Notes: generated by a model not told the origin, from the sequence alone. A DNA stretch of 64,000 nucleotides from an uncultured Clostridia bacterium (GCA_947624105.1 CANQIX010000001.1:1866-65865); one strand, 5' to 3'; positions 1 to 64,000 are shown, counted from the stretch's first letter. Translations and numbers: made by a program.

Positions 1-321
1 AACTACTTTATCTTTCTCTTCCTGTCCCTTATCTCTTGGGTTTTCTTTCCGCTATTTATTGTCGCCCTCACCTATAGAGTTAGGATTGTAAATAAATTCC
101 TCTACTTTTTAGGCGTTCAAAGTTTTTCAATTTATATTCTTCAAAGATTGCCAATGATTTTGCTATCTAAAACAAATCTTGTCTATTACCCGCTCACTTT
201 CACCATTTGCACCTTTGTTTTGACGATTGCTATAGCCGTTCTTTTCACTGCCTTTACAAACATTGTCGACAAATTGTTTTTTAGCAAAAGAGCGAGCAAA
301 ACTTCCAAGTCGCGCACCTAA
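1..321 (+). CDS. 3' end of a polytopic membrane acyltransferase-like gene (5' part off-window)
   Basis: Frame 1 is open from nt 1 to TAA at 319-321. The translation (...YFLGVQSFSIYILQRLPMILLSK...TICTFVLTIAIAVLFTAF...) is hydrophobic and multi-pass. It resembles the C-terminal G-x-x-S-[FY]-x-I-Y-[IL]-x-[HQ] block of acyltransferase_3 family proteins. Confidence 0.4.
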   Translation, partial: NYFIFLFLSLISWVFFPLFIVALTYRVRIVNKFLYFLGVQSFSIYILQRLPMILLSKTNLVYYPLTFTICTFVLTIAIAVLFTAFTNIVDKLFFSKRASKTSKSRT

Positions 322-464
322 GGGCAGATTGTCGTAAGGTGCTGTCTGTGATATATATGTATATATTTATATAATATAGTGTATAAGTAAATTACCATAC
401 AAATTAAATGTAGTTGAAGTGGCAAAAAATGAGAAAATCGATTGGTGTTATTTGTTTTAAATAA

Positions 465-493
465 TTGCAAATTAACAAAAATTGTGATAAACT
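465..493 (+). promoter_or_regulatory. candidate sigma-A promoter of aspS
   Basis: TTGCAA (465-470), 17-nt spacer, then TGaTAAACT extended -10 (TAAACT 488-493), about 30 nt upstream of the aspS ATG. Pattern match only. Confidence 0.4.
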
Positions 494-524
494 ATGTGCG
501 TATAAATCACACAGGAGTTAACTT

Positions 525-2270
525 ATGGAAAAAATTGCTAAAAACATTTATAGAGATCACTGCAGCACTGGTGTTTCGCTTGCAGACGTTGGAAAACAAG
601 TTAAGGTTGCCGGTTGGATCGACACAGTTCGCGATCACGGTGGAATTACCTTTGTCGATTTGAGAGATCACTACGGAAAAATCCAACTTGTATTTCACAC
701 CTTACCAAACTTCAAACTTGCCAAAGAGAACGTTATCTCGGCGAGTGGGGTTGTTATGGCAAGAACGGAAGAAAATATTAACCCAAATCTTGAAACAGGA
801 AAGATCGAAGTATATGTAGACAGCGCCGAACTTTTAGGCGAATGTTTGCAGACTCCACCATTTGAAATTGGAGAAAGCACATCGGTAAACGAAGAAGTAA
901 GGCTTAAATATCGTTACCTCGACCTTCGTAACCCAGAGATGCAGAAAAACATATTGACACGTATCGCAGTTGTAAACGATATTAGAAAATATATGACAGA
1001 ACTTGGATTCAACGAAATCACAACTCCAATTCTTACCGCATCTTCTCCAGAGGGCGCAAGAGATTATCTTGTTCCAAGCCGTGTTAACCAAGGAAAATTC
1101 TACGCATTGCCACAAGCACCACAACAGTTCAAACAACTTTTAATGGTTTCGGGCTTTGATAAATACTTCCAAATTGCACCTTGCTTTAGAGATGAAGACG
1201 CTCGTGCAGACAGATGCCCTGGAGAGTTCTATCAATTCGATATGGAAATGAGTTTTGCAACACAAGAAGACGTTTTTGCAGTTATGGAGGAAGTCCTTCC
1301 AAAAATCTTCCAAAAGCACGGCAAATACCCTGTTGCAGAGATTCCTTTCCCACGCATTAAATATCGCGATGCAATGGACACATACGGAACAGACAAGCCA
1401 GACTTAAGAAATCCACTTAAAATCACAAAACTTAACGATGTGTTTGCTAACACAACTTTCAACGCTTTTAAAGGCAAAACAGTTCACGGAATCTGTGCCC
1501 CAGTTGGCGCACTTCCTCGCCGTCAGTATGACGAATTGACACAAGCAGCCCTTGACGCCGGTGCAAAAGGACTTGCCTATGTAAAACTTACCGAAGAAGG
1601 CCTTACCGGACCACTTGTTAAGTTTATGTCCGAAGAAGAAAAGACCACTTTGCTTGCAAAGACCGGTGCTAAACTTGGCGATGCAATCTTTATCTGCGCT
1701 GACGAATATAAAGTTGTTTGCAAAGTTCTGTCAATCATAAGAATGATGCTTGGCGAAAAACTTGGCCTTTGCGAAAAGAATGTTTACAAGTTCTGTTGGA
1801 TTGTTGACTTCCCAATGTATGAATATAACGAAGAAGAGGGCAAGTTAGACTTCTCTCACAACCCATTCTCAATGCCACAAGGTGGACTTGAAGCGCTTAC
1901 AACACAAGATCCTCTCAGCATCAACGCATATCAATATGATATCGTTGTAAACGGAATTGAACTTTCTTCCGGCGCTGTTCGTAATCACGATGTAAACATT
2001 ATGAAAAAAGCCTTTGAAATTGCCGGATATGATGAAGAAGTCATCAAAACTAAGTTCTCCGCTCTTTACAACGCCTTCCAATATGGCGCACCACCTCACG
2101 CTGGTATCGCTCCTGGAGTTGACAGAATGGTTATGTTGCTTCTTGACACACCATCAATCCGTGAAGTTGTTGCTTTCCCAATGAACAAGAAGGCACAAGA
2201 CCTTATGATGGGTGCTCCAAGCACAGTTACAGAACAACAACTTAGAGAATGCCACATCAAACTTAGATAA
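525..2270 (+). CDS. aspS: aspartyl-tRNA synthetase, bacterial type
   Basis: 581-aa ORF with AGGAG upstream of ATG 525. Class II motifs are visible in the translation (FRDEDARADR, GIELSSGAVRNH, GAPPHAGIAPGVDR), and there is a long GAD-type insertion. Confidence 0.95.
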   Translation: MEKIAKNIYRDHCSTGVSLADVGKQVKVAGWIDTVRDHGGITFVDLRDHYGKIQLVFHTLPNFKLAKENVISASGVVMARTEENINPNLETGKIEVYVDSAELLGECLQTPPFEIGESTSVNEEVRLKYRYLDLRNPEMQKNILTRIAVVNDIRKYMTELGFNEITTPILTASSPEGARDYLVPSRVNQGKFYALPQAPQQFKQLLMVSGFDKYFQIAPCFRDEDARADRCPGEFYQFDMEMSFATQEDVFAVMEEVLPKIFQKHGKYPVAEIPFPRIKYRDAMDTYGTDKPDLRNPLKITKLNDVFANTTFNAFKGKTVHGICAPVGALPRRQYDELTQAALDAGAKGLAYVKLTEEGLTGPLVKFMSEEEKTTLLAKTGAKLGDAIFICADEYKVVCKVLSIIRMMLGEKLGLCEKNVYKFCWIVDFPMYEYNEEEGKLDFSHNPFSMPQGGLEALTTQDPLSINAYQYDIVVNGIELSSGAVRNHDVNIMKKAFEIAGYDEEVIKTKFSALYNAFQYGAPPHAGIAPGVDRMVMLLLDTPSIREVVAFPMNKKAQDLMMGAPSTVTEQQLRECHIKLR

Positions 2271-2284
2271 AAAAATTAGTAAAA

Positions 2285-2307
2285 ACACGCAAAAATGCGT
2301 GTTTTTT
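2285..2307. terminator. bidirectional rho-independent terminator
   Basis: ACACGCA-AAAA-TGCGTGT hairpin (2285-2302) flanked by an A-run and T5. It lies between convergent aspS and the 2318..2917 gene. Confidence 0.7.
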
Positions 2308-2317
2308 CGTTATTTTT

Positions 2318-2917
2318 TCAACTTTTTTTGCTATTTTTCTTGTTTTCACGCTCGATAAAGCAAAAGTGCGTGTTCTTTATCTTTGCAGAATACACCTTGT
2401 TTTCGATTTCAAGTTCGCCCTTGTAAAAAATCTTTGTGCTGTGTTTTTGCCCAGTGGACACGTCCTCATATTCGATGTCATAGAAGTTGAACCCCATAAT
2501 ATTTAAAAGCGGATTGATGTAATAGAGTGAGTTGTTGATGTAGACGATGCCTATGAAGATAAGAGTCAAGGCGTAAACACAAAAAATGCTGACTTTGGAT
2601 AGGTCAAGAGGGATTGCGAAGAAGACAAAGAGCGAAAAATAGCCCAAAAAGTGCTGGTCGGTGATATTTTTCTTGCTTAGAATCACAATTTTTCTCGATT
2701 CGTCCTTGCTTCCCCACACATTCCACCATAGTCCAATCACTCCACCGCCAATCAACAGTAAAAGAGTGATGAGGTTGATTGTGTTAAGGACGTTAAAAGT
2801 GAGATTTGCGTTTACAATCTCTAATAGCAACCTTACAAGTATCAAAAGATACATCGGCACAAAAGCGCTTAGATAAAGCAAGATATTTCTAAAAGTTTTC
2901 ATAACTATATTATTCAC
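2318..2917 (-). CDS. hypothetical polytopic membrane protein with polar C-terminal domain
   Basis: 199-aa ORF with several hydrophobic helices followed by a ~60-aa polar tail (…YDIEYEDVSTGQKHSTKIFYKGELEIENKVY…). No family recognised. The start is uncertain (GTG 2917 or ATG 2902) and there is no clear SD. Confidence 0.55.
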   Translation of the reverse strand: MNNIVMKTFRNILLYLSAFVPMYLLILVRLLLEIVNANLTFNVLNTINLITLLLLIGGGVIGLWWNVWGSKDESRKIVILSKKNITDQHFLGYFSLFVFFAIPLDLSKVSIFCVYALTLIFIGIVYINNSLYYINPLLNIMGFNFYDIEYEDVSTGQKHSTKIFYKGELEIENKVYSAKIKNTHFCFIERENKKNSKKS

Positions 2918-3171
2918 AAAAAATAAAAAATAAATAACTATTTAATTTTAGAAAAATTATTAAAAAATATTAAAAAATACATATTTTTATTATTTTTTAT
3001 GCGTATTTTCGGTATTTTCGCCTATTTTTTTAATTTTTTATTATTTTTTATTTTATTTTTTCTGTATATATGATTGTATTATTATATAATAATTATTTAT
3101 AATAAATATAGTGATTTATTTTGAAATTGTTTTTCTTTGTGATAAAATATGAAGTAAGTAGTGAGGTGTTC
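2918..3171. promoter_or_regulatory. extremely AT-rich divergent intergenic/promoter region with phased A- and T-tracts
   Basis: Tandem TATTAAAAAA x2 (2958-2977), tandem GTATTTTCG x2 (3003-3020), and T6-7 tracts at roughly helical spacing (3024-3060). TATAAT hexamers at 3085-3090 and 3098-3103. GAGGTG SD at 3163-3168. Confidence 0.35.
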
Positions 3172-6100
3172 ATGAAAAACTTAAGTTTGAAATCATTATT
3201 CTTAATTTTATTGTCCGCTTGCTTAATGACCTTTGGCATAGTTTCTGTTGACTATCGCTTAGACCATCTTGCATCGGCAGAAACACAAATAGTCGAAACA
3301 GTAGACAGAAGTCCAGACCTTCCAAGTTATTTTTCTGCTGTCGAATACACAAACGACAACGCTGTATCAACCGCCAGCCTGATTGACAGCAACTACTTTA
3401 TGTTTAACACCACTTCACAAAACTACCTTGAACTGTCTTTCAAAACTAACGGAAAAGATATTCTGGATAAAAAGCAACTTCCTTTTGATGATGTTTACCA
3501 ATACGTTTATTTTGAAAACGAAAACGATCTATCTAGTTTTAAATATTTTGAATATACAAACATCGACATAAGTGTCAATGGCGAAGGCTTGACTCTTCCA
3601 GAATCAACCTACAAGTTTTACGCTCCATCTAACCAAGAGTTTTCAAACGCCACAAACCAACCTGAAGTTTTTAGAATTAGATTTAACTACAGCGGAACTA
3701 ACAGCGAATGGAGCGATACTTACGGTGCTGGCGTTTCAAATGCAATAAGTTTGATAAACGAAAGGAACACCGTTATCGAAGGGCTTTACACCATCACAGT
3801 TAATTACATCGAATTTACTTGCACGCAAGACAACGTCTCTCAAGAGGATTTGACTTTCAACGCTCTTGAACCTGCTGAGTCCTTCCACTCGTCTTCTAAG
3901 TCGATTACATATTCCTTCCTTGTTTTGGACGAAAGCAATTACCGCAACAACTCTAGACCAATTATCACCGGAAACGACTTCTTGTCGACAATCTCAATTT
4001 CCGAAACTGTTTCAAGAGCCTATGGATATTACTACTACAACAACTACTCAACAGCCGACAACTCGATTTCTTCTTTGTCTTACGATGCATCGCGCTATGA
4101 TGTTCGCATAACAAAGACTCTTAACGGACAAGAACGTTCCGCAACTTTGACATACAACTACGAACTAGACACCTACACCTATGCCGGAGAGGATATTGTC
4201 GCCTACACTTACACCTCAACCTCTACATCTGACGGCAAGAACACAAATTGTTCAATCTACTTCTATGACGTTGGTGATTACTCCGTTTTCTTCAACGCAG
4301 TTGCAACCTTTAAAGACGAATCTCAAACCGCAACCGACAATTACACAACCTACAAGATTGCACCTTTAACAAACACTCTTCGTCAAGCGATGGTCTTCAT
4401 ATTTGGATATCAATTAACCTATCTTGACAAAGACCTTGGCGGAACTACTTACACCGAGTTTAAGATTAACAACATCGAAGAAGGCACATACTCCGATTCT
4501 GCAGATATAACTGCAAAGTTTTTGGAAAGCAATCCAAACTATAAGCAAAACAGCAACAATGCATCTGTTGAAGGCGGCAACACATTCCAATTTACAAATA
4601 TCTTACAGTATACTAAAACTGCCCCAGCACCTGTAGTAACCAACCAAACACCTCTTCGCTTTACATCAAACGCAAAACTTTCCACAGTAAGACGTTCCGA
4701 ACTTTACACAACAAACAGCAACTACGGAACAGCATACAACGCTGAAACTTTGACTGTAAATGGCGAAGCAAAACAACTTTACTACACCCCATACACCGGC
4801 GGAACAATCACACAAGACGGAACTTACATCGTTTTACTTGCATACACCTTCTCAAATTATTATTCCGCTTCCAGCGCATCGGCAACCTCAACGATATTCT
4901 ATCAAGTGTTCTACTTCACAATAAACAGCGACACTCCTGACTTAATTTTAACAACCGAAACAACCAAAAGTTCTGTTCCTAAGTATACAAACGAAAACGT
5001 TGTTGTTGTAGATAAAAACATCTTAAACATTCACAACAAAGAACTTGTTATAAGAGTTTATGCACAGAATTTTGACGGCACATACCTCTCTTCTTATGGC
5101 GGAGATTACGGAATTGACTTAAGTCGCCTTGGTAGTTACACCCTAGACAAAGACAACGGTGGTTCGGCAACTTTCACCGAAAACACACACTACACAATAA
5201 GAATCTTCTATAAGTCAAGCATTACAGACAGCGTTTATAACATAAAGTCAAAAGTTCCAAAAGAACTCATTAAGCGCGAAAAGAACTTTACAATTGACAA
5301 GGAAAAGATTGGTGATATTGGTGCAAGAGTTGCAACGGCATCTAACACAACTTCAAACTACATTATTGGCTATGACATTACCCCTGTTGCCACAAACGCT
5401 GCCTTTGTAACTAACCAAAGCATCGTTGTATCTTGGGGGGAAAAAGATAGCCACGCAAACACTTATGCAAAATACCGCTTTGTGCCTATCGTTGAAGAGA
5501 ATTTCTACAAAGACGAACGCGGCAATGATTTAACAGAGGAAGAAGTTTCTGGTGTGCTAGAAAACTATCTTACCTTCTTGTCAAGTTCTTACTTACCTGT
5601 AAATTATCAACTCGATTTCAGCCAGATCTCTCCTACCTGGAATTTGTATCCTGGCAACACTCAAACAATTGGATATACAATCTCCGGCAACTACGTTTTG
5701 AACAACTTAAAACCTGGCCTTTACATCTTTGATTTCTATGATGACGCAAACAACCACTCTTATCAGTTGTTCTTGATTGACACCACAACACCTTTGTTTG
5801 CTACACGTATAAATGGTGTTTTTGAAATATCGCCAAGTTATATGTATATCGACCAAAAAACCGAATTATATTGGGGAAATTACAAGGCAATCGCAATTGG
5901 CGGACTAGACACCTTCTTAGATTTTGACAATGGTTCTATCCGCGATGAAAACGAAACCCTCATCGTTACGCCAGAACAGATTAGCGCCTTTGAATTCTGC
6001 AAGGACCAATTTGGCGAAACAAATGTGGACATATACAAAACATTCTACTACGAATTATACAGCGCATCGGTTAATCCAACTCCACTTTGGCAATATCTTA

Positions 6101-9100
6101 CAGTTAACAGAATCAAACTTAAATTCTTAACAATCAGCACCGGAAAGAGTTTCTGCGCTTTTGATTCGATTTCACAGGAATACACAATCCAGACCTCTAA
6201 CAACGGCAAAAATATGATAACTTATGACACAAACATTGAGTGCACCTACAGATTGTTAATCAAAGATGCCAGCAACACTCAACGCGACCTGTCTAACACA
6301 AATCCTGTCTTCCAATACACCGCTTTTTACAGCGCAATGCAAGTTATCATTGTAAGCCACGACTCTTCTTCTTTGCGATTCTATTACGATGGAAATGGAG
6401 AGGACATTTACCTAACCGGAGATACAACGGTTGCCTATGAAGACAACAAACAGGTTTTAATCACCTATGTTGCTCCAATCAACGTAAACAAAACAATCAA
6501 CTACTCCTATGTTCCTACTCCATCGTCCGAAGGCTCGTTTACAATTCAACTTGAATCTTTGACGGTTGACTACTATGACTTTAGAAAGAACGACCCACCT
6601 GAAGAGGCAACTTCTAAAGGCGTTCAAACTCTTTACAACTATATGACCTTAAGCGGAACACCTCAAAGAAACGAAGTTTATAAATTTGAAGGTTCACATT
6701 CGTCAGTTGTAGAAGTTGACAGCCTGTTTGTTGATGGTGGCGTAACAAAAGACGGCGTGTATATCATAAGAAGAACATATCACGTCGATGATTCCGGAAC
6801 GACAATATATTCCTTCAATGATGACGACTATGTTACAAGAATCTTCGTTATCATAGTCGACAGGCACGATGTTATCGAAGGAGCAAAAACAGTTATCAAT
6901 GGCGATTCCAGACACGCAGAGAGTTTGGTCGGTGGAGAAATCTTCGTTTCGATGTATGACACCGGTTCTAACTCAAACCTTGTTGTAACCTTCCCAGACG
7001 CTCCAACTGGAAACTTGTCAAACACCTCCCTTGTTGGCGGAACGTTTGAAACAAACAAACTTCCTGTATCCGTTTTAATCCCTGCATACAAATATACAAA
7101 ATATGTAACAATTGTTGAAGAAAACGGACGTTACCACTATGAATTGTTTATAAATGACTACAACATTATGGACGCAAACCTTGGTGGCGAAAATAATATA
7201 AAGTCATATAAATTAAACGAAATCGATTCTTACCTTTTATACGCTGAGATATACAAAGACTACGAAACAGCAACACAGCAGTTGCTTTACAAAACCACTA
7301 CATCATTTAATAATCCAACAAACGATAACATAAAAGGCGCTATAAATAACAATGGTAGTAAGAATGGTTATTTCAATTTCTACGATTCAAATAACAACCT
7401 TGTAACAAGTTTGACTCAAGAAGGCAACTACACAGTAATCATCTATCAAGCATACAACTCGATTGCCGAAGTTGATGGCTCAACATTTAAGAGTTCTTCA
7501 AGTTTCTCGTTTACAATCAAAAAGACAGATCCTGACTTCGACCTTAAGGCAAGTGGCGGAAAATCACTTAACTACGAGTCAAATGGTGGCGTTTTAACAT
7601 ACTACACAAACCAAAACGTTATCGATGTTTATTGGGATAAATCCAAAGACGATTATTCAGCAGAAATAGACCAAAACTATGTTTTAGTTTCTGTTAACGG
7701 AGCATTAAGACCTAACATCAACAGTTTAGGTCAGTTGTTCTCTTCACAGATTACTGTAAACAGCACTGCAAATCTATACTCAGCACAACTTAATTTCTCA
7801 AACATCAATGGCGAAGATATCTACAAAAACGGCAACTTTATCGACATCACAATGCGATATACAAATCACAACAGCGCATATTATAACGAAGTTCATAAGC
7901 GCATTATGATTGACACGCAAGCACCTAACGAAGACATCAACGAACTTGTAAGTCAAGTTGTAACAAATTCGGGCGGATATATCACCGAAAAAGATCTAAG
8001 AGTTTACTCAGCAGTTTACACAAACGGACAAGAAAACACAATCGATCCTGAAGTAGACCGCAACTGGCAAGAAAAGACTTGCTTTAACACAAGTAAGTTA
8101 AGCGACACATACAGATACTTCTCGTTTGCAGCAACTAAATCATTTGTAACCGATCACCTACTACATTCTGATGCAAACTTCATATACTATAAAGGTCTTG
8201 AAGCAAGTTATAAATACGCAGCAACCGGATACGAAGTAGATCCTTACGAATTTTCTGCAAGCAATGGTTATACCCTGCTCGATTCAAACACAACCTTTGA
8301 AGTTGGAAGGTATTATGAATTTGTCGAAAGCGATCTTGCCGGCAACCTGACAATTTACACCCTTTACTTCATAGACGACTTAACCGACGAACTAGACAAC
8401 TACACAATCATCGACTATCTTGTAAACGGGCAAACAGAAAATGCAGAAACCGGATTTGTATATGACTACACAAGAGACGACTACATCAGCGCTAAAGCAA
8501 ACGGACTTCTTACAACAATCTACGCAAGACCAACTCTTGATATAACCAGCATCAACTACTTTAAAAACACTTGGTTCATCTTTAGAGCATCAACAACTTC
8601 AACAAGCGGAATCCAAGACACAATCACGTATTACCTTATATCTCCCTGGGTTGAACCTGGAACGGCTTACCGCTTAACAGACAATCAACCAGTAAGCTTG
8701 ATGGATATAATAAACGGAAACACCGACAGCACTTGGAAGGATAGTTTAACTTTCCTCAACACCTACTATGGTGCAACCGAAAGAACAACCTCCCTTTACT
8801 TCAACACAAGAGTTGATTCAATCAAGGGTTCTACCACCCCATCAAATACCGAAGATATCGTCTTCTCGCAACCAACACTTGCAGAACTAAACAACACAGC
8901 ATCGGCAAGAACATTCTTAACAAAACTTAAGATTTATCTTCCAGATGCACGTATCGATGAAGTTGGCAGCGAAAGCAACCCATTCTTCGACGTATCTAAC
9001 CCACTTGGAGTTGAAGCGCTTTGGAGAAATAGCAACTACACTTACGTTAATATAAACGTATCAAACAGACAGATTATCTTCACACTCAACTATGAACTTG

Positions 9101-11697
9101 CGAAAGATACAAAGATTGTCTATGAATATGTAGATAACTACGGAAACTTCAATCACGAAATTCATCGATATGACGAAACTTACATCGCAGAGCCAGTAAG
9201 TTCCGAAAACGTGATGTATTCCTTCAACTATAACGATGGAGATGGAAGAAAATTATACTACATCACAGAAGATGGCTTTAGATACACTTACAACTCACAA
9301 AAATACTATATCTTAACTTACAAAAAGGCCAATTTGACTCCTGGAAGTGCTTGGGATAACCTCCGTGCAAGTTCGTTAGAGATTGAAACTATTTCGGAAA
9401 ACACAACAACTTCGATAAGAGTCAACACCTATCACGTTCTCAACCCTGGAAACACCTACTCATATCTGCTTAGAATTGATGTTTACGATATTGACGATGT
9501 CGACACAACAACCGGTATTCCTTATGAAGATGTCGTTCCTGTTCAACAAATTTACTTCATTTTAAACAACAACGTTCCAAAAGTTGAAAGAACAAACACC
9601 AACCCACTTGACAACAGTTTTAAATTAACATCTAGTGGAATGAATGTAACAACAAACGTGCTTGGAATAAGAGAAGATGGTTCTCAAGACCCTTCAATGA
9701 AAGTAAATTACTATTCGTCAATCAACTTAAACTACAACATCAGTTCTTCGAATCTGCTTCCTGTAGCCTTCTACTTAAGCAGAGATGGCGGAGATTGGGA
9801 ACAGATTACCAACGGAACAGACATAAGTTGCCCTGAAGATCAAGATTCAATAACTTATTATCTAAAAGTTTGGTATGATATCGATGAGATTACAAACTTA
9901 GGTTATAGAAACACCTTAAACAATGATTACGGCTATATCTTTGAATTTGTCCCAACCTATCAAATTTACTCATTCACTCTTAGTTCTGCTTTGTCAACTG
10001 CTTACTATTTAACTTACACCGACGAAAACGGCGCTACAAGAGTGGTAAATAGAAGCGGACAAACATACTCCATAAGAATTGGTAGCACTGCAACACGTCA
10101 ATACGCAAATCACTACATTATCAACTGCAACTACGATCTTAGAGAAGACCGTATGGATATTGTTACAAACACCGAGCAATACATAACTTGGGAAGAAACA
10201 GACTACTATGACGACGACAGAGATAAAAATGTAAGAACATACATCTACACAATCTCCAACCTTGATTATGCAGAAACGGCAACAAACATATCAAGATTCT
10301 CAACAGTTATTGCAGTTACGTTTGTTCCACCAACAAACGCAATTGTGGGAAGTTTCTACACAACCAGCCAAGCAACTTGGTCGCTTAACACAAACTATAA
10401 CCTCGTTGAACGCACATCGCACAGCATAATTATTCCAGCCGGCTCATCGAGAGATTTCGTTGAACTTAGATGGACAAGATATTATGCTATTTCGCAGAAC
10501 ACCATCAACATCAAACTTATTAAGAACGGAGTTGAATTATCTCCAACCGTGTTTACAGAAGGTGATTTCCTTTACACTTACTTAACACGCTCCGGCGTAT
10601 ATACAATTTCGTTTGAAGATGTTTCTGGAAACAAGGAAGTGTTCTGTGCAGGCACAGCAACTCAAACAGAAAACTTCTCGTATGTGTTTATAAAAGATAT
10701 AGCGTTCTACTTAACTTACACAAATCCACTCACTGAGGAACTTACAACCACCGAACCTATTAAACAAGCGGTTTATAATGGCGAAGTAACCCTCACACTT
10801 GACACAAACTTACTTAACTATTACCTCAACAGAGCAGTTGAACTTGCTATTACAAAAGATGGAAAAGAATATACATTAAGCAATTCAAACATCAACGTAA
10901 ACGAAAGAAGTTACACCTTTACCGAAACCGGAGTTTACACCGTTACATTCACTGCAAAGTCGAATGAAGAAGATGACACCGACCTTCGTTCCGAAACTTA
11001 CACCTTCACAATTCTCGACCCAGACGAATATCGCTCGTCATATATAGTAAACAAATATTCAAGTTACTACATTCAATCGATATTCAAGAACAATGTCGAT
11101 GTAACCTCACTTCTCACATCTTCGCTTGCACTTGATAAAATTGTTGTAAATTCTCAAGTATATCTTGCAGAACTTACCCTCTCCTACCTAGACGAGAGAA
11201 CCGGAAGTGGCACTTACTACATCACAGTAAATAGCAACGAAAAACTCTACTCAAGCGATTCACTTATGTCAAGTTGGACGTTTAAAGTTATTATCAAAGT
11301 TGGAAAACTTGACCTAATCACTTCAAGCGTAGAACCTGGCGGAGAAGTAACCGGAACATTTACAATTTCGTTTAACGCAGCAAACGTTTACAACGAATTT
11401 GGTAAAGGTAAAGTGAGAGTAATCTACTACGATGACGACAATGCTATGCACCTATCCTACGAATATGACATCGACGATACGACAACCGAAGTGCAAAACC
11501 CAGAAGCATTTGATGCCGGCCACACCTACTTCGTTCAAATCGTTTCAGAAAGTGGAAAACTGTTATACAGTTTCAAAGTTACAGCAAAAACTCCACTCAA
11601 TGCAGCAGCGATTATCATAATTGTAATTGCAGTTTTGCTTGTAATTGCAATCATTGTAATAGTTGTAATTCTTAGAAAACGTATCACAGTTAAGTAA
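3172..11697 (+). CDS. giant (2,841-aa) surface protein: N-terminal signal/lipobox-like peptide, tandem Ig-like (PKD/HYR-type) modules, C-terminal TM anchor
   Basis: The ORF is uninterrupted. I prefer ATG 3172 (GAGGTG upstream; the product starts MKNLSLKSLFLILLSAC…) over the track's TTG 3121. A strand-pair motif recurs: G-x-Y-x-[IV]-x-[IVF]…D-x-x-[GN]-N…[FY]-x-[IV]-x-D-x(2,3)-P, for example GLYIFDFYDDANNHSYQLFLIDTTTPLF, GVYTISFEDVSGNKEVF and ESDLAGNLTIYTLYFIDD. The protein ends with a 24-aa hydrophobic helix followed by RKRITVK. Confidence 0.9.
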   Translation: MKNLSLKSLFLILLSACLMTFGIVSVDYRLDHLASAETQIVETVDRSPDLPSYFSAVEYTNDNAVSTASLIDSNYFMFNTTSQNYLELSFKTNGKDILDKKQLPFDDVYQYVYFENENDLSSFKYFEYTNIDISVNGEGLTLPESTYKFYAPSNQEFSNATNQPEVFRIRFNYSGTNSEWSDTYGAGVSNAISLINERNTVIEGLYTITVNYIEFTCTQDNVSQEDLTFNALEPAESFHSSSKSITYSFLVLDESNYRNNSRPIITGNDFLSTISISETVSRAYGYYYYNNYSTADNSISSLSYDASRYDVRITKTLNGQERSATLTYNYELDTYTYAGEDIVAYTYTSTSTSDGKNTNCSIYFYDVGDYSVFFNAVATFKDESQTATDNYTTYKIAPLTNTLRQAMVFIFGYQLTYLDKDLGGTTYTEFKINNIEEGTYSDSADITAKFLESNPNYKQNSNNASVEGGNTFQFTNILQYTKTAPAPVVTNQTPLRFTSNAKLSTVRRSELYTTNSNYGTAYNAETLTVNGEAKQLYYTPYTGGTITQDGTYIVLLAYTFSNYYSASSASATSTIFYQVFYFTINSDTPDLILTTETTKSSVPKYTNENVVVVDKNILNIHNKELVIRVYAQNFDGTYLSSYGGDYGIDLSRLGSYTLDKDNGGSATFTENTHYTIRIFYKSSITDSVYNIKSKVPKELIKREKNFTIDKEKIGDIGARVATASNTTSNYIIGYDITPVATNAAFVTNQSIVVSWGEKDSHANTYAKYRFVPIVEENFYKDERGNDLTEEEVSGVLENYLTFLSSSYLPVNYQLDFSQISPTWNLYPGNTQTIGYTISGNYVLNNLKPGLYIFDFYDDANNHSYQLFLIDTTTPLFATRINGVFEISPSYMYIDQKTELYWGNYKAIAIGGLDTFLDFDNGSIRDENETLIVTPEQISAFEFCKDQFGETNVDIYKTFYYELYSASVNPTPLWQYLTVNRIKLKFLTISTGKSFCAFDSISQEYTIQTSNNGKNMITYDTNIECTYRLLIKDASNTQRDLSNTNPVFQYTAFYSAMQVIIVSHDSSSLRFYYDGNGEDIYLTGDTTVAYEDNKQVLITYVAPINVNKTINYSYVPTPSSEGSFTIQLESLTVDYYDFRKNDPPEEATSKGVQTLYNYMTLSGTPQRNEVYKFEGSHSSVVEVDSLFVDGGVTKDGVYIIRRTYHVDDSGTTIYSFNDDDYVTRIFVIIVDRHDVIEGAKTVINGDSRHAESLVGGEIFVSMYDTGSNSNLVVTFPDAPTGNLSNTSLVGGTFETNKLPVSVLIPAYKYTKYVTIVEENGRYHYELFINDYNIMDANLGGENNIKSYKLNEIDSYLLYAEIYKDYETATQQLLYKTTTSFNNPTNDNIKGAINNNGSKNGYFNFYDSNNNLVTSLTQEGNYTVIIYQAYNSIAEVDGSTFKSSSSFSFTIKKTDPDFDLKASGGKSLNYESNGGVLTYYTNQNVIDVYWDKSKDDYSAEIDQNYVLVSVNGALRPNINSLGQLFSSQITVNSTANLYSAQLNFSNINGEDIYKNGNFIDITMRYTNHNSAYYNEVHKRIMIDTQAPNEDINELVSQVVTNSGGYITEKDLRVYSAVYTNGQENTIDPEVDRNWQEKTCFNTSKLSDTYRYFSFAATKSFVTDHLLHSDANFIYYKGLEASYKYAATGYEVDPYEFSASNGYTLLDSNTTFEVGRYYEFVESDLAGNLTIYTLYFIDDLTDELDNYTIIDYLVNGQTENAETGFVYDYTRDDYISAKANGLLTTIYARPTLDITSINYFKNTWFIFRASTTSTSGIQDTITYYLISPWVEPGTAYRLTDNQPVSLMDIINGNTDSTWKDSLTFLNTYYGATERTTSLYFNTRVDSIKGSTTPSNTEDIVFSQPTLAELNNTASARTFLTKLKIYLPDARIDEVGSESNPFFDVSNPLGVEALWRNSNYTYVNINVSNRQIIFTLNYELAKDTKIVYEYVDNYGNFNHEIHRYDETYIAEPVSSENVMYSFNYNDGDGRKLYYITEDGFRYTYNSQKYYILTYKKANLTPGSAWDNLRASSLEIETISENTTTSIRVNTYHVLNPGNTYSYLLRIDVYDIDDVDTTTGIPYEDVVPVQQIYFILNNNVPKVERTNTNPLDNSFKLTSSGMNVTTNVLGIREDGSQDPSMKVNYYSSINLNYNISSSNLLPVAFYLSRDGGDWEQITNGTDISCPEDQDSITYYLKVWYDIDEITNLGYRNTLNNDYGYIFEFVPTYQIYSFTLSSALSTAYYLTYTDENGATRVVNRSGQTYSIRIGSTATRQYANHYIINCNYDLREDRMDIVTNTEQYITWEETDYYDDDRDKNVRTYIYTISNLDYAETATNISRFSTVIAVTFVPPTNAIVGSFYTTSQATWSLNTNYNLVERTSHSIIIPAGSSRDFVELRWTRYYAISQNTINIKLIKNGVELSPTVFTEGDFLYTYLTRSGVYTISFEDVSGNKEVFCAGTATQTENFSYVFIKDIAFYLTYTNPLTEELTTTEPIKQAVYNGEVTLTLDTNLLNYYLNRAVELAITKDGKEYTLSNSNINVNERSYTFTETGVYTVTFTAKSNEEDDTDLRSETYTFTILDPDEYRSSYIVNKYSSYYIQSIFKNNVDVTSLLTSSLALDKIVVNSQVYLAELTLSYLDERTGSGTYYITVNSNEKLYSSDSLMSSWTFKVIIKVGKLDLITSSVEPGGEVTGTFTISFNAANVYNEFGKGKVRVIYYDDDNAMHLSYEYDIDDTTTEVQNPEAFDAGHTYFVQIVSESGKLLYSFKVTAKTPLNAAAIIIIVIAVLLVIAIIVIVVILRKRITVK
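11602..11673 (+). other. C-terminal transmembrane anchor of the 2,841-aa protein
   Basis: AAAIIIIVIAVLLVIAIIVIVVIL followed by RKRITVK-stop. No LPXTG upstream. Confidence 0.8.
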
Positions 11698-11808
11698 TTG
11701 TTGTATGACTGCAAATAAGCCGATTTTAAGGCGATTTTGTTTAAGAATTAACACTTAACTTAAGATTGAAAAAACGCCGAAAAAATAGGCTAAAAACAGC
11801 AAAATAAA

Positions 11809-11840
11809 AGGATTGTAATATTTCGTTACAGTCCTTTTTT
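11809..11840 (+). terminator. rho-independent terminator of the 2,841-aa gene
   Basis: AGGATTGTAA (11809-11818), 7-nt loop, TTACAGTCCT (11826-11835; one G-U pair), then T5. Confidence 0.75.
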
Positions 11841-12152
11841 ATTAGGCTTTTAATTCCACTTTGCCGCCACCTACTCCTTTTGCTTAAAAGAAATATAGCC
11901 CGTGTTGTTATGCGCTTTTTAGGCACAATATTTCGCGTCTAAACAAGCGAATTGTTGGCTAAAAACACTTTCTAAACAGAGAGTTTGTTTGATAAAACAA
12001 CGAAGATATTGCAAGGCGGAAGAGGCGCGCCTAAAACAGATAGGCTGATAATGTAACTAAAATAAATATGCGACAACTAAACAAACGAATAGTGAAAATC
12101 GCTTTTGAAATAAGACTTAAATGTAAAAGTCTATTTGGAACAAAAGGGCAAT

Positions 12153-12182
12153 AAAAAAACTATCGACTTGCGATAGTTTTTT
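12153..12182 (-). terminator. rho-independent terminator of the 1,450-aa gene (symmetrical, could act on both strands)
   Basis: ACTATCG-ACTTG-CGATAGT hairpin (12159-12177) flanked by A7 and T5. It begins 8 nt past the stop at 12190-12192. Confidence 0.75.
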
Positions 12183-12189
12183 AACAATT

Positions 12190-15100
12190 TTACACTGATT
12201 TTTTAAGTTCCTTATCAAGTTTAACTTTTGATACTACGAAGTAGATGATAACACCTGCAAGGAGTAGAACAGAAATTACGATAAGAATTGTTCCAATGAT
12301 TTGGTAAACAAGATCTGGGTTTACTTCATTTGGATTAACAGTAACAACAACTGTTTCGTCTTGATAGTTTCCGTTGTTGTCATATACTCTTACTGTAAGA
12401 GTGTATGTTCCTTCACCCTTTTCGCTTATGTCATAAGTAAGAACTTTTGCATCTTTGTCTGGAACATCAGAGTCAACTGCTGCTTCGATTGGGTCTTCTT
12501 CACCATCTTTTGTGAGGGTGTATTCAACCTTTTCGATTCCTTCAGCATCGCTGAATTTGAAGTTTTCAACATAGAACTTAAGTCCATCTTTAACATCGTC
12601 AAGTGTAAGTGAAGATGCAGAAACGTCAGCCTTGCTCTTGCCTGCTTGGTAAGAGATAAGAGGTTTTACGTTATCGCCAACAGCAATTTCTTTTGAATAT
12701 GTTGAGTAGTTACCTGCGTTGTCGTAAACTTTGTAAGTGATAACAATTGTTCCGTTTCTCTTATAAGTAACTTCTTTTCCGGTAAGTTTTTCATCGCCAG
12801 TAAGAGTTGCTGTTGATGTTCTTGTCTTTCCGTCTTCATAGTATGTCAATACTGCTGTAACCTCTGACTCTGTGATATTGAGGTCGCTTGCGTCGGTTGC
12901 TCTAATTCCATAGATGAAGAGTTTGTATCCATCTCCTTCAAGGTCTTTAGCAGAGATTGAATCGATGTAGTCATAAGGAGCAATTGTTGGTCCTAACTTA
13001 TCTTGAACTTTGATTGTGTAGTTGCCACTTTCAAGGTCGTAAGAGATAAGTGATTCTGCAAACAATTTTGTTGCTGCGGCTTTTGTAAATGACTCTGTAA
13101 AATCAGATTCGCTGTTAAATGTAGCAACTTTATCTGCAACTGTAACAGATATTGTCTTGCTTACTGTAGGTTCTTCGCTTGGATTTTCTACAATGTAGAT
13201 TGTATATTTTTCAGCGCTTTCTTTCTTAATTCTAACTGTTTCGTCAGCCGCAACTTGGAAGTAGTTAAATTTGAATGCCTCGCTAGATTGTTCGTAAGTT
13301 CCGCCAACATATTCTACAACTGTGTTATCATAAACTGTGAGGTTAACGTGATATTTGAAGTTGTAGTTGCCTACTCTTTCTGGAACGAATGAAGATTCTT
13401 GTCCGTTTTCTATTGAGTAGTCATTTGCGTATCCTTCGCCGTTAACACCCATAACAACATATTTTGGTTTTTGTGAACCTTCCCAGTTGGTTACTGACTT
13501 GTATGTTTCGTAATCAATTGAGTTGTCGATTGTGTAGTTAACCTTTGGTGTAGGAAGTTTGATAACTGGTTTGTTGTCAAGTTCAAGTGCAGTTCCATCT
13601 TGAGCCTCTGGAATTGTTACACTGATTGTTGGGTCTTGAACAAGGAACAATGGTTTTGCTTCATAGTGCAAGAATACAACGATTGTGTTGTTTGAACTGT
13701 CTGTGATTGCAACTGATACAAGGTATTGTCCTTCAAATGGTGCAATGAATGAACCAGCATCAAGGGTATAAGTGTATTCTCTTGCATTCCAAGATTGTTT
13801 TGCGTCAGCAGCAGCGCCCTTAAGAGCGTCTTGTCTTTCGCCATTTTTAAGTGGGTAAACTTTGATTTCATAAGATACCTTTGTTACAAGGTCGTCTTTG
13901 ATTGTGATTGTTGGAAGTTCAATTTTGTCGTGTTGATAGTATGTAACATCTTCACTACCATCTGCAAATTCAACGCTAGAGAATGTAGGAACTCCTGTGT
14001 CAATAGCGGTTGAAATCTTGAACTCTTTAACTAAAATATCAATGTTTCCTGAGCCATCATAAGCATAAGCAAGGATTTGAACACCGGTTACTTGCATTGT
14101 TTGTAAATCATATTTTGCTAAGTCGATTGTGTAAGAAGACAATGTGTCGTCTGTTAAATCGATGTAACCTGCGCCCTTGTAAGCAGCATATTTTGTTGTG
14201 TATGCAACTCCGTTGCTGTCGTTTACTTCTGGTGCTCTGTTTTCGATTAAGTATTCAACGATGTCTGTTGAATTAAAACCGTTTTCAACTGTGTTTTCTT
14301 CTTTATCTGTGATTGCACCTGTTACAGCGCCTTCAGCAGTCATAAATCTGAAATAAGTCTTAACTTTCTTAGCCATAATTGAATTGCTGTCTTCGTTGTC
14401 GGTTGCGCCTGGCTTTGTGAATGTAACCTTATCTGTTGTGAGATAAGAGTTTTCTAATGTTGTAGAGAAAGTGATTACTGGAGCAACTTCGTCATAACCA
14501 GTAGAAACTTCTATTGAGTATGATTTGTAGTCGCTGTTTCCAGCCTCATCACCAGCCCAATATTGAACTGTGAATGTTGCAAGCCCATAGCCTTTTGAAC
14601 TATCTCTTTCACCAAATGTTTTGCTTGATGGAATGTAAGCGAAACCTAATGCTGCGATTTCTGCTTCTGTCTTTCCTTCTAAGTAGGTGATAAGAGCGTC
14701 GCCGTCAGCAACTCCTGCAAATTTGTCTGTAAACAAACTAAGGATTGTTGATGCGTTTGACTTGTCAATTACAACACGATATCCGTTTTTAAGGAACCAT
14801 TCAAGCATTGCCGCATCAGAGGTGATTTCCTCTTCTTGAGCAGCAAGTTTTTGACGAACTTCAAAGTTGTTATCAATGAAGTTTTGGTATGCTGATGCTG
14901 AAGAAGAAGCAGATGTTGCATTGTTGTAGTTGAATACAAGGTTGTAAGCATCATAGCCTTCGATTGTAAACAATTCTTCGCTATCTCTAAGAACGATTCT
15001 CTTTACGTCAACCTTTCCTCTCTCAGAAACGTTATCTTCTGCTGTGATAGCGTATAAAACAACGCCATTAGCATAAACGTGAGAAGAAAGTTTTGTTGTA

Positions 15101-16542
15101 GCATCTTCATAAGTTGGAACTTGTTGGTCATCAACAAGAGTTGTTTCTGCAGCATCATATAATACTGGAGTTGGTGCTTTTACATCTTCAAGATTTTCCC
15201 AACCATAACGTCCATCACTTGTTGTGATTGTGTTTCTGTAGAAATCAGTTGCAGTATAGATTATTGTGTATGTTCCTCTTTGAAGTGGAGTAAATTTTGT
15301 TTCGTCAATTAAATAGCCGTTTTCGTCTAATACGTCTGCATAGATTTTCTTGCCATTTACTTCAACGTCTTTGATGTCTTTCCAGCCAGAAGTTTTGTCT
15401 GACATATACTTAACAGAAACTTTGTAGTATACGTCAACAGCGGCTCCGTTTGGTGTAACCTTTGAATTTGTTGTTACGGTAACGCCTGGAAGAGTCTGCT
15501 CTTCGCCGATGTTAACATCTTTTCTAAGAGAACTTGATGTCTCTATAACAAGGTTGTCCTTGCTGTATTCATTATAATATGAATCGTAAACTGTTGTTTT
15601 AAGTATTTCACTCTTAACAAACTCGCCTTCGTGGTAGTAAGCATATTTGATTGCAAATTCAACATAGTTGTGATATGTTTTGAATGCTTCGCCATCGATA
15701 ACCACAGATTTTCCATCTGCAGAGAGTTTTAAGTATTGTGTATCTCCGTCAACCAAACTTGCAGCACCGGCATTTCCTGTGATAACAAGGCAGTCGCCTG
15801 TTGCATACTCGCTTGCTTGAGTTGAAGATGTTTTAACAACTAATTTAGCATCTTCGACTTCTTTTCCGTCTTGGTTAAGAATCTTTGGAAGTGGAAGGGT
15901 AACATCTTCGTAAGTTGTTGTTTCGCCTTCTGTTTTTCCATACAAACTTAAGTCAATTATCTTTGGAAGGAAGTGTTCATTGTTTCCAGTTAAATCAAGT
16001 GTAGCCGAGTTGATTGTGCTTTCAACAACAAAGTCATAGTAGTTTGTATAAACATTCTTTGTATCACTGTCAAAGTAGTAAGAGTAAGAGTATGTGATTG
16101 TGTATCTACCAACGTTTTCAGCAACAAATTCACCGTAGTAGTCTGGGTAGAGAGCAGAATCGGTCCCGCTTTGATATTCCTTAACAGAACCTTCTTTAAG
16201 TTCTGCGCCACCATAGTAAACCTTTACGGAAGAACTGTCAAAATTAACGGTTTTTCCAGATGCAGATGCTGTAGAAAGGGTTCTTCCTATTGCATAACTA
16301 GAATTTCCGCCAACATAGGCAAGCATAATTTTGTATGCATCACCTGCGTAAACAGTTTTGGCTGGCGATATGATTGAACTTGACGCCTTTTTACCAATTT
16401 GGATATAAGAATAGTCTATATAGTCTACTCCAGTCTTTGCAGCAGCAAGCAATGGCGAAACTGGCATAACTAGAAATACAAACAAGAATGCACACAAGAA
16501 TGCAATAAGTTTGTTAACAAATTTCTTTTTAGTTAGTTTCAT
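12190..16542 (-). CDS. large (1,450-aa) surface protein: signal peptide, tandem HYR/DUF5011/PKD-like Ig modules, C-terminal TM anchor
   Basis: AGGAGA SD 6 nt upstream of ATG 16542. N-terminus MKLTKKKFVNKLIAFLCAFLFVFLVMPVSPLLAAAK. Module boundaries recur as D-x-x-x-P-x-[IF] (DVKAPTPV, DEVAPVITF, DTGVPTFSS, DKLGPTIAP, DNVKPLISY), together with [AT]-x-D-x-x-G-N strands (WAGDEAGNSDY, VYDNAGNYS, VYDNNGNYQ, AYDGSGNID). The C-terminus is a 25-aa helix followed by SKVKLDKELKKSV. Confidence 0.9.
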   Translation of the reverse strand: MKLTKKKFVNKLIAFLCAFLFVFLVMPVSPLLAAAKTGVDYIDYSYIQIGKKASSSIISPAKTVYAGDAYKIMLAYVGGNSSYAIGRTLSTASASGKTVNFDSSSVKVYYGGAELKEGSVKEYQSGTDSALYPDYYGEFVAENVGRYTITYSYSYYFDSDTKNVYTNYYDFVVESTINSATLDLTGNNEHFLPKIIDLSLYGKTEGETTTYEDVTLPLPKILNQDGKEVEDAKLVVKTSSTQASEYATGDCLVITGNAGAASLVDGDTQYLKLSADGKSVVIDGEAFKTYHNYVEFAIKYAYYHEGEFVKSEILKTTVYDSYYNEYSKDNLVIETSSSLRKDVNIGEEQTLPGVTVTTNSKVTPNGAAVDVYYKVSVKYMSDKTSGWKDIKDVEVNGKKIYADVLDENGYLIDETKFTPLQRGTYTIIYTATDFYRNTITTSDGRYGWENLEDVKAPTPVLYDAAETTLVDDQQVPTYEDATTKLSSHVYANGVVLYAITAEDNVSERGKVDVKRIVLRDSEELFTIEGYDAYNLVFNYNNATSASSSASAYQNFIDNNFEVRQKLAAQEEEITSDAAMLEWFLKNGYRVVIDKSNASTILSLFTDKFAGVADGDALITYLEGKTEAEIAALGFAYIPSSKTFGERDSSKGYGLATFTVQYWAGDEAGNSDYKSYSIEVSTGYDEVAPVITFSTTLENSYLTTDKVTFTKPGATDNEDSNSIMAKKVKTYFRFMTAEGAVTGAITDKEENTVENGFNSTDIVEYLIENRAPEVNDSNGVAYTTKYAAYKGAGYIDLTDDTLSSYTIDLAKYDLQTMQVTGVQILAYAYDGSGNIDILVKEFKISTAIDTGVPTFSSVEFADGSEDVTYYQHDKIELPTITIKDDLVTKVSYEIKVYPLKNGERQDALKGAAADAKQSWNAREYTYTLDAGSFIAPFEGQYLVSVAITDSSNNTIVVFLHYEAKPLFLVQDPTISVTIPEAQDGTALELDNKPVIKLPTPKVNYTIDNSIDYETYKSVTNWEGSQKPKYVVMGVNGEGYANDYSIENGQESSFVPERVGNYNFKYHVNLTVYDNTVVEYVGGTYEQSSEAFKFNYFQVAADETVRIKKESAEKYTIYIVENPSEEPTVSKTISVTVADKVATFNSESDFTESFTKAAATKLFAESLISYDLESGNYTIKVQDKLGPTIAPYDYIDSISAKDLEGDGYKLFIYGIRATDASDLNITESEVTAVLTYYEDGKTRTSTATLTGDEKLTGKEVTYKRNGTIVITYKVYDNAGNYSTYSKEIAVGDNVKPLISYQAGKSKADVSASSLTLDDVKDGLKFYVENFKFSDAEGIEKVEYTLTKDGEEDPIEAAVDSDVPDKDAKVLTYDISEKGEGTYTLTVRVYDNNGNYQDETVVVTVNPNEVNPDLVYQIIGTILIVISVLLLAGVIIYFVVSKVKLDKELKKSV
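12232..12306 (-). other. C-terminal transmembrane anchor of the 1,450-aa protein
   Basis: YQIIGTILIVISVLLLAGVIIYFVV followed by a basic 13-aa tail. No LPXTG. Confidence 0.8.
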
Positions 16543-16690
16543 ATAGTTTCTCCTAATTTTTTGAGGTGATTACCTCTGGTTTTCTTTTAAGAACTATTGC
16601 GTCTAATTTGTTTAGACTTTTCTATTTTGTGTGTGAATAGGTTTCCTATACGCACATAAAATTACTTTTAATGTCGAATTTGTTCAAATT
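16543..16690 (-). promoter_or_regulatory. structured 148-nt rplA-to-giant-gene spacer without an intrinsic terminator
   Basis: On the minus-strand RNA there are three hairpins: an imperfect GUGCGUAUAGG-AAA-CCUAUUCACAC (16631-16655), GUCUAA-ACAA-UUAGAC (16601-16616) and GAGGU-AAUC-ACCUC (16563-16576). None is followed by a U-tract. The AGGAGA SD is at 16549-16554. Confidence 0.35.
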
Positions 16691-17371
16691 CTATAATGTG
16701 TAACCAACTTTTACACCAGGTCCCATTGTTGAGGCTAAACTTACGTTTCTTATATATTGTCCTTTTGCGGCTGCTGGCTTAGCCTTTACTAATGCTTCCA
16801 TAATTGTGTTGAAATTTTCTAAGAGTTTTTCTTTTCCAAAACTCTTCTTTCCAATGATAACGTGCACATTGTTTGTTTTGTCAAGACGATATTCAACCTT
16901 TCCGGCTTTTACATCTTTAACGGCCTTTGTTACATCAGGTGTAACAGTTCCGCTCTTTGGGTTTGGCATCAATCCTTTTGGTCCTAAGATCTTTGCGATA
17001 CGTCCAACAACGCCCATCATATCTGGAGTTGTGATACATACATCAAAATCTAACCAACCACCATTGATTTTTGTTACCATTTCTTCTGCGCCAACATAGT
17101 CTGCTCCTGCTTTTGTTGCTTCGTCAGCCTTGTCGCCACGTGCGATAACCAAAACTTTAACAGTTTTACCTGTTCCGTTTGGCAATACCACAACGCCACG
17201 AACCTGTTGGTCTGCGTTACGTCCATCAACACCAAGTTTTACGTGAACTTCGATTGTTTCGTCAAACTTAGCAGTTGCGGTCTCTAAAACTTTTTCAATT
17301 GCTTCGCCTGCGCTGTATGACTTTTGTTTGTCAAAAGTTTCAAGGCTCTTTGTATATCTTTTACCTTTCAT
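16691..17371 (-). CDS. rplA: 50S ribosomal protein L1
   Basis: 226-aa ORF. The translation is typical L1 (…[18 protein letters not shown]…GKTVKVLV…) and the gene directly follows rplK. Confidence 0.95.
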
Positions 17372-17382
17372 TTTTGCCTCCC

Positions 17383-17808
17383 TTAGTCTACAACTTCAAC
17401 GCCCATACTTCTTGCAGCACCAGCGATCATGCTCATAGCACTTTCGATTGATGTGCAGTTAAGGTCTGGCATCTTTGTTTCAGCAATTTTTCTAATTTGC
17501 TCTTTAGTGATTTTTCCGACTTTTTGTTTGTTTGGTTTTCCTGATGCAGTTTCAATTCCTATTGCTTTTTTAATAAGCACTGCTGCAGGTGGAGTTTTCA
17601 TTACAAATGTAAAACTTCTATCTTCATAGATAGTGATTACAACTGGAATGATCATTCCTTCTTGAGAAGCGGTCTTCTCGTTAAATTCTTTGGTAAAACC
17701 AGCGATGTTGATCCCGTGAGGTCCAAGTGAAGAACCTACTGGTGGTCCTGGAGTGGCTTTACCTGCTGGAAGTTGTAACTTCACAACTGATTTGATTTTC
17801 TTTGCCAT
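17383..17808 (-). CDS. rplK: 50S ribosomal protein L11
   Basis: 141-aa ORF with [25 protein letters not shown], the canonical L11 N-terminal motif. Confidence 0.95.
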
Positions 17809-17920
17809 TTTTAACCTCCTGTGTGGTGCGAACTAGGCAAATGTGTTCTCCCACAAATTCTCTGTCAGTTTAATGTCGTAACGGACAATATAACATCACG
17901 CGCACGTGCGTATATCATAC

Positions 17921-18460
17921 TTAATTGTTCACTGTGTATTTGTGAACCTGCTCGAATGAAAGTTCAACTTTGTTTTCTCTTCCAAACATTTCAACCGAAA
18001 CTGTAAGTTGGTCAGCCTCTGGATTTAGCGAAACAACTGTTCCTGTCATCTTGTCAAGTGGCCCATCAATAATTTCAACTGTGTCGCCAACTTCAATGTC
18101 AGTTTCAACCTTAATCTTTTCAAGTCTTTGTCTTATAACTTCATCGTCTTCAAGTGGAAGTGGACGTCCTTTTGGACCAACAAATCCGGTAACTCCACGA
18201 GTTCTCGTGATGTTATGCCACAAATCGTCTCCATAAATCATCTTTATATAGATGTAGCAAGGCATACTCTTTCTTGTAACAAGTTTCTTTTTCCCGTTCT
18301 TTTCTTCGATAACAGTTTCCTCTGGAATAACTATATCAAATATTCTGTCTTGCAGATTGAATTTTTCTATAACGTTTTCAAGGTTCTCCTTAGCAACATT
18401 TTCATATCCTGAGAATGTGTGAAGAACATACCATTTTGGTTCTTTTGAATGTTCTATCAT
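17921..18460 (-). CDS. nusG: transcription termination/antitermination factor NusG
   Basis: 179-aa ORF. NGN domain start (WYVLHTFSGYENVAKENLE) and KOW motif (GDTVEIIDGPLDKMTGTV). Lies in secE-nusG-rplK synteny. Confidence 0.95.
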   Translation of the reverse strand: MIEHSKEPKWYVLHTFSGYENVAKENLENVIEKFNLQDRIFDIVIPEETVIEEKNGKKKLVTRKSMPCYIYIKMIYGDDLWHNITRTRGVTGFVGPKGRPLPLEDDEVIRQRLEKIKVETDIEVGDTVEIIDGPLDKMTGTVVSLNPEADQLTVSVEMFGRENKVELSFEQVHKYTVNN

Positions 18461-18471
18461 AAAAACTCCTT

Positions 18472-18837
18472 TTAACCTACAAGCAAGGAACTAAGAAATC
18501 CAACAAGAGTGTCAATTCCGTAAATCAAAATTCCAAAGATAATAACAAAAGCAATAACAACGCCTGTCTTTTTTACGACATCTCCAAATGAAGCCCAAGT
18601 AACCTTTTTAAGTTCGCTCATAGTTTCTTTGGTTTTCTTCACAAGGCCCTTTTTGTTTGGATCTTTTTTCTTCTTATCCTTCTTAGCCTTGTTTTTATCA
18701 TCTTTCTTTTTGTCGTCTTTCTTGTTGTCTGTATCTTTAGTCTTAACTACACCACCAGCAATTTCAGCCTGTTTGTCAAGTTCTTCCGTCTTAACTTCTT
18801 CTGCAGTGTTTGGGGTATTCTTTTTAGACTTTGACAT
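18472..18837 (-). CDS. secE: preprotein translocase subunit SecE with ~60-aa Lys/Asp-rich N-terminal extension
   Basis: The C-terminal 55 aa (…ELKKVTWASFGDVVKKTGVVIAFVIIFGILIYGIDTLVGFL…) is a typical single-helix SecE. GGAGGG SD precedes ATG 18837. Position between rpmG and nusG. Confidence 0.85.
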   Translation of the reverse strand: MSKSKKNTPNTAEEVKTEELDKQAEIAGGVVKTKDTDNKKDDKKKDDKNKAKKDKKKKDPNKKGLVKKTKETMSELKKVTWASFGDVVKKTGVVIAFVIIFGILIYGIDTLVGFLSSLLVG

Positions 18838-18850
18838 AATCCCTCCAAAA

Positions 18851-19012
18851 TTACTTTGTTTCTTTATGAGTAGTTCTCTTATTGCATTTTTTGCAATATT
18901 TCTTTGTTTCTATTCTTTCTGGATTTGAAGTTGTGTTCTTTTCAGTAGAATAGTTTCTATTCTTGCATTCTGTGCATTCAAGTGTAATAATCTTGCGTTT
19001 TGGTGCAGCCAT
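18851..19012 (-). CDS. rpmG: 50S ribosomal protein L33 (below the ORF-track size cut-off)
   Basis: My own translation: [53 protein letters not shown] (53 aa). It has the CxxC…CxxC zinc ribbon typical of L33. AGGAGA lies 8 nt upstream of the ATG, and the gene is just upstream of secE. Confidence 0.9.
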
Positions 19013-19062
19013 CTTTTTTATCTCCTAACAAAAAACTAACACCTGTAAAAAGTGTCATTGTA

Positions 19063-19091
19063 ATAATACCATACACCCGTCTATAAGTCAA
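19063..19091 (-). promoter_or_regulatory. candidate sigma-A promoter of the rpmG-secE-nusG-rplKA unit
   Basis: Minus strand: TTGACT (19086-19091), 17 nt, TGgTATTAT (TATTAT 19063-19068). About 50 nt upstream of rpmG. Confidence 0.5.
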
Positions 19092-19236
19092 GCATTTTAT
19101 TTAAAAATAGCAAAATATTTTAGGGCGTAAAAATACGATAATATAAGACATTTTGATGTTTTGTGTATCACCTTTTTGACAGCGCTAAAAAATGTTAAAG
19201 TTTTCAAAAAATTCGCTTAAAATGGCAAAAAATAAT

Positions 19237-19266
19237 AAAAAAATGGCAAAATTTGCCATTTTTTCT
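19237..19266 (-). terminator. rho-independent terminator after the 288-aa gene
   Basis: AATGGCAAA / TTTGCCATT inverted repeat (19242-19260) flanked by A- and T-runs, 11 nt past the stop at 19277. Confidence 0.65.
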
Positions 19267-19276
19267 AAAATTTTGA

Positions 19277-20143
19277 TTAAAGTGATACGCCGTCTTGATT
19301 TTGCTTAGCAAGTTCTCTTGCTTCTTTGTCGTCAAGTTTCTTCTCGTTCTTCTTGAATAATTTACGTTCAAGTTTTTCGTCTTCTTTGATTTCTTCCATT
19401 GTTTCTCTTCTTGCATTTACTGCTTCTCTAAGAGTGGAAATCTTGCCTTTTACATTTCCAACGTTAACTTGAATAACAACTCTTGATTCAGAAACATCAC
19501 TTAAAAGTGGGTCGCCACTTATTCCATATCTAATTTCTGCAGAAAGTAGTTTTTCATATTCTTTTGGATCATCAGCGTTCTTCTTGTCATACTTAACTGC
19601 GCCGGTGTCAGAAATCTTTACTTGGATTGTGTCGAATGATCTTAAAGTTTTTCTAACTTCTTCTTTTATCTCTTCGTCATAGGTCTTTAATGCTGCTTGA
19701 AGGTTTGGATCTGACAAATCGGTAAATGTTGAGCAATCAACTTTGTGATTTGCAAGCACCTTTTTTCTTTCCTTTACAACTATTGCACGAGCAAATTCGT
19801 CGAGGAAGGTTTCAGCATCTTGCTTAAAGCCGTGTCTACGCAAAGTTGAAACTGGCATTCTTACAGAGTAGTGAACTGGCTCTGTGATAACCTCTTTCTG
19901 TCTTTTTCTTTCCACAGTAACTGGTTCTACAACAAATTGAGATTTGTTTCCTGCTCTAAGGTCTTTAAGCATTGCAATCTGTGGCAAGTTGAAATAATCT
20001 TTTCTTTCAACAACAGAAGTTGCATCAACTGGATATCTTAAAGAGTAAGTTCTTGGTTCGTCTTTAAAATCGTCGATAGTAACTGTTGAATATTTTTTCT
20101 CCAAAGATTTTGCTACTTTTCTTATTAAAGCATCTCTTTCCAT
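19277..20143 (-). CDS. hypothetical 288-aa cytoplasmic protein with highly charged C-terminal helix
   Basis: ORF with GGAGG SD 7 nt upstream of ATG 20143. It has its own promoter and terminator. No signal peptide and no family recognised. C-terminus: …RRETMEEIKEDEKLERKLFKKNEKKLDDKEARELAKQ…. Confidence 0.7.
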   Translation of the reverse strand: MERDALIRKVAKSLEKKYSTVTIDDFKDEPRTYSLRYPVDATSVVERKDYFNLPQIAMLKDLRAGNKSQFVVEPVTVERKRQKEVITEPVHYSVRMPVSTLRRHGFKQDAETFLDEFARAIVVKERKKVLANHKVDCSTFTDLSDPNLQAALKTYDEEIKEEVRKTLRSFDTIQVKISDTGAVKYDKKNADDPKEYEKLLSAEIRYGISGDPLLSDVSESRVVIQVNVGNVKGKISTLREAVNARRETMEEIKEDEKLERKLFKKNEKKLDDKEARELAKQNQDGVSL

Positions 20144-20172
20144 AATTTTTCCTCCATCTATAATCTAATGCA

Positions 20173-20201
20173 AGTATAATCCAAAATCAACTTTTTGTCA
20201 A
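20173..20201 (-). promoter_or_regulatory. candidate sigma-A promoter of the 288-aa gene
   Basis: Minus strand: TTGACA (20196-20201), 17 nt, TATACT (20173-20178). Confidence 0.5.
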
Positions 20202-20261
20202 TATCAAAACTTAAAATTGTTGCTGTTTTATGCGATATTTTTGCGTTTTTACATACAAAAA

Positions 20262-20289
20262 TAAAAAAATGCAACACGGGGCTGCATTT
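20262..20289 (-). terminator. rho-independent terminator after the HicB-like gene
   Basis: Minus-strand RNA AAAUGCAGCCCCGUGUUGCAUUUUUUUAU: an AAAUGCA/UGCAUUU stem followed by a U-run. It overlaps the stop codon at 20289-20291. Confidence 0.6.
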
Positions 20290-20564
20290 TATTTTTCCAT
20301 AATAACTTCTGCATCAACAAGCATAACTCTTTCGTTGCTTTTGCACTTTGGAGCAAGTTTTTCTAATTTGGTTGGCTTGTTGTATTCTGATTCATATTTA
20401 AGTGCATAAGACATATAAACTCTTAACAAATCTTTTGCATAAAGGTAGGCGTCTGACAAGTTTTTCCCATCTGTGTAAATATCTAAGTCTGGAAAAATAA
20501 CCTGATAAGAATCGTCCTCATCTCTCACAAAAATTGCTGGGTAAACAAACAAATATTTCTTCAT
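20289..20564 (-). CDS. HicB-like (UPF0150) antitoxin-fold protein, stand-alone, no DNA-binding tail
   Basis: 91-aa ORF with GGAGATAAT SD. The N-terminus YPAIFVRDEDDSYQVIFPDLDIYTDGKNLSDAYLYAKDLL matches the [YF]-P-[AV]-x-[FI]-x(3)-[DE]-x(2)-Y-x-[VA]-x-[FV]-P-D-[LF] pattern of HicB N-terminal domains. Confidence 0.65.
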   Translation of the reverse strand: MKKYLFVYPAIFVRDEDDSYQVIFPDLDIYTDGKNLSDAYLYAKDLLRVYMSYALKYESEYNKPTKLEKLAPKCKSNERVMLVDAEVIMEK

Positions 20565-20743
20565 ATTATCTCCGCGTGAAAAAGATTTTTAAAAGATTTA
20601 TATAATTATATTATCACAACAGATTTCAAAAACAAAACAAAATTAAAAAAAATATTGCAAAAATGCAACATTTTTTAAGGTTTTTATATCTTTTTTAACA
20701 AATTTACAAACTATCACAAAACTGCAAGCAAGACATAGTGCTA

Positions 20744-20899
20744 TTAAAGTGTATACTCGCTGCGGTGCTTTTCCATACTCTTAAAATGATTTTCAATATA
20801 TTCATTAACAGATTTCTGTTTCACATCAATACCTTTGAATTCTCCAGCCTCTGTTACTATTGTGTCAAATTTTTCATAGTTGCCAATTTTCGTTGTCAT
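20744..20899 (-). CDS. small hypothetical protein (51 aa), not in the ORF track
   Basis: My own translation: MTTKIGNYEKFDTIVTEAGEFKGIDVKQKSVNEYIENHFKSMEKHRSEYTL. A strong SD (GGAGGTGAAAT) sits directly 5' of ATG 20899. A weak hairpin plus U-run follows at about 20655-20685. Confidence 0.45.
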   Translation of the reverse strand: MTTKIGNYEKFDTIVTEAGEFKGIDVKQKSVNEYIENHFKSMEKHRSEYTL

Positions 20900-21012
20900 A
20901 TTTCACCTCCGTGCTTTATGATACCCATATCATATCACAAAACTTTTGATTTGTAAATACTTTTTTGAAAAATTTTTTGAGATTTTTCCGCCACGTATTT
21001 AGGGGCGTTTAA

Positions 21013-22788
21013 TTACATTTTGTCAACCGTATCAATCCCCAAAACATAGAGGGCATTTGAAAGAACTCTCTTAACAAGAGAACAAACTGCAAGAAGAGAA
21101 TCACGTTTCTTATCGTCTTCCTCGCTTAGAATCTTGTGGTTGTTATAGAGTGTTGAAAATGCTTTTGCAAGGTCAAACGCTGATGAGCAAAGTAGGTTCA
21201 AAGAGTAGTCTTTATAGCAAACTGCATACGCTGAGTTTAACTTCATAACAGCATACACAATATCTCTAATTTCGCTGCTATATATGTTTATCTCCTTCCC
21301 TTCGTTTTGTGCTTTACTTAATATCGAGTTGATGCGCGCAATAGTATATTGAATGTATGGCCCAGTCTTTCCGTCAAACGACAAAAACTTGTCTAAGTCA
21401 AACACATAGTCTTTTGAAACGATGTTGGATAGATCGCCAAACTTCATAGCGCCCACCCCGATTCGTCTTGCAACTTCAAAGTTGTTTTCGATTCCGTTTG
21501 ATTTCAACTTTTCTGCCGCCTTTGAAACAAGCATATCGATAACTTCGCTAAGCCTTACCACTCCGCCACTTCTTGTTTTAAATGGCTTGCCGTCTTTGCC
21601 GTTCATCGTTCCAAACGCTATGTAGGTCAACTTTTGATTTTCCGGAGAGATGCCGGCAAGTTTTGAACATCTAAACACCTGAGTAAAGTGCTGTTCCTGA
21701 CGGTTGTCTACAATATAGATTATCTCATCATACTTGTCCATCTTGTTGCGCATTGCGATTGTTGCAATGTCGGTTGTTGCATAAAGCACAGCGCCATTAT
21801 ACTTTTTGATAATGGCTGGTGGCATTGGATTTTTGTAACGTTGTTCTTCGTCTTCGCTCTTCTTTGGTATTGGAATATGCTCTCCCTCGCGCGCAATGTC
21901 AACAACAAGTGCCCCCTCACTTTCTCGCGTGAGTCCTTTGTCGATAAAAAGTTGTATCGTTGGCTCGATATACTCATCGGCATCGCTTTCGCCATACCAA
22001 TAGTCAAAAGTGGCATTGAGTGTGGCATAGTTTTTCTTTATCTCTTCAACGGAGAGATGTCTTATCTTCTTATAGATTGTATAATAAGGTTCTTTTTTCT
22101 GTTGAATATAAAGAGTAAAGTCGTCTGCCTGCTTTTTAAATTCTTCGTCGACGTCTTTGCGTGAACTTGCCTTTGGATATTCCTCATTTAGTGTTTCAAG
22201 GGTGATGTTTTTAAGTTCGATTGCGTCTAACTTTGCTCCAGCCTTAAAAAACTCGTCAAGATAGCCATCAAGTTTAAGTTGCAGAATCGTAAGCCCCATT
22301 TGAAGTCCCCAATCGCCTAAGTGCGTGTCTGCAACAACGCTATCTCCCATAAAACGATATAAGCGCTTAAGCGCCTCGCCGATGATTGGAGAACGCAGAT
22401 GTCCAACGTGCAACGCCTTTGCAACGTTTGCTCCGCCGTAGTCCATAATGATATTTCTTGGAGATGCCACCTTTTCAACGCCAAAATCTTTGTCCTTTAA
22501 AACGTAGTTTGCATAGTTTGCAAGCACACCGTCCGAAACTTTTACGTTGATAAATCCTGGCATCGCAACCGAAAATTCAAATCCGTCAACCTTTAACTTG
22601 TCCACAATCTCTTGTGCAAAGTCGAAAGGTTTTTTGTTATATTCTTTTGCCGTGGTCATTGCGTAGTTTGTTTGAAAATCGCAAAGCAAAGGAACATTAG
22701 AAAAAGATACGACAAGCCTGTCGGTGTTGTAGCCTAGTTTTTTTGCAACTTTTTCTATCTCGTCTTTTAGTATTGCTCTTAAATCCAT
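21013..22788 (-). CDS. argS: arginyl-tRNA synthetase
   Basis: 591-aa ORF. Class I HIGH-type motif (ANVAKALHVGHLRS), a KMSKS-region equivalent (GKPFKTRSGG) and a DALR-type anticodon-binding C-terminus. The start is 2 nt after the recR stop. Confidence 0.95.
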   Translation of the reverse strand: MDLRAILKDEIEKVAKKLGYNTDRLVVSFSNVPLLCDFQTNYAMTTAKEYNKKPFDFAQEIVDKLKVDGFEFSVAMPGFINVKVSDGVLANYANYVLKDKDFGVEKVASPRNIIMDYGGANVAKALHVGHLRSPIIGEALKRLYRFMGDSVVADTHLGDWGLQMGLTILQLKLDGYLDEFFKAGAKLDAIELKNITLETLNEEYPKASSRKDVDEEFKKQADDFTLYIQQKKEPYYTIYKKIRHLSVEEIKKNYATLNATFDYWYGESDADEYIEPTIQLFIDKGLTRESEGALVVDIAREGEHIPIPKKSEDEEQRYKNPMPPAIIKKYNGAVLYATTDIATIAMRNKMDKYDEIIYIVDNRQEQHFTQVFRCSKLAGISPENQKLTYIAFGTMNGKDGKPFKTRSGGVVRLSEVIDMLVSKAAEKLKSNGIENNFEVARRIGVGAMKFGDLSNIVSKDYVFDLDKFLSFDGKTGPYIQYTIARINSILSKAQNEGKEINIYSSEIRDIVYAVMKLNSAYAVCYKDYSLNLLCSSAFDLAKAFSTLYNNHKILSEEDDKKRDSLLAVCSLVKRVLSNALYVLGIDTVDKM

Positions 22789-22789
22789 C

Positions 22790-23383
22790 TTAAATCTCCT
22801 GTCGTTGCTCCATAGCCCTTTCTAATGTAACTTCATCTGCAAATTCAATATCGCTGCCCATCGCAATTCCCTGTGCAAGCCTTGTTACCTTTACGCCGAG
22901 TGGCTTTAAGAGTTTTGAAATATACATAGCAGTCGCCTCGCCCTCTACATCTGGGTTGGTTGCCATAATAACCTCTTCTACGCCGTTTTTAGACACTCTT
23001 TCAAGAAGTTCTTTTATTCGAATGTCGTTTGGTCCTCTGTTTTCAAGTGGACTTATCGTTCCAAACAGAACGTGATAAACTCCATCGTAACTTTTGATTT
23101 TTTCCATCGACACAATGTCTTTTGGCTCTTGCACAACGCAAACAAGTTTTTTGTTACGTCTTTGGCAAATTGGGCAGATTTCGTTTACGGAGTAGTTTCC
23201 ACACTCCTTGCAGAGTTTAACTTTTTCCTTTACGTCAAGTATCGCTTTTGCAAAATTTTCCGCCTTTTCCTTTCCATTTTCTATGATATAAAAAGCGTAT
23301 CTCTGCGCCGTCTTTTTGCCCACTGATGGTAGTTGACGAAAATATTCTATCAATCTCTCTATTGGTTCGTCAAATTCAGCCAT
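22790..23383 (-). CDS. recR: recombination protein RecR
   Basis: 197-aa ORF with a C4 zinc finger (CKECGNYSVNEICPICQ) and a Toprim segment (ATNPDVEGEATAMYI). Lies in dnaX-ybaB-recR synteny. Confidence 0.95.
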   Translation of the reverse strand: MAEFDEPIERLIEYFRQLPSVGKKTAQRYAFYIIENGKEKAENFAKAILDVKEKVKLCKECGNYSVNEICPICQRRNKKLVCVVQEPKDIVSMEKIKSYDGVYHVLFGTISPLENRGPNDIRIKELLERVSKNGVEEVIMATNPDVEGEATAMYISKLLKPLGVKVTRLAQGIAMGSDIEFADEVTLERAMEQRQEI

Positions 23384-23405
23384 TTTCTTTTCTCAACTTT
23401 TAATT

Positions 23406-23726
23406 TTATATAACTGCTGGAAGTTTTGCTTTTTCGTCGTCTGCAATCTTTTTTAAGCAATCGTTTGTTGCAGATAAAACAAGGTCTTCAAGCATTTCAA
23501 CATCGTCTGGGTCGACAACTTCTTTTTTGATTTTAACTGACTTAACAGTTTTGTTTCCAAGCATACACACTTCAACCATACCGCCACCAACTGACGAGGT
23601 GTATTCTGTGTTGTCAATCTCCTCTCTAATGCGTTTCATATCCTCTTGCATCTTTTGTGCCTGGCGCATAAGTTGTTGCATATTGCCCATACCGCCGCCA
23701 CCAAAGCCGCCAAATCCGTATCCCAT
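23406..23726 (-). CDS. ybaB: nucleoid-associated protein YbaB/EbfC
   Basis: 106-aa ORF with [24 protein letters not shown]… and …GGGMVEV…, typical of the family. Position between dnaX and recR. Confidence 0.9.
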
Positions 23727-23728
23727 AA

Positions 23729-24106
23729 TTACTCCTTTACGCTAAATTTAGTTCCAACCAAACGTTTTAGTTTTTCGATATCTCTATCCATCTTTTGGTC
23801 TTTGCTATCTTCCTTTTCAATCACAAGTTCAAGATTTAGCCCCTGCCAACGAATTGCGTTTTCAAGGTCCTTTCGTCCATCTTCAAGCAAGCAAATTAAA
23901 AAGTCATCGCTGTTTCTTATTATCAGTTTGTTGTTTTCAAGCACAACATCGCTTATATCTCCACAAGCAACGTGCAATGCGATAAGTTTGTTCTCTCGAA
24001 GATACAAAACTATCTTTCCCCACACGTTTTTTGAAGTGAGTTGTGTGCTATTTGCCTCAATTTTCAGTTTTTTTTTACGTCTTCTCCGCTTAAAGCAGTA
24101 AGGCAA
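23729..24106 (-). CDS. dnaX: C-terminal (tau-type) segment of DnaX lying in the -1 frame; not an independent gene
   Basis: This ORF overlaps the dnaX 3' end by 43 nt and has no credible start or SD of its own. From L14 onward the translation ([52 protein letters not shown]…[19 protein letters not shown]) resembles the C-terminal domain of Firmicute tau. Confidence 0.65.
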
Positions 24107-25161
24107 GTTGTTTCAAGCAGCAACCTCACTGACAAGGTGTAGCGAAGTTCGTTTTCCGCACCAGAAAAGACTTGCATATACCTAATGAGGTCCTTTTGGT
24201 CAAATGCGTCTGCTTGCGCTTTGTATCTTGCATATATATCGTCTGGCAGATTCAAAATTTCGTTTGAATCGTCGCAACTTTTTGCAATCAAAAGATCTCT
24301 TGCGTGCTTTGAAATATCCTTTGCAAACACAGCAAGGTTCTTCCCTTCCTTTTCAATCTTATCGATAAGCGACAAGATTCCACCGATTTCTTTCTCTCTA
24401 AGTTTTTCAAAGAAGTCAAGCATAAGTTCAAAATCTGTCATTCCTAAGATTGAAAGAGTGTCTTCTTTGGTTATCTTTCCTTGGCAATATGCCGCGATCG
24501 AATCGGCAATTGAAAGGGTATCCCTCACACTTCCCTCGCCGGCAGTTGCAATAAGTTTTAAACTCTCTTCGTCATACGAAATGTTCTCTTTGTCAAACAC
24601 CATCTTAAGATGCTTTACAAGGGTGTTTACTGGAACTAAGTGGAAGTCAAACCGAACGCACCTAGAAAGGATTGTTTGAGGAAGTTTGTGAACTTCGGTT
24701 GTCGCTAAGATGAATATGATATGCTCTGGAGGCTCTTCCAGTGTTTTTAAAAGCGCGTTAAAAGCTGGAGTGGAAAGCATATGCACTTCGTCAATTATAT
24801 ACACCTTATATTTTACACCAACCGGAGTAAACTTAACTTTTTCTCTTATCTCTCTAACGTCATCGACGGTGTTGTTTGATGCCGCGTCCATTTCGATGAC
24901 ATTGATATCGCTCTCTTTTTGAAGTAACTTACAACTTTCACATTCATTACAAGGCGAACCGTTTTTTGGAGAGAGGCAGTTAACAGCGCGTGCAAAAATT
25001 TTTGCCACACTTGTTTTGCCCGTTCCACGTGTGCCAGTAAAAAGATATGCGTGCCCAATATGATTGTTTTGAATTTGGTTTTGAAGGGTGTGAGTGATAT
25101 GCTCTTGCCCGATAACCTCATCAAACGTTCTAGGCCTATACTTTCTGTAAAGCGACTCCAT
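24064..25161 (-). CDS. dnaX: DNA polymerase III subunit gamma/tau, 0-frame product (domains I-III, 365 aa)
   Basis: Walker A GTRGTGKTS, a zinc module (CLSPKNGSPCNECESC), LLKTLEEPPEH and the SRC motif are all present in the translation. Confidence 0.95.
   Translation of the reverse strand: MESLYRKYRPRTFDEVIGQEHITHTLQNQIQNNHIGHAYLFTGTRGTGKTSVAKIFARAVNCLSPKNGSPCNECESCKLLQKESDINVIEMDAASNNTVDDVREIREKVKFTPVGVKYKVYIIDEVHMLSTPAFNALLKTLEEPPEHIIFILATTEVHKLPQTILSRCVRFDFHLVPVNTLVKHLKMVFDKENISYDEESLKLIATAGEGSVRDTLSIADSIAAYCQGKITKEDTLSILGMTDFELMLDFFEKLREKEIGGILSLIDKIEKEGKNLAVFAKDISKHARDLLIAKSCDDSNEILNLPDDIYARYKAQADAFDQKDLIRYMQVFSGAENELRYTLSVRLLLETTCLTALSGEDVKKN
24068..24076 (-). promoter_or_regulatory. 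A9 slippery run at the dnaX frame junction (candidate recoding site or homopolymer error)
   Basis: Minus strand AGC GGA GAA GAC GUA AAA AAA AAC UGA. There are nine consecutive A, the 0-frame stop comes one codon later, and a GGAG lies 7 nt 5' of the run. Confidence 0.5.
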
Positions 25162-25164
25162 TAA

Positions 25165-25914
25165 CTAAAAATTCTCCCTGCACATCATAGCAAAGTTATC
25201 TACATCAAGACACGCTCCGCCGATAAGCGCGCCACTTACAGATGGAATTGAAATAAGTTTTTTATAGTTGCTTATCGTAACACTTCCTCCATAAACGACA
25301 TTGATTCCCTGACCTGCCTTTTCCGAATATAGGTCGGAGATTTCGCGCCTTATGAAGTTTGTCATTGATTGAACGTCTTTCACTGTTGCATTTTTGCCTG
25401 TTCCAATCGCCCAAATAGGCTCGTAAGCAATTACAACACTTTCAAGTTCGTTTTCGTAGATTCCTTTTAATGCTTCGTCTAATTGTTTTTTCACAACTGC
25501 ATTTGCGTGCTTGTTTTGTCTTTCAACTAAGTCTTCGCCTAAACAAACGATAACTTTAAGCCCTGATGCGAGTGCAGTTTTTATCTTTTTGTTTACAAGA
25601 CGGTCTGTTTCTTTAAATTTGCTACGTCTTTCGCTGTGTCCAACGATAACATATTCAACTCCGGCATCTTTAAGCATTGATGCGGAGATTTCTCCGGTGC
25701 ACTTACCTGCTTCAACATCGCAAACATTCTGTGCCCCAAGAGTTACGTTGCTTCCGTCCAAAAATTGTTTTGCTATTGCAATGCTTGTATATGGAGGACA
25801 AACTATGATTTCGTTTTTGCTTTCTGTCGTCTTGGTTGCAAGCGACATTGCATACGCCTTCATTTCGCTTGGCTTTGTGTTCATTTTAAAATTGCCAATA
25901 ATTAACTTTTTCAT
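25165..25914 (-). CDS. tpiA: triosephosphate isomerase
   Basis: 249-aa ORF with GNFKMN, VGHSERR and AYEPIWAIGTGK motifs. Confidence 0.95.
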   Translation of the reverse strand: MKKLIIGNFKMNTKPSEMKAYAMSLATKTTESKNEIIVCPPYTSIAIAKQFLDGSNVTLGAQNVCDVEAGKCTGEISASMLKDAGVEYVIVGHSERRSKFKETDRLVNKKIKTALASGLKVIVCLGEDLVERQNKHANAVVKKQLDEALKGIYENELESVVIAYEPIWAIGTGKNATVKDVQSMTNFIRREISDLYSEKAGQGINVVYGGSVTISNYKKLISIPSVSGALIGGACLDVDNFAMMCRENF

Positions 25915-25938
25915 AAATCTCCCTCTTATACTTTTTTA

Positions 25939-27105
25939 TTATAGTGTGTCAATAACTTCGATTGCTGGAAGTGTTTTGCCTTCCATAAGTTTCAAACTTG
26001 CACCACCGCCGGTTGATAAGTGGTTTACATATTTGCCACAACCAATCTTATTTACGGCGCTTATGCTATCGCCACCACCTACTATTGAATATGCATAGTT
26101 CTTTGCAACTGCCTTTGCAATTTTAAGTGTTCCTTTTTCAAATCTGCTGTCTTCAAACTTGCCAAGAGGTCCATTCCAAATTATCTGTCCTGCGTGGTTG
26201 ATTCTCTCTAAGAACATTGCAATCGTCTTTGGCCCAATATCATATCCAACCATTCCTGCTTCAAGGAGTGCAACCGTTTTAACCTTTTTTTCATCGACAA
26301 GTGCAACGTGGTCGATTGGAAGTAAAATTTCAGTGTGCTTTTCTTCTGCTAACTTCAAAATTCTCTTTGCTTCTTCAACAAGTTCAAGGTCGACAATTGA
26401 GTTGCCTATGTTTATTCCCTGCGCAAGAAGGAAAGTATACGCCATACCACCACCGATAAGAATGCTGTCAGCCTTTCCAATAACGTTGCTAATAAGTGGC
26501 AACTTGTCTTTTACCTTTGCCCCACCAAACACGGCAATAAATGGGTGCTTTGCGTGTTCAAAGGCATCTTCAAATGCTCTAAGTTCCTTTTCAATCAAAA
26601 ATCCAATTGCGCTTGGAAGTTTAAGCGCCACGCCATAGTTTGATGCGTGTTTTCTGTGTGCTGTTCCAAATGCATCGTCAACAAAGATATCAGCAAGAGA
26701 AGCAAGTTCTTCGACAAACTTAGGGTCGTTCTGCTCCTCTCTTGGGTCGAAACGTGTGTTCTCCAACAACAAAACGTGGCCGTCTTTTAATTCCTTAACC
26801 ATATTTGTTACTTCTGGGCCGATAACCTTGTGAGAAAACTTAACTCTGTTTGGAAGCAACTTCATAAGGTATACAGCAACTGGAAAGAGGGACAAAAATT
26901 TGTCGAATCCCTTTGGTCTTCCTAAGTGCGAGCAAATGATAAGTTTGCAACCTTGCTCCAAAAGATAGTTTATCGTTGGCATCGCCTCATCAATACGTGT
27001 GGTGTCAACAATATCGCCATATTCGTCTAATGGCACATTGAAATCACATCTTAAAAGCACTCTTTTGCCTTTAATGTTTTTTAAATCTCTTATCGTTCTT
27101 TTCAT
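25939..27105 (-). CDS. pgk: phosphoglycerate kinase
   Basis: 388-aa ORF with RCDFNVPL, FGTAHRKHAS and STGGGASL motifs. Directly upstream of tpiA. Confidence 0.95.
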   Translation of the reverse strand: MKRTIRDLKNIKGKRVLLRCDFNVPLDEYGDIVDTTRIDEAMPTINYLLEQGCKLIICSHLGRPKGFDKFLSLFPVAVYLMKLLPNRVKFSHKVIGPEVTNMVKELKDGHVLLLENTRFDPREEQNDPKFVEELASLADIFVDDAFGTAHRKHASNYGVALKLPSAIGFLIEKELRAFEDAFEHAKHPFIAVFGGAKVKDKLPLISNVIGKADSILIGGGMAYTFLLAQGINIGNSIVDLELVEEAKRILKLAEEKHTEILLPIDHVALVDEKKVKTVALLEAGMVGYDIGPKTIAMFLERINHAGQIIWNGPLGKFEDSRFEKGTLKIAKAVAKNYAYSIVGGGDSISAVNKIGCGKYVNHLSTGGGASLKLMEGKTLPAIEVIDTL

Positions 27106-27168
27106 AGCGTAATCCTCTTGTTAATATTTTACACTTTTTAAAATAAATATCAAAGCAATTTTAGCATA

Positions 27169-28107
27169 TTAGACAAAACAATTTTCATCGATAAAGGCAT
27201 CTTTCAAAAGTTCCAGACACATATCGATATCTTCGCACGTTGCAAGGGTGTTACGTAGTTTTGCCGACAGCGAAAGCCCTTTGGTATACCACAAAAGGTG
27301 TTTGCGAATATACAACTTAATCCACCCCTCATCGTAGTGCTCTCTTAGTGCTTGTATATGTTGTGCAACAACCTCATACTTGTCTACACCTTCTATGCTT
27401 TTACCCTTCAGTTTTGCAAATATCCAAGGTTGCCCAAGCGCGCCGCGCCCTATCATAACGGCATCAACCCCTGTTGCAAGCATCTGCGCATACGATTTTT
27501 CATCAACCACATCGCCATTGCCCACAACTTTAATCTTTAACTTTGCCTTTAGGTTTGCAATCGCCTCATAGTCCGCTTGCCCGCTGTAACCTTGCTCCAC
27601 AGTGCGAGCGTGGAAGGTTACGTAGTCAGCCCCGGCATCTTCACACATTCTTCCAAAGTCAAGATAGTTTTCTGTTTTATACCCCTTTCTAAACTTAACC
27701 GAAAGAGGTTTGTCAGTTGCCTTTCTGCACTCTTCAATAATCTTCCTTGCCGTCTTAATGTCTCCCATAAGCGCGCCGCCCTCGCCATTTTTGACAATTT
27801 TAGGCGCTGGACAGCCCATATTTATATCAAAAGAGGTGAATTTTTTTAGCATATCGCTTTCAATTGCCCTCTTTATGTATTCCTCTTCGTGCCCAAAGAC
27901 TTGCGCAACAACCACCTTTTCAAGAGGGGAAGTTACAATCATATTCATCGTCTTTTTAGGATTGTGTGCCATTGCGCGTGCAGAAAGCATTTCGGTTACC
28001 GTTACATCAGCACCGAACTTTACTGCCTGTTCTCTAAAACCCACGTCGCACACCCCAGCCATTGGCGCTAAAAAGAGTTTGCCGTAGTCGATTCCTCTAA
28101 TTTCCAT
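27169..28107 (-). CDS. dus: tRNA-dihydrouridine synthase
   Basis: 312-aa ORF with LAPMAGVCDVGFR, DINMGCP and TFHARTVEQ, typical of the Dus TIM-barrel family. Confidence 0.9.
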   Translation of the reverse strand: MEIRGIDYGKLFLAPMAGVCDVGFREQAVKFGADVTVTEMLSARAMAHNPKKTMNMIVTSPLEKVVVAQVFGHEEEYIKRAIESDMLKKFTSFDINMGCPAPKIVKNGEGGALMGDIKTARKIIEECRKATDKPLSVKFRKGYKTENYLDFGRMCEDAGADYVTFHARTVEQGYSGQADYEAIANLKAKLKIKVVGNGDVVDEKSYAQMLATGVDAVMIGRGALGQPWIFAKLKGKSIEGVDKYEVVAQHIQALREHYDEGWIKLYIRKHLLWYTKGLSLSAKLRNTLATCEDIDMCLELLKDAFIDENCFV

Positions 28108-28172
28108 AGAGATATATTAGCATATAAAAATATTTTAATCAACATAATAAAAGTCTTGCCTGCGCAAAACTT

Positions 28173-28433
28173 TTACATTGCCGATTTTGATTGCTTAAAC
28201 ACAACATACCTCTTTGGAGTGGAAAAATAATAGCGATGTGTTTGTGGATTGACAAACTTTCGCGCCTTGTTTTCTTTCAGCCTAAACAATCCAAAATTTC
28301 GCATCTTAATTTGTTCTCCTTTGTTGCACTCTTCAAAAATCAATCGCTTAAATTCGTCTAGCACCCTTTCACAACTTGTTTTTGACACCTTTGTCCTCTG
28401 CGACAAAACGGACACAACTTCGTTTTTGTTCAT
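28173..28433 (-). CDS. hup: HU/IHF-family DNA-binding protein (divergent)
   Basis: I prefer ATG 28433 (GGAGGAG SD) over the track start 28454. The 86-aa product MNKNEVVSVLSQRTKVSK…MRNFGLFRLKENKARKFVNPQT… follows the HU pattern (MNK-x-E-L…GFG-x-F…R-x-x-R-N-P-x-T). Confidence 0.8.
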   Translation of the reverse strand: MNKNEVVSVLSQRTKVSKTSCERVLDEFKRLIFEECNKGEQIKMRNFGLFRLKENKARKFVNPQTHRYYFSTPKRYVVFKQSKSAM

Positions 28434-28443
28434 CTCTCCTCCT

Positions 28444-29976
28444 CTACACCACATTGTTTGTTATCGTCTTCTTTTTCAAGTTAAACAGATTCATAAGCAC
28501 CGATATCGTTACCACGCCATACACCACAACGCCGATAATCACCCCTACAAAAGTGTTGGCAAGCGTGGAAAAGTAATTGCTCTCTTCAAAGGTATACACG
28601 CCAAAATACATCAGTGCCGTTCCCAAGAAAAGCACTAGCATTTGCACGAGTGGTAATTTAAAATTGATCTTTCTTCTCAACCTTTCAAGCCCAAACAGAC
28701 AGACGATTGATGTCATAGCAACTCCACCCAAAACAAGTGCAAAGACGTTTATCGACTTTACTGCCGAAAGGGAATATGACACCACCGCTCTTGCCACTCC
28801 GCCCAGTGCAACGATAAACAGCACATACCGAAACTCTCCGTTCGCCTCTAGCACCATAACAACAAACTGCATAAGGGCAGTGAATATCGTTAAAAATCCG
28901 CCCGAAAGCATAAGGTAAAACGCATACTTTATCTGCTCCGGCGTGATGTTTTGATAGACAAGACTTAAAAGCGGTTTAGAGATGGCAACAAGTCCAAATG
29001 TCGTTGGAAGCACCATATAAAAGAGCATCTTTAATCCCTTTTCAATGATATGCTTGCTCGCCGCTCCACGAGAGATTTGGTAAGAGAGATTTGGCAACAA
29101 CGCAGTGGTTACGGCAATTGAAATCACAAGCGGAAAATTTAAGATCGATCCAACTACACCACTTTGCAATCCAAACAACACCGTTGCACTTGTTGTGTCA
29201 AATCCAGATTGCACCAAGCGTGGAATAATTATCAAACTTTCAAAGGCGCTAACAAGCGGAAGCACAACTCCGCTTAACATAAGTGGAAAATTTGCAAGAG
29301 AAAATTCTTTCAACGTTCGGCGAGAAAATTCTTTGCTAAATATCTCCCTCCTTTTGTCCCTCTTTATCGCGTAATATATTAACAAAAAGATGAGCGCAAC
29401 AACTTCAGACGCAGCAACCCCAACAAACGCGCCAAACACCCCTGCTGTTATGCTTATAGACGAAAATAGGTAGGCAAAAAATATGCCACACCCAAACTTT
29501 ACAACTTGTTCAAGCACCTGACTTATTGCCGTTGGCGTCATACGCTCATAGCCCTGGAAAAATCCTCTTAAACACGCAAGCAAACTTCCAAGTGGCAAGA
29601 GGAGTAAAAACAAAAAGTATGCGTGTGCGTTTTGCAAGTTTTGAAAGGCGGAAATGCTTTTACCTGCAAGCAAAAAGAAAAGCCCAAGCAAAAGGCTACA
29701 GCCTGTAGAGATTAAAATTGCGTGCCTTAGATACAACTTGATTTTGTTCGTTTGTCCGCTCGCCCGCGCAGAACTTATCAATTGCGACAATGCGGTTGTT
29801 ACCCCGCCCGACACAAAGACAAGCGAAAAAGAATATAAAGACATAATAAGTTGAAAGACGCCGATGCCGTCAATTCCAAGCATATTTGTAAGCGGAAAGC
29901 GAAAGAGTGCACCAAGCACTTTGCAAATAAATCCACTCACCAAAAGCACTATCGTTCCAGATGAAAAATGTTTCAT
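28444..29976 (-). CDS. MOP-superfamily flippase (MurJ/SpoVB/YabM-like polysaccharide or lipid II flippase)
   Basis: 510-aa ORF with about 14 predicted helices. The N-terminus (…ICKVLGALFRFPLTNMLGIDGIGVFQLIMSLY…) is characteristic of polysaccharide biosynthesis/MurJ-type proteins. Confidence 0.8.
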   Translation of the reverse strand: MKHFSSGTIVLLVSGFICKVLGALFRFPLTNMLGIDGIGVFQLIMSLYSFSLVFVSGGVTTALSQLISSARASGQTNKIKLYLRHAILISTGCSLLLGLFFLLAGKSISAFQNLQNAHAYFLFLLLLPLGSLLACLRGFFQGYERMTPTAISQVLEQVVKFGCGIFFAYLFSSISITAGVFGAFVGVAASEVVALIFLLIYYAIKRDKRREIFSKEFSRRTLKEFSLANFPLMLSGVVLPLVSAFESLIIIPRLVQSGFDTTSATVLFGLQSGVVGSILNFPLVISIAVTTALLPNLSYQISRGAASKHIIEKGLKMLFYMVLPTTFGLVAISKPLLSLVYQNITPEQIKYAFYLMLSGGFLTIFTALMQFVVMVLEANGEFRYVLFIVALGGVARAVVSYSLSAVKSINVFALVLGGVAMTSIVCLFGLERLRRKINFKLPLVQMLVLFLGTALMYFGVYTFEESNYFSTLANTFVGVIIGVVVYGVVTISVLMNLFNLKKKTITNNVV

Positions 29977-30053
29977 AACACCACCATCTTAAATATTGTT
30001 ATCAAAATCTTCTGTGCGTAAACCTTTCAAAACAAATATTTTAAGATTGGGTA

Positions 30054-30082
30054 TTTACTTCACAACAAAACTGTGCTAAAAT
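30054..30082 (+). promoter_or_regulatory. candidate sigma-A promoter of the first ~150-aa paralog
   Basis: TTTACT (30054-30059), 17 nt, TGcTAAAAT (TAAAAT 30077-30082). It shares GTATTTAC…TGTGCTA at the same spacing with the promoter at 30575. Confidence 0.5.
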
Positions 30083-30102
30083 ATAGGCACATAGGAGGAA
30101 AT

Positions 30103-30555
30103 ATGTCTATCTTAAAACCTACATACAAAAAAGAATTTAAAAAGGAAGAGGTTGAAACTTTGTATCGCATCTACCACAATTTCTGCGAAAAGTTCTTGAC
30201 AACAAATGGTAGACACCAAAAGATTGTAGACGGCGTGATCAACACCTATCTCGACGATTCAACTTCGCGTCTTATCGGCTTTTTTAGAAGCGTAGACACA
30301 ATCAACAACAAAGAACTTCTTCAAAAAGCACTAAACAAAGGCGGGGAGTTCACTCTTCCAAACACCGCATATTTTGCTGAAAGATTCTATGAAGTCAAAG
30401 TTTTAAAGCAAAACAACGACCCATCATATTCTTACAATTTTAAAAGACTTACTTGCGACCTATACAACGCCGCAGAAGAATCAGCAAACAGCGTTCGCGA
30501 GAAACTTCCACACAGCAGCGAGAAGAAGGCTGCCGGCGATATGTCAGCCCAATAA
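30103..30555 (+). CDS. hypothetical 150-aa protein (paralog 1)
   Basis: I prefer ATG 30103 (AGGAGGAAAT SD) over the track GTG 30073. Predicted soluble and helix-rich. No family recognised. Confidence 0.65.
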   Translation: MSILKPTYKKEFKKEEVETLYRIYHNFCEKFLTTNGRHQKIVDGVINTYLDDSTSRLIGFFRSVDTINNKELLQKALNKGGEFTLPNTAYFAERFYEVKVLKQNNDPSYSYNFKRLTCDLYNAAEESANSVREKLPHSSEKKAAGDMSAQ

Positions 30556-30574
30556 ACAATTTTCAAAAAAAGTA

Positions 30575-30603
30575 TTTACAAGTCAAATTTTTTGTGCTAT
30601 AAT
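30575..30603 (+). promoter_or_regulatory. candidate sigma-A promoter of paralog 2, overlapped by a 9-bp perfect inverted repeat
   Basis: TTTACA (30575-30580), 17 nt, TGcTATAAT (TATAAT 30598-30603). AGTCAAATT (30581-30589) and AATTTGACT (30601-30609) bracket the spacer and -10. Confidence 0.55.
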
Positions 30604-30695
30604 TTGACTAGATTTAGGAAGTAAATTACCTTTGCTTATCAAAAATTTACTTCAAAACCAACTTTTACCTTAAAAGTTGATGATAGGAGGTCAAA

Positions 30696-31139
30696 ATGAA
30701 AGAATTAGAAAAAGGCGTAAAAATTTTAAGAAGAGACCCAGCAGAAACCCAAGAAGAGTTTAAAGACGACGTCTGCACAGAATACAACGAATTTTTGGAA
30801 GATTTTGTTATTGAAGGCGGAGCATATTATGGACTTTATCAAGCAATGCTTTCTAATACAAGCAAAAAAGGAAAGATTGCAGAAGACTCTTTCAAATCAA
30901 GATTTATTACATTTGCTGCTAAGAAAATTACAAAAGCAATTGAAGTATCAAGAGAAAAATACGAGGCTCCAGTTCCTAACAATGCGTATTTCAGATCTTT
31001 ATATAATAAATATCAAGAATCTAACAAGTCTCCTGAAACGGTAAAAGCAATAACTGACGAGTTCTTATCATCTCTTAATGGACTGGCAAGAGAAATTGAT
31101 TCTGCTTATGATAAGATTTCTCCTAGCGCTGCTGGTTAA
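30696..31139 (+). CDS. hypothetical 147-aa protein (paralog 2)
   Basis: TAGGAGG SD 5 nt upstream of ATG 30696. Collinear weak similarity to the 30103 product (Y-x-x-F-x-E-x-F…G and P-N-x-A-Y-F, 62-64 aa apart). Confidence 0.7.
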   Translation: MKELEKGVKILRRDPAETQEEFKDDVCTEYNEFLEDFVIEGGAYYGLYQAMLSNTSKKGKIAEDSFKSRFITFAAKKITKAIEVSREKYEAPVPNNAYFRSLYNKYQESNKSPETVKAITDEFLSSLNGLAREIDSAYDKISPSAAG

Positions 31140-31158
31140 TAGTAAATAAAAAAATAAA

Positions 31159-31184
31159 AATAGATGCTATTGCATCTATTTTTT
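31159..31184. terminator. bidirectional rho-independent terminator
   Basis: AATAGATGC-TATT-GCATCTATT hairpin (31159-31180) with A-run and T-run flanks, between convergent genes. Confidence 0.7.
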
Positions 31185-31305
31185 GTAGGTCGGTCATTAG
31201 TCCATTTATCAATATTTCATCCTTACTTTTGCGACCAGGACTTCCATTTCGTCAACAGAATCGCTTTTTGGATTACTTACTGTGTAGCTCCTTTATAATA
31301 TACTC

Positions 31306-32817
31306 TTACATTTCTTTGTCTCTATCAACCATTTGATTAATCTCTTTATCTTTTTCAAGCTTTTGAAAATGCTCAATATACTTCTCTAAATTCTTAATTG
31401 CACCATCTTTTTTTATATTTAATTCAGCAACACTATGTCTTGCATTATCAATTTTGTTATATATTGAATCAAAATCTTTCTTTTTTTTGCTATCATTTAC
31501 ATTTTGCGTCCATTTGCTAGCACTATTTCTTGTCGCTGTTGTCTTTTCGCTTACATTCTGACCTGAACCTTTCTTTCTTGTGAACTGACCATCTCCACCG
31601 CCAGAACTTTTGCCACCAGAACTTTTGCCATCTCCACCGCCAGCGCTTTTGCCACCAGAACTTTTGCCACCTCCACCGCCAGCGCTTTTGCCAGCAGATT
31701 TTTTAGGAGGGGCTTTTTTATTTTCAGTTTTAGCAGGTTTTTTCTCGCTTGTTTTGTTGGTTGCCGCTAGAGTGGTGGTTTTTGTTGGTTGTGCGGTGGT
31801 TGTTTGCTTGGCTTCGGCTGCTTTTGAGTTTTCCTTTGTTGTAGTCCCTACAACAACATCGTTCTCTTTTGCGAAGTTTGGATTGATGCGTTCAAGTGGT
31901 TCATAGAAAGTTTTGTATATATCAACAAACTCTGCTGGGTTGTCTTTTTGAAGTCTTGGAAGAATCTTGCTGTCTTCAAGGATTGCGTCTAGTATGAATT
32001 TTTGTTTTACATAATCTTGGAAAATGATTGGGTCTTTAACTCCAATGCGTGCAATCGCCTCGTTAAACTTGTTGACAACATCTTTGCTGTATCCATATTT
32101 GCCGACAAGTTCAATCATATTAAGGATATAGATGTGTGCAAGCACTTCAAGTAAATCTTTGTTAAATTTATAGTCCTTCGCAACGCCCAAAATGATTGCG
32201 TCAAGCACGTCAAGAGAATATTCATCGCCCGTTATGTGCTGGTCGATGTTCCATTTTTCTTTGATTATATCTAAAAAGGCTGGTGTTGCTGGATATACCT
32301 CATATCCCACCAAAGTCTTTTGGCTGTCTGGCAGTTCTAAGTTGTCCATCTCTTCAACTAGGTATAGTTTTGCAGTTGAATATGTAGAATATGCTTCGAG
32401 TTTAAGTTCAAAATTAAGAAGGAAGGTTTTGTATGTTCCGCTGCACAAAACTTGTCCGGTTTTTTCGGAAGTGCTCGTCTTTTTTAACCTAATAAGGTCT
32501 CTTGCAAGGTTCTCCGGTATGCAATATCGCCCATCGCGATAGTTACCTATCAACTGATTGCGTAGCAGCGAGGTCATCAAATTGAAACGTTTAAATTTGC
32601 TTACAGCGGTGTCAATATCGACATCTGGCTGTTTTTCTTCTGCTTTTGGATATTCAAAAGCGCTTCCAACAGGCACATCTTTTGGTTCTTGATCTGCCAC
32701 GCCGATAGAGTTTCCATCGACAATGTTTGCCTGAGCAAATGTAACATCGGTTGGAGGTGCAATAATATTCAAATCTTGTAATAACTTTCCTTCTCTTTCC
32801 ATATTTAGATTATACAA
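31306..32817 (-). CDS. hypothetical 503-aa protein: ~330-aa N-terminal domain, Lys/Thr/Gly/Ser-rich disordered linker, C-terminal coiled-coil-like tail
   Basis: Long ORF with no signal peptide and no family recognised. Linker: …KTTTLAATNKTSEKKPAKTENKKAPPKKSAGKSAGGGGGKSSGGKSAGGGDGKSSGGKSSGGGDG…. Confidence 0.75.
   Translation of the reverse strand: MYNLNMEREGKLLQDLNIIAPPTDVTFAQANIVDGNSIGVADQEPKDVPVGSAFEYPKAEEKQPDVDIDTAVSKFKRFNLMTSLLRNQLIGNYRDGRYCIPENLARDLIRLKKTSTSEKTGQVLCSGTYKTFLLNFELKLEAYSTYSTAKLYLVEEMDNLELPDSQKTLVGYEVYPATPAFLDIIKEKWNIDQHITGDEYSLDVLDAIILGVAKDYKFNKDLLEVLAHIYILNMIELVGKYGYSKDVVNKFNEAIARIGVKDPIIFQDYVKQKFILDAILEDSKILPRLQKDNPAEFVDIYKTFYEPLERINPNFAKENDVVVGTTTKENSKAAEAKQTTTAQPTKTTTLAATNKTSEKKPAKTENKKAPPKKSAGKSAGGGGGKSSGGKSAGGGDGKSSGGKSSGGGDGQFTRKKGSGQNVSEKTTATRNSASKWTQNVNDSKKKKDFDSIYNKIDNARHSVAELNIKKDGAIKNLEKYIEHFQKLEKDKEINQMVDRDKEM
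31591..31698 (-). repeat. 39-bp coding tandem repeat, about 2.8 copies
   Basis: Units at 31591-31629, 31630-31668 and 31669-31698 differ at only a few positions. They encode the 13-aa unit KS[SA]GGKS[SA]GGG[DG]G. Confidence 0.85.
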
Positions 32818-32874
32818 TAACTTATTTCATAAAATCAATACTTTTGCAAAATTTTTCAAGTTGATATTTTCCTT

Positions 32875-33180
32875 CTATTTCCGCAAAAACGTGATACAAC
32901 AAGGCTTGCTTTTTAGGTCGTTAAGTGTTATTCCGTTCGCCTTGCAATCGCGGTCGACATTAAAAAGGCAGTGCGCACAACACTCTATGCCAATCGTTTT
33001 GCTATCGCGTTGAGGAGCATACTTTGGCGGTTCGTCGAACATATTTTTTGTTCTGTCCACCGTTTTGTTGCCCTTAACAAATTTTTTGCAGACCGCCTTA
33101 TCGCTAACTTCGATTCGTTTCGCCTTACACGTATAGCGGTCATTAAATTCGCAATTTGTCTTTCTACATCTAATATCCAT
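32875..33180 (-). CDS. Cys-rich protein with two DUF1540-like modules
   Basis: I prefer ATG 33180 (GAGGTG SD) over the track start 33216. IRCRKTNCEFNDRYTCKAKRIEVSDKAVCKKF and IECCAHCLFNVDRDCKANGITLNDLKSKPCCITF both follow the C-x(3)-C-x-[FY]-N-x(4)-C-x-A-x(2)-I…C-x-[TK]-F pattern of DUF1540. Confidence 0.7.
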   Translation of the reverse strand: MDIRCRKTNCEFNDRYTCKAKRIEVSDKAVCKKFVKGNKTVDRTKNMFDEPPKYAPQRDSKTIGIECCAHCLFNVDRDCKANGITLNDLKSKPCCITFLRK

Positions 33181-33209
33181 ACACACCTCGCGTATATTAT
33201 TTCCAAAAG

Positions 33210-33238
33210 TTGACAAATAAAACGGAATAATATAAAAT
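33210..33238 (+). promoter_or_regulatory. candidate sigma-A promoter of rplI
   Basis: TTGACA (33210-33215), 17 nt, TAAAAT (33233-33238). GAGGAG SD at 33245-33250. Confidence 0.5.
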
Positions 33239-33255
33239 TAAAATGAGGAGTTGCT

Positions 33256-33705
33256 ATGAAAGTAGTTTTATTAAAAGATGTAAAAGGCACAGGTAAGAAG
33301 GGTGATATAAAGGAAGTTGCGGACGGATTTGCAAACAACTTTTTGTTAAAAAATAACTTGGCAAAGGTGGCAAATGCAAGCGCAATTTCAGAAAACTCAA
33401 CCCAAAAGAGTGCTCAGGATTTTCACAAGCAAGAGGAATTAAAAGCAGCAAAACAACTTGCAGCGCAAATCGAAGGTATGACGGTGGAACTTAAAATTAA
33501 ATGCGGAGAGAACGGCAGAACCTTTGGTTCAATCACAAGCAAGGAAGTGGCAGAGGCACTTGAAAAGAAAGGTATCTCTTTAGACAAGAAAAAGATAGAG
33601 TTAAAAGAGCCTATCAAGGCTGTTGGAAATTATCCTATTCTTGCAAAGATTTATCCAGAAGTGTCTGCAAAGTTTTCAGTTTCTGTAAGGGCTTTAATAG
33701 ATTAA
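33256..33705 (+). CDS. rplI: 50S ribosomal protein L9
   Basis: 149-aa [33 protein letters not shown] is the canonical L9 N-terminus. Confidence 0.95.
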
Positions 33706-33708
33706 AAA

Positions 33709-33733
33709 AAGGAAGATTATTTCTTCCTTTTTT
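33709..33733. terminator. bidirectional rho-independent terminator
   Basis: AAGGAAGA-TTATT-TCTTCCTT hairpin (33709-33729) flanked by A7 and T-run, between convergent rplI and 33735..34307. Confidence 0.75.
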
Positions 33734-33734
33734 C

Positions 33735-34307
33735 TTAATCATTTTTCTGTTCAACACTTTCGGCTGGTATATTCTTACAGCGGTCAACTATTGTTTTGAT
33801 AAATTTTGATTCGTTGTATGGGTCTACGATGCCAATGAAGTTATGCACAAGAGCATATTGATTCGACCCAAAAGCGATTGTTCCGGTGTTCTTGTGAACG
33901 ATTTTGTCAAGTAGTGTTACGCGCACATTTTGTGCCCCGATATTTTTCATATCAAGTGCTTTGAAGTCTGTTCCAAAAACTCCCGATCTTATTATCACTC
34001 TTTGATTTGTAACTGCATAGTATAGGTTTCTGTAATAGAAAATCACGTAGATAATTCCTAGTATAAGCAGCACGCCAACAATCGCCATCGTAATGCCAAA
34101 TGCGGTGTAACTAAATGGCTTTGCTGGTTGTCCCTCTTCTGGTGTTTCTGGCGAGCCAACCGCAAAAGCAAAAAGCGTCCCAAAAACAAGATAGAGTAAA
34201 TACCATAATGCTTTGCCTACCCAATATTTTGTTTTGTTTGGCTTGTATGTTTTTTCAATTTTTTCGTTTTCATTTAAGATTGGTTCAAACTTTTTTGAAT
34301 AATCCAT
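33735..34307 (-). CDS. membrane protein with bacterial PH (bPH_2/YdbT-like) domain
   Basis: 190-aa ORF with two TM helices followed by YYAVTNQRVIIRSGVFGTDFKALDMKNIGAQNVRVTLLDKIV…GTIAFG, the bPH_2 signature. Confidence 0.75.
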   Translation of the reverse strand: MDYSKKFEPILNENEKIEKTYKPNKTKYWVGKALWYLLYLVFGTLFAFAVGSPETPEEGQPAKPFSYTAFGITMAIVGVLLILGIIYVIFYYRNLYYAVTNQRVIIRSGVFGTDFKALDMKNIGAQNVRVTLLDKIVHKNTGTIAFGSNQYALVHNFIGIVDPYNESKFIKTIVDRCKNIPAESVEQKND

Positions 34308-34338
34308 CTTTTTCTCCTTTTAACACTTCAAAGCGAAA

Positions 34339-34551
34339 TTACTTTTTCTTTTGGAATTTGCCGTCTTTTTTGTGAACGACAAAGTTTAGTTCGTTACTTT
34401 CGCTAAGTTCCTTAACTCTTTTAAGTGCTTCGTCTTTTGTTGCAAACGATGCGATTGTGCGCTTTGCACCATCTTTTGTGATTTTCCATAATCTGTCTTC
34501 TTTGTCATAAACGACTCTGTAAAGAGCCTTTTTTGCTTTTGTTTCTTCCAT
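34339..34551 (-). CDS. DUF2188-like small protein
   Basis: I prefer ATG 34551 (GGAGG SD) over the track TTG 34563. YRVVYDKEDRLWKITKDGAKRTIASFATKDEALKRVKELSESNELNFVVHKKDGKFQ follows the DUF2188 pattern (W-x-[IV]…G-x-x-R…T-K-x-E-A…H-x-x-D-G-[KR]-[IF]). Confidence 0.7.
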   Translation of the reverse strand: MEETKAKKALYRVVYDKEDRLWKITKDGAKRTIASFATKDEALKRVKELSESNELNFVVHKKDGKFQKKK

Positions 34552-34577
34552 TTTTGCCTCCAATTTTATATATTTTA

Positions 34578-34606
34578 ATTATATCACACCTTTTTTGCCT
34601 TGACAA
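34578..34606 (-). promoter_or_regulatory. candidate sigma-A promoter of the DUF2188 gene
   Basis: Minus strand: TTGTCA (34601-34606), 17 nt, TGaTATAAT (TATAAT 34578-34583). Confidence 0.5.
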
Positions 34607-34626
34607 ACAAAACGACAATTTTTTAT

Positions 34627-34650
34627 AAAAAAGAGGGAGTTGTTCCCTCT
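34627..34650 (-). terminator. rho-independent terminator ending the tatD-rsmA-small ORF unit
   Basis: AGAGGGA-GTTGT-TCCCTCT hairpin (34632-34650), with a U6 run on the minus-strand RNA (A6 at 34627-34632). Confidence 0.65.
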
Positions 34651-34656
34651 TTAAAT

Positions 34657-34812
34657 TTATTTTTTCTTTCCTCTGCAACTAAGCAAATTCCCAAGCGAGC
34701 AGCAGACTTGATTTAATAGGTCAAGTATCTGCCTAACTTCTTCATCACTTTTGCCACACGCAACTTGCATTGCGATGTATGTTGCAAACAAAACTTCGTC
34801 TTCGTTTTTCAC
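34657..34812 (-). CDS. small Cys-containing hypothetical protein (about 51 aa; start uncertain)
   Basis: The track ORF 34657..34872 overlaps the rsmA 3' end. An internal GTG at 34812 gives (M)KNEDEVLFATYIAMQVACGKSDEEVRQILDLLNQVCCSLGNLLSCRGKKK. This resembles small clostridial proteins with an A-C-x-L-x-K…E-E-[LI]…L-G-[DN]-x-L motif. No clear SD. Confidence 0.35.
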   Translation of the reverse strand: MKNEDEVLFATYIAMQVACGKSDEEVRQILDLLNQVCCSLGNLLSCRGKKK

Positions 34813-34843
34813 ATTTATATATATGAAAACGGCAGCGCTAAGT

Positions 34844-35605
34844 TTAATCCAACTTTTTGTATGCCCCGACAAAGTCTTCTAGGCTAAGCATTTCAGCGCG
34901 CTTTGACAAAAATTCTTTATCAAAAGTTGCCATCAACTTCTCCTTTGGATAGAGCGAAGAGAGGTTGTTTAAGAGGGTTTTTCTGCGCATCGAAAACGCC
35001 GATTTAACAAAAAGTGAAAATCTATATCGGTCGATGTTGTATTTTTGTTTAATTTTAATATTCACAACAGCGGAGTCGACATTTGGCGCTGGGGTGAACA
35101 TTTGGCGCTTTACGATTCGAGTTATCTTTGCATCGCCATAGAACGCCATCATAACAGAAAGAATCCCGTAGTCCTTTCCGCCCTTTTGCGCAACTATCCT
35201 TTCAGCAACTTCTTTCTGCACCATTATCGTAATTGATTTAAGATTTTTTGCCTCGTCGATAAGTTTAAAAATTATCGGCGTTGTGATGTAATATGGAAGA
35301 TTTGCAACAACCTTTATGCCATCAAACTTATCATACTCTTTTAAGTCCGCTTTCATAAAGTCCGCAAAAATAAAGTCGACATTCTTTAGTTGTAGGGCTA
35401 AAAGCGTTTCTTTTAACTCTTGGTCAACTTCATACGCAAACACCTTTTTTGCTGCAAGCGACAACTCTTTTGTAAGCGCGCCTGCTCCTGCGCCAATTTC
35501 AAGCACAACATCGTCTTGCGATATCTCCGCGTCCTGAACGATGGCGTGTAAAAGGTTTTTGTCTGTCAAAAAATTCTGTCCAAATTTTTTCTTAAAGTTA
35601 AACAT
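34844..35605 (-). CDS. rsmA: 16S rRNA (adenine1518/1519-N6)-dimethyltransferase
   Basis: 253-aa ORF with KKFGQNFLTD and EIGAGAGALT (SAM motif I). Follows tatD as in Bacillus. Confidence 0.95.
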   Translation of the reverse strand: MFNFKKKFGQNFLTDKNLLHAIVQDAEISQDDVVLEIGAGAGALTKELSLAAKKVFAYEVDQELKETLLALQLKNVDFIFADFMKADLKEYDKFDGIKVVANLPYYITTPIIFKLIDEAKNLKSITIMVQKEVAERIVAQKGGKDYGILSVMMAFYGDAKITRIVKRQMFTPAPNVDSAVVNIKIKQKYNIDRYRFSLFVKSAFSMRRKTLLNNLSSLYPKEKLMATFDKEFLSKRAEMLSLEDFVGAYKKLD

Positions 35606-35614
35606 TTTTCCTCG

Positions 35615-36367
35615 CTATATATTAAACAACTCTTTTGTGTTTTGATATATCTGTTTTTCGACTTCTTCTACGCTTATTTGTTTAATTTCTGCAATTTTTT
35701 TTGCAATTATTGGTATATTTTTAGGTTCGTTTTTTGTTCCGCGAAAAGGCTCTGGTGCCATATATGGAGAATCTGTTTCGGTTAAAATGCTCTCTAGTGG
35801 CAAGTTTTGTATATTTTCCACCGCAACTCTTGCGTTTTTAAAGGTGCAAACTCCGCCGAAGGAAAAACTAAATCCAAGTTTCATAAATTCCTTTGCCATT
35901 TCAAAACTTCCGCCATAACAGTGCAAAAGACTGCGCCTTTTAAGTGGGTGCGACTTTAAAATCTCGTAGGTGTCCATCATCGCATCACGGCTGTGAATAA
36001 CAACCGGCAAATTTAGTTTGTTTGCAAGTTCCAACTGCTCTGCAAAAACTCTCTTTTGAAGTTCCTTATTGTCCACTCTAAAGTGATAGTCAAGTCCAAT
36101 CTCCCCAATCGCAACCACTTTGTCGTGCTTTGCTAACTCTGTTATCTTTTCAATATAGGCGTCCTCTAAGCCGTCAAGATTTTCTGGGTGCACGCCAACA
36201 GTTGCATACACATTTTTATATTTTTTAGCATATTCAACTGCCTTTTGGGAACTTAAAAGGTCATAGCCATCAGTTATCAGCAAATTTACCCTTTCCTTCT
36301 CTGCATCGCTGACAACACGGTCAGTATCTTCGTATTCATTTAAGTGTAAGTGGGCATCAACAAACAT
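35615..36367 (-). CDS. tatD: TatD-family metal-dependent DNase/hydrolase
   Basis: I prefer ATG 36367 (GGAGAAG SD) over the track start 36418. MFVDAHLHL, GEIGLDYH, VVIHSRDA and LHCYGGS motifs are present. Confidence 0.9.
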   Translation of the reverse strand: MFVDAHLHLNEYEDTDRVVSDAEKERVNLLITDGYDLLSSQKAVEYAKKYKNVYATVGVHPENLDGLEDAYIEKITELAKHDKVVAIGEIGLDYHFRVDNKELQKRVFAEQLELANKLNLPVVIHSRDAMMDTYEILKSHPLKRRSLLHCYGGSFEMAKEFMKLGFSFSFGGVCTFKNARVAVENIQNLPLESILTETDSPYMAPEPFRGTKNEPKNIPIIAKKIAEIKQISVEEVEKQIYQNTKELFNI

Positions 36368-36448
36368 AACTTCTCCAGTAGTATTAAGTTTATCAAAGTG
36401 CCTAAAAATTGTCAACAAATCTCTATTTTTTAAAGCATATATATAAAT

Positions 36449-37021
36449 ATGAATATCTTTTGGCTGCTTATGATGCTCTGCTCGATGGTGGTGCTGTTGT
36501 TTGTGAACCCGTCTGCCGTTTTAACCGAAATGATTGGCGCAGCATCTGGCGCACTGACACTTTCGATTGAACTTTGTGCAATTTACACGGTGTGGCTAGG
36601 AATTATTGAACTTGTTGATGCAAGTGGACTATCTAACTTGCTTGCAAAACTTTTGCGGCCGATGATAAAAAGAGTTTTTAAAGTGGAAGATGAAAACATA
36701 CAAAAACTTATTGCCCTAAACATCTCGGCAAATATGCTTGGTGTTGGAAACGCCTCCACCCCGCTTGGCATAAAAGCGATAAAAGCGATGGACGATGGAA
36801 GCGGCAAGGCAAGTTTTTCGATGATTATGCTTGTTGTTATCAATGCAACTTCGATTCAACTTTTGCCCACAACAATCATAGGCTTGCGAACAACAGCCGG
36901 AAGTTCGTCCCCTGCCGACATCATTCTTCCAACCCTTATTGTAACAGTGATAACAACGCTTTTGGGCATCTTTTTGGTGCATTTTATAAACGCTTTAAAG
37001 AGGAGAAAAAAATATGAGTAA
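36449..37021 (+). CDS. spmA: spore maturation protein A-like nucleoside-recognition membrane protein
   Basis: 190-aa polytopic ORF (…LTLSIELCAIYTVWLGIIELVDASGL…NISANMLGVGNASTPLGIKAM…). It is paired with spmB and overlaps it by 8 nt. Confidence 0.8.
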   Translation: MNIFWLLMMLCSMVVLLFVNPSAVLTEMIGAASGALTLSIELCAIYTVWLGIIELVDASGLSNLLAKLLRPMIKRVFKVEDENIQKLIALNISANMLGVGNASTPLGIKAIKAMDDGSGKASFSMIMLVVINATSIQLLPTTIIGLRTTAGSSSPADIILPTLIVTVITTLLGIFLVHFINALKRRKKYE

Positions 37022-37520
37022 CTACATCTTACCCATAATCTTTATCCTTTTGTTTATCTTTTGTATCTTCAAAAAGGTGAATGTTTATGACACATTTATT
37101 AAAGGCGCAAAAGGGGCAATCAAACTTGTGGTCGACATCTTTCCGTTTATCGCCGCCATTATGATTGCTGTTGCGCTTTTGCGAGTGAGTGGCATAACCA
37201 CTTGGCTTACAAGGTTGTGCGCTCCTGTCTTCAACTTTCTTGGCGTGCCGGCTGAACTATGCGAACTTGTCTTTTTGCGCCCTTTCACCGGAAGTGGAAG
37301 TTATGCGATTCTTGAAAATATCCTCTCCACCTATGGCGCGGATTCGTATATTTCAAGGTGCGCGTGCGTGATAATGGGTTGCAGCGAAACGATATTTTAC
37401 GTTGCAACAATCTACTTTTCGCAGACAAAAGTCAAAAAACTTGCATACGCAATTCCGGTCGCCCTTTTGTGCAGTGTGGTAGGAACGATTCTTGCCTGTC
37501 TGTTATGCAAAGTTATCTAG
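37014..37520 (+). CDS. spmB: spore maturation protein B-like membrane protein
   Basis: 168-aa polytopic ORF (…FLRPFTGSGSYAILENIL…GCSETIFYV…). Translationally overlapped with spmA. Confidence 0.8.
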   Translation: MSNYILPIIFILLFIFCIFKKVNVYDTFIKGAKGAIKLVVDIFPFIAAIMIAVALLRVSGITTWLTRLCAPVFNFLGVPAELCELVFLRPFTGSGSYAILENILSTYGADSYISRCACVIMGCSETIFYVATIYFSQTKVKKLAYAIPVALLCSVVGTILACLLCKVI

Positions 37521-38243
37521 TTATTTGCAAAATTTTTTGGTGTGAAGTTCCTCCAAAAATTTTCCGTCCTCTTGATTTGTAACAAGATTTGGCAAAATAA
37601 CAACTCCTGCTTTTGCCCCCTTAACCGCTTCAATCACAACAAGAGAAATTTTCTTTTTGCCGTTTTCGGTAAAAAACATCTTTTTAACTTCTAGCCCATT
37701 TTGACAACATTTGCTGATAAGTTCCGCACTTCGCTCTGCTGCATACACGCAATAAAATCTTCCGCCAAACTTTAAAAGTTTTGCCGTTACTTTTAAAAGG
37801 TCGTCAAGCAACAAACACACCTCTTGTCTTGCAATTTTTTTGACATCGTCTTGCTCGTCTTTTGTAACTTTGAAATATGGAGGATTTGAAAAAACGACAT
37901 CGACTTCCTTGGAAAGATATTTTTTATAATTTTTTACATCGTCTTTAATTAGTTCAATTTTTTCGCTTAAATTGTTTAATTTTATGTTTTTTTCGCATAA
38001 ATTTTGCAATTTTGGTTGAATTTCAAAGATTTTTATCTCTTTGAAGTTGTTTTTTGCAGAAGCAAGAATCGAGATAACTCCACTTCCTCCGCCGATTTCA
38101 ACACCAACTTCTCCTGCCTTAATTTTCAAAAAATTAGCAAGAATCACGGCATCGCTAGAAAAAGTGTAAAGGCTTTTGTTTTGAATTATTTTAAGTCCTT
38201 TACATTGTAAATCTTCGATTCGTTCTCCTTGCTCTAATTTCAT
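37521..38243 (-). CDS. SAM-dependent methyltransferase, YabB/TrmN6-like (N6-adenine type NPPY motif)
   Basis: 240-aa ORF with VEIGGGSGVISI (motif I) and FSNPPYF (motif IV). Its position after yaaT matches B. subtilis yabB. Confidence 0.8.
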   Translation of the reverse strand: MKLEQGERIEDLQCKGLKIIQNKSLYTFSSDAVILANFLKIKAGEVGVEIGGGSGVISILASAKNNFKEIKIFEIQPKLQNLCEKNIKLNNLSEKIELIKDDVKNYKKYLSKEVDVVFSNPPYFKVTKDEQDDVKKIARQEVCLLLDDLLKVTAKLLKFGGRFYCVYAAERSAELISKCCQNGLEVKKMFFTENGKKKISLVVIEAVKGAKAGVVILPNLVTNQEDGKFLEELHTKKFCK

Positions 38244-39055
38244 TTTCTCTTCTCTTTTATTTCGTTTAAGTCGTAAGTTTTTATCTCTTCGTCATCGCCG
38301 TTTACAAACTTTACATCAACTTTGCGCGCCAAAAGATTGTTATACACAACAGTGCCCTCGCCGTCTTTGGTCGATACAACAGAGTTGATTTTTGGCATAA
38401 CCTTTAGCGCCTCGACATAGTTTTCGTTTTCATACGCAAGGCAACACATAAGTTTTCCGCACAAGCCACTTATCGAGTTTGGATTGAGCGACAGATTCTG
38501 CGTTTTTGCCATCTTCATTGTTACGTGGTCGACATCGCCAAAGTTTTCAACACAACAACATATCTTTCCGCAAGGGCCAAAGCCACCAAGCATATTTACC
38601 GCATCGCGATTGCCTATCTGCCTAAGTTCAACTCTGGTTTTTAAGGTTTCGGCAAGTTGCTTTACCAAATCTCTAAAGTCCACTCTGGTGTCTGCCATAA
38701 AATTGATGATTATTTTGCTGTTGTCGTAACTTGCTTCAACTTTGACAATCTTCATTTCAAGTCCGGAGTTTTTTACTATCTTCACTATTGTTGGATAGAG
38801 TTGTTCTGCCTTTTTGTTATATTCTTCCGCCCTTTCAACAACCTCTTTGCTTGCAATTTTAAGCACATTTTTAAGTGGCGATGCAAGTTCGTCGGTGTTT
38901 ATGTTGTATTTTTCCTTAACAACCATTCCAAGCGACTCACCCTTGTCTGTTTCAACGATGCAATAGTCGCCTCTTTTAAGTTCTAGTCCGTTTGGACAAA
39001 AAGAGTAAAGATGATTGCTGGATTTGAATTTTATCCCTACTACCTCTATTTGCAT
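38240..39055 (-). CDS. ricT: PSP1-domain protein (YaaT/RicT)
   Basis: 271-aa ORF with the Cys cluster GPCGKICCC…GLCGKLMCCLAYE typical of PSP1/YaaT. It overlaps holB by 10 nt and the downstream MTase by 4 nt. Confidence 0.9.
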   Translation of the reverse strand: MQIEVVGIKFKSSNHLYSFCPNGLELKRGDYCIVETDKGESLGMVVKEKYNINTDELASPLKNVLKIASKEVVERAEEYNKKAEQLYPTIVKIVKNSGLEMKIVKVEASYDNSKIIINFMADTRVDFRDLVKQLAETLKTRVELRQIGNRDAVNMLGGFGPCGKICCCVENFGDVDHVTMKMAKTQNLSLNPNSISGLCGKLMCCLAYENENYVEALKVMPKINSVVSTKDGEGTVVYNNLLARKVDVKFVNGDDEEIKTYDLNEIKEKRK

Positions 39056-40002
39056 AGGTATTTTACCTCCAAAATTTTTAATAACAAATTATCTACCGCA
39101 ACCGGCAAATTGGCGTTGAATTGCACTTTTTTCAAAGATTCGGCAATAAGTGAGGTTATTTCACATATTGCGCGGGTAGAAAATTCTGGTTCGACATTTT
39201 TTAAAACATCGCTATATGGTGTCAACCTACAAAGTTCCTCTTGCTCCGCCTTAAGTTTCAGCATATCTTCAAGGGCAAGCAGATAGATTGAAAGTATAAA
39301 TTTTAAGTGGTCTTTGCGGTCGACAACACCTTTTGAATATTGCAAAACTTCCGCACTGTTTTTTAGATTTGTAACAAGTTTAATCGCAAAATCGACAATT
39401 TCGTCTAGGTTATCCATATTGGCAAGTTTTTGCGCTTGGCAGATATATCCGCCACTTAAAATTACCGCAAGTTGATTTTTGACAAACTTTGACAACTCTT
39501 CATTTGTCAGCCTTTCAACATAAAACTTATCACATCTCGATTTGATTGTTGGAAGCACCTTTTCTGCCGATTTAACTCCAAGCAAAAAATAGACATTTTT
39601 AGGTGGTTCTTCCAAAACTTTTAGCAGTTTGTTTTGCGCTTGTTCGGTGGATTCGTCAAAGTTTTCGATGATAAACACCTTTTTTTCAAGCCCGATTGGT
39701 TTAATAAAAACTTCATTAACAATCTCTTCCGAATCCGACACAAGCAATTTTTCTTTGTTTTTTGGATAGACTCTTATGTCTATGTTGGCGTTATTTATCA
39801 CCCTTTTATATTCCACGCTATTTTCGTCAAAAAGTTGATATGCCGGATAGTTTAGCATCAGCGCGGTCATAACAAGCACAACTTCGTTTGTGAGAGAGTC
39901 GTTGCAGAAAAACATAACAGAGTTTAAAAATTTCCCTGCTTTATATTTATCTTCAACTTTTTTAAAGAATTGTTGATTTTTTATTATCTCTGCAATTGTC
40001 AT
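39046..40002 (-). CDS. holB: DNA polymerase III subunit delta'
   Basis: 318-aa ORF with NKLLKVLEEPP and TIKSRC motifs. Upstream of yaaT as in Bacillus. Confidence 0.85.
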   Translation of the reverse strand: MTIAEIIKNQQFFKKVEDKYKAGKFLNSVMFFCNDSLTNEVVLVMTALMLNYPAYQLFDENSVEYKRVINNANIDIRVYPKNKEKLLVSDSEEIVNEVFIKPIGLEKKVFIIENFDESTEQAQNKLLKVLEEPPKNVYFLLGVKSAEKVLPTIKSRCDKFYVERLTNEELSKFVKNQLAVILSGGYICQAQKLANMDNLDEIVDFAIKLVTNLKNSAEVLQYSKGVVDRKDHLKFILSIYLLALEDMLKLKAEQEELCRLTPYSDVLKNVEPEFSTRAICEITSLIAESLKKVQFNANLPVAVDNLLLKILEVKYLCK

Positions 40003-40008
40003 ATTGTT

Positions 40009-40037
40009 ATTCTAACATATTATTTTTAAAAAGTAAA
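40009..40037 (-). promoter_or_regulatory. candidate sigma-A promoter placed to give a leaderless holB mRNA
   Basis: Minus strand: TTTACT (40032-40037), 17 nt, TGtTAGAAT (TAGAAT 40009-40014), then only 6 nt (AACAAT) before ATG 40002. No SD. Confidence 0.4.
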
Positions 40038-40046
40038 CAAACATAG

Positions 40047-40069
40047 AAAAAACCTAGCAAATGCTAGGC
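40047..40069 (-). terminator. rho-independent terminator of the giant gene
   Basis: Minus-strand RNA GCCUAGC-AUUU-GCUAGGU followed by U6 (A6 at 40047-40052), 7 nt past the TAG at 40076-40078. Confidence 0.6.
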
Positions 40070-40075
40070 TTTTTA

Positions 40076-43000
40076 CTATGAAATTCTCTTCTTTTCCTTG
40101 TCAATTTCTCGCTTTGTCTTGATGATTATGATAAGAAGTATGATAATCAAAATCCATAGCCAGAAGATTGCAATTCCAAGGCCAACCTTTACCCAATCTG
40201 TTGGTTCTTCTTCCCAAACCGCGTAGATTGAAATGGTTGTTTGTCCCTCTTCAGGGATAAATTCGATTTGAGTTTCGGTTATATCAACTTCGCCCTGGCT
40301 TGCCTTAGACTGCGTTGTTGCCCAACCTTTGAAGACGTATCCCTCGCGGATAAACATATTCTCTTCTATGTCTGCAACTGTGCCGTAAGGATTCGTTACA
40401 CGATAGGTTGAATTTCCGTTTTCCGTTCTACCGCCGTTACCTTGATAGATAAGGGTAACTTGCATTCTTTCGGTGTAGATGTAAACTTCAAAGTCTTCCG
40501 CTGGAACGGTAAAGCCGATGCTGTCGCCTACTGGAATTTGTTGTTTGTTTACAATAACCGACGAAACACTGTAAGTTGGTTCTGTAGTAACAGAGATGTT
40601 TATGTATTCTGTATACAGAGCGGTGTAATTGTTGATATCAGACCCTGGTTCAAGCGAGCCAAATATGTCGGTGATTGTTGTTGCGCTAATTCCAGAACCG
40701 ATGTTTACAACGAACGATACACGAATCAAGTTGAAGTAAATCTTTATGTAACTCGTTCCATCACCATTTATGAATGCCGATGCATCTTCGCTGTAATATT
40801 GATATCCTGCACGTGTTGGAACAACATAGTCTGTCGTTGAAATTGGAGCATTTGTTCTGCCATAGCCTTTTTCAACGGTTGCTATATATGAGTGAACGCC
40901 TAAGGTGTCGGAAATGTCGTCATCTTCGATTCCGCTTAGCACTTCATAGAAGAGGTAAATTGTAAATTCAGTGTCTTCAAGTTCTTCCGTTGTGATGTAA
41001 ACTTCGATGATGTAGTTTCCGCCGTCGTCGTAGACAAACTCGCCTGCGCCATTGACTTTGTAGTAACTTTCTGAGTTAATCAAAAGTTCATAAGTCAAAC
41101 TCCACGTTGTGTAAGTTCTTCCGTCTTCGTCGGTAACTTTGTTTTCAACTGGTTCAATCGATTTCTCCGAACCTTTGATTGAAAGCCCAACAATCTTATA
41201 ACCTGGAACGGTTGTGAGTGAAATTGGTGCGGTGTTGCCAAAGAAGTAATATTCATCGCCACTAAACGAACCTATGCGTTCTGGCTCATCGATTTGAATG
41301 TCAATCTTAACCATTATGAGGTTGATATAGATTTGAATTGTGGTATTTCCGGTGTAGTCAACCGAATATCTTTCGTCTTCAACCGGCGTTACCTGTCCGT
41401 TCTTGTCGATAACAACTCTTGCCCACATATTTGCAAAGTTGTAACCTGAGAAGTCGTCCGCAACATAGCCTGGCAGTGTTGCAACAAACACTTTATCAGC
41501 ATAGTCTAAGAATGTTAGTCTGTCTTCTACCAAAGTTTCAACGCGTATCGACATTGGAACTTCTTCGTCGATTAAGATTACTGTGTTTGTGTAAGTTCTT
41601 GCAGTTTCTCTAAATCTAAAGTCATAGTTTTCAACATCTCTGTCGCCCGCTTTTGAAATGTCAATTGTTCTCTTTTGAACGAAGTAGTCAACTCTGTATT
41701 GAGTGAGTTCTGGTTCAATGATAAGTTCAACATTCAACACCTCATCGCTCTTAAGTGCTGGAACGACAAAGTTTCTGCTTGTTCGATAGAGTGGAGTGCT
41801 GTCTGGAAGAGTGCCTTGCACTGCTGGCACAAGAACCTCCACACTGCCCTCGCTTGATGTAAAGTTAAAGCCTGGGAAGGTGTATCCTGCCTTAACGGCA
41901 AACGAAATTTCAATCGATGATCCAACCATAACGTCATAGTAATAGGTGATTCTGTTATATTCAATCGACGAACTTATACTGTTTGAAGTTCTGCTAACTC
42001 CGTCAATGACGATGCTTAACGAATCGTTGATGTAGCCGTTGTAGGTGTCGGACATCGTTACTGCAAAGGTGAACACTTTGCGCGAGAACAGAACGGTTAT
42101 GATAACTTCTTCTTCCGCGCTGATTCTCGCTGGAACGCCCTCTACTGCAAAGATGTTGTATGGGTCGAAGTAAGCAGTCTTATCTTCTGCCATTATCTTT
42201 TCAACCGCTTCCCTAATCATATCTTCGGTGAGTTCTGTTCCGGTTACGCCTGTCGTTCTGTATCCTTCACTAAATCTTCCAACATTGCCCTCATGGTCGC
42301 CATACTGCCCATCGATTGTTGCAAACGAGTAGCGAACGGTGTAATAGGTGTCATCTCTTGGAATTACGTTGATTTGAACTTCGACATCGTTTGTAGGCAT
42401 TGTGAACGAAAGTGTATATTCAGTTGTGCTTTGATATACCGGTCTTACGATTGCGTTCTTAACTTCGCCCTCGCTGTAGAAGGTTACTTGTTCTTCTTCG
42501 TTGATGTCATAACCCTTATACAACTCGAAATTTACTGAGATTAAGTCGCCACTTACCGCAGTTGTGCTGGCTGGCAATCTCTTAACGCCACCGCCTGCAA
42601 CTGACAAGAAGGTGATACGGAATTGTTGTCTGTAGAAGTAATAGTGAATCTCTGACAATCCGTTTCCGTTTAACAGATATCCGTCTGTTGTTTCGTCATA
42701 ATTGCTGTTAACATATTCCACTCTTATGTTATCTTTGTCAAAGCCGACAATCGAGATTTCCAAATCTGCAAGAGCGGCAAGCAACATTTGAAGGTTGTAT
42801 GGAATTGGCGCATCGGTCGTTCCAAACAGAGTTCCTCTGCCGATTTCAAATGGTTCGCCAAAGGCATAATCTGTTGTTTGGTCGCCTGCAAAGTATACCT
42901 TAACTGCAAATGGAGTGTCCTCTCTTGGCGTTGCGATTGTGTCAAGCACAAGCGATGTCAAGCGGAGTTCTTCCATCTTCGCGGCAACGGTGTTAACCTT

Positions 43001-46000
43001 GAAGACAACGGTTGTAACGCCTTCGCGCACGCTTTCGCTTTGTTTTGTGATGGTGTAGATTCCTTCGTCATTTACAAAGATATGGTCGCCGTAGGTATAT
43101 CCAACTTTGATAACTCCGGTGATTTCCATTTCATAACCAAACAGAACACTGTATGTTATCGATGCAACGTTTGACGAAAGTAATTTGATGAAGTCGGTCG
43201 TTTTAACTGATGCGCTTGTGATTCCTACGCCATAGTTTAATGTGATGTCAAAGTAATCTCTTGCCATATAAACTCTAACAATTGAAGAGCCATCTCCTTG
43301 AATTATCACACTCTTGTTTGCGTTGTATGTTATGTCGTAAGAGAATCCGTATCTAAACTTGTAATCTCTGTTTGTTAGATATAGGAAGGCGTTTTCTGCA
43401 CTTATTTCCTTTTCCGAACGGTCGCTGACTGTTGCTGCTTCAACTTCGTCATTTCCGCCGTAAACTATTCTGCCGTTTACAATCTCTTGATATGCAACAT
43501 ATATTTTGTAAGTTGTGCTTCCAAGAGCCCATTCAGCATACAGGATTATCTCTTCGTTGTCTTTTGTTGTAAGATTTGCAAAGTTAAAGGTTGTGTTCAT
43601 AATATCGGCTGGATTGCTTGCGGTAAGGAAGATTTTGCTTGTTGAAGTATCGTTGTTTGCGTAGTAATACCAACCATCGAATGCGTATCCTTGGAACGAC
43701 CAGTTGGCAACTTCAACGAATGGAGAAATTGTGTAAACTCTGTCATATTCAAAGGTTGTGAAGCCTTCGTTTTGATATTTTGCTTCAAGTTGAATCTGCT
43801 GTCTGTCTTCGCCTCTACCTTGGTCTAGTTTAACGGTATATACGATTGCGTCCCAAACTGCGTATACATAGTTTCCGGTGTAAGAGTAGCCGTTTGCGTC
43901 TGGAATGATATTTAATAGGTTGTATCCAAAGTAATAGGTTGTTCCGCTGTATACATATCTATATATACTGCCCGAAGTTAAGGTTTGATTTTCTGCAATA
44001 TACGCTTTAACATCTTCAATCGATTCAAAGTTGTTGTCTTCTGGTGGGTTAATCAAAACGCTTATGTCTCTGCCACCATTGACCATTGTCCAACCTGCGT
44101 ATTTGTATCCCGTTCTTGTGAATGGGTTCATATTCAAAAGTTCAAGTTGGTCATAGGTGAGAACCTGAGTATAATCACTGCTTGTCGATGCAAACGTTTC
44201 AAGGTAGGTAACGGTGTAAGTTACTGCCTCCCATTGAGCGTAGAGGTCTAAATCTTTGCTAAATAGGAATGGAATCGATTGTTCGGCGATGTAGTCTTGC
44301 CCCTCGTCGTCTTGCCAATCCATAAAGTTGTAACCCATACGCGCCCAAGTTATTCCGTTTACAACAACGCCACTTATTGTGAAGTAACTTGAATAACTTA
44401 CGCTTATTTGCGCTATTGTTTCGTCGCTTTCGGTGTAATTTCTGTGGTAGGTAACTCTGTATACGTGAGCCTCAGTTGAAAGTGTGATGTAATATCCAAA
44501 TTCAACTGCAACATATCTAAACACATCGCCTTCACGTCTGCTATCCGAAAGGTCAGCACTGTCGACAAGTTTTGTTGTGTCAAACGAGCCTTCGTATGCT
44601 GAGTAAATCGAATATATTGCAACCTCATAGCCTTCAACCATTCTTGGAGTGAAGGTGATTTGAACGCCATAAGCAACATCAAAGGTTGTCGTTGTTACTT
44701 CTTCGCCTGCGTTTGCAGTTACAGTTGTTGCATCTTGCCCTGGGTTAGTAAAGACAATCGACAACTCTTCCACATTCGATTCTGGCGTGATAACAAAGGT
44801 GTAGGTATTGACAACTCTCGTTATATCTACCGTAACACTTGACTTTCCATCTCCGCCGATGTATGTGTCAACTTCGTCTGCGTTGAAGTTAAATTCAAAA
44901 CCTTCAATTACTTCGCCTGGGTTGTATAGTCTTTCATTAAACGCTCTTTCAAGTGCGGTTTGAACGTTCTCTTGAGTGATTTTTGCATTGGTCTTTCCGG
45001 TGAGTTTAACCGAAACATCTGTTGTCGTTCCGTCTGTGTTTTGGAAGGAGAGGACAACTTCATATTCGGTATCCTGACGAGCCTCCCAAACGGCATACAA
45101 TGTTTTGTCTTCGGTGAAGGTATAACGCATTGAGTAGTCGTAAGCAAAGTCAATTTCCGTTGCATTTGCCTCCCAAGCCCAACCTCTAAAGGTGTATCCA
45201 GAAAGTTTGAAGTTTGGAGTGTTGAATTTTGTGATTTCATCGTATCTAAAGCCCTGCTTAAATTCGGTGTATGCTATTCCTGGTTGATATTCGCCAAGTT
45301 CTCTGTCAAGCATAAACGAACCTTCTTCAGTGGTATAGTTTTCGCCCTCTTGTCTATAGTTTTCTGTGGTGTTTCCGTTGAAGGTAATAGTGTAAACGAT
45401 AGGTGTTGCTGTTGGCAACAAGGTTATGTTTCCTGCTGGAATAACAATGGTGTAAACACCCTCTTCCTCTTGAACGAGTGAGTTGTTCCACGAGTCAAAT
45501 TCATATCCCGCTTGAACGGTGTAAGATAGGGTCAGTTTTGTTCCAAATTCGGTTGTTGCAAGCAGTGTTACATATCCGTTTGAATATCCGCTTTCCGATG
45601 GTTTAAGTGGTTCATAAACTAAGTCGCCATCAGTTGCACCAAACGATTCAAAGTATTTTTCGTTTGCCGAAATTCTTAAGGTGTATTGCGCCAAACGATA
45701 GATTGGATAGAGGTTGATGTCGCCTGCTGTATATGTCCAAACTCCGTTTCTTATGCTACCCTTGTCATCGATAAGGATTGCGGTAAAGGTTTCGTCGCCA
45801 TCATTTAACTTTCCATTTTCTGTCGTTGCCCAACCAACAAACGAATGTCCGTCTTTTTCTGCTCTTACAGAAAGGTAAGTTGTGCCTGCTGGCAAATATG
45901 GGAAGTCGTCTTCGATGGTGTATCTTCCGCCTGTGCTTGTCGATGCGGAGTAAGCAGTTCTACTCGATTTATATGTCGATGCGCCATAACTTACATACAA

Positions 46001-49000
46001 CTCTCTTGCCGATGTAGCACTTTCGTTCATATACACTGTCGTTTCTTCGTCGACAACAAAGGTAAGTTTATATGTGTTTGTAACCCAAATTGCATAAAGG
46101 GTTATGTCGCTTGTTCTGTTGTATGCCTCGTAAGTTGTTATTAGGGTGTCATAGTAACTTACAACTTCTGCGTTTGCTGCTGGTTGAGATTCTGCCCAAC
46201 CGATGAAACTATATCCCTCTCTGCTCCAATCTGCTCCGTCTACGCCGACACTTGTTATCTTGTAGATTTCGTATGGCTGGCCATAGGCAACTTCTTGCTC
46301 GTAAGGTTCTTCGCTTACGCCGTCATTTCTGTAATAGTATATCTTGTGAATATCTGGCGCTGCAACTGCGGCAAGAACTAAGTCGTAGCAAGGCATATAT
46401 CTTAAGATGTATGTTTCGTCCATTCCTGGCATCAAGGTGATTGAGATTGATACGCCATTTCCAAAGGTGTAGGTGTAGATTGTGTCTGGCGTCAAAATTC
46501 CGGTTAAGTCGATGTCTTTTTCGCCTACTGGAGAGTTCATTGAACCTTTGATGTTTAATGTGAATCCGTCTAGATGATATCCGACTTCGGTTTGAATTGT
46601 AAGCAAAACTTCTGCGCCAAAGGTTACGTCATAAACGCCCTCTGTCGTTGTTGTGTTAACCGTTCCTGCAATCACTTGTGCTGCTGTAAGTGTGCTTATC
46701 TTGTCTTCTGCGGTGTCAACAAGGGTAAGAGTGTAGTCATAGCGCGTGAAGTATACATAAACAGTTGTAAATTCTGCGCCTGCATCGCCTGGGTTTATTG
46801 CGTTGTTATATTCAACATAGATTTCTGGATCTTCGATGCTGCCGCCATTGTTGAAGTAACTTGCAACAAATCCGTTGTATGATGGAATAACAGAGGCAAG
46901 GTAGCCTAATGTTACTCTGTCGTTTGTTGTTAAGTTTTTAAGTATTACATACGCTCTGTCGTTATACTTCCCTACTGAGTAGTTAGCAAGGTCTGTTCCA
47001 AGAAGAGCAATTCTTGCTGCCAAATCAACTTCATCGGAGATAAATTCGGCATCGCCAATTCCCGAAACACCCTCTTGAACATAGTATACAAGAATTTGTG
47101 CGTCTGTGCGATATTCTGTTTCGATAGTAACAACAACATTTGTTTCTGGCATTGTAAAGGTGAAGAGGTAATCGTCTGTCTTTGCCTGGTCATAGGTTTG
47201 TGTTGCATCATCTACGGAGATACCGTCTATTGAGTAACTTATTCTAGAGATATAATAGCCTTTGTCAACCCCTTGCATTTCAACTTTGATACTTACTGTT
47301 GTTTCAAAACTGATAAGTTTGTAGATTGCAACAGAACCATTGATTGTTACATACGCTGGGTCAATTCCGGCATCTAGTTGAATGTTTACTGCGTAGTAGT
47401 CAACGCCCCAAATTGCATACAAGGTTACCGACTCTCTATATACGCCGGTCATTGTGTAAGTTGTAAAGCCTTCGCTTGCAAACTCGTCGCTGCTCCAACC
47501 AAGAAGAGTAAATCCATCTCTTTCAAAGCCGGTAACTGCTGACAAATCTACAACATCAATCATATATCTGCTGCCCGTAAGGGTGTAAGATGTTGATGTC
47601 GAGCCGTCTGCAGCGTGATATTGTCCTTTGTTTGCCTGCATAATAATGTCATAGGTTCTTTCGGTTGCATACGCCTTTATGTATGCGCCCAAAATGTATC
47701 CCATTGTAAGTGTTGTTGAATAGGTGTTGTCTACCGTTTCGATGCCATCTCCGCTATATTCAATTCCGTCTGCGTTTTCGTCATCGATAAAGATAAACTT
47801 TTCAAATTGATAGCCTGGATTGTTGATTGTTGCGGTTACTTTTATCTTTGCGCCATATCTTACGCTGTATGCAGTTGTCGTTCTTCTTACATATTCAACA
47901 ATCAAACTTTCTCTCTCTGCCGAAGTAACAGTTATTCCACTTATTCCAGTGTCGGCATCGACTGCAAGGTCGTAGTAATTTCTTGAATATGTAACATTGA
48001 TAACTGTCGAGCCATCTGCGTTTATGTTTGCTAAAAGAATCTTCGTTTGGTCAACTGAGAATCCATTTACAACTGGATAATCACTTCCGCCGGTTGATTC
48101 AAGCACTTTGTTTAAAATTTCTTCGATTGTTATCGTTGTATCTGCAAGCCACTGATTGCCTGTTATCGAAGGAATCAATGCCTCGCCTGTATTTTCGTTT
48201 GTTCCGTCGTTTGTATATGCAGTGCCGTCAAGTGTTTCAAATACGAATGCGATTGTGTAGTCGACATTTTGTGCTTCCCACAAGGCATATATCATCTGCG
48301 ACAAGTTTTCAACTTCGCCGGTCGAACCATCAGCACCTGTTGCAAGGTTGTATACATAGTAGTTTTCGCCGATGTGGTAGATACCTTTTGAAATTATATC
48401 CGCTGGATCGGTGAATCCGCCCTGTGATTCATCACTTCCGTTTGGAGTTGTCGTCCAACCAACAAACTTATATCCAACAAGTTCTGGTGTTTTGATAAGT
48501 AATGCTGTGCCATAAACGGCATCTCTATATTCAACTGGATAGATTTCTGTGTTAACCTTTGTCGACTTTGTTTCGTCGTTATAGTTTACATAAACGGTAT
48601 ATTTGTTTGCTTCCCAAACTGCTCTAAGTTTTACGTGTCCGTAAGCGCCTCTACTTATCGTTTCGCCTGCTGTAAAGGTCTTTTCTATTTCCCAAACTTC
48701 GCTGTTGTAGTCTGTTCCTTCTATCTCTATTACCGTCCAACCAGAAAGGGTGTAACCTGTTCTGTTTACTTCGGTTTTCATAAGCAAATTAAATTCTTCT
48801 TCGATGGTGTAGGTGTAAACGTTGTCGCTTGAAACTCTTTCGCCATCGACATTTCTTCCGCCTTGATAATCATAGGTGATTCGGTAAGTGATTACGCTGT
48901 ATGTTGCCGTCAAAGTTACGTTACCAAACGCATCTGTTACTGACGAACCTGCACTGTATGTGCTCTTAGACCAAGTAACTGAGTTATAGTCTAAACTGCT

Positions 49001-52000
49001 TGGATCAACTGTAAGTTTCCAATTTGCCAAAGCGTAGCCGGCGCAAATGATTTGGTCTGGCTTTACAAGTTGAAGGGTTGAGTGGCGTTCGATAATTATT
49101 CCACTTTCAACTGTGTAAGTAAATTCATACTTTCCGTTTCCTAAATCTTCAAATGCTGGATCTTCAAGAGTTGCCTCTGTAAGTCTTCCTTCGCCAAGTT
49201 CATAGGTAATCTTATATTCCTTTGCTACCCAACAAGCATATACATAAGCATTTGCGCCTGGATCCATAGATAGATTATAAGCAAAGTATCTTTCAACTCC
49301 CCTATTATCATTCATATAGTAAATTCCTGCGTCTGCCGATATGTCGTTTAGATATTTTGAAATTGCATCAACAAGTTCGCTAAATGTTTCGCCGTTATAA
49401 ACGTATCCGTTATTGTAGGTGATGCTTGTAAGTTCGTTCATATTCACTTCGGTAACGGTTGCGTTGATAAGAGTCCAACCAACAAAGGCATATCCGGAAA
49501 GGTTGTATGGGTTTGTGATTTCGGACGCGGTGAAGTCGTGAGCGGTGATGATAAGTTCCGAACCGCTTGCCGCCATATCAACTTTGTATCCACCGATGCG
49601 CACATTGATGTAATACTCGTTTGCGGTATATTCAGCAGTGAGGGTAACATCTCCGTAAACTCTTGAAACGCGTTCTGCTTGAGCATATTTTGATGCCGAC
49701 CAACCAGATCCGTCTAGCACGTTTAGTCTATTCCAACAAACAAGCGTGTAACCTGTGAGCAAGATTTCTTGATCTGCAAGCAAAGCAAAGGTCTCTTCGA
49801 TTGTGTAACTGTAGGTGTATATGCTGTCAGCCTCCACTTCGCTATATTTTGTGTTTGAAGCGTGGAGCAATCTGTCGATAATCGAACCGCCGTTAGTTTC
49901 GTAGGTAATCTTATATTCTTTTGCGATCCAACAAGCATAGATGTCAAACCTTGCATTTTGTTGATCGGTTAAGTTGAAGGCAAAGTAATAGTTTGTTGTC
50001 TCTCCGTCTTCAACGTGGGTGTATAGATAGATGCCTTGTGCGTCGCCAAGCCCTCTAAGGTATGCTGTGATTTGCGATGTGAGTTCGTTTACATCGGCAA
50101 ATTCAAATACCTCTTCGATAAGTTGTGCTTCGCTTACACTTCCTGCCTCGTTTGAAGTTGACCAACCGCCGAAGTCGTAACCATTATAACCAAATCTCTG
50201 CGAGTAAGTTGTGATGTTGAGTGCGGTGTCATAAGTTGCTGCTGCGGTTGTGCCGACAGTTGAGTTAATTCCAACAACAACCTTTGGAGTTCCGGCGTTT
50301 ATGCCAACGGTGTATTGATATGCCTCCCAAACTGCGTAGATTGTTTCGTTTTCAGCAACAATCCAGTTGTTGTTTAGCGTTCCGCTTATACCGATGATAA
50401 CTTCGTCAAAACTTGCAGTGCTTGTTAATGCCCAACCTCTAAAACTGTAACCCTTTCTTTCTGCAGTGATTGTTGAGATAAGGTCTTTAGATAGATATGT
50501 TGCTGGCTCTGTTTTAGAAACGGTTGAGTAGATTGATTTAGAATCATATACAACATAAACTTTGTTATCTCTTACTTTTGTTGCTGCGTCGTTGTCGTAG
50601 GTTATGTTGATTCTGTTTCCGCCGTTTAGGTCGAGGATAATTTCATAAGCATTTGGAAGGGCATTTGCCATTGCAGTAACTTCTTCTGCTGGCATCTTAA
50701 AGATGAATTGCCACTCTGCGTTTACTGGCTTGTCTTCGCCCATAATGGTGTAAGTTGTTGCTGTGTATCCCACTTTTGCTGTTGTTGTAAGGGTTACATT
50801 TGCATCAAATTTAACAGATACAACCGATGAAGTGCTTAGTGTTTGCTCTACGGTGTATCCCTCTTCGTTGATGCTAAGTTGAACAGATTCAACTCCAAGT
50901 CCAAGGTCGATACTGAGGTCAACAAGGATTCTTGTGTAGAACACGTCTATCACTGTTGGGAAGTTTTCGATATCGCCGTTAACGACAATTCCTGTAATGA
51001 AACTTGTGTAGGTAAAGCCTTCGATAACTACAAGATCTGCATTTGTGAAACTGATGTAAACATCCTCTTCTTCGCCTGCCTTTTTGATGTCCGAAAGCAA
51101 TTCAATCGCCTTGTCGGTAAGTCCATACGCCTCTTGCGTGGTGTAAGGTTCGTCGTCATATTCGCCATCTTTAAATGTTTCAAGGTGATATGCAAGTGTA
51201 ATCTTTACGTATTGTGGTTCTGGAGCAAGTCTAACGTTTACGTTGTTGCTTACCATATTAAAGGTAACCGTTCCGTTGTAGCCTGTTATATCTCCTGCAA
51301 GAGTGATTTCTGCTGTCGATGTAATAGTCCAGTTTTCAAGACTTACAACCTTGTATCCTGGTGCAACTTCATATTTTAGTTCGACAAGTTGAGTGTAGTA
51401 AACTGTGTAAGTTCTTACCAAACTGCCCTCTTCGGTGATTTCGGTAACAAAATCGCCCGTTTTTGCACTTAAAGATTTAAGTCCAATCACGCCTTGAGTT
51501 AAGGTAAGAGTGTAGGTGTTAAGTTTTAAGTAAACGATAAGATTTGAAATTTCACCCTTTGTATAAACGCCGTTTATCGCATCTCTATACGATGCCGCAT
51601 CGTTGTAGGTAACAACAAGGTCAACAATCGACGACAAACTGTAACCGCTGTAATAAGTTGTGATAAATTCGTTTAAGGTGTATGCTATTTCGTTGCTGTC
51701 ATAGATATTTTTTGAAGTGCCGAAGGTGAGAAGTGTGATTGTGCTGTCAACTGGCGCCATAGATGCACCAAGAGTCAAGCCAACTGTTGTAAACTCATCA
51801 TTTTCCCAACCCGATTCAAGCACTCCTTCAAGTGTTTGAAGTTTAAATTGTAGGGTGTAATATTGTGGATTTGCGGTGATATTTACTGCAATGTCGTATG
51901 CACTTTGAACATTTTTGATTTCCATATATGCTTCTGTAACTCTCTGTTGAGTGTTTGTAGAAACAATCCAATAGTTAAAGGTGTAACCATCGGCAACAAC

Positions 52001-55000
52001 TGCTGTAAACTGCAAACTGCTGTAATATTTTGCTTTTTTGATTGTTGTTTCTGTAATAGATTCAGTTCCCTCTCCGTCCACAACGGTGATTTCTTTAATT
52101 CCCTTAAGTGGAACGTTGATTGTGATATTGTAGGTGTTTCTAGTGTAGTAGAGAATAACATCACTGCTATCATCTGCTGCAACAATAATCGAAGTTACTG
52201 AAGAGAATGTTTCGCCATTTACGTCTTCTACGGTTTCTGCAAAACTAAATCCTCGATAACTGTATGGAGAGATTGTGATGTGAGTTGCCGTTTTACTCAT
52301 AACCTGTCCGCCGTAGTTTGCGTTTTGAGTGTGGGTTGTAAACTCTCCGGCATCTTTCAATTCAACATCAAGATAATACTTTCCGTCCAAACCTTCAAGG
52401 TAAACTAAGATGTCATAGAATGCAACACCTTCAATCCAGCAAGGACAAACAATCACAATGGTGTTTGCAACTTCTGGATTTGGTTGAAGTTCGCCATTTT
52501 CAAGAACATTTGGATTTACTCCAACGCTTAAGTTAAAGCCATAGTAATATGTTACATCGTTATAAGAGTATGCATAGATTCCGTTTGCGTTTCCGGCATT
52601 TACAAGATATTCCGTAACGGCGGCTCTAATGCCCTCTGCCGATCCATCGTGAACAAGTGCTGCCGAAACTGGTTTAACTACGCTTACGCCCTTAAATGTT
52701 TCGATGCCTGTGTCGTCATACGCGCCAATCTTCCAACCTGCAAAATCATAGCCCTTTAAGAAGTAGTTGTCTGGGCCTGACACAAGAAGGGAAGCCTCGT
52801 TGTAGTAAGCGACTTGCGATGGAATTGGTCCAACATCTGCTTTTCTATTGTGCTGGTCATATTCTATTGTATATTCGTTGTTTGCAATGTGAATTGTAAG
52901 CACGGTGTTTTCGCTGTAGGTGTAAATCTTAAAGTTGTTATCTGGGTTGCTATACGAAAGTGATTTTTCGGAAGAAGCAACTGTATACTTAACAAACGAA
53001 TATCCTGTGTTCATCGTTGCTCTTAAGTAGATTTCGGTGTCAAAGGTAACGGTGTAGTGCTCGTTTGCAGAATCCCAAACAACGTTGTCTTGTTCTTCTG
53101 GATTGGCTGCTCTTACAATGGTGTTTACATTTGGAACTTCCTTATTTGTGTGGTCGTTGAATGTCTTTACAGTAAGATAATATATCTTTGGATCCCACTT
53201 TGCAAAGAATGTGATTGTGTAAGAGGTGTCTGCTGTGTCGCCAATTGATTCTGTGCTCCAAGGAGAGTTAAGTTGTCCATATTCGTTAGTAACAAGCACG
53301 CCATCTTTGGTGATTGTCCAACCTAAGAAGTCATAGCCTTCGCGAACGATGTTGAAATACTTAACATCTGTGTCATTGTCGCTTATCAGTGCATACTCAT
53401 CTCTCTCTGCACCTTCTGCCGATGTCTTAACGTAGATTTTTGTGGTGTCATATTCTACATACACTTCAAAATATTCTACGCCGTTATACACAAACTTCGC
53501 CTCCGAAACAGTTCCAACTTTGGCGTTCATATCAAGCGTAACGGCAACTTTCTTTGCTTCCCATTGAGCAGTGAGAGTTACGTTTCCGTATTTTCCTGCT
53601 GCAACTGGAGAAACATAGGTTTCTTCGTTCCAGTTGTTGTCATCTCCACTTGCCTTCCAACCAACGATGTCATAACCAACTCTTACTATCTCTGGAAGAG
53701 TGATTTCCTTTTCGATGTGGTAAGTTATGTCGTAATCTTCCTCTGCCTTTCCGCGTATAGAACCACCCTCTGGCATATAGGTTATTTGATATATGATTAA
53801 GTTTGCAGTTGCAGTGAGAATTACATCTCCTGCGCCCATCTTGATTGTCTGCACAGTCATAAGGTTTGCAGATAGATTTGCTGGAGTTGTGCCTTCAACA
53901 ATCCAAGCGGCAAACGTGTAGCCGTGAGGTTGTAGGGTGGCAGAAATTTCTATTGCTTCGTCATACTTAAAGGTCTTTTGTATTGATTCTGTAACAATTG
54001 TGTCTTCGTTTAATGTTACGCTTGCAATACCATTGTTATACCCCGATTCTGCTGTCGAAATTGTAAGTGTAAGGTCATAACTGTTTCTGGTGAAGTAAAG
54101 GTCGATTCTTGTTCCTGCGCCGGTTGCAATAATTTGAAGATTCTTCTTTGTTGTATATTTGAATCTACCCTCTTCGTCTTTTGTTGCGTCTTCAATTTCA
54201 TTTTGTTTTACATCATTTAGGTAATATTCAAAGTAAGCATAAGAGAATCCTGTGTAGTTAAATTGTGTGGTTGCCAAGTCGCCGTTTGTAACGACAACGC
54301 CATTTAATACGTTCTCTGCCATATCTTGAAGAACATCAAAGAACGAGTCTGTTTCGGCTTTCCACGCTGTGTATACATCTGGATCTGCATATTCGCCGGT
54401 CGACAATGTTTCTTTGTAGATATTGATTGTGATTGCTGTTTCTCCTGGCGCCCAGTGAACAAAGAATTCCATATCTTTTGGATATTTCCAAGTTATCGAA
54501 CCACCATCTACGTTAGAAACTTCGTGCAGTTTTTGTTGTTCCTTATCCTTGTCTAAATACTCTGCTATATCCCACCAAGCAAAGAAGTTATATCCGGCTT
54601 TCGTCCAGCCTAACGTTGCCATTGTTGGGAAGGTGAATAAGTCGTCATAAGTTGCTTCCGTTTCTGTCTTTACTGTGTCGCTTCCATCTTCTGCTGAGTT
54701 TTGATAAAGGGTAACTTTATATGTGTTTGCTGTAAAGGTTGCAACCAAGGTTACATTTCCGTATGCCCCCGAAATCTCTGCCCCTTCTTTAAGTGGCTCT
54801 GACTTCCAAACTTCTGCGTTATAGATTGCATCGTGAGTTGTTACCGTCCACGTAGATAGAGTATAACCGATTCTGGTTACTTGAGTCTTATCTAATAAGT
54901 TAAATGTATCTTCTATAGTATATGTTATTGTATAATAGTCTTCAGTTTGTGCGTAACCCTCTACATCTTCGTTTAAGGTTGCATCTTTGCCAAGTCTATA

Positions 55001-58000
55001 TCTTATTGTGTATACAGTTGCCGTCCAACAAGCAAAGAGGGTTGCCGTAAGGTTATCTAATTCGCCGGTTGCAAGGTTAAATGCGTAATATCTTCCGCCG
55101 ATAAAGTAAAGTCCCGCTTCTGTTATCTCTTCAACTGCAGTTACATCTGTTCTTGCATTGCTTTCAACCACTTCTTCCGTTGCCCAACCAGCAAAAGTCC
55201 AACCATATTTAACTGGAATTGGTGTGATTTCTTTTACTTGGTCATAGGTTGCAGTGATGCTTGATGGTTCAACCGTTCCGCCCGCTGTAGGATTCAAAAT
55301 GATGGTGTATGGCTTTGCGGTTGCTTGAGCGGTGTAAGTTGCGTCCACCGAACCAACTTCAACTTGAGTATACGCCCTTGATGCACCTGTTGTGCTTAAC
55401 ACCCAGATGTGCGAGAAGGTATATCCTGGCTTTGATTTTGCGTCGATGATAAGAATGTCTCCATAGTATGCTTTGATATCCACTTTTTCAGTGCTGTCAA
55501 CAACCTCATCAATAAGTGCATTTACCGAACTTGCCGAAACGCTTTGGATTCCTGTTCCAAGGTCGAGAGAAACAGTAAATTGATTTCTCATAAAGTAAAC
55601 GCTTATGATTGTTGTGCCGTTTCCTTCAACAACTGTTGTGTTTGTTTCAACACCATTAAGCGTGTAAGTGATTGTGTATTTCTCATACTTAAATCCAACA
55701 TACTGCAAGTTATAACTCCAGTTGGATTCTTCGTTTTTAAGAACAACTAAGTCGACTGAATCCGATTCGTCAAGTCCTAATGTGGTGTCAGTTGTAAGTC
55801 CAACCGAAACGACATTTTCATAGAGTTTGTAAGTGCGTGTTTCTTTTCCGGTGTTTCCGTTGATCTCTTCAAGGTATGCATACACCTTAACTGGTGTGTT
55901 GGTGTTTGGAGATGCTTCTAAGTAGAAGATTTCCGCGCCAAGCACAACATAAGTGTCGCCAACCGTTCCAACTCTTTCATCACTGGAAGAAAAACCTTTG
56001 TATACTGTTGGTTGATTGTAACCTGGACGCATTTCAATTCCAAATTGGATAATTTCATTGTAGTAAACTGAATAAGCATAGGTTTCAACTCCACCTTGTT
56101 TTGCGCCATCGATTGCCTTATCTTCTTTTGTGCTCTTAGATGTAAGCGATGACGATGCAATACCTTTGCCGTTTGTCATCAAAACTTCATAGGCTGCACG
56201 TGTGTAGTAGAGTTTTACAACAAGTGAGCCATCGCCAAGCACGATAAGTGAGTTGTTTTCACCATTTGTTTCATATTTGTTTGCATACGCCTTAAAGTAT
56301 GCTCTCTCTTCACAAGTAAGTGCGTAGCCGGTGTAATCGTCGATAACAAGCACTGTTCCGGCTTGCGCTCTTGCTGGAGCGGTGTCGGTTCTTGTTTCGT
56401 CAGTGTAAATTGTTATCATTTCATATTCGCGCTCTTCGTCTGTTTGCGCATTTCTTGATGAGTCGATTGTTTCTACGTGATATTCCACTCTATATGCAAC
56501 TGGAAGAGCCTTCCACATTGCAGTAAGTGTTACCTCTCCGTTGGCTTTTGCACTTATTTTATGAACAAAATACGTCTTCAATCCGGTTGTGCTTATATAT
56601 TCAAAGAATGTTCCGCCCAACGTTGGAATTGCCGCAACAACTTCTTCAACACTCTTATACACGTCGGAGGAGAGAATTGTTGGAGCAAGTGGATTTTCTG
56701 CGTAACTCGTGTCGTCAACCGACAGAACTTTCCAGCCGTCAAACTCATATCCTGCACGCTCATAAACATCGTTAAACGATTGAACTGCGGTGTATAAGAT
56801 GTCAGTTATGCTGTCTGTCTTTCCTGGAAGAAGTGTTGGTTGCGTTGGATCGTCTGCTTCAACGCCGTCATCAAAGAGAATTGTGTATCTGTTTTCTATC
56901 CATTGTGCATAGAAGGTTGTTGCTGCTGGATAAGTCCACTTGATCACTGTGTCTTCTTGACAAGGATATTCGATTGCGCCTAAACGGTCGTTAACTGCCC
57001 AACCGGCAAAACTATAGCCGACATTGATTGCAAGGTGTGTGCTGTCAAATGTGAGTAAGGTGTAGTTTTCGTCAAATACTGCCAAGATTGGATCGCTGTA
57101 TGTTGGGTTTACTGCGCCATAGTTTGAGTTATAGGTAACTAGATAAGATCTTGCCGTCCAAACCGCAAACAGAGTAACCGTTTTGCTTGATGCATTTTCA
57201 AAGTTGTCATTGTTTACTGGTGTGGTTTCTGCAACAAGTTCAATTATATGCCCTTCTGCATCTTTAACCTGTCTGGTTATGCCATCATACGTGAGTCCTG
57301 AAGACATAACTTGCGTCTTCGACCAACCTCTAAACTCATATCCGTCTCTTAAATATGTTGGAAGGTCGCCAATGTTATAGTCGTAGTTAACTCCCTTTTG
57401 AGATCTGTTTGTGCCTTCGATAATAGTTACATTTCCGCCGTCTAAAGTTGCCTCTGTTGAACCATTTGGATTTGCCGAAAGGGAATCGTTAGGATCAAAT
57501 GTGATTGTGATAACGTCCGCTTTCCAAACGACAAACAAGTTGACAGTTCCATAGAGCAACAACTTATAAAGCAAGGAATCTTCAAGCAGATTATCAAGAA
57601 TCTGTGTCTGCCCATCGGCATATTTTGCGATAAGTTCTTCAGCATAAAATTCTACATTGTCGTCAATTGCTATGTAGTCTGTTGACCAACCTTGGAAAGT
57701 ATAACCAATCTTTGCAAAGCCGGTTTGTGCATCGGTGTAAACGCGCAAACTGTTCATATCGTTTTGGCCGAATGTGAAAGTCTGTCTTACTGGAGCGCCC
57801 GTGCCAACATTTGCGCCATTGCTGTTATAGATAACCGTGTAAGTTCTTGGCGTCCACGCTGCATACAGGTAAACTGGTCTGTCGCCAAAGCATTCAACGG
57901 AACCTAATGCCTCTGCGGTGTAGTTCCAAGAAACAACCATCGTAACAACTCCGTCTGTTGTTTCGGTGGACATCTTAACTCCGTCTGTCGAGTTATAGAA

Positions 58001-61000
58001 CCACCCTGCAAAGATGTATCCCGTTCTCTCTGGCAAGAAGTTGTCGATGTAGATATATTCTTCGTCTTGTTTTACATAGTATTCTGTGGTGTTATAGCGA
58101 ACATATACTGTGCTATATTCAACATCGTTATAAACAAACTTAGGAACAGAAACTTCATCGGAAGTTGGATTTAATCTAAGTGTAACTTCGATGTAATTTG
58201 CCTCCCAAATTGCATCAAGGGTAACAACTTCGCCCTTAACATTGGTTAGTTTGTAAGCATAGTAATATGTTGCTCCGGCAAAGGTGTAGTAGTATACTCC
58301 TGCTTCTTCGAGAGTTTTGATATATTCTTGTGCCGATTCGTTGTTTGCGGCAACGTCTGCAACAAGGTGTAAGTTGCCAGTAACGTCTATTGGATCTGCA
58401 CCGTTAAACGACCACCCTGCAAAAGTGTAACCAGAAAGGTTAAAGCCGTTTTGCGTTAAGAGGGTTGGTTGTGAGTATGGCACTTCGGTTACTGGTGCGG
58501 TCATACCGCTTAACATTGAGTTGAGGCCATCTGTGTTTGCATCAAAGGCAACGATATATTCAACATCTTTAAATTGTGCCGACAGAGTTACATTTCCGTA
58601 TAACCCTGAACCAATTAGCAATTTTACTACATAGTCAGAAATCTTATTGTTGTTGATGTCAAGATCGTAACTTTCAAGCCAGTTATTGTCCGCACCGTCC
58701 GTTCCCTTAACCTTATATCCAATAAGTTCGCTTCCGTTGATGGTGTAATATGGAACGAAGATTTCCGTTGTTGACATCTTGTAAGTTGTTGTGTATGTGT
58801 CTTTTGTCGAATCGCAATCAACATAGGTTATGGTGTAGGTTTCATAGTCGTAGTAAAGATAAATTTCAAGTGTGCCGTTACCTAAGATTGTGATCGAATC
58901 TTCTGGCTGGTTCGTTGAATAATATTTGTCGCTGTATTTATATCCCTTTGTGTAGTCGAAGAAATCTGGGTGTTCAATCAAATATTGATTTACAACTTCA
59001 TAAAGGGCGTTGTCCTCAGTTGGAACAGGTGTTCCGGAGATACCTTCCGTTTCGATTGAATAGGTTGTTGTTGAATAATCTCCGCTTTCAGTTTCAACCA
59101 TAATGTTGATCTTATATTTTGCGTATCCTGGAGCCCAAGTTGCATAAATTGTTACTGGACTTCCGTCTGCTGACAAGTTGTATGCGTAATAATAGTCGAG
59201 ATATTTGTAGATACCTGGCGTTCTAACCGCTTCAACGTTGAAGTAATCGCCCACTTGTTGATATTGTGTTGCATCGATTTCGATTGTTCTTACTTCTGCA
59301 TTTGGATCGCCAACTGCCCAACCAGCAAAGATATATCCGTTACATACCACGCCGGCAAGTTGTTGATAAGCATCATAGTTTGTTGTATATTCTGTTACCA
59401 AACCATCGACAATTGTTGGAGAAGTAAGTTCGTGGCCTTGATTGTCGGTGTCGGCACTGTCGATGTTGATTTTGTATGGTATTGGATCCCAAGTTCCAGA
59501 CAAGGTTGCAATTCCGCCATTTGCAGTGTTAAGCCCAAACGCATAATAGGTTGTTACGCCATCAAGTTCGTAGGTGTAAAGTCCAACCTCTCCGTTGGCA
59601 GCGATAAAGTCAATGACATCTTGTGTCGTTGTAAAGGTCGCTTCCGCACATCCAGGAAGTTGAGTTATATCTTTGTTTTCTACTGTTACATTAGATTGTG
59701 TTGTTGAAATTGACCAACTGTTAAAGGTGTATCCCTTAGCAGTAAATGGAAGTGTAAATGGCGCAACTTCGGTGAATTCTACATTTTCAATCACTGTTGT
59801 TTTGCCTGGAATAGTTGAAGTTTCTTTAGGATAGAGTTCCCCTTCAACCTTAGGTTTTAGTTCGATTCTATATTCGTTAACTTTCCATTGTGCGTAGTAT
59901 AGCACCGATCCATAGTTTGGAGCACCATCGATTTTGTATCCATTTGTGATATTGTCGTTTGCAATATCCGTCCAAACGTTAAGTGGAGCAGATAGGTTTT
60001 GAGGAGTTACATATCCGGCAAAAATCCATTTTTCAAGAGTGTATCCAACTTTCAAAATTTCTTGAGAACTGTAAGTTGTGATAGATTTTCCGCTGCCCTC
60101 GTTACTTCCCGTTTCGCCTTCTATATCATAGGATAGTTTAATAATAAGAGAATATTCTGTTGTATATATCTGTTGTCCGCCTGTAGCGATGACAGAAGAA
60201 AGTTCAACCTGTCCGCTTACATATTCTGCATTTACATCACTTCCAACAGAACCACCTTCGCCCAAATAGAAGTAAACATCATAGGTGATTATCTCCCACT
60301 GAGCGTAAATTGTTACTTCGCTTGGATTTATCCAGTTGCCCAGATCGTTGGTGTAGTTTGTGTCGCCGTCGGCTACATTTGGAATAAATGCGCCGGTTTC
60401 ATCGATAAGTGTGATAAACGAATTTCCACCTTTTGTAGCAATCGCCCAACCTTTAAAGGTGTAGCCGGTTCTTGATGGAATAAATTCGGTTTGAGAATAT
60501 TTAATATCACCGTGGTAAACGTTTGTTGTATCAAATTCAAAGTATTTTGTGTCTTTATCACTTAACAGTGTTACATCTTTCGATTTTGATGCTGGTGGAA
60601 CATTGTAGTTTGTTGTAACCTCATACTTGTTTGCCGTCCATTGTGCATAAAGGGTTAGGCTGTCGGCATATATCCACTTGCCGTCCCTAATATATCCATC
60701 GACATTTTGCAAGAAAATACCTTGTCTGTCGGTTACAAACTCTCCACTTGCCACTGCCCAACCGGCAAATTCATAACCTTCACGGCTTGCTGTGAATGGC
60801 TCGATTGCCTCTGTTGATGTGTCAGCAGATATCGACATATATGTTCCGTCAAAGATAACGATAACCGCACCATCAACACCATTTGTCGATGTTATCGAAG
60901 TTCCAACCCAATCGATTGCTGCCAAAGTTGAACCATTTAAGTCGGCAGAGTCGTTTAAGTTGATGTAAACGGTGTAAGGGTTTGGCGTCCAGTGTGCAGT

Positions 61001-64000
61001 AAGTGTGATATCACCATACGCGCCTGGTCCATAAAGCGTTCTTGAGCCAGCAGTCGAACCGAGATAATTTGCTCCGTCAACCCACGCTGGTGTTGGATTT
61101 TCGGCAGTAATAAGAGTTGTCGTTCCTAATGCTGCTCCGCCCTCAGTTTGGCTAACTGTCCAATAGTCAAAGGTGTAACCTGTTCTTATTGGTGTAGGAA
61201 GTTCAAGCACTGACAGAATTGTATACTTAACAATATAGTCAAGTTCTGCAACTCCGTTCATTTCGCCTTCGGTTGGATCATAAGTGATTGTATATTCGAT
61301 TGGCTCATAAATTTCAACCAAATTGAATGTTCTTGCGTTCTTATCGGCGTTGTAATATATCCACAAATTGTCGCCGTTAATATATGGATTTTCAATCGTA
61401 TCTGTCTTTCCGTAGTAGGTCGTGTTGTATACAAAACTTCCGTTTTCGTTTGTAATCTGCAAAACGTCTATGTTGTTGTCCGCTCTAATTCCATAGCCGA
61501 TAAAGGTGTATCCGGTCATTTCGGAATATACTCTTGCAACACGCGTTTTGGTTGTGTTGTCTAAGAGGTAAAGGTTGTTTGTTCCATAATCTACATAGAT
61601 TGTTGGCACTGTTTCGCCTTCGCCATAAGGAGTAACTTCCGTTGTTGCAATGTTAACTGTTGAACCTGCCGTTTTTGTGATGTTCAACTGATAAGACGAC
61701 ACTGTGAAGTAGTCATACAAATCTCTTATCGTTGCGCTCTTCCAAACTCCGCTCAGCGTTGCAGCAGTTTCCGTGCCAAGAATAACACCTCTTTCGTCTG
61801 TTACAAGCACGCCTGTTGTGTTTTCTAGCGCCCAACCAGTGAAGTCATAGCCTATCTTTGTTGCATAGAAGGAAGCAATCTTGTTTTCGTGTTCGCGAAT
61901 TGTATCTTCCTTTGCATAGACATTTTCATATTCTTTTGTCGCTCCGGTTGTGCTTACAAAGGTGTAAGTGAGTTGTGTTGCATCGTTGTAGAAGACATTT
62001 GTGTCGTAAACTACATAAATTGTATCGCCTGCTACACTTAGGTCAGCCCCATTGCTATCTTTAACGATAAGGTTTGAGGTGTCGTGATGCAGCGTGATTG
62101 GAATAACTGTTTCTTTCCAAACTGCAAACAACTTTCCTGCAGTGTAAATTGTTTGATAAATCTGTCTGTTTGCGTCCCAACTGATTGTTTCGCCTGCATA
62201 CAGCATTATCGACTTGTCTTCTGTCGTCCAGCCGACAAGCATATATCCGCTAAGTCTAAACGTATCACTTGGAAGAGTGGTGTATTGCGATGCCGCCGTG
62301 ATGCTATCTTCAACAGCGCCCTCCGAACTTCCACTTTCGTTGTAATATTCAAGAGTTTTTGTTGATGCTGCCCAACCTGTGTAAAGGTTGACAGTGTTTT
62401 GTGTTAAATCTAAGTTTGTGCCTTTTGTTGCATATATCCTTGCCCACGCGTTACTCATAAACGCACCTGCAAGGTTGATTACAAGGCTTGCGTTTGTTCC
62501 CTCTGGCTCTGCGTAATATCCACTTGGAGCGAAGAAGTTACCTTCCATTGTTGGCCACGCAACTTCGGTCGTTTCGGTGCAGTCGTAGTTGCTATACAAA
62601 GTGTCTGAATCGAATTTTGCATATCCAACAACCGTTGTGCTTGAACCAGTGTAAGTCGCAACTGTGTCTGGCTTAGGATTTGCATTAAAGGTGATGGTAA
62701 TTACATCTGCATCCCATTGCGCTTCAAAAGTCGAACCGCTTACTCCGTTGTTGTCTATTGCGCTTGTCCACGTATATGTGATGTAGAAGGTCGACTCGTC
62801 AGTTATATACAAACTTGTTCCTTGCACCTTCCAACCTTTAAATGTGTAGCCATCACGACTTGGAATAAATGCCGTGTTCGACTGCTCGTCTGCGATAAGC
62901 ACATATCCGCCCGATGTGTGCATATATATTTCGTTTGTGTCAAATCTTGCATAAACATTGTTGGCGTCATCAGCACCCATAAGCGCAAGTTCCGCTTCCG
63001 TTGTTTGATCTTCGTTTACTGTCGAATCATTGAGATTTACTCTTACCCTTATATATCTTGCTTCCCAAACAGCATAAAGAGTCATCTTTGCATCGGTGTA
63101 AACCCAATTTCCATATTCGTTTGTGATTTTAATGTCGCCATTTGAAACACTTGGCAAAAGCATTCCAGCCTCGTTTGTAACAAGAATTGTTCCGTCTGCA
63201 TCTGCAGCCCAACCTTTGAAGACATAACCTTCTCTTTCTGCTGCAAATGGTTCGATTGGTTGTGGCTCACTGGCGCTGATGTAGAACCCTTTGCCGTCCA
63301 TCAATACAAAGACTTCTAAATCGCTTCCTAGTAGGCTGTCTACCTTAGAACCTAACCACTGAACTTGCGCTGTTGTTGAACCCTTGTTGTCAGCACTGTC
63401 GTTTAAGTTAAGGTCAACTGCAATTCTACCTTGCGACCATTGTGCAAACAATCTGTATGTTGGATTTGGTTCATCGGCATCATCGTCCCAAGTGTTGCCA
63501 AGCCCAGTTTCGTCGTTATTCCACAGCATTTGAACGGTTGCATAAACACCATCTGGAGATGTTGCAAAGTAGCGTTGCCCTGCAGAATCTACCGTCCAAC
63601 CGCTGAACATATATCCAGCACGCGTTGGAACAAAATACTCTCCAGTAACCTCATCACTTCTAGTGCCTGTTGCAATAAGCGTGTCATTTATATAAACTTC
63701 ACTTGTGTCAAATTTGATATATACATAACTGTATGGTTCGCCTTCATAAGTAAATGATGGCTCTGTTGTTCCGTTTCCTTTGTTTAGGTTTAATCCAACC
63801 TTAACCTTTCTAGCCTCCCAAATCGCAGTCAAGGAGATGGTGTCTTTGTCGCCATCATAAATCCATTGTCCGCCTTGCACATAGTTAGTTCTCGATTCGT
63901 CTTCATTTGTTATATAGAATTCGTCTTCAAAAGTCCCGTCTTCTCCAACAATAGTTGCCCCTTCAGTCTGCCAACCGCGGAAGATATATCCATTGCGCGA
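40076..64000 (-). CDS. giant (>7,974-aa, N-terminus off-window) surface protein of Listeria-Bacteroides/InlB B-repeat type with C-terminal TM anchor
   Basis: A single open frame of 23,925 nt. The 40 codons 5' of the track's GTG (63881-64000) are also open and encode …NGYIFRGWQTEGATIVGEDG…. There are roughly 40 copies (eye count) of G-[YF]-x-[FL]-x-G-W followed by [LV]-[YT]-A-x-[WF]. The C-terminus is VGLGIAIFWLWILIIILLIIII followed by KTKREIDKEKKRIS. Confidence 0.95.
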   Translation of the reverse strand, partial: SRNGYIFRGWQTEGATIVGEDGTFEDEFYITNEDESRTNYVQGGQWIYDGDKDTISLTAIWEARKVKVGLNLNKGNGTTEPSFTYEGEPYSYVYIKFDTSEVYINDTLIATGTRSDEVTGEYFVPTRAGYMFSGWTVDSAGQRYFATSPDGVYATVQMLWNNDETGLGNTWDDDADEPNPTYRLFAQWSQGRIAVDLNLNDSADNKGSTTAQVQWLGSKVDSLLGSDLEVFVLMDGKGFYISASEPQPIEPFAAEREGYVFKGWAADADGTILVTNEAGMLLPSVSNGDIKITNEYGNWVYTDAKMTLYAVWEARYIRVRVNLNDSTVNEDQTTEAELALMGADDANNVYARFDTNEIYMHTSGGYVLIADEQSNTAFIPSRDGYTFKGWKVQGTSLYITDESTFYITYTWTSAIDNNGVSGSTFEAQWDADVITITFNANPKPDTVATYTGSSTTVVGYAKFDSDTLYSNYDCTETTEVAWPTMEGNFFAPSGYYAEPEGTNASLVINLAGAFMSNAWARIYATKGTNLDLTQNTVNLYTGWAASTKTLEYYNESGSSEGAVEDSITAASQYTTLPSDTFRLSGYMLVGWTTEDKSIMLYAGETISWDANRQIYQTIYTAGKLFAVWKETVIPITLHHDTSNLIVKDSNGADLSVAGDTIYVVYDTNVFYNDATQLTYTFVSTTGATKEYENVYAKEDTIREHENKIASFYATKIGYDFTGWALENTTGVLVTDERGVILGTETAATLSGVWKSATIRDLYDYFTVSSYQLNITKTAGSTVNIATTEVTPYGEGETVPTIYVDYGTNNLYLLDNTTKTRVARVYSEMTGYTFIGYGIRADNNIDVLQITNENGSFVYNTTYYGKTDTIENPYINGDNLWIYYNADKNARTFNLVEIYEPIEYTITYDPTEGEMNGVAELDYIVKYTILSVLELPTPIRTGYTFDYWTVSQTEGGAALGTTTLITAENPTPAWVDGANYLGSTAGSRTLYGPGAYGDITLTAHWTPNPYTVYINLNDSADLNGSTLAAIDWVGTSITSTNGVDGAVIVIFDGTYMSISADTSTEAIEPFTASREGYEFAGWAVASGEFVTDRQGIFLQNVDGYIRDGKWIYADSLTLYAQWTANKYEVTTNYNVPPASKSKDVTLLSDKDTKYFEFDTTNVYHGDIKYSQTEFIPSRTGYTFKGWAIATKGGNSFITLIDETGAFIPNVADGDTNYTNDLGNWINPSEVTIYAQWEIITYDVYFYLGEGGSVGSDVNAEYVSGQVELSSVIATGGQQIYTTEYSLIIKLSYDIEGETGSNEGSGKSITTYSSQEILKVGYTLEKWIFAGYVTPQNLSAPLNVWTDIANDNITNGYKIDGAPNYGSVLYYAQWKVNEYRIELKPKVEGELYPKETSTIPGKTTVIENVEFTEVAPFTLPFTAKGYTFNSWSISTTQSNVTVENKDITQLPGCAEATFTTTQDVIDFIAANGEVGLYTYELDGVTTYYAFGLNTANGGIATLSGTWDPIPYKINIDSADTDNQGHELTSPTIVDGLVTEYTTNYDAYQQLAGVVCNGYIFAGWAVGDPNAEVRTIEIDATQYQQVGDYFNVEAVRTPGIYKYLDYYYAYNLSADGSPVTIYATWAPGYAKYKINIMVETESGDYSTTTYSIETEGISGTPVPTEDNALYEVVNQYLIEHPDFFDYTKGYKYSDKYYSTNQPEDSITILGNGTLEIYLYYDYETYTITYVDCDSTKDTYTTTYKMSTTEIFVPYYTINGSELIGYKVKGTDGADNNWLESYDLDINNNKISDYVVKLLIGSGLYGNVTLSAQFKDVEYIVAFDANTDGLNSMLSGMTAPVTEVPYSQPTLLTQNGFNLSGYTFAGWSFNGADPIDVTGNLHLVADVAANNESAQEYIKTLEEAGVYYYTFAGATYYYAYKLTNVKGEVVTLDAIWEANYIEVTLRLNPTSDEVSVPKFVYNDVEYSTVYVRYNTTEYYVKQDEEYIYIDNFLPERTGYIFAGWFYNSTDGVKMSTETTDGVVTMVVSWNYTAEALGSVECFGDRPVYLYAAWTPRTYTVIYNSNGANVGTGAPVRQTFTFGQNDMNSLRVYTDAQTGFAKIGYTFQGWSTDYIAIDDNVEFYAEELIAKYADGQTQILDNLLEDSLLYKLLLYGTVNLFVVWKADVITITFDPNDSLSANPNGSTEATLDGGNVTIIEGTNRSQKGVNYDYNIGDLPTYLRDGYEFRGWSKTQVMSSGLTYDGITRQVKDAEGHIIELVAETTPVNNDNFENASSKTVTLFAVWTARSYLVTYNSNYGAVNPTYSDPILAVFDENYTLLTFDSTHLAINVGYSFAGWAVNDRLGAIEYPCQEDTVIKWTYPAATTFYAQWIENRYTILFDDGVEADDPTQPTLLPGKTDSITDILYTAVQSFNDVYERAGYEFDGWKVLSVDDTSYAENPLAPTILSSDVYKSVEEVVAAIPTLGGTFFEYISTTGLKTYFVHKISAKANGEVTLTAMWKALPVAYRVEYHVETIDSSRNAQTDEEREYEMITIYTDETRTDTAPARAQAGTVLVIDDYTGYALTCEERAYFKAYANKYETNGENNSLIVLGDGSLVVKLYYTRAAYEVLMTNGKGIASSSLTSKSTKEDKAIDGAKQGGVETYAYSVYYNEIIQFGIEMRPGYNQPTVYKGFSSSDERVGTVGDTYVVLGAEIFYLEASPNTNTPVKVYAYLEEINGNTGKETRTYKLYENVVSVGLTTDTTLGLDESDSVDLVVLKNEESNWSYNLQYVGFKYEKYTITYTLNGVETNTTVVEGNGTTIISVYFMRNQFTVSLDLGTGIQSVSASSVNALIDEVVDSTEKVDIKAYYGDILIIDAKSKPGYTFSHIWVLSTTGASRAYTQVEVGSVDATYTAQATAKPYTIILNPTAGGTVEPSSITATYDQVKEITPIPVKYGWTFAGWATEEVVESNARTDVTAVEEITEAGLYFIGGRYYAFNLATGELDNLTATLFACWTATVYTIRYRLGKDATLNEDVEGYAQTEDYYTITYTIEDTFNLLDKTQVTRIGYTLSTWTVTTHDAIYNAEVWKSEPLKEGAEISGAYGNVTLVATFTANTYKVTLYQNSAEDGSDTVKTETEATYDDLFTFPTMATLGWTKAGYNFFAWWDIAEYLDKDKEQQKLHEVSNVDGGSITWKYPKDMEFFVHWAPGETAITINIYKETLSTGEYADPDVYTAWKAETDSFFDVLQDMAENVLNGVVVTNGDLATTQFNYTGFSYAYFEYYLNDVKQNEIEDATKDEEGRFKYTTKKNLQIIATGAGTRIDLYFTRNSYDLTLTISTAESGYNNGIASVTLNEDTIVTESIQKTFKYDEAIEISATLQPHGYTFAAWIVEGTTPANLSANLMTVQTIKMGAGDVILTATANLIIYQITYMPEGGSIRGKAEEDYDITYHIEKEITLPEIVRVGYDIVGWKASGDDNNWNEETYVSPVAAGKYGNVTLTAQWEAKKVAVTLDMNAKVGTVSEAKFVYNGVEYFEVYVEYDTTKIYVKTSAEGAERDEYALISDNDTDVKYFNIVREGYDFLGWTITKDGVLVTNEYGQLNSPWSTESIGDTADTSYTITFFAKWDPKIYYLTVKTFNDHTNKEVPNVNTIVRAANPEEQDNVVWDSANEHYTVTFDTEIYLRATMNTGYSFVKYTVASSEKSLSYSNPDNNFKIYTYSENTVLTIHIANNEYTIEYDQHNRKADVGPIPSQVAYYNEASLLVSGPDNYFLKGYDFAGWKIGAYDDTGIETFKGVSVVKPVSAALVHDGSAEGIRAAVTEYLVNAGNANGIYAYSYNDVTYYYGFNLSVGVNPNVLENGELQPNPEVANTIVIVCPCWIEGVAFYDILVYLEGLDGKYYLDVELKDAGEFTTHTQNANYGGQVMSKTATHITISPYSYRGFSFAETVEDVNGETFSSVTSIIVAADDSSDVILYYTRNTYNITINVPLKGIKEITVVDGEGTESITETTIKKAKYYSSLQFTAVVADGYTFNYWIVSTNTQQRVTEAYMEIKNVQSAYDIAVNITANPQYYTLQFKLQTLEGVLESGWENDEFTTVGLTLGASMAPVDSTITLLTFGTSKNIYDSNEIAYTLNEFITTYYSGYSLSSIVDLVVTYNDAASYRDAINGVYTKGEISNLIVYLKLNTYTLTLTQGVIGLKSLSAKTGDFVTEITEEGSLVRTYTVYYTQLVELKYEVAPGYKVVSLENWTITSTAEITLAGDITGYNGTVTFNMVSNNVNVRLAPEPQYVKITLAYHLETFKDGEYDDEPYTTQEAYGLTDKAIELLSDIKKAGEEEDVYISFTNADLVVIEGFTYTSFITGIVVNGDIENFPTVIDVFYTRILVDLSIDLGLGVESVQLSINEEGYTVEQTLSTSSVVSVKFDANVTLTTTAKVGYTATTYTIMGEDKPVNAEWQFIFKMPAEEVTAMANALPNAYEIILDLNGGNRINITYDNDAATKVRDNKVYVVYDSKSIYSTVSKTEPATYLSKDLISTITAERKGYSFRGWALTSTASFDEVIIGISGTLNNNWIVAENETIYAVWEAYQYTVGINAGTPKVVVGINSTVGTTAAATYDTALNITTYSQRFGYNGYDFGGWSTSNEAGSVSEAQLIEEVFEFADVNELTSQITAYLRGLGDAQGIYLYTHVEDGETTNYYFAFNLTDQQNARFDIYACWIAKEYKITYETNGGSIIDRLLHASNTKYSEVEADSIYTYSYTIEETFALLADQEILLTGYTLVCWNRLNVLDGSGWSASKYAQAERVSRVYGDVTLTAEYTANEYYINVRIGGYKVDMAASGSELIITAHDFTASEITNPYNLSGYAFVGWTLINATVTEVNMNELTSITYNNGYVYNGETFSELVDAISKYLNDISADAGIYYMNDNRGVERYFAYNLSMDPGANAYVYACWVAKEYKITYELGEGRLTEATLEDPAFEDLGNGKYEFTYTVESGIIIERHSTLQLVKPDQIICAGYALANWKLTVDPSSLDYNSVTWSKSTYSAGSSVTDAFGNVTLTATYSVITYRITYDYQGGRNVDGERVSSDNVYTYTIEEEFNLLMKTEVNRTGYTLSGWTVIEIEGTDYNSEVWEIEKTFTAGETISRGAYGHVKLRAVWEANKYTVYVNYNDETKSTKVNTEIYPVEYRDAVYGTALLIKTPELVGYKFVGWTTTPNGSDESQGGFTDPADIISKGIYHIGENYYVYNLATGADGSTGEVENLSQMIYALWEAQNVDYTIAFVFETLDGTAYTNDGTNENTGEALIPSITGNQWLADTTITIEEILNKVLESTGGSDYPVVNGFSVDQTKILLANINADGSTVINVTYSRNYYDLAVDADTGISGITVTSAERESLIVEYVRRTTTAYSVRYGAKIKVTATINNPGYQFEKFIFIDDENADGIEYSGDGIETVDNTYSTTLTMGYILGAYIKAYATERTYDIIMQANKGQYHAADGSTSTSYTLTGSRYMIDVVDLSAVTGFERDGFTLLGWSSDEFASEGFTTYTMTGVYRESVTLYAIWGVDYYAVNIQLDAGIDPAYVTINGSVAIYKLISFETTVSIKVEMQGVDKGYYISRISYSIDGISVDDATQTYDQAKTDDYLFTFTMPETNVVVTIETEYRTDAQILVYYVQEGVSGIGDAEFISDEVDLAARIALLGTDLANYSVGKYNDRAYVILKNLTTNDRVTLGYLASVIPSYNGFVASYFNNGGSIEDPEIYVEYNNAINPGDAGAEFTTVYVYFTRYDYTLTLVDTAEDKISTLTAAQVIAGTVNTTTTEGVYDVTFGAEVLLTIQTEVGYHLDGFTLNIKGSMNSPVGEKDIDLTGILTPDTIYTYTFGNGVSISITLMPGMDETYILRYMPCYDLVLAAVAAPDIHKIYYYRNDGVSEEPYEQEVAYGQPYEIYKITSVGVDGADWSREGYSFIGWAESQPAANAEVVSYYDTLITTYEAYNRTSDITLYAIWVTNTYKLTFVVDEETTVYMNESATSARELYVSYGASTYKSSRTAYSASTSTGGRYTIEDDFPYLPAGTTYLSVRAEKDGHSFVGWATTENGKLNDGDETFTAILIDDKGSIRNGVWTYTAGDINLYPIYRLAQYTLRISANEKYFESFGATDGDLVYEPLKPSESGYSNGYVTLLATTEFGTKLTLSYTVQAGYEFDSWNNSLVQEEEGVYTIVIPAGNITLLPTATPIVYTITFNGNTTENYRQEGENYTTEEGSFMLDRELGEYQPGIAYTEFKQGFRYDEITKFNTPNFKLSGYTFRGWAWEANATEIDFAYDYSMRYTFTEDKTLYAVWEARQDTEYEVVLSFQNTDGTTTDVSVKLTGKTNAKITQENVQTALERAFNERLYNPGEVIEGFEFNFNADEVDTYIGGDGKSSVTVDITRVVNTYTFVITPESNVEELSIVFTNPGQDATTVTANAGEEVTTTTFDVAYGVQITFTPRMVEGYEVAIYSIYSAYEGSFDTTKLVDSADLSDSRREGDVFRYVAVEFGYYITLSTEAHVYRVTYHRNYTESDETIAQISVSYSSYFTISGVVVNGITWARMGYNFMDWQDDEGQDYIAEQSIPFLFSKDLDLYAQWEAVTYTVTYLETFASTSSDYTQVLTYDQLELLNMNPFTRTGYKYAGWTMVNGGRDISVLINPPEDNNFESIEDVKAYIAENQTLTSGSIYRYVYSGTTYYFGYNLLNIIPDANGYSYTGNYVYAVWDAIVYTVKLDQGRGEDRQQIQLEAKYQNEGFTTFEYDRVYTISPFVEVANWSFQGYAFDGWYYYANNDTSTSKIFLTASNPADIMNTTFNFANLTTKDNEEIILYAEWALGSTTYKIYVAYQEIVNGRIVYGGNDEVEAATVSDRSEKEISAENAFLYLTNRDYKFRYGFSYDITYNANKSVIIQGDGSSIVRVYMARDYFDITLNYGVGITSASVKTTDFIKLLSSNVASITYSVLFGYEMEITGVIKVGYTYGDHIFVNDEGIYTITKQSESVREGVTTVVFKVNTVAAKMEELRLTSLVLDTIATPREDTPFAVKVYFAGDQTTDYAFGEPFEIGRGTLFGTTDAPIPYNLQMLLAALADLEISIVGFDKDNIRVEYVNSNYDETTDGYLLNGNGLSEIHYYFYRQQFRITFLSVAGGGVKRLPASTTAVSGDLISVNFELYKGYDINEEEQVTFYSEGEVKNAIVRPVYQSTTEYTLSFTMPTNDVEVQINVIPRDDTYYTVRYSFATIDGQYGDHEGNVGRFSEGYRTTGVTGTELTEDMIREAVEKIMAEDKTAYFDPYNIFAVEGVPARISAEEEVIITVLFSRKVFTFAVTMSDTYNGYINDSLSIVIDGVSRTSNSISSSIEYNRITYYYDVMVGSSIEISFAVKAGYTFPGFNFTSSEGSVEVLVPAVQGTLPDSTPLYRTSRNFVVPALKSDEVLNVELIIEPELTQYRVDYFVQKRTIDISKAGDRDVENYDFRFRETARTYTNTVILIDEEVPMSIRVETLVEDRLTFLDYADKVFVATLPGYVADDFSGYNFANMWARVVIDKNGQVTPVEDERYSVDYTGNTTIQIYINLIMVKIDIQIDEPERIGSFSGDEYYFFGNTAPISLTTVPGYKIVGLSIKGSEKSIEPVENKVTDEDGRTYTTWSLTYELLINSESYYKVNGAGEFVYDDGGNYIIEVYITTEELEDTEFTIYLFYEVLSGIEDDDISDTLGVHSYIATVEKGYGRTNAPISTTDYVVPTRAGYQYYSEDASAFINGDGTSYIKIYFNLIRVSFVVNIGSGISATTITDIFGSLEPGSDINNYTALYTEYINISVTTEPTYSVSSVIVNKQQIPVGDSIGFTVPAEDFEVYIYTERMQVTLIYQGNGGRTENGNSTYRVTNPYGTVADIEENMFIREGYVFKGWATTQSKASQGEVDITETQIEFIPEEGQTTISIYAVWEEEPTDWVKVGLGIAIFWLWILIIILLIIIIKTKREIDKEKKRIS
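40121..40186 (-). other. C-terminal transmembrane anchor of the giant protein
   Basis: 22-aa hydrophobic helix followed by a 14-aa Lys/Arg/Glu tail. No LPXTG. Confidence 0.8.
40202..40465 (-). repeat. example unit: last Flg_new-type B-repeat before the anchor
   Basis: VTLIYQGNGGRTENGNSTYRVTNPYGTVADIEENMFIREGYVFKGWATTQSKASQGEVDITETQIEFIPEEGQTTISIYAVWEEEP. This follows Y-x-G-N-G-G…Y…L-P/[ED]…R-x-G-Y-x-F-x-G-W…[IL]-Y-A-x-W. Confidence 0.75.

Follow-up and report, generated by a model that had tools for sequence, protein, structure and literature searches.

A gene for a predicted abundant surface protein follows rplA in a clade of uncultured Clostridia

In mycobacteria, genes for mycolic-acid methyltransferases lie between rplA and rplJ. 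Breaks of the rplKAJL-rpoBC cluster at this same point have been described in Bradyrhizobium diazoefficiens and Actinomyces israelii (bioRxiv 10.1101/2025.04.14.645983). We analyzed a stretch of 64,000 nucleotides from an uncultured Clostridia bacterium (the window), in which the break resembles the known ones in that rplK-rplA stand together with secE-nusG, unrelated genes follow rplA, and rplJ-rplL would lie elsewhere with their own promoter. It differs from them in being fixed across a large Clostridia clade, in the distance of rplJ-rplL (more than 10 kb, the pair not being found in the 64 kb) and their uncoupling from rpoBC in related MAGs, and in its occupants, which are giant surface-protein genes. 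We consider it likely that the arrangement as a whole reflects an old split of rplKA from rplJL, an autonomous gene for an abundant surface protein, and a loss of terminator and promoter specific to the window.

The ribosomal genes and their neighbors

The genes on either side of the break, with their flanking signals, were located as follows.

19063..19091, minus strand: sigma-70-like promoter 5' of rpmG (TTGACT, 17-nt spacer, TATTAT, TG extension), a pattern match only, from a consensus scan (10/12 matches)
18851..19012, minus strand: rpmG (ribosomal protein L33), a 53-aa ORF; Pfam Ribosomal_L33 was matched on the identical gene of a related locus (L001)
18472..18837, minus strand: secE (PF00584 and TIGR00964)
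17921..18460, minus strand: nusG (TIGR00922, 166.6 bits, above cutoff)
17383..17808, minus strand: rplK (L11; TIGR01632, 203.7 bits)
16691..17371, minus strand: rplA (L1; TIGR01169, 327.2 bits)
16550..16554, minus strand: Shine-Dalgarno AGGAG, 7 nt 5' of the ATG, read from the sequence and kept in relatives
12190..16542, minus strand: gene for the predicted 1,450-aa surface protein (translation, AlphaFold2, Foldseek, codon bias)
12154..12182, minus strand: predicted intrinsic terminator 3' of the surface-protein gene, a 12-bp hairpin between an A-run and a U-run
3172..11697, plus strand: convergent giant surface-protein gene, 2,841 aa (signal peptide, C-terminal membrane helix)

Pfam and NCBIfam matches confirmed that rpmG-secE-nusG-rplK-rplA is unbroken on the minus strand; the coordinates and strand given in a preliminary description of the locus were correct. 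NCBIfam equivalog matches above cutoff were obtained for rplA, rplK, nusG and secE; rplK adjoins rplA, and secE-nusG precede them. The transcript of the string probably begins at the promoter at 19063..19091.

As described previously, the next ORF lies on the same strand and begins 148 nt past the rplA stop, so that a 1,450-aa reading frame, and not rplJ-rplL, is found directly 3' of rplA. The terminator and the convergent 2,841-aa gene reported to follow it were also both seen, the hairpin and U-run lying directly past the stop; a 101-nt stretch of this region folds at -20.4 kcal/mol (z = -4.2, RNA fold), and as the hairpin is flanked by both an A-run and a U-run, the terminator is possibly bidirectional. 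The convergent ORF spans 3121-11697, its first ATG (3172) giving the 2,841-aa protein, for which there was no Pfam match.

The reported absence of rplJ and rplL from the window held under every search made. No match was found with Pfam on all window ORFs of at least 100 aa, with E. coli L10 and L7/L12 as phmmer queries over the 64 kb, or with the L10 and L12 of relatives as tblastn queries over the same 64 kb (E <= 10). A search of Rfam for the L10 leader RNA was likewise negative, both at the gathering threshold and at E <= 10, for the spacer after rplA of the window and for that of a related locus (L012). In related MAGs rplJ-rplL occur as stand-alone pairs in other contexts, without rpoB after them. 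The proposal that the L10 and L7/L12 genes had been relocated is borne out as far as rplJ-rplL are uncoupled from rplK-rplA in this lineage; a notable, possibly recent insertion was not supported, as 29 species share the order.

Gene order in related genomes

Synteny was surveyed in 80 GTDB species representatives. In 29 genomes (group A, Christensenellales-like MAGs) rplA is followed by an ortholog of the surface-protein gene (~1,400-1,550 aa) and then by the convergent giant, and in 22 others (group B) 0-4 small genes stand between rplA and the convergent giant, the giant gene after rplA being conserved in both groups. In twelve genomes rplJ-rplL are still found downstream of rplA, with 1-4 genes between rplA and rplJ in eight cases. 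A neighbour-joining tree of NusG, L11 and L1 placed group A as a monophyletic group nested above the branches of group B, and the genomes that retain rplJ at the base.

Since the gene order is common to the whole clade and the gene has its own conserved promoter (see below), we regard it as an old lineage trait, neither recent nor unusual. The window appears to come from a lineage of uncultured Clostridia close to the Christensenellales family UBA1242, in which the rplK-rplA and rplJ-rplL pairs would have parted long ago. A convergent giant of ~2,800-3,000 aa would already have held the slot after rplA in the ancestor shared by a large clade, and have kept it since; within this clade, a sub-clade of at least 29 species and the window (group A) has the co-directional gene of 1,350-1,560 aa between rplA and the giant.

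That the canonical string breaks off at rplA in the window could also mean that the two giant genes were recently inserted at the rplA/rplJ junction of this genome, for example by horizontal transfer. However, the orthologs of both genes lie at corresponding positions in 29 species, in which L1 has only 80-88% identity, while the surface-protein orthologs of these relatives have diverged to 31-44% identity; by this comparison, the surface-protein gene is fast-evolving. The monophyly of the clade, the constant GC content across the junction and a codon usage like that of the host's ribosomal-protein genes also argue against a recent arrival. The order is ancestral and widespread among the relatives, with an independent promoter in nearly all of them, which is the outcome that the preliminary description had named as refuting it; a recent insertion in the window genome is highly improbable. 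An assembly chimera at ~16.5-16.7 kb, which the preliminary description had also raised, has nothing in its favor beyond the unexpected gene order. An identical L1, followed after the same 148-nt spacer by the same gene, was found on eight independent contigs from eight different sequencing runs or assemblies, which rules out a chimera for practical purposes, and the same order recurs at 33 further loci of other species; we give this explanation next to no probability.

The surface protein, its fold and its codon usage

The N-terminus of the 1,450-aa protein (MKLTKKKFVNKLIAFLCAFLFVFLVMPVSPLLAAAK) reads as a signal peptide of about residues 1-35, and its C-terminus, YQIIGTILIVISVLLLAGVIIYFVV followed by SKVKLDKELKKSV, as a membrane helix (aa 1413-1437, nt 12232-12306) with a basic tail after it, in agreement with the signal peptide and transmembrane tail noted before. 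Both stretches were helical in the AlphaFold2 models. The product is thus predicted to be a secreted protein tethered by its C-terminal membrane helix, which would be the anchor. No SLH or CWB2 wall-binding domain was matched by Pfam in the protein; there is also no LPXTG motif before the C-terminal hydrophobic segment (C-terminus ...NPNEVNPDLVYQIIGTILIV...).

The AlphaFold2 models (pLDDT 73 and 80) were nearly all beta-strand, with about a dozen beta-sandwich (Ig/cadherin-like) domains and one helical insert at ~aa 550-632. The top Foldseek matches were the Bacillus anthracis S-layer protein Sap (9g93, the best match, E = 2.4e-7), protocadherins and cadherins, SraP, SbsB and EA1, with probabilities of 0.9-1.0 against cadherin, S-layer, FN3 and Ig arrays. 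TM-scores were low (0.1-0.24), as expected with flexible multi-domain chains, so that "S-layer-like" here denotes resemblance only. A multi-Ig architecture, as previously proposed, was borne out at the level of fold, as tandem beta-sandwich domains. Its HYR/DUF5011-like label, however, was not: HYR (PF02494) scored E = 4.1 (8.2 bits against a cutoff of 21.7), and DUF5011 (PF16403) gave no match at E <= 10. No Pfam domain reached threshold in the window protein; the last domain scored below it with Big_13 (PF19077, 18.6 bits, cutoff 27) and Big_3_2 (PF12245, 16.9 bits, cutoff 23.3), and PF19077 is precomputed on a few family members. A word-indexed search gave 23 matches to the family and an exhaustive phmmer search 97 clusters at 50% identity, none of them bearing a name.

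In a CAI-like score, the surface-protein gene reached 0.716, against 0.69-0.78 for the ribosomal and glycolytic reference genes (a small set, ~1,400 codons), 0.61-0.64 for the other giant genes and 0.59-0.62 for argS and dnaX. Four-fold codons ending in G or C are almost wholly avoided, and the same pattern was seen in 20 relatives, although Phe and Tyr codon preference differs from that of the reference set. A ribosomal-protein-like bias that persists despite fast divergence suggests that the product is most likely a very abundant cell-surface protein, possibly S-layer-like.

The protein shares with the S-layer proteins of Bacillota (B. anthracis Sap and EA1, Geobacillus SbsB) an array of Ig-like beta-sandwiches, rapid divergence, strong codon bias and, in its relatives, a strong, near-consensus promoter. 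It differs from them in its anchor, a highly conserved C-terminal membrane helix with the tail SKVKLDKELKK in place of SLH or CWB2; the likeness is one of fold, at low TM-scores, and the formation of a lattice is hypothetical here. A signal peptide and a long beta-sandwich chain also recall giant adhesins (SraP, the Marinomonas ice-binding adhesin MpIBP, Bap-type). In contrast to these, the window protein has no LPXTG sortase signal, type I secretion signal or near-identical tandem repeats; each of its domains has diverged, and there is the one helical insert.

The rplA spacer and transcription of the surface-protein gene

Two features of the spacer bear on how the gene is transcribed.

16543..16690, minus strand: spacer between rplA and the surface-protein gene, 148 nt, compared with 29 orthologous spacers
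16623..16678, minus strand: conserved element B1 (TTCGACA, then AAAAGT..TTTT, then GTATA, a 17-nt spacer and CAAAATA)

Among the 29 relatives, about 24 have a hairpin and T-run no more than 75 nt past the rplA stop, and 27 have a sigma-70 promoter (TTGAC[AT]-N16-18-TAnAAT). The usual layout would thus be a terminator that ends the ribosomal operon after rplA, then B1 (~60 nt), then the near-consensus sigma-70 promoter, and in most relatives the surface-protein gene is predicted to be a self-contained transcription unit. The sigma-70 promoter is absent from two species only, that of the window and L038, the latter retaining the terminator, which suggests that B1 alone can drive the gene. Both signals are missing in the window's species only: its 148-nt spacer contains no hairpin with T-run and no TTGAC[AT]-N16-18-TAnAAT, and may hold a weak promoter or a site of Rho-dependent termination. 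The rplA terminator and the sigma-70 promoter would have been lost here through two short deletions, with B1 alone remaining, and transcription in the window probably starts from B1, comes by read-through from rpmG-secE-nusG-rplK-rplA, or both.

B1 occurs only once in the window, each of the 29 group-A spacers contains it, and it gave no consensus RNA fold. Its TTCGACA (16672-16678) is a perfect reverse complement of TGTCGAA, the core of the 0A box bound by Spo0A (PMC3485338). This core is conserved in 27 of the 29 spacers of group A, and a distant branch of the family has it in 9 of 11 upstream regions. TGTCGAA cores occur in the window at the rate expected by chance (12 observed, 11.2 expected), so that only the conservation of the B1 copy argues for function. 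The distant branch sits just upstream of rplU-prp-rpmA and is preceded by B1 and a sigma-70 promoter that align without gaps between rplA-type and rplU-type loci, which suggests that the module travels with the gene. On this evidence B1 is predicted to act at the level of DNA, as a regulatory or promoter element found together with the surface-protein family. It resembles Spo0A-controlled promoters (PMC3485338) in its perfect TGTCGAA, A/T-flanked and ~130 nt 5' of the start codon in about 40 genomes; the differences are that the gene downstream encodes a surface protein and not a sporulation protein, and that the site is a predicted one.

Only where both terminator and sigma-70 promoter are lost, in the window's species, does the read-through suggested in the preliminary description become plausible, and co-transcription with the ribosomal operon is plausible there from the sequence. 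The gene could then be the sixth of rpmG-secE-nusG-rplK-rplA, expressed mainly by read-through, with its synthesis coupled to growth rate. In the window, rplA and the surface-protein gene share a strand and are separated by a short gap (148 nt) without a hairpin followed by a T-run, and the loss of two signals so common in the relatives, with the ribosomal-protein-like codon bias retained, points the same way. However, B1 is retained with its two promoter-like blocks (G[CT]ATA, 17-nt spacer, CAAAATA) and may suffice alone, as it may in L038, and Rho-dependent termination could still act in the spacer. We therefore hold expression mainly by read-through to be possible, but only tentatively. It is quite unlikely, in our view, that the gene serves sporulation or stationary phase, under Spo0A through the 0A box or a sporulation sigma factor at B1, and not a constitutive vegetative surface layer. 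In its favor, the conserved TTCGACA is an exact reverse complement of the box core; spoIIAA-spoIIAB-sigF, a gerA operon and yqfC/yqfD are found on related contigs, and SpoVB-like and SpmA/B-like genes in the window. By the sigma-F/G consensus sequences, and by the sigma-E/K elements quoted in PMC3789822 (companion paper of PMC3485338), B1 can be read as either G[CT]ATA-N17-CAAAATA or ATA-N16-CATA. Against this, nearly all relatives have a strong sigma-70 promoter downstream of B1, the ribosomal-protein-like codon bias suggests heavy expression during vegetative growth, one matching 7-mer is no more than chance would give, and the SpoVB match falls below its cutoff. Moreover, the sigma-factor readings of B1 contradict each other.

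Returning to the autonomous surface-protein gene that we favor, a wider reading can be put forward, although as a whole we think it rather unlikely. The family, ~100 clusters at 50% identity found only in Christensenellales-like gut Clostridia, would be the clade's major membrane-anchored S-layer-like protein, and an ancient module of Spo0A box and tandem promoters, more conserved than the protein itself, would have moved with the gene. The family would have come to lie beside ribosomal operons twice, after rplKA in one clade and before rplU-rpmA in another, and in the window's species the loss of terminator and promoter would have fused it to the rplKA operon. If this is true, synthesis of the surface layer would there be directly proportional to ribosome synthesis.

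Gene order downstream of rplA in the window

Pfam, NCBIfam and translation bore out the preliminary description of an intact rpmG-secE-nusG-rplK-rplA string, followed after 148 nt by a gene whose product has a signal peptide and a TM tail. The genes are arranged as follows.

Genes at the rplA locus of the window (coordinates, strand, identity)
18851-19012, minus: rpmG (Pfam / NCBIfam)
18472-18837, minus: secE (Pfam / NCBIfam)
17921-18460, minus: nusG (Pfam / NCBIfam)
17383-17808, minus: rplK (Pfam / NCBIfam)
16691-17371, minus: rplA (Pfam / NCBIfam)
12190-16542, minus: surface-protein ORF, 1,450 aa, after the 148-nt spacer downstream of rplA
3172-11697, plus: convergent giant gene, 2,841 aa counted from the first ATG, signal peptide and C-terminal membrane helix

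The terminator described between the two long genes was also present, in the form of a 12-bp hairpin with a U-run 3' of the surface-gene stop codon, beyond which lies the convergent giant. No gene for L10 or L7/L12 was detected in the 64-kb window by Pfam, phmmer or tblastn, in agreement with the reported lack of rplJ and rplL.

Several further features of the window were recorded. The interval between argS and rpmG, in other Bacillota often the site of tRNA genes or tuf, holds a HicB-like antitoxin gene (20289-20564, minus strand) for which an obvious HicA partner is lacking, together with a gene for a Lys/Glu-rich protein of 288 aa without a family match (19277-20143, minus strand); no tRNA gene was detected in the window. 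In the dnaX region (23729-25161, minus strand) the 3' neighbor of a 365-aa dnaX, overlapping it, is a 125-aa ORF without a Pfam match, in the place expected for the C-terminal part of tau; dnaX could here be split, frameshifted or truncated. A 199-aa protein (2318-2917, minus strand) matched the anti-phage protein KwaA below threshold (62.5 bits, cutoff 100), with no KwaB-like neighbour. The ORF at 40076-63880 (minus strand), of at least 7,934 aa and possibly running past the window end, carries Listeria-Bacteroides repeat (Flg_new) domains and ends in a membrane helix and basic tail, a tail-anchor design common to all three giant ORFs of the window. Also present were two adjoining SpmA/SpmB-like Gate-domain proteins (36449-37520, plus strand), a SpoVB-like flippase scoring below cutoff (28444-29976, minus strand) and a DUF1540 protein (32875-33216, minus strand); spoIIAA-AB-sigF, gerA and yqfC/yqfD occur on related contigs. 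Members of the clade may be spore-forming or descended from spore-formers.

Age of the arrangement and whereabouts of rplJ-rplL

The unusual junction could have arisen from a chimeric contig, from a recent rearrangement or from an older change of gene order. A chimera at rplA is contradicted by eight independently assembled metagenome contigs encoding an identical L1 protein; all share the 148-nt gap and the gene beyond it, and the longer ones carry the convergent giant as well. For the relatives, a synteny survey with L1 as query and one genome per GTDB species gave 80 loci, all from uncultured Clostridia labelled Christensenella, Catabacter or 'Ca. Caccovivens', the last being a genus of GTDB family UBA1242, order Christensenellales (PMC8035907). 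The window's order (rplA, a co-directional ortholog of 1,367-1,555 aa, convergent giant) was found in 29 loci with L1 80-88% identical to that of the window (group A). A further 22 loci (group B, L1 72-80% identical) have rplA, 0-4 small genes and then the convergent giant, with the ortholog of the 1,450-aa gene absent, and 12 (group C) retain rplJ-rplL downstream of rplA, 1-4 unrelated genes separating rplA from rplJ in 8 of them. In a neighbor-joining tree of NusG+L11+L1, group A including the window formed a single clade, the next branches outward were group B, and group C was basal. A recent origin of the break is thus not borne out, as the same order is seen in 29 species-level loci forming one clade; what the preliminary description observed is confirmed, and its interpretation is supported in part. 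The change of gene order is old, lineage-wide and ordinary, and breaks between rplA and rplJ are already known from other phyla (bioRxiv 10.1101/2025.04.14.645983).

At the other loci whose downstream sequence was long enough to judge, different genes lie 3' of rplA, and in this order of Clostridia that flank is a hot spot of rearrangement. One related species has a full-length cas9 (REC, HNH, RuvC and PI domains) directly 3' of rplA (locus L065:3003-7202); another locus, L040, has queH and a signal peptidase gene (lepB) there, and L023 a DUF2207 gene. L023 is nested within group A on the tree, and its DUF2207 gene looks like a secondary replacement. Under the simplest history, the link between rplA and rplJ would first have loosened; rplJ-rplL would then have departed and the convergent giant settled 3' of rplA; lastly, the 1,450-aa gene would have arrived between rplA and the giant in the group-A ancestor.

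The check proposed earlier, to find rplJ and rplL elsewhere, turned them up in relatives. In two group-B genomes rplJ-rplL lies on the strand opposite to rplA, about 5.4 kb upstream of it. With L10 of the group-B relative L051 as query, five matches were looked up, and all five were stand-alone rplJ-rplL pairs, in the context prfA...rplJL-ddh-dapB or ftsH-x-rplJL...spoIIAA-spoIIAB-sigF, with rpoB following in none of the five. Identity bands only suggest that the pairs come from near relatives; none of the five comes from a group-A MAG, and they are therefore not assignable to the window's lineage.

The surface protein and its family

A word-indexed search with the surface protein returned 23 matches, and an exhaustive search of 1.84 billion representatives grouped the family into 97 clusters (50% identity), of which about 75 are full-length and collinear. 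The family is small and its members are named in none of the sources. Orthologs share only 31-44% identity, compared with 80-88% for L1. The N-terminus is a typical signal peptide, and the last 38 residues comprise a hydrophobic helix and then a lysine-rich tail. This membrane helix and tail, YF[VI]VSKVKLDKELKK, are nearly invariant family-wide (window 12193-12306, minus strand; C-termini of family proteins P0001-P0216), and the ectodomains across the same family are highly variable (24-44% identity). A sorting step or a partner that is likewise conserved may lie behind the near-invariant C-terminus.

The earlier label HYR/DUF5011 was dropped, as HMMs gave it no support, and the PDB held no sequence relative of the protein. 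AlphaFold2, run on two halves (pLDDT 73 and 80), predicted chains of beta-sandwich domains, interrupted by one helical insert (about aa 550-632) and ending in a long C-terminal helix. Top Foldseek matches in the PDB were the B. anthracis S-layer protein Sap, protocadherins/cadherins, SraP, SbsB and EA1, so the models indicate a generic Ig/cadherin-like surface array. The protein adds a new member to a familiar class, the Ig-repeat surface proteins.

The 1,450-aa gene almost wholly avoids four-fold codons ending in G or C, and its CAI-like score of 0.716 equals that of the reference genes, ribosomal and glycolytic, as against 0.61-0.64 for the two remaining giants and 0.52-0.62 for housekeeping enzymes. 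The ranking was the same in 20 relatives. Such codon usage points to probable high expression, and we infer that the protein may be an abundant, possibly S-layer-like surface protein.

Control regions at rplA and at rplU-prp-rpmA

Comparison of the 29 orthologous group-A spacers revealed a hairpin and T-run right 3' of rplA in 24, with hairpins with weaker tails in two more. Conserved element B1 (TTCGACA-n-TAAnAGTG-n-TTTT...G[CT]ATA-N17-CAAAATA) was present in all 29, and a near-consensus sigma-70 promoter (TTGACT-N17/18-TAAAAT) in 27. The RNAalifold consensus for B1 was empty on 30 sequences; a structured RNA was therefore rejected and B1 treated as a DNA element. Rfam gave nothing credible for an L10 leader or other family in the spacer downstream of rplA, B1 included. 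The TTCGACA of B1 is the exact reverse complement of TGTCGAA, the Spo0A-box core (PMC3485338). B1 occurs once in the window, and since its heptamer is there at chance frequency, only conservation speaks for function. B1 also shows a putative resemblance to sporulation sigma-factor (sigma-F/G) consensus sequences.

In the window's spacer, B1 (16623-16678, minus strand) begins 13 nt past the rplA stop codon, and both the terminator and the sigma-70 promoter are missing. On the NusG+L11+L1 tree, two lineage-specific deletions either side of a kept B1 are the most parsimonious explanation. The preliminary description had suggested that the surface gene may benefit from ribosomal-operon read-through; among relatives the arrangement is ancestral and widespread (29 group-A loci) and has an independent sigma-70 promoter in 27 of 29, which is the outcome that the preliminary description had itself named as refuting it. 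For the window's species only, the spacer makes read-through, transcription from B1, or both, plausible. Two other loci have a GC-rich insert of 400-550 nt between rplA and B1 (L024, about 4055-4610; L026, about 4055-4470), with repeated palindromic units (...GTCATTCTGA...GAAGAATCTCGG...) within an otherwise AT-rich spacer; the insert resembles a mobile element or a small repeat.

Half of the family forms a distant branch (24-31% identity, about 1,320-1,420 aa) that occupies a different locus, immediately 5' of rplU-prp-rpmA and co-directional with it, in 5/5 looked-up proteins and 9/10 informative metagenome loci; overall, this adjacency holds in 17/18 informative loci (L104-L111, L116, L118, L119, L121, L122, L124, L126, L127, L129; e.g. 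L109:6001-11368), two extra genes intervening before rplU in two. A terminator after the surface gene is followed by a separate rplU-operon promoter; adjacency there does not equal co-transcription. The leader 5' of rplU (GTATCCGCATG...AGCGAGTTTGGTTAGAGGAGG) is conserved (L109:10384-10458 and homologous positions in L104-L126); it matches Rfam L21_leader below threshold (25 bits, gathering score 36 bits, E=0.005) and is possibly a diverged form of that leader.

The B1 and sigma-70 module also lies upstream of the distant-branch genes, in gap-free alignment with that of group A.

Examples of B1 with TTGAC[AT]-N17/18-TAnAAT, conserved upstream of both branches
L012:10787-10860
L104, about 7850-7930

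The control region is both more ancient and more strongly conserved than the protein, and it travels with the gene. In the protein tree the rplA-type and rplU-type clades are sisters, from which the ancestral position cannot be read. Neither an rplU operon nor a distant family member lay within 10 kb of rplA in the 80 genomes. A general rule placing the family beside ribosomal operons holds in the two main clades and fails for shorter outgroup homologs, which adjoin uvrBA or transketolase; that ribosomal-protein operons are the neighbors in both clades is therefore suggestive and could be coincidence.

The 'universal' rplKAJL string is thus broken across a large, uncultured group of gut Clostridia. 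By-products of the analysis are a family, hitherto without a name, of what are probably major surface proteins of a poorly known gut clade, with an unusually conserved C-terminal anchor, and a conserved cis-regulatory module bearing a Spo0A-box core. With terminator and main promoter deleted, the window's species is a natural 'experiment' that could show the capture of a highly expressed gene by a ribosomal operon.
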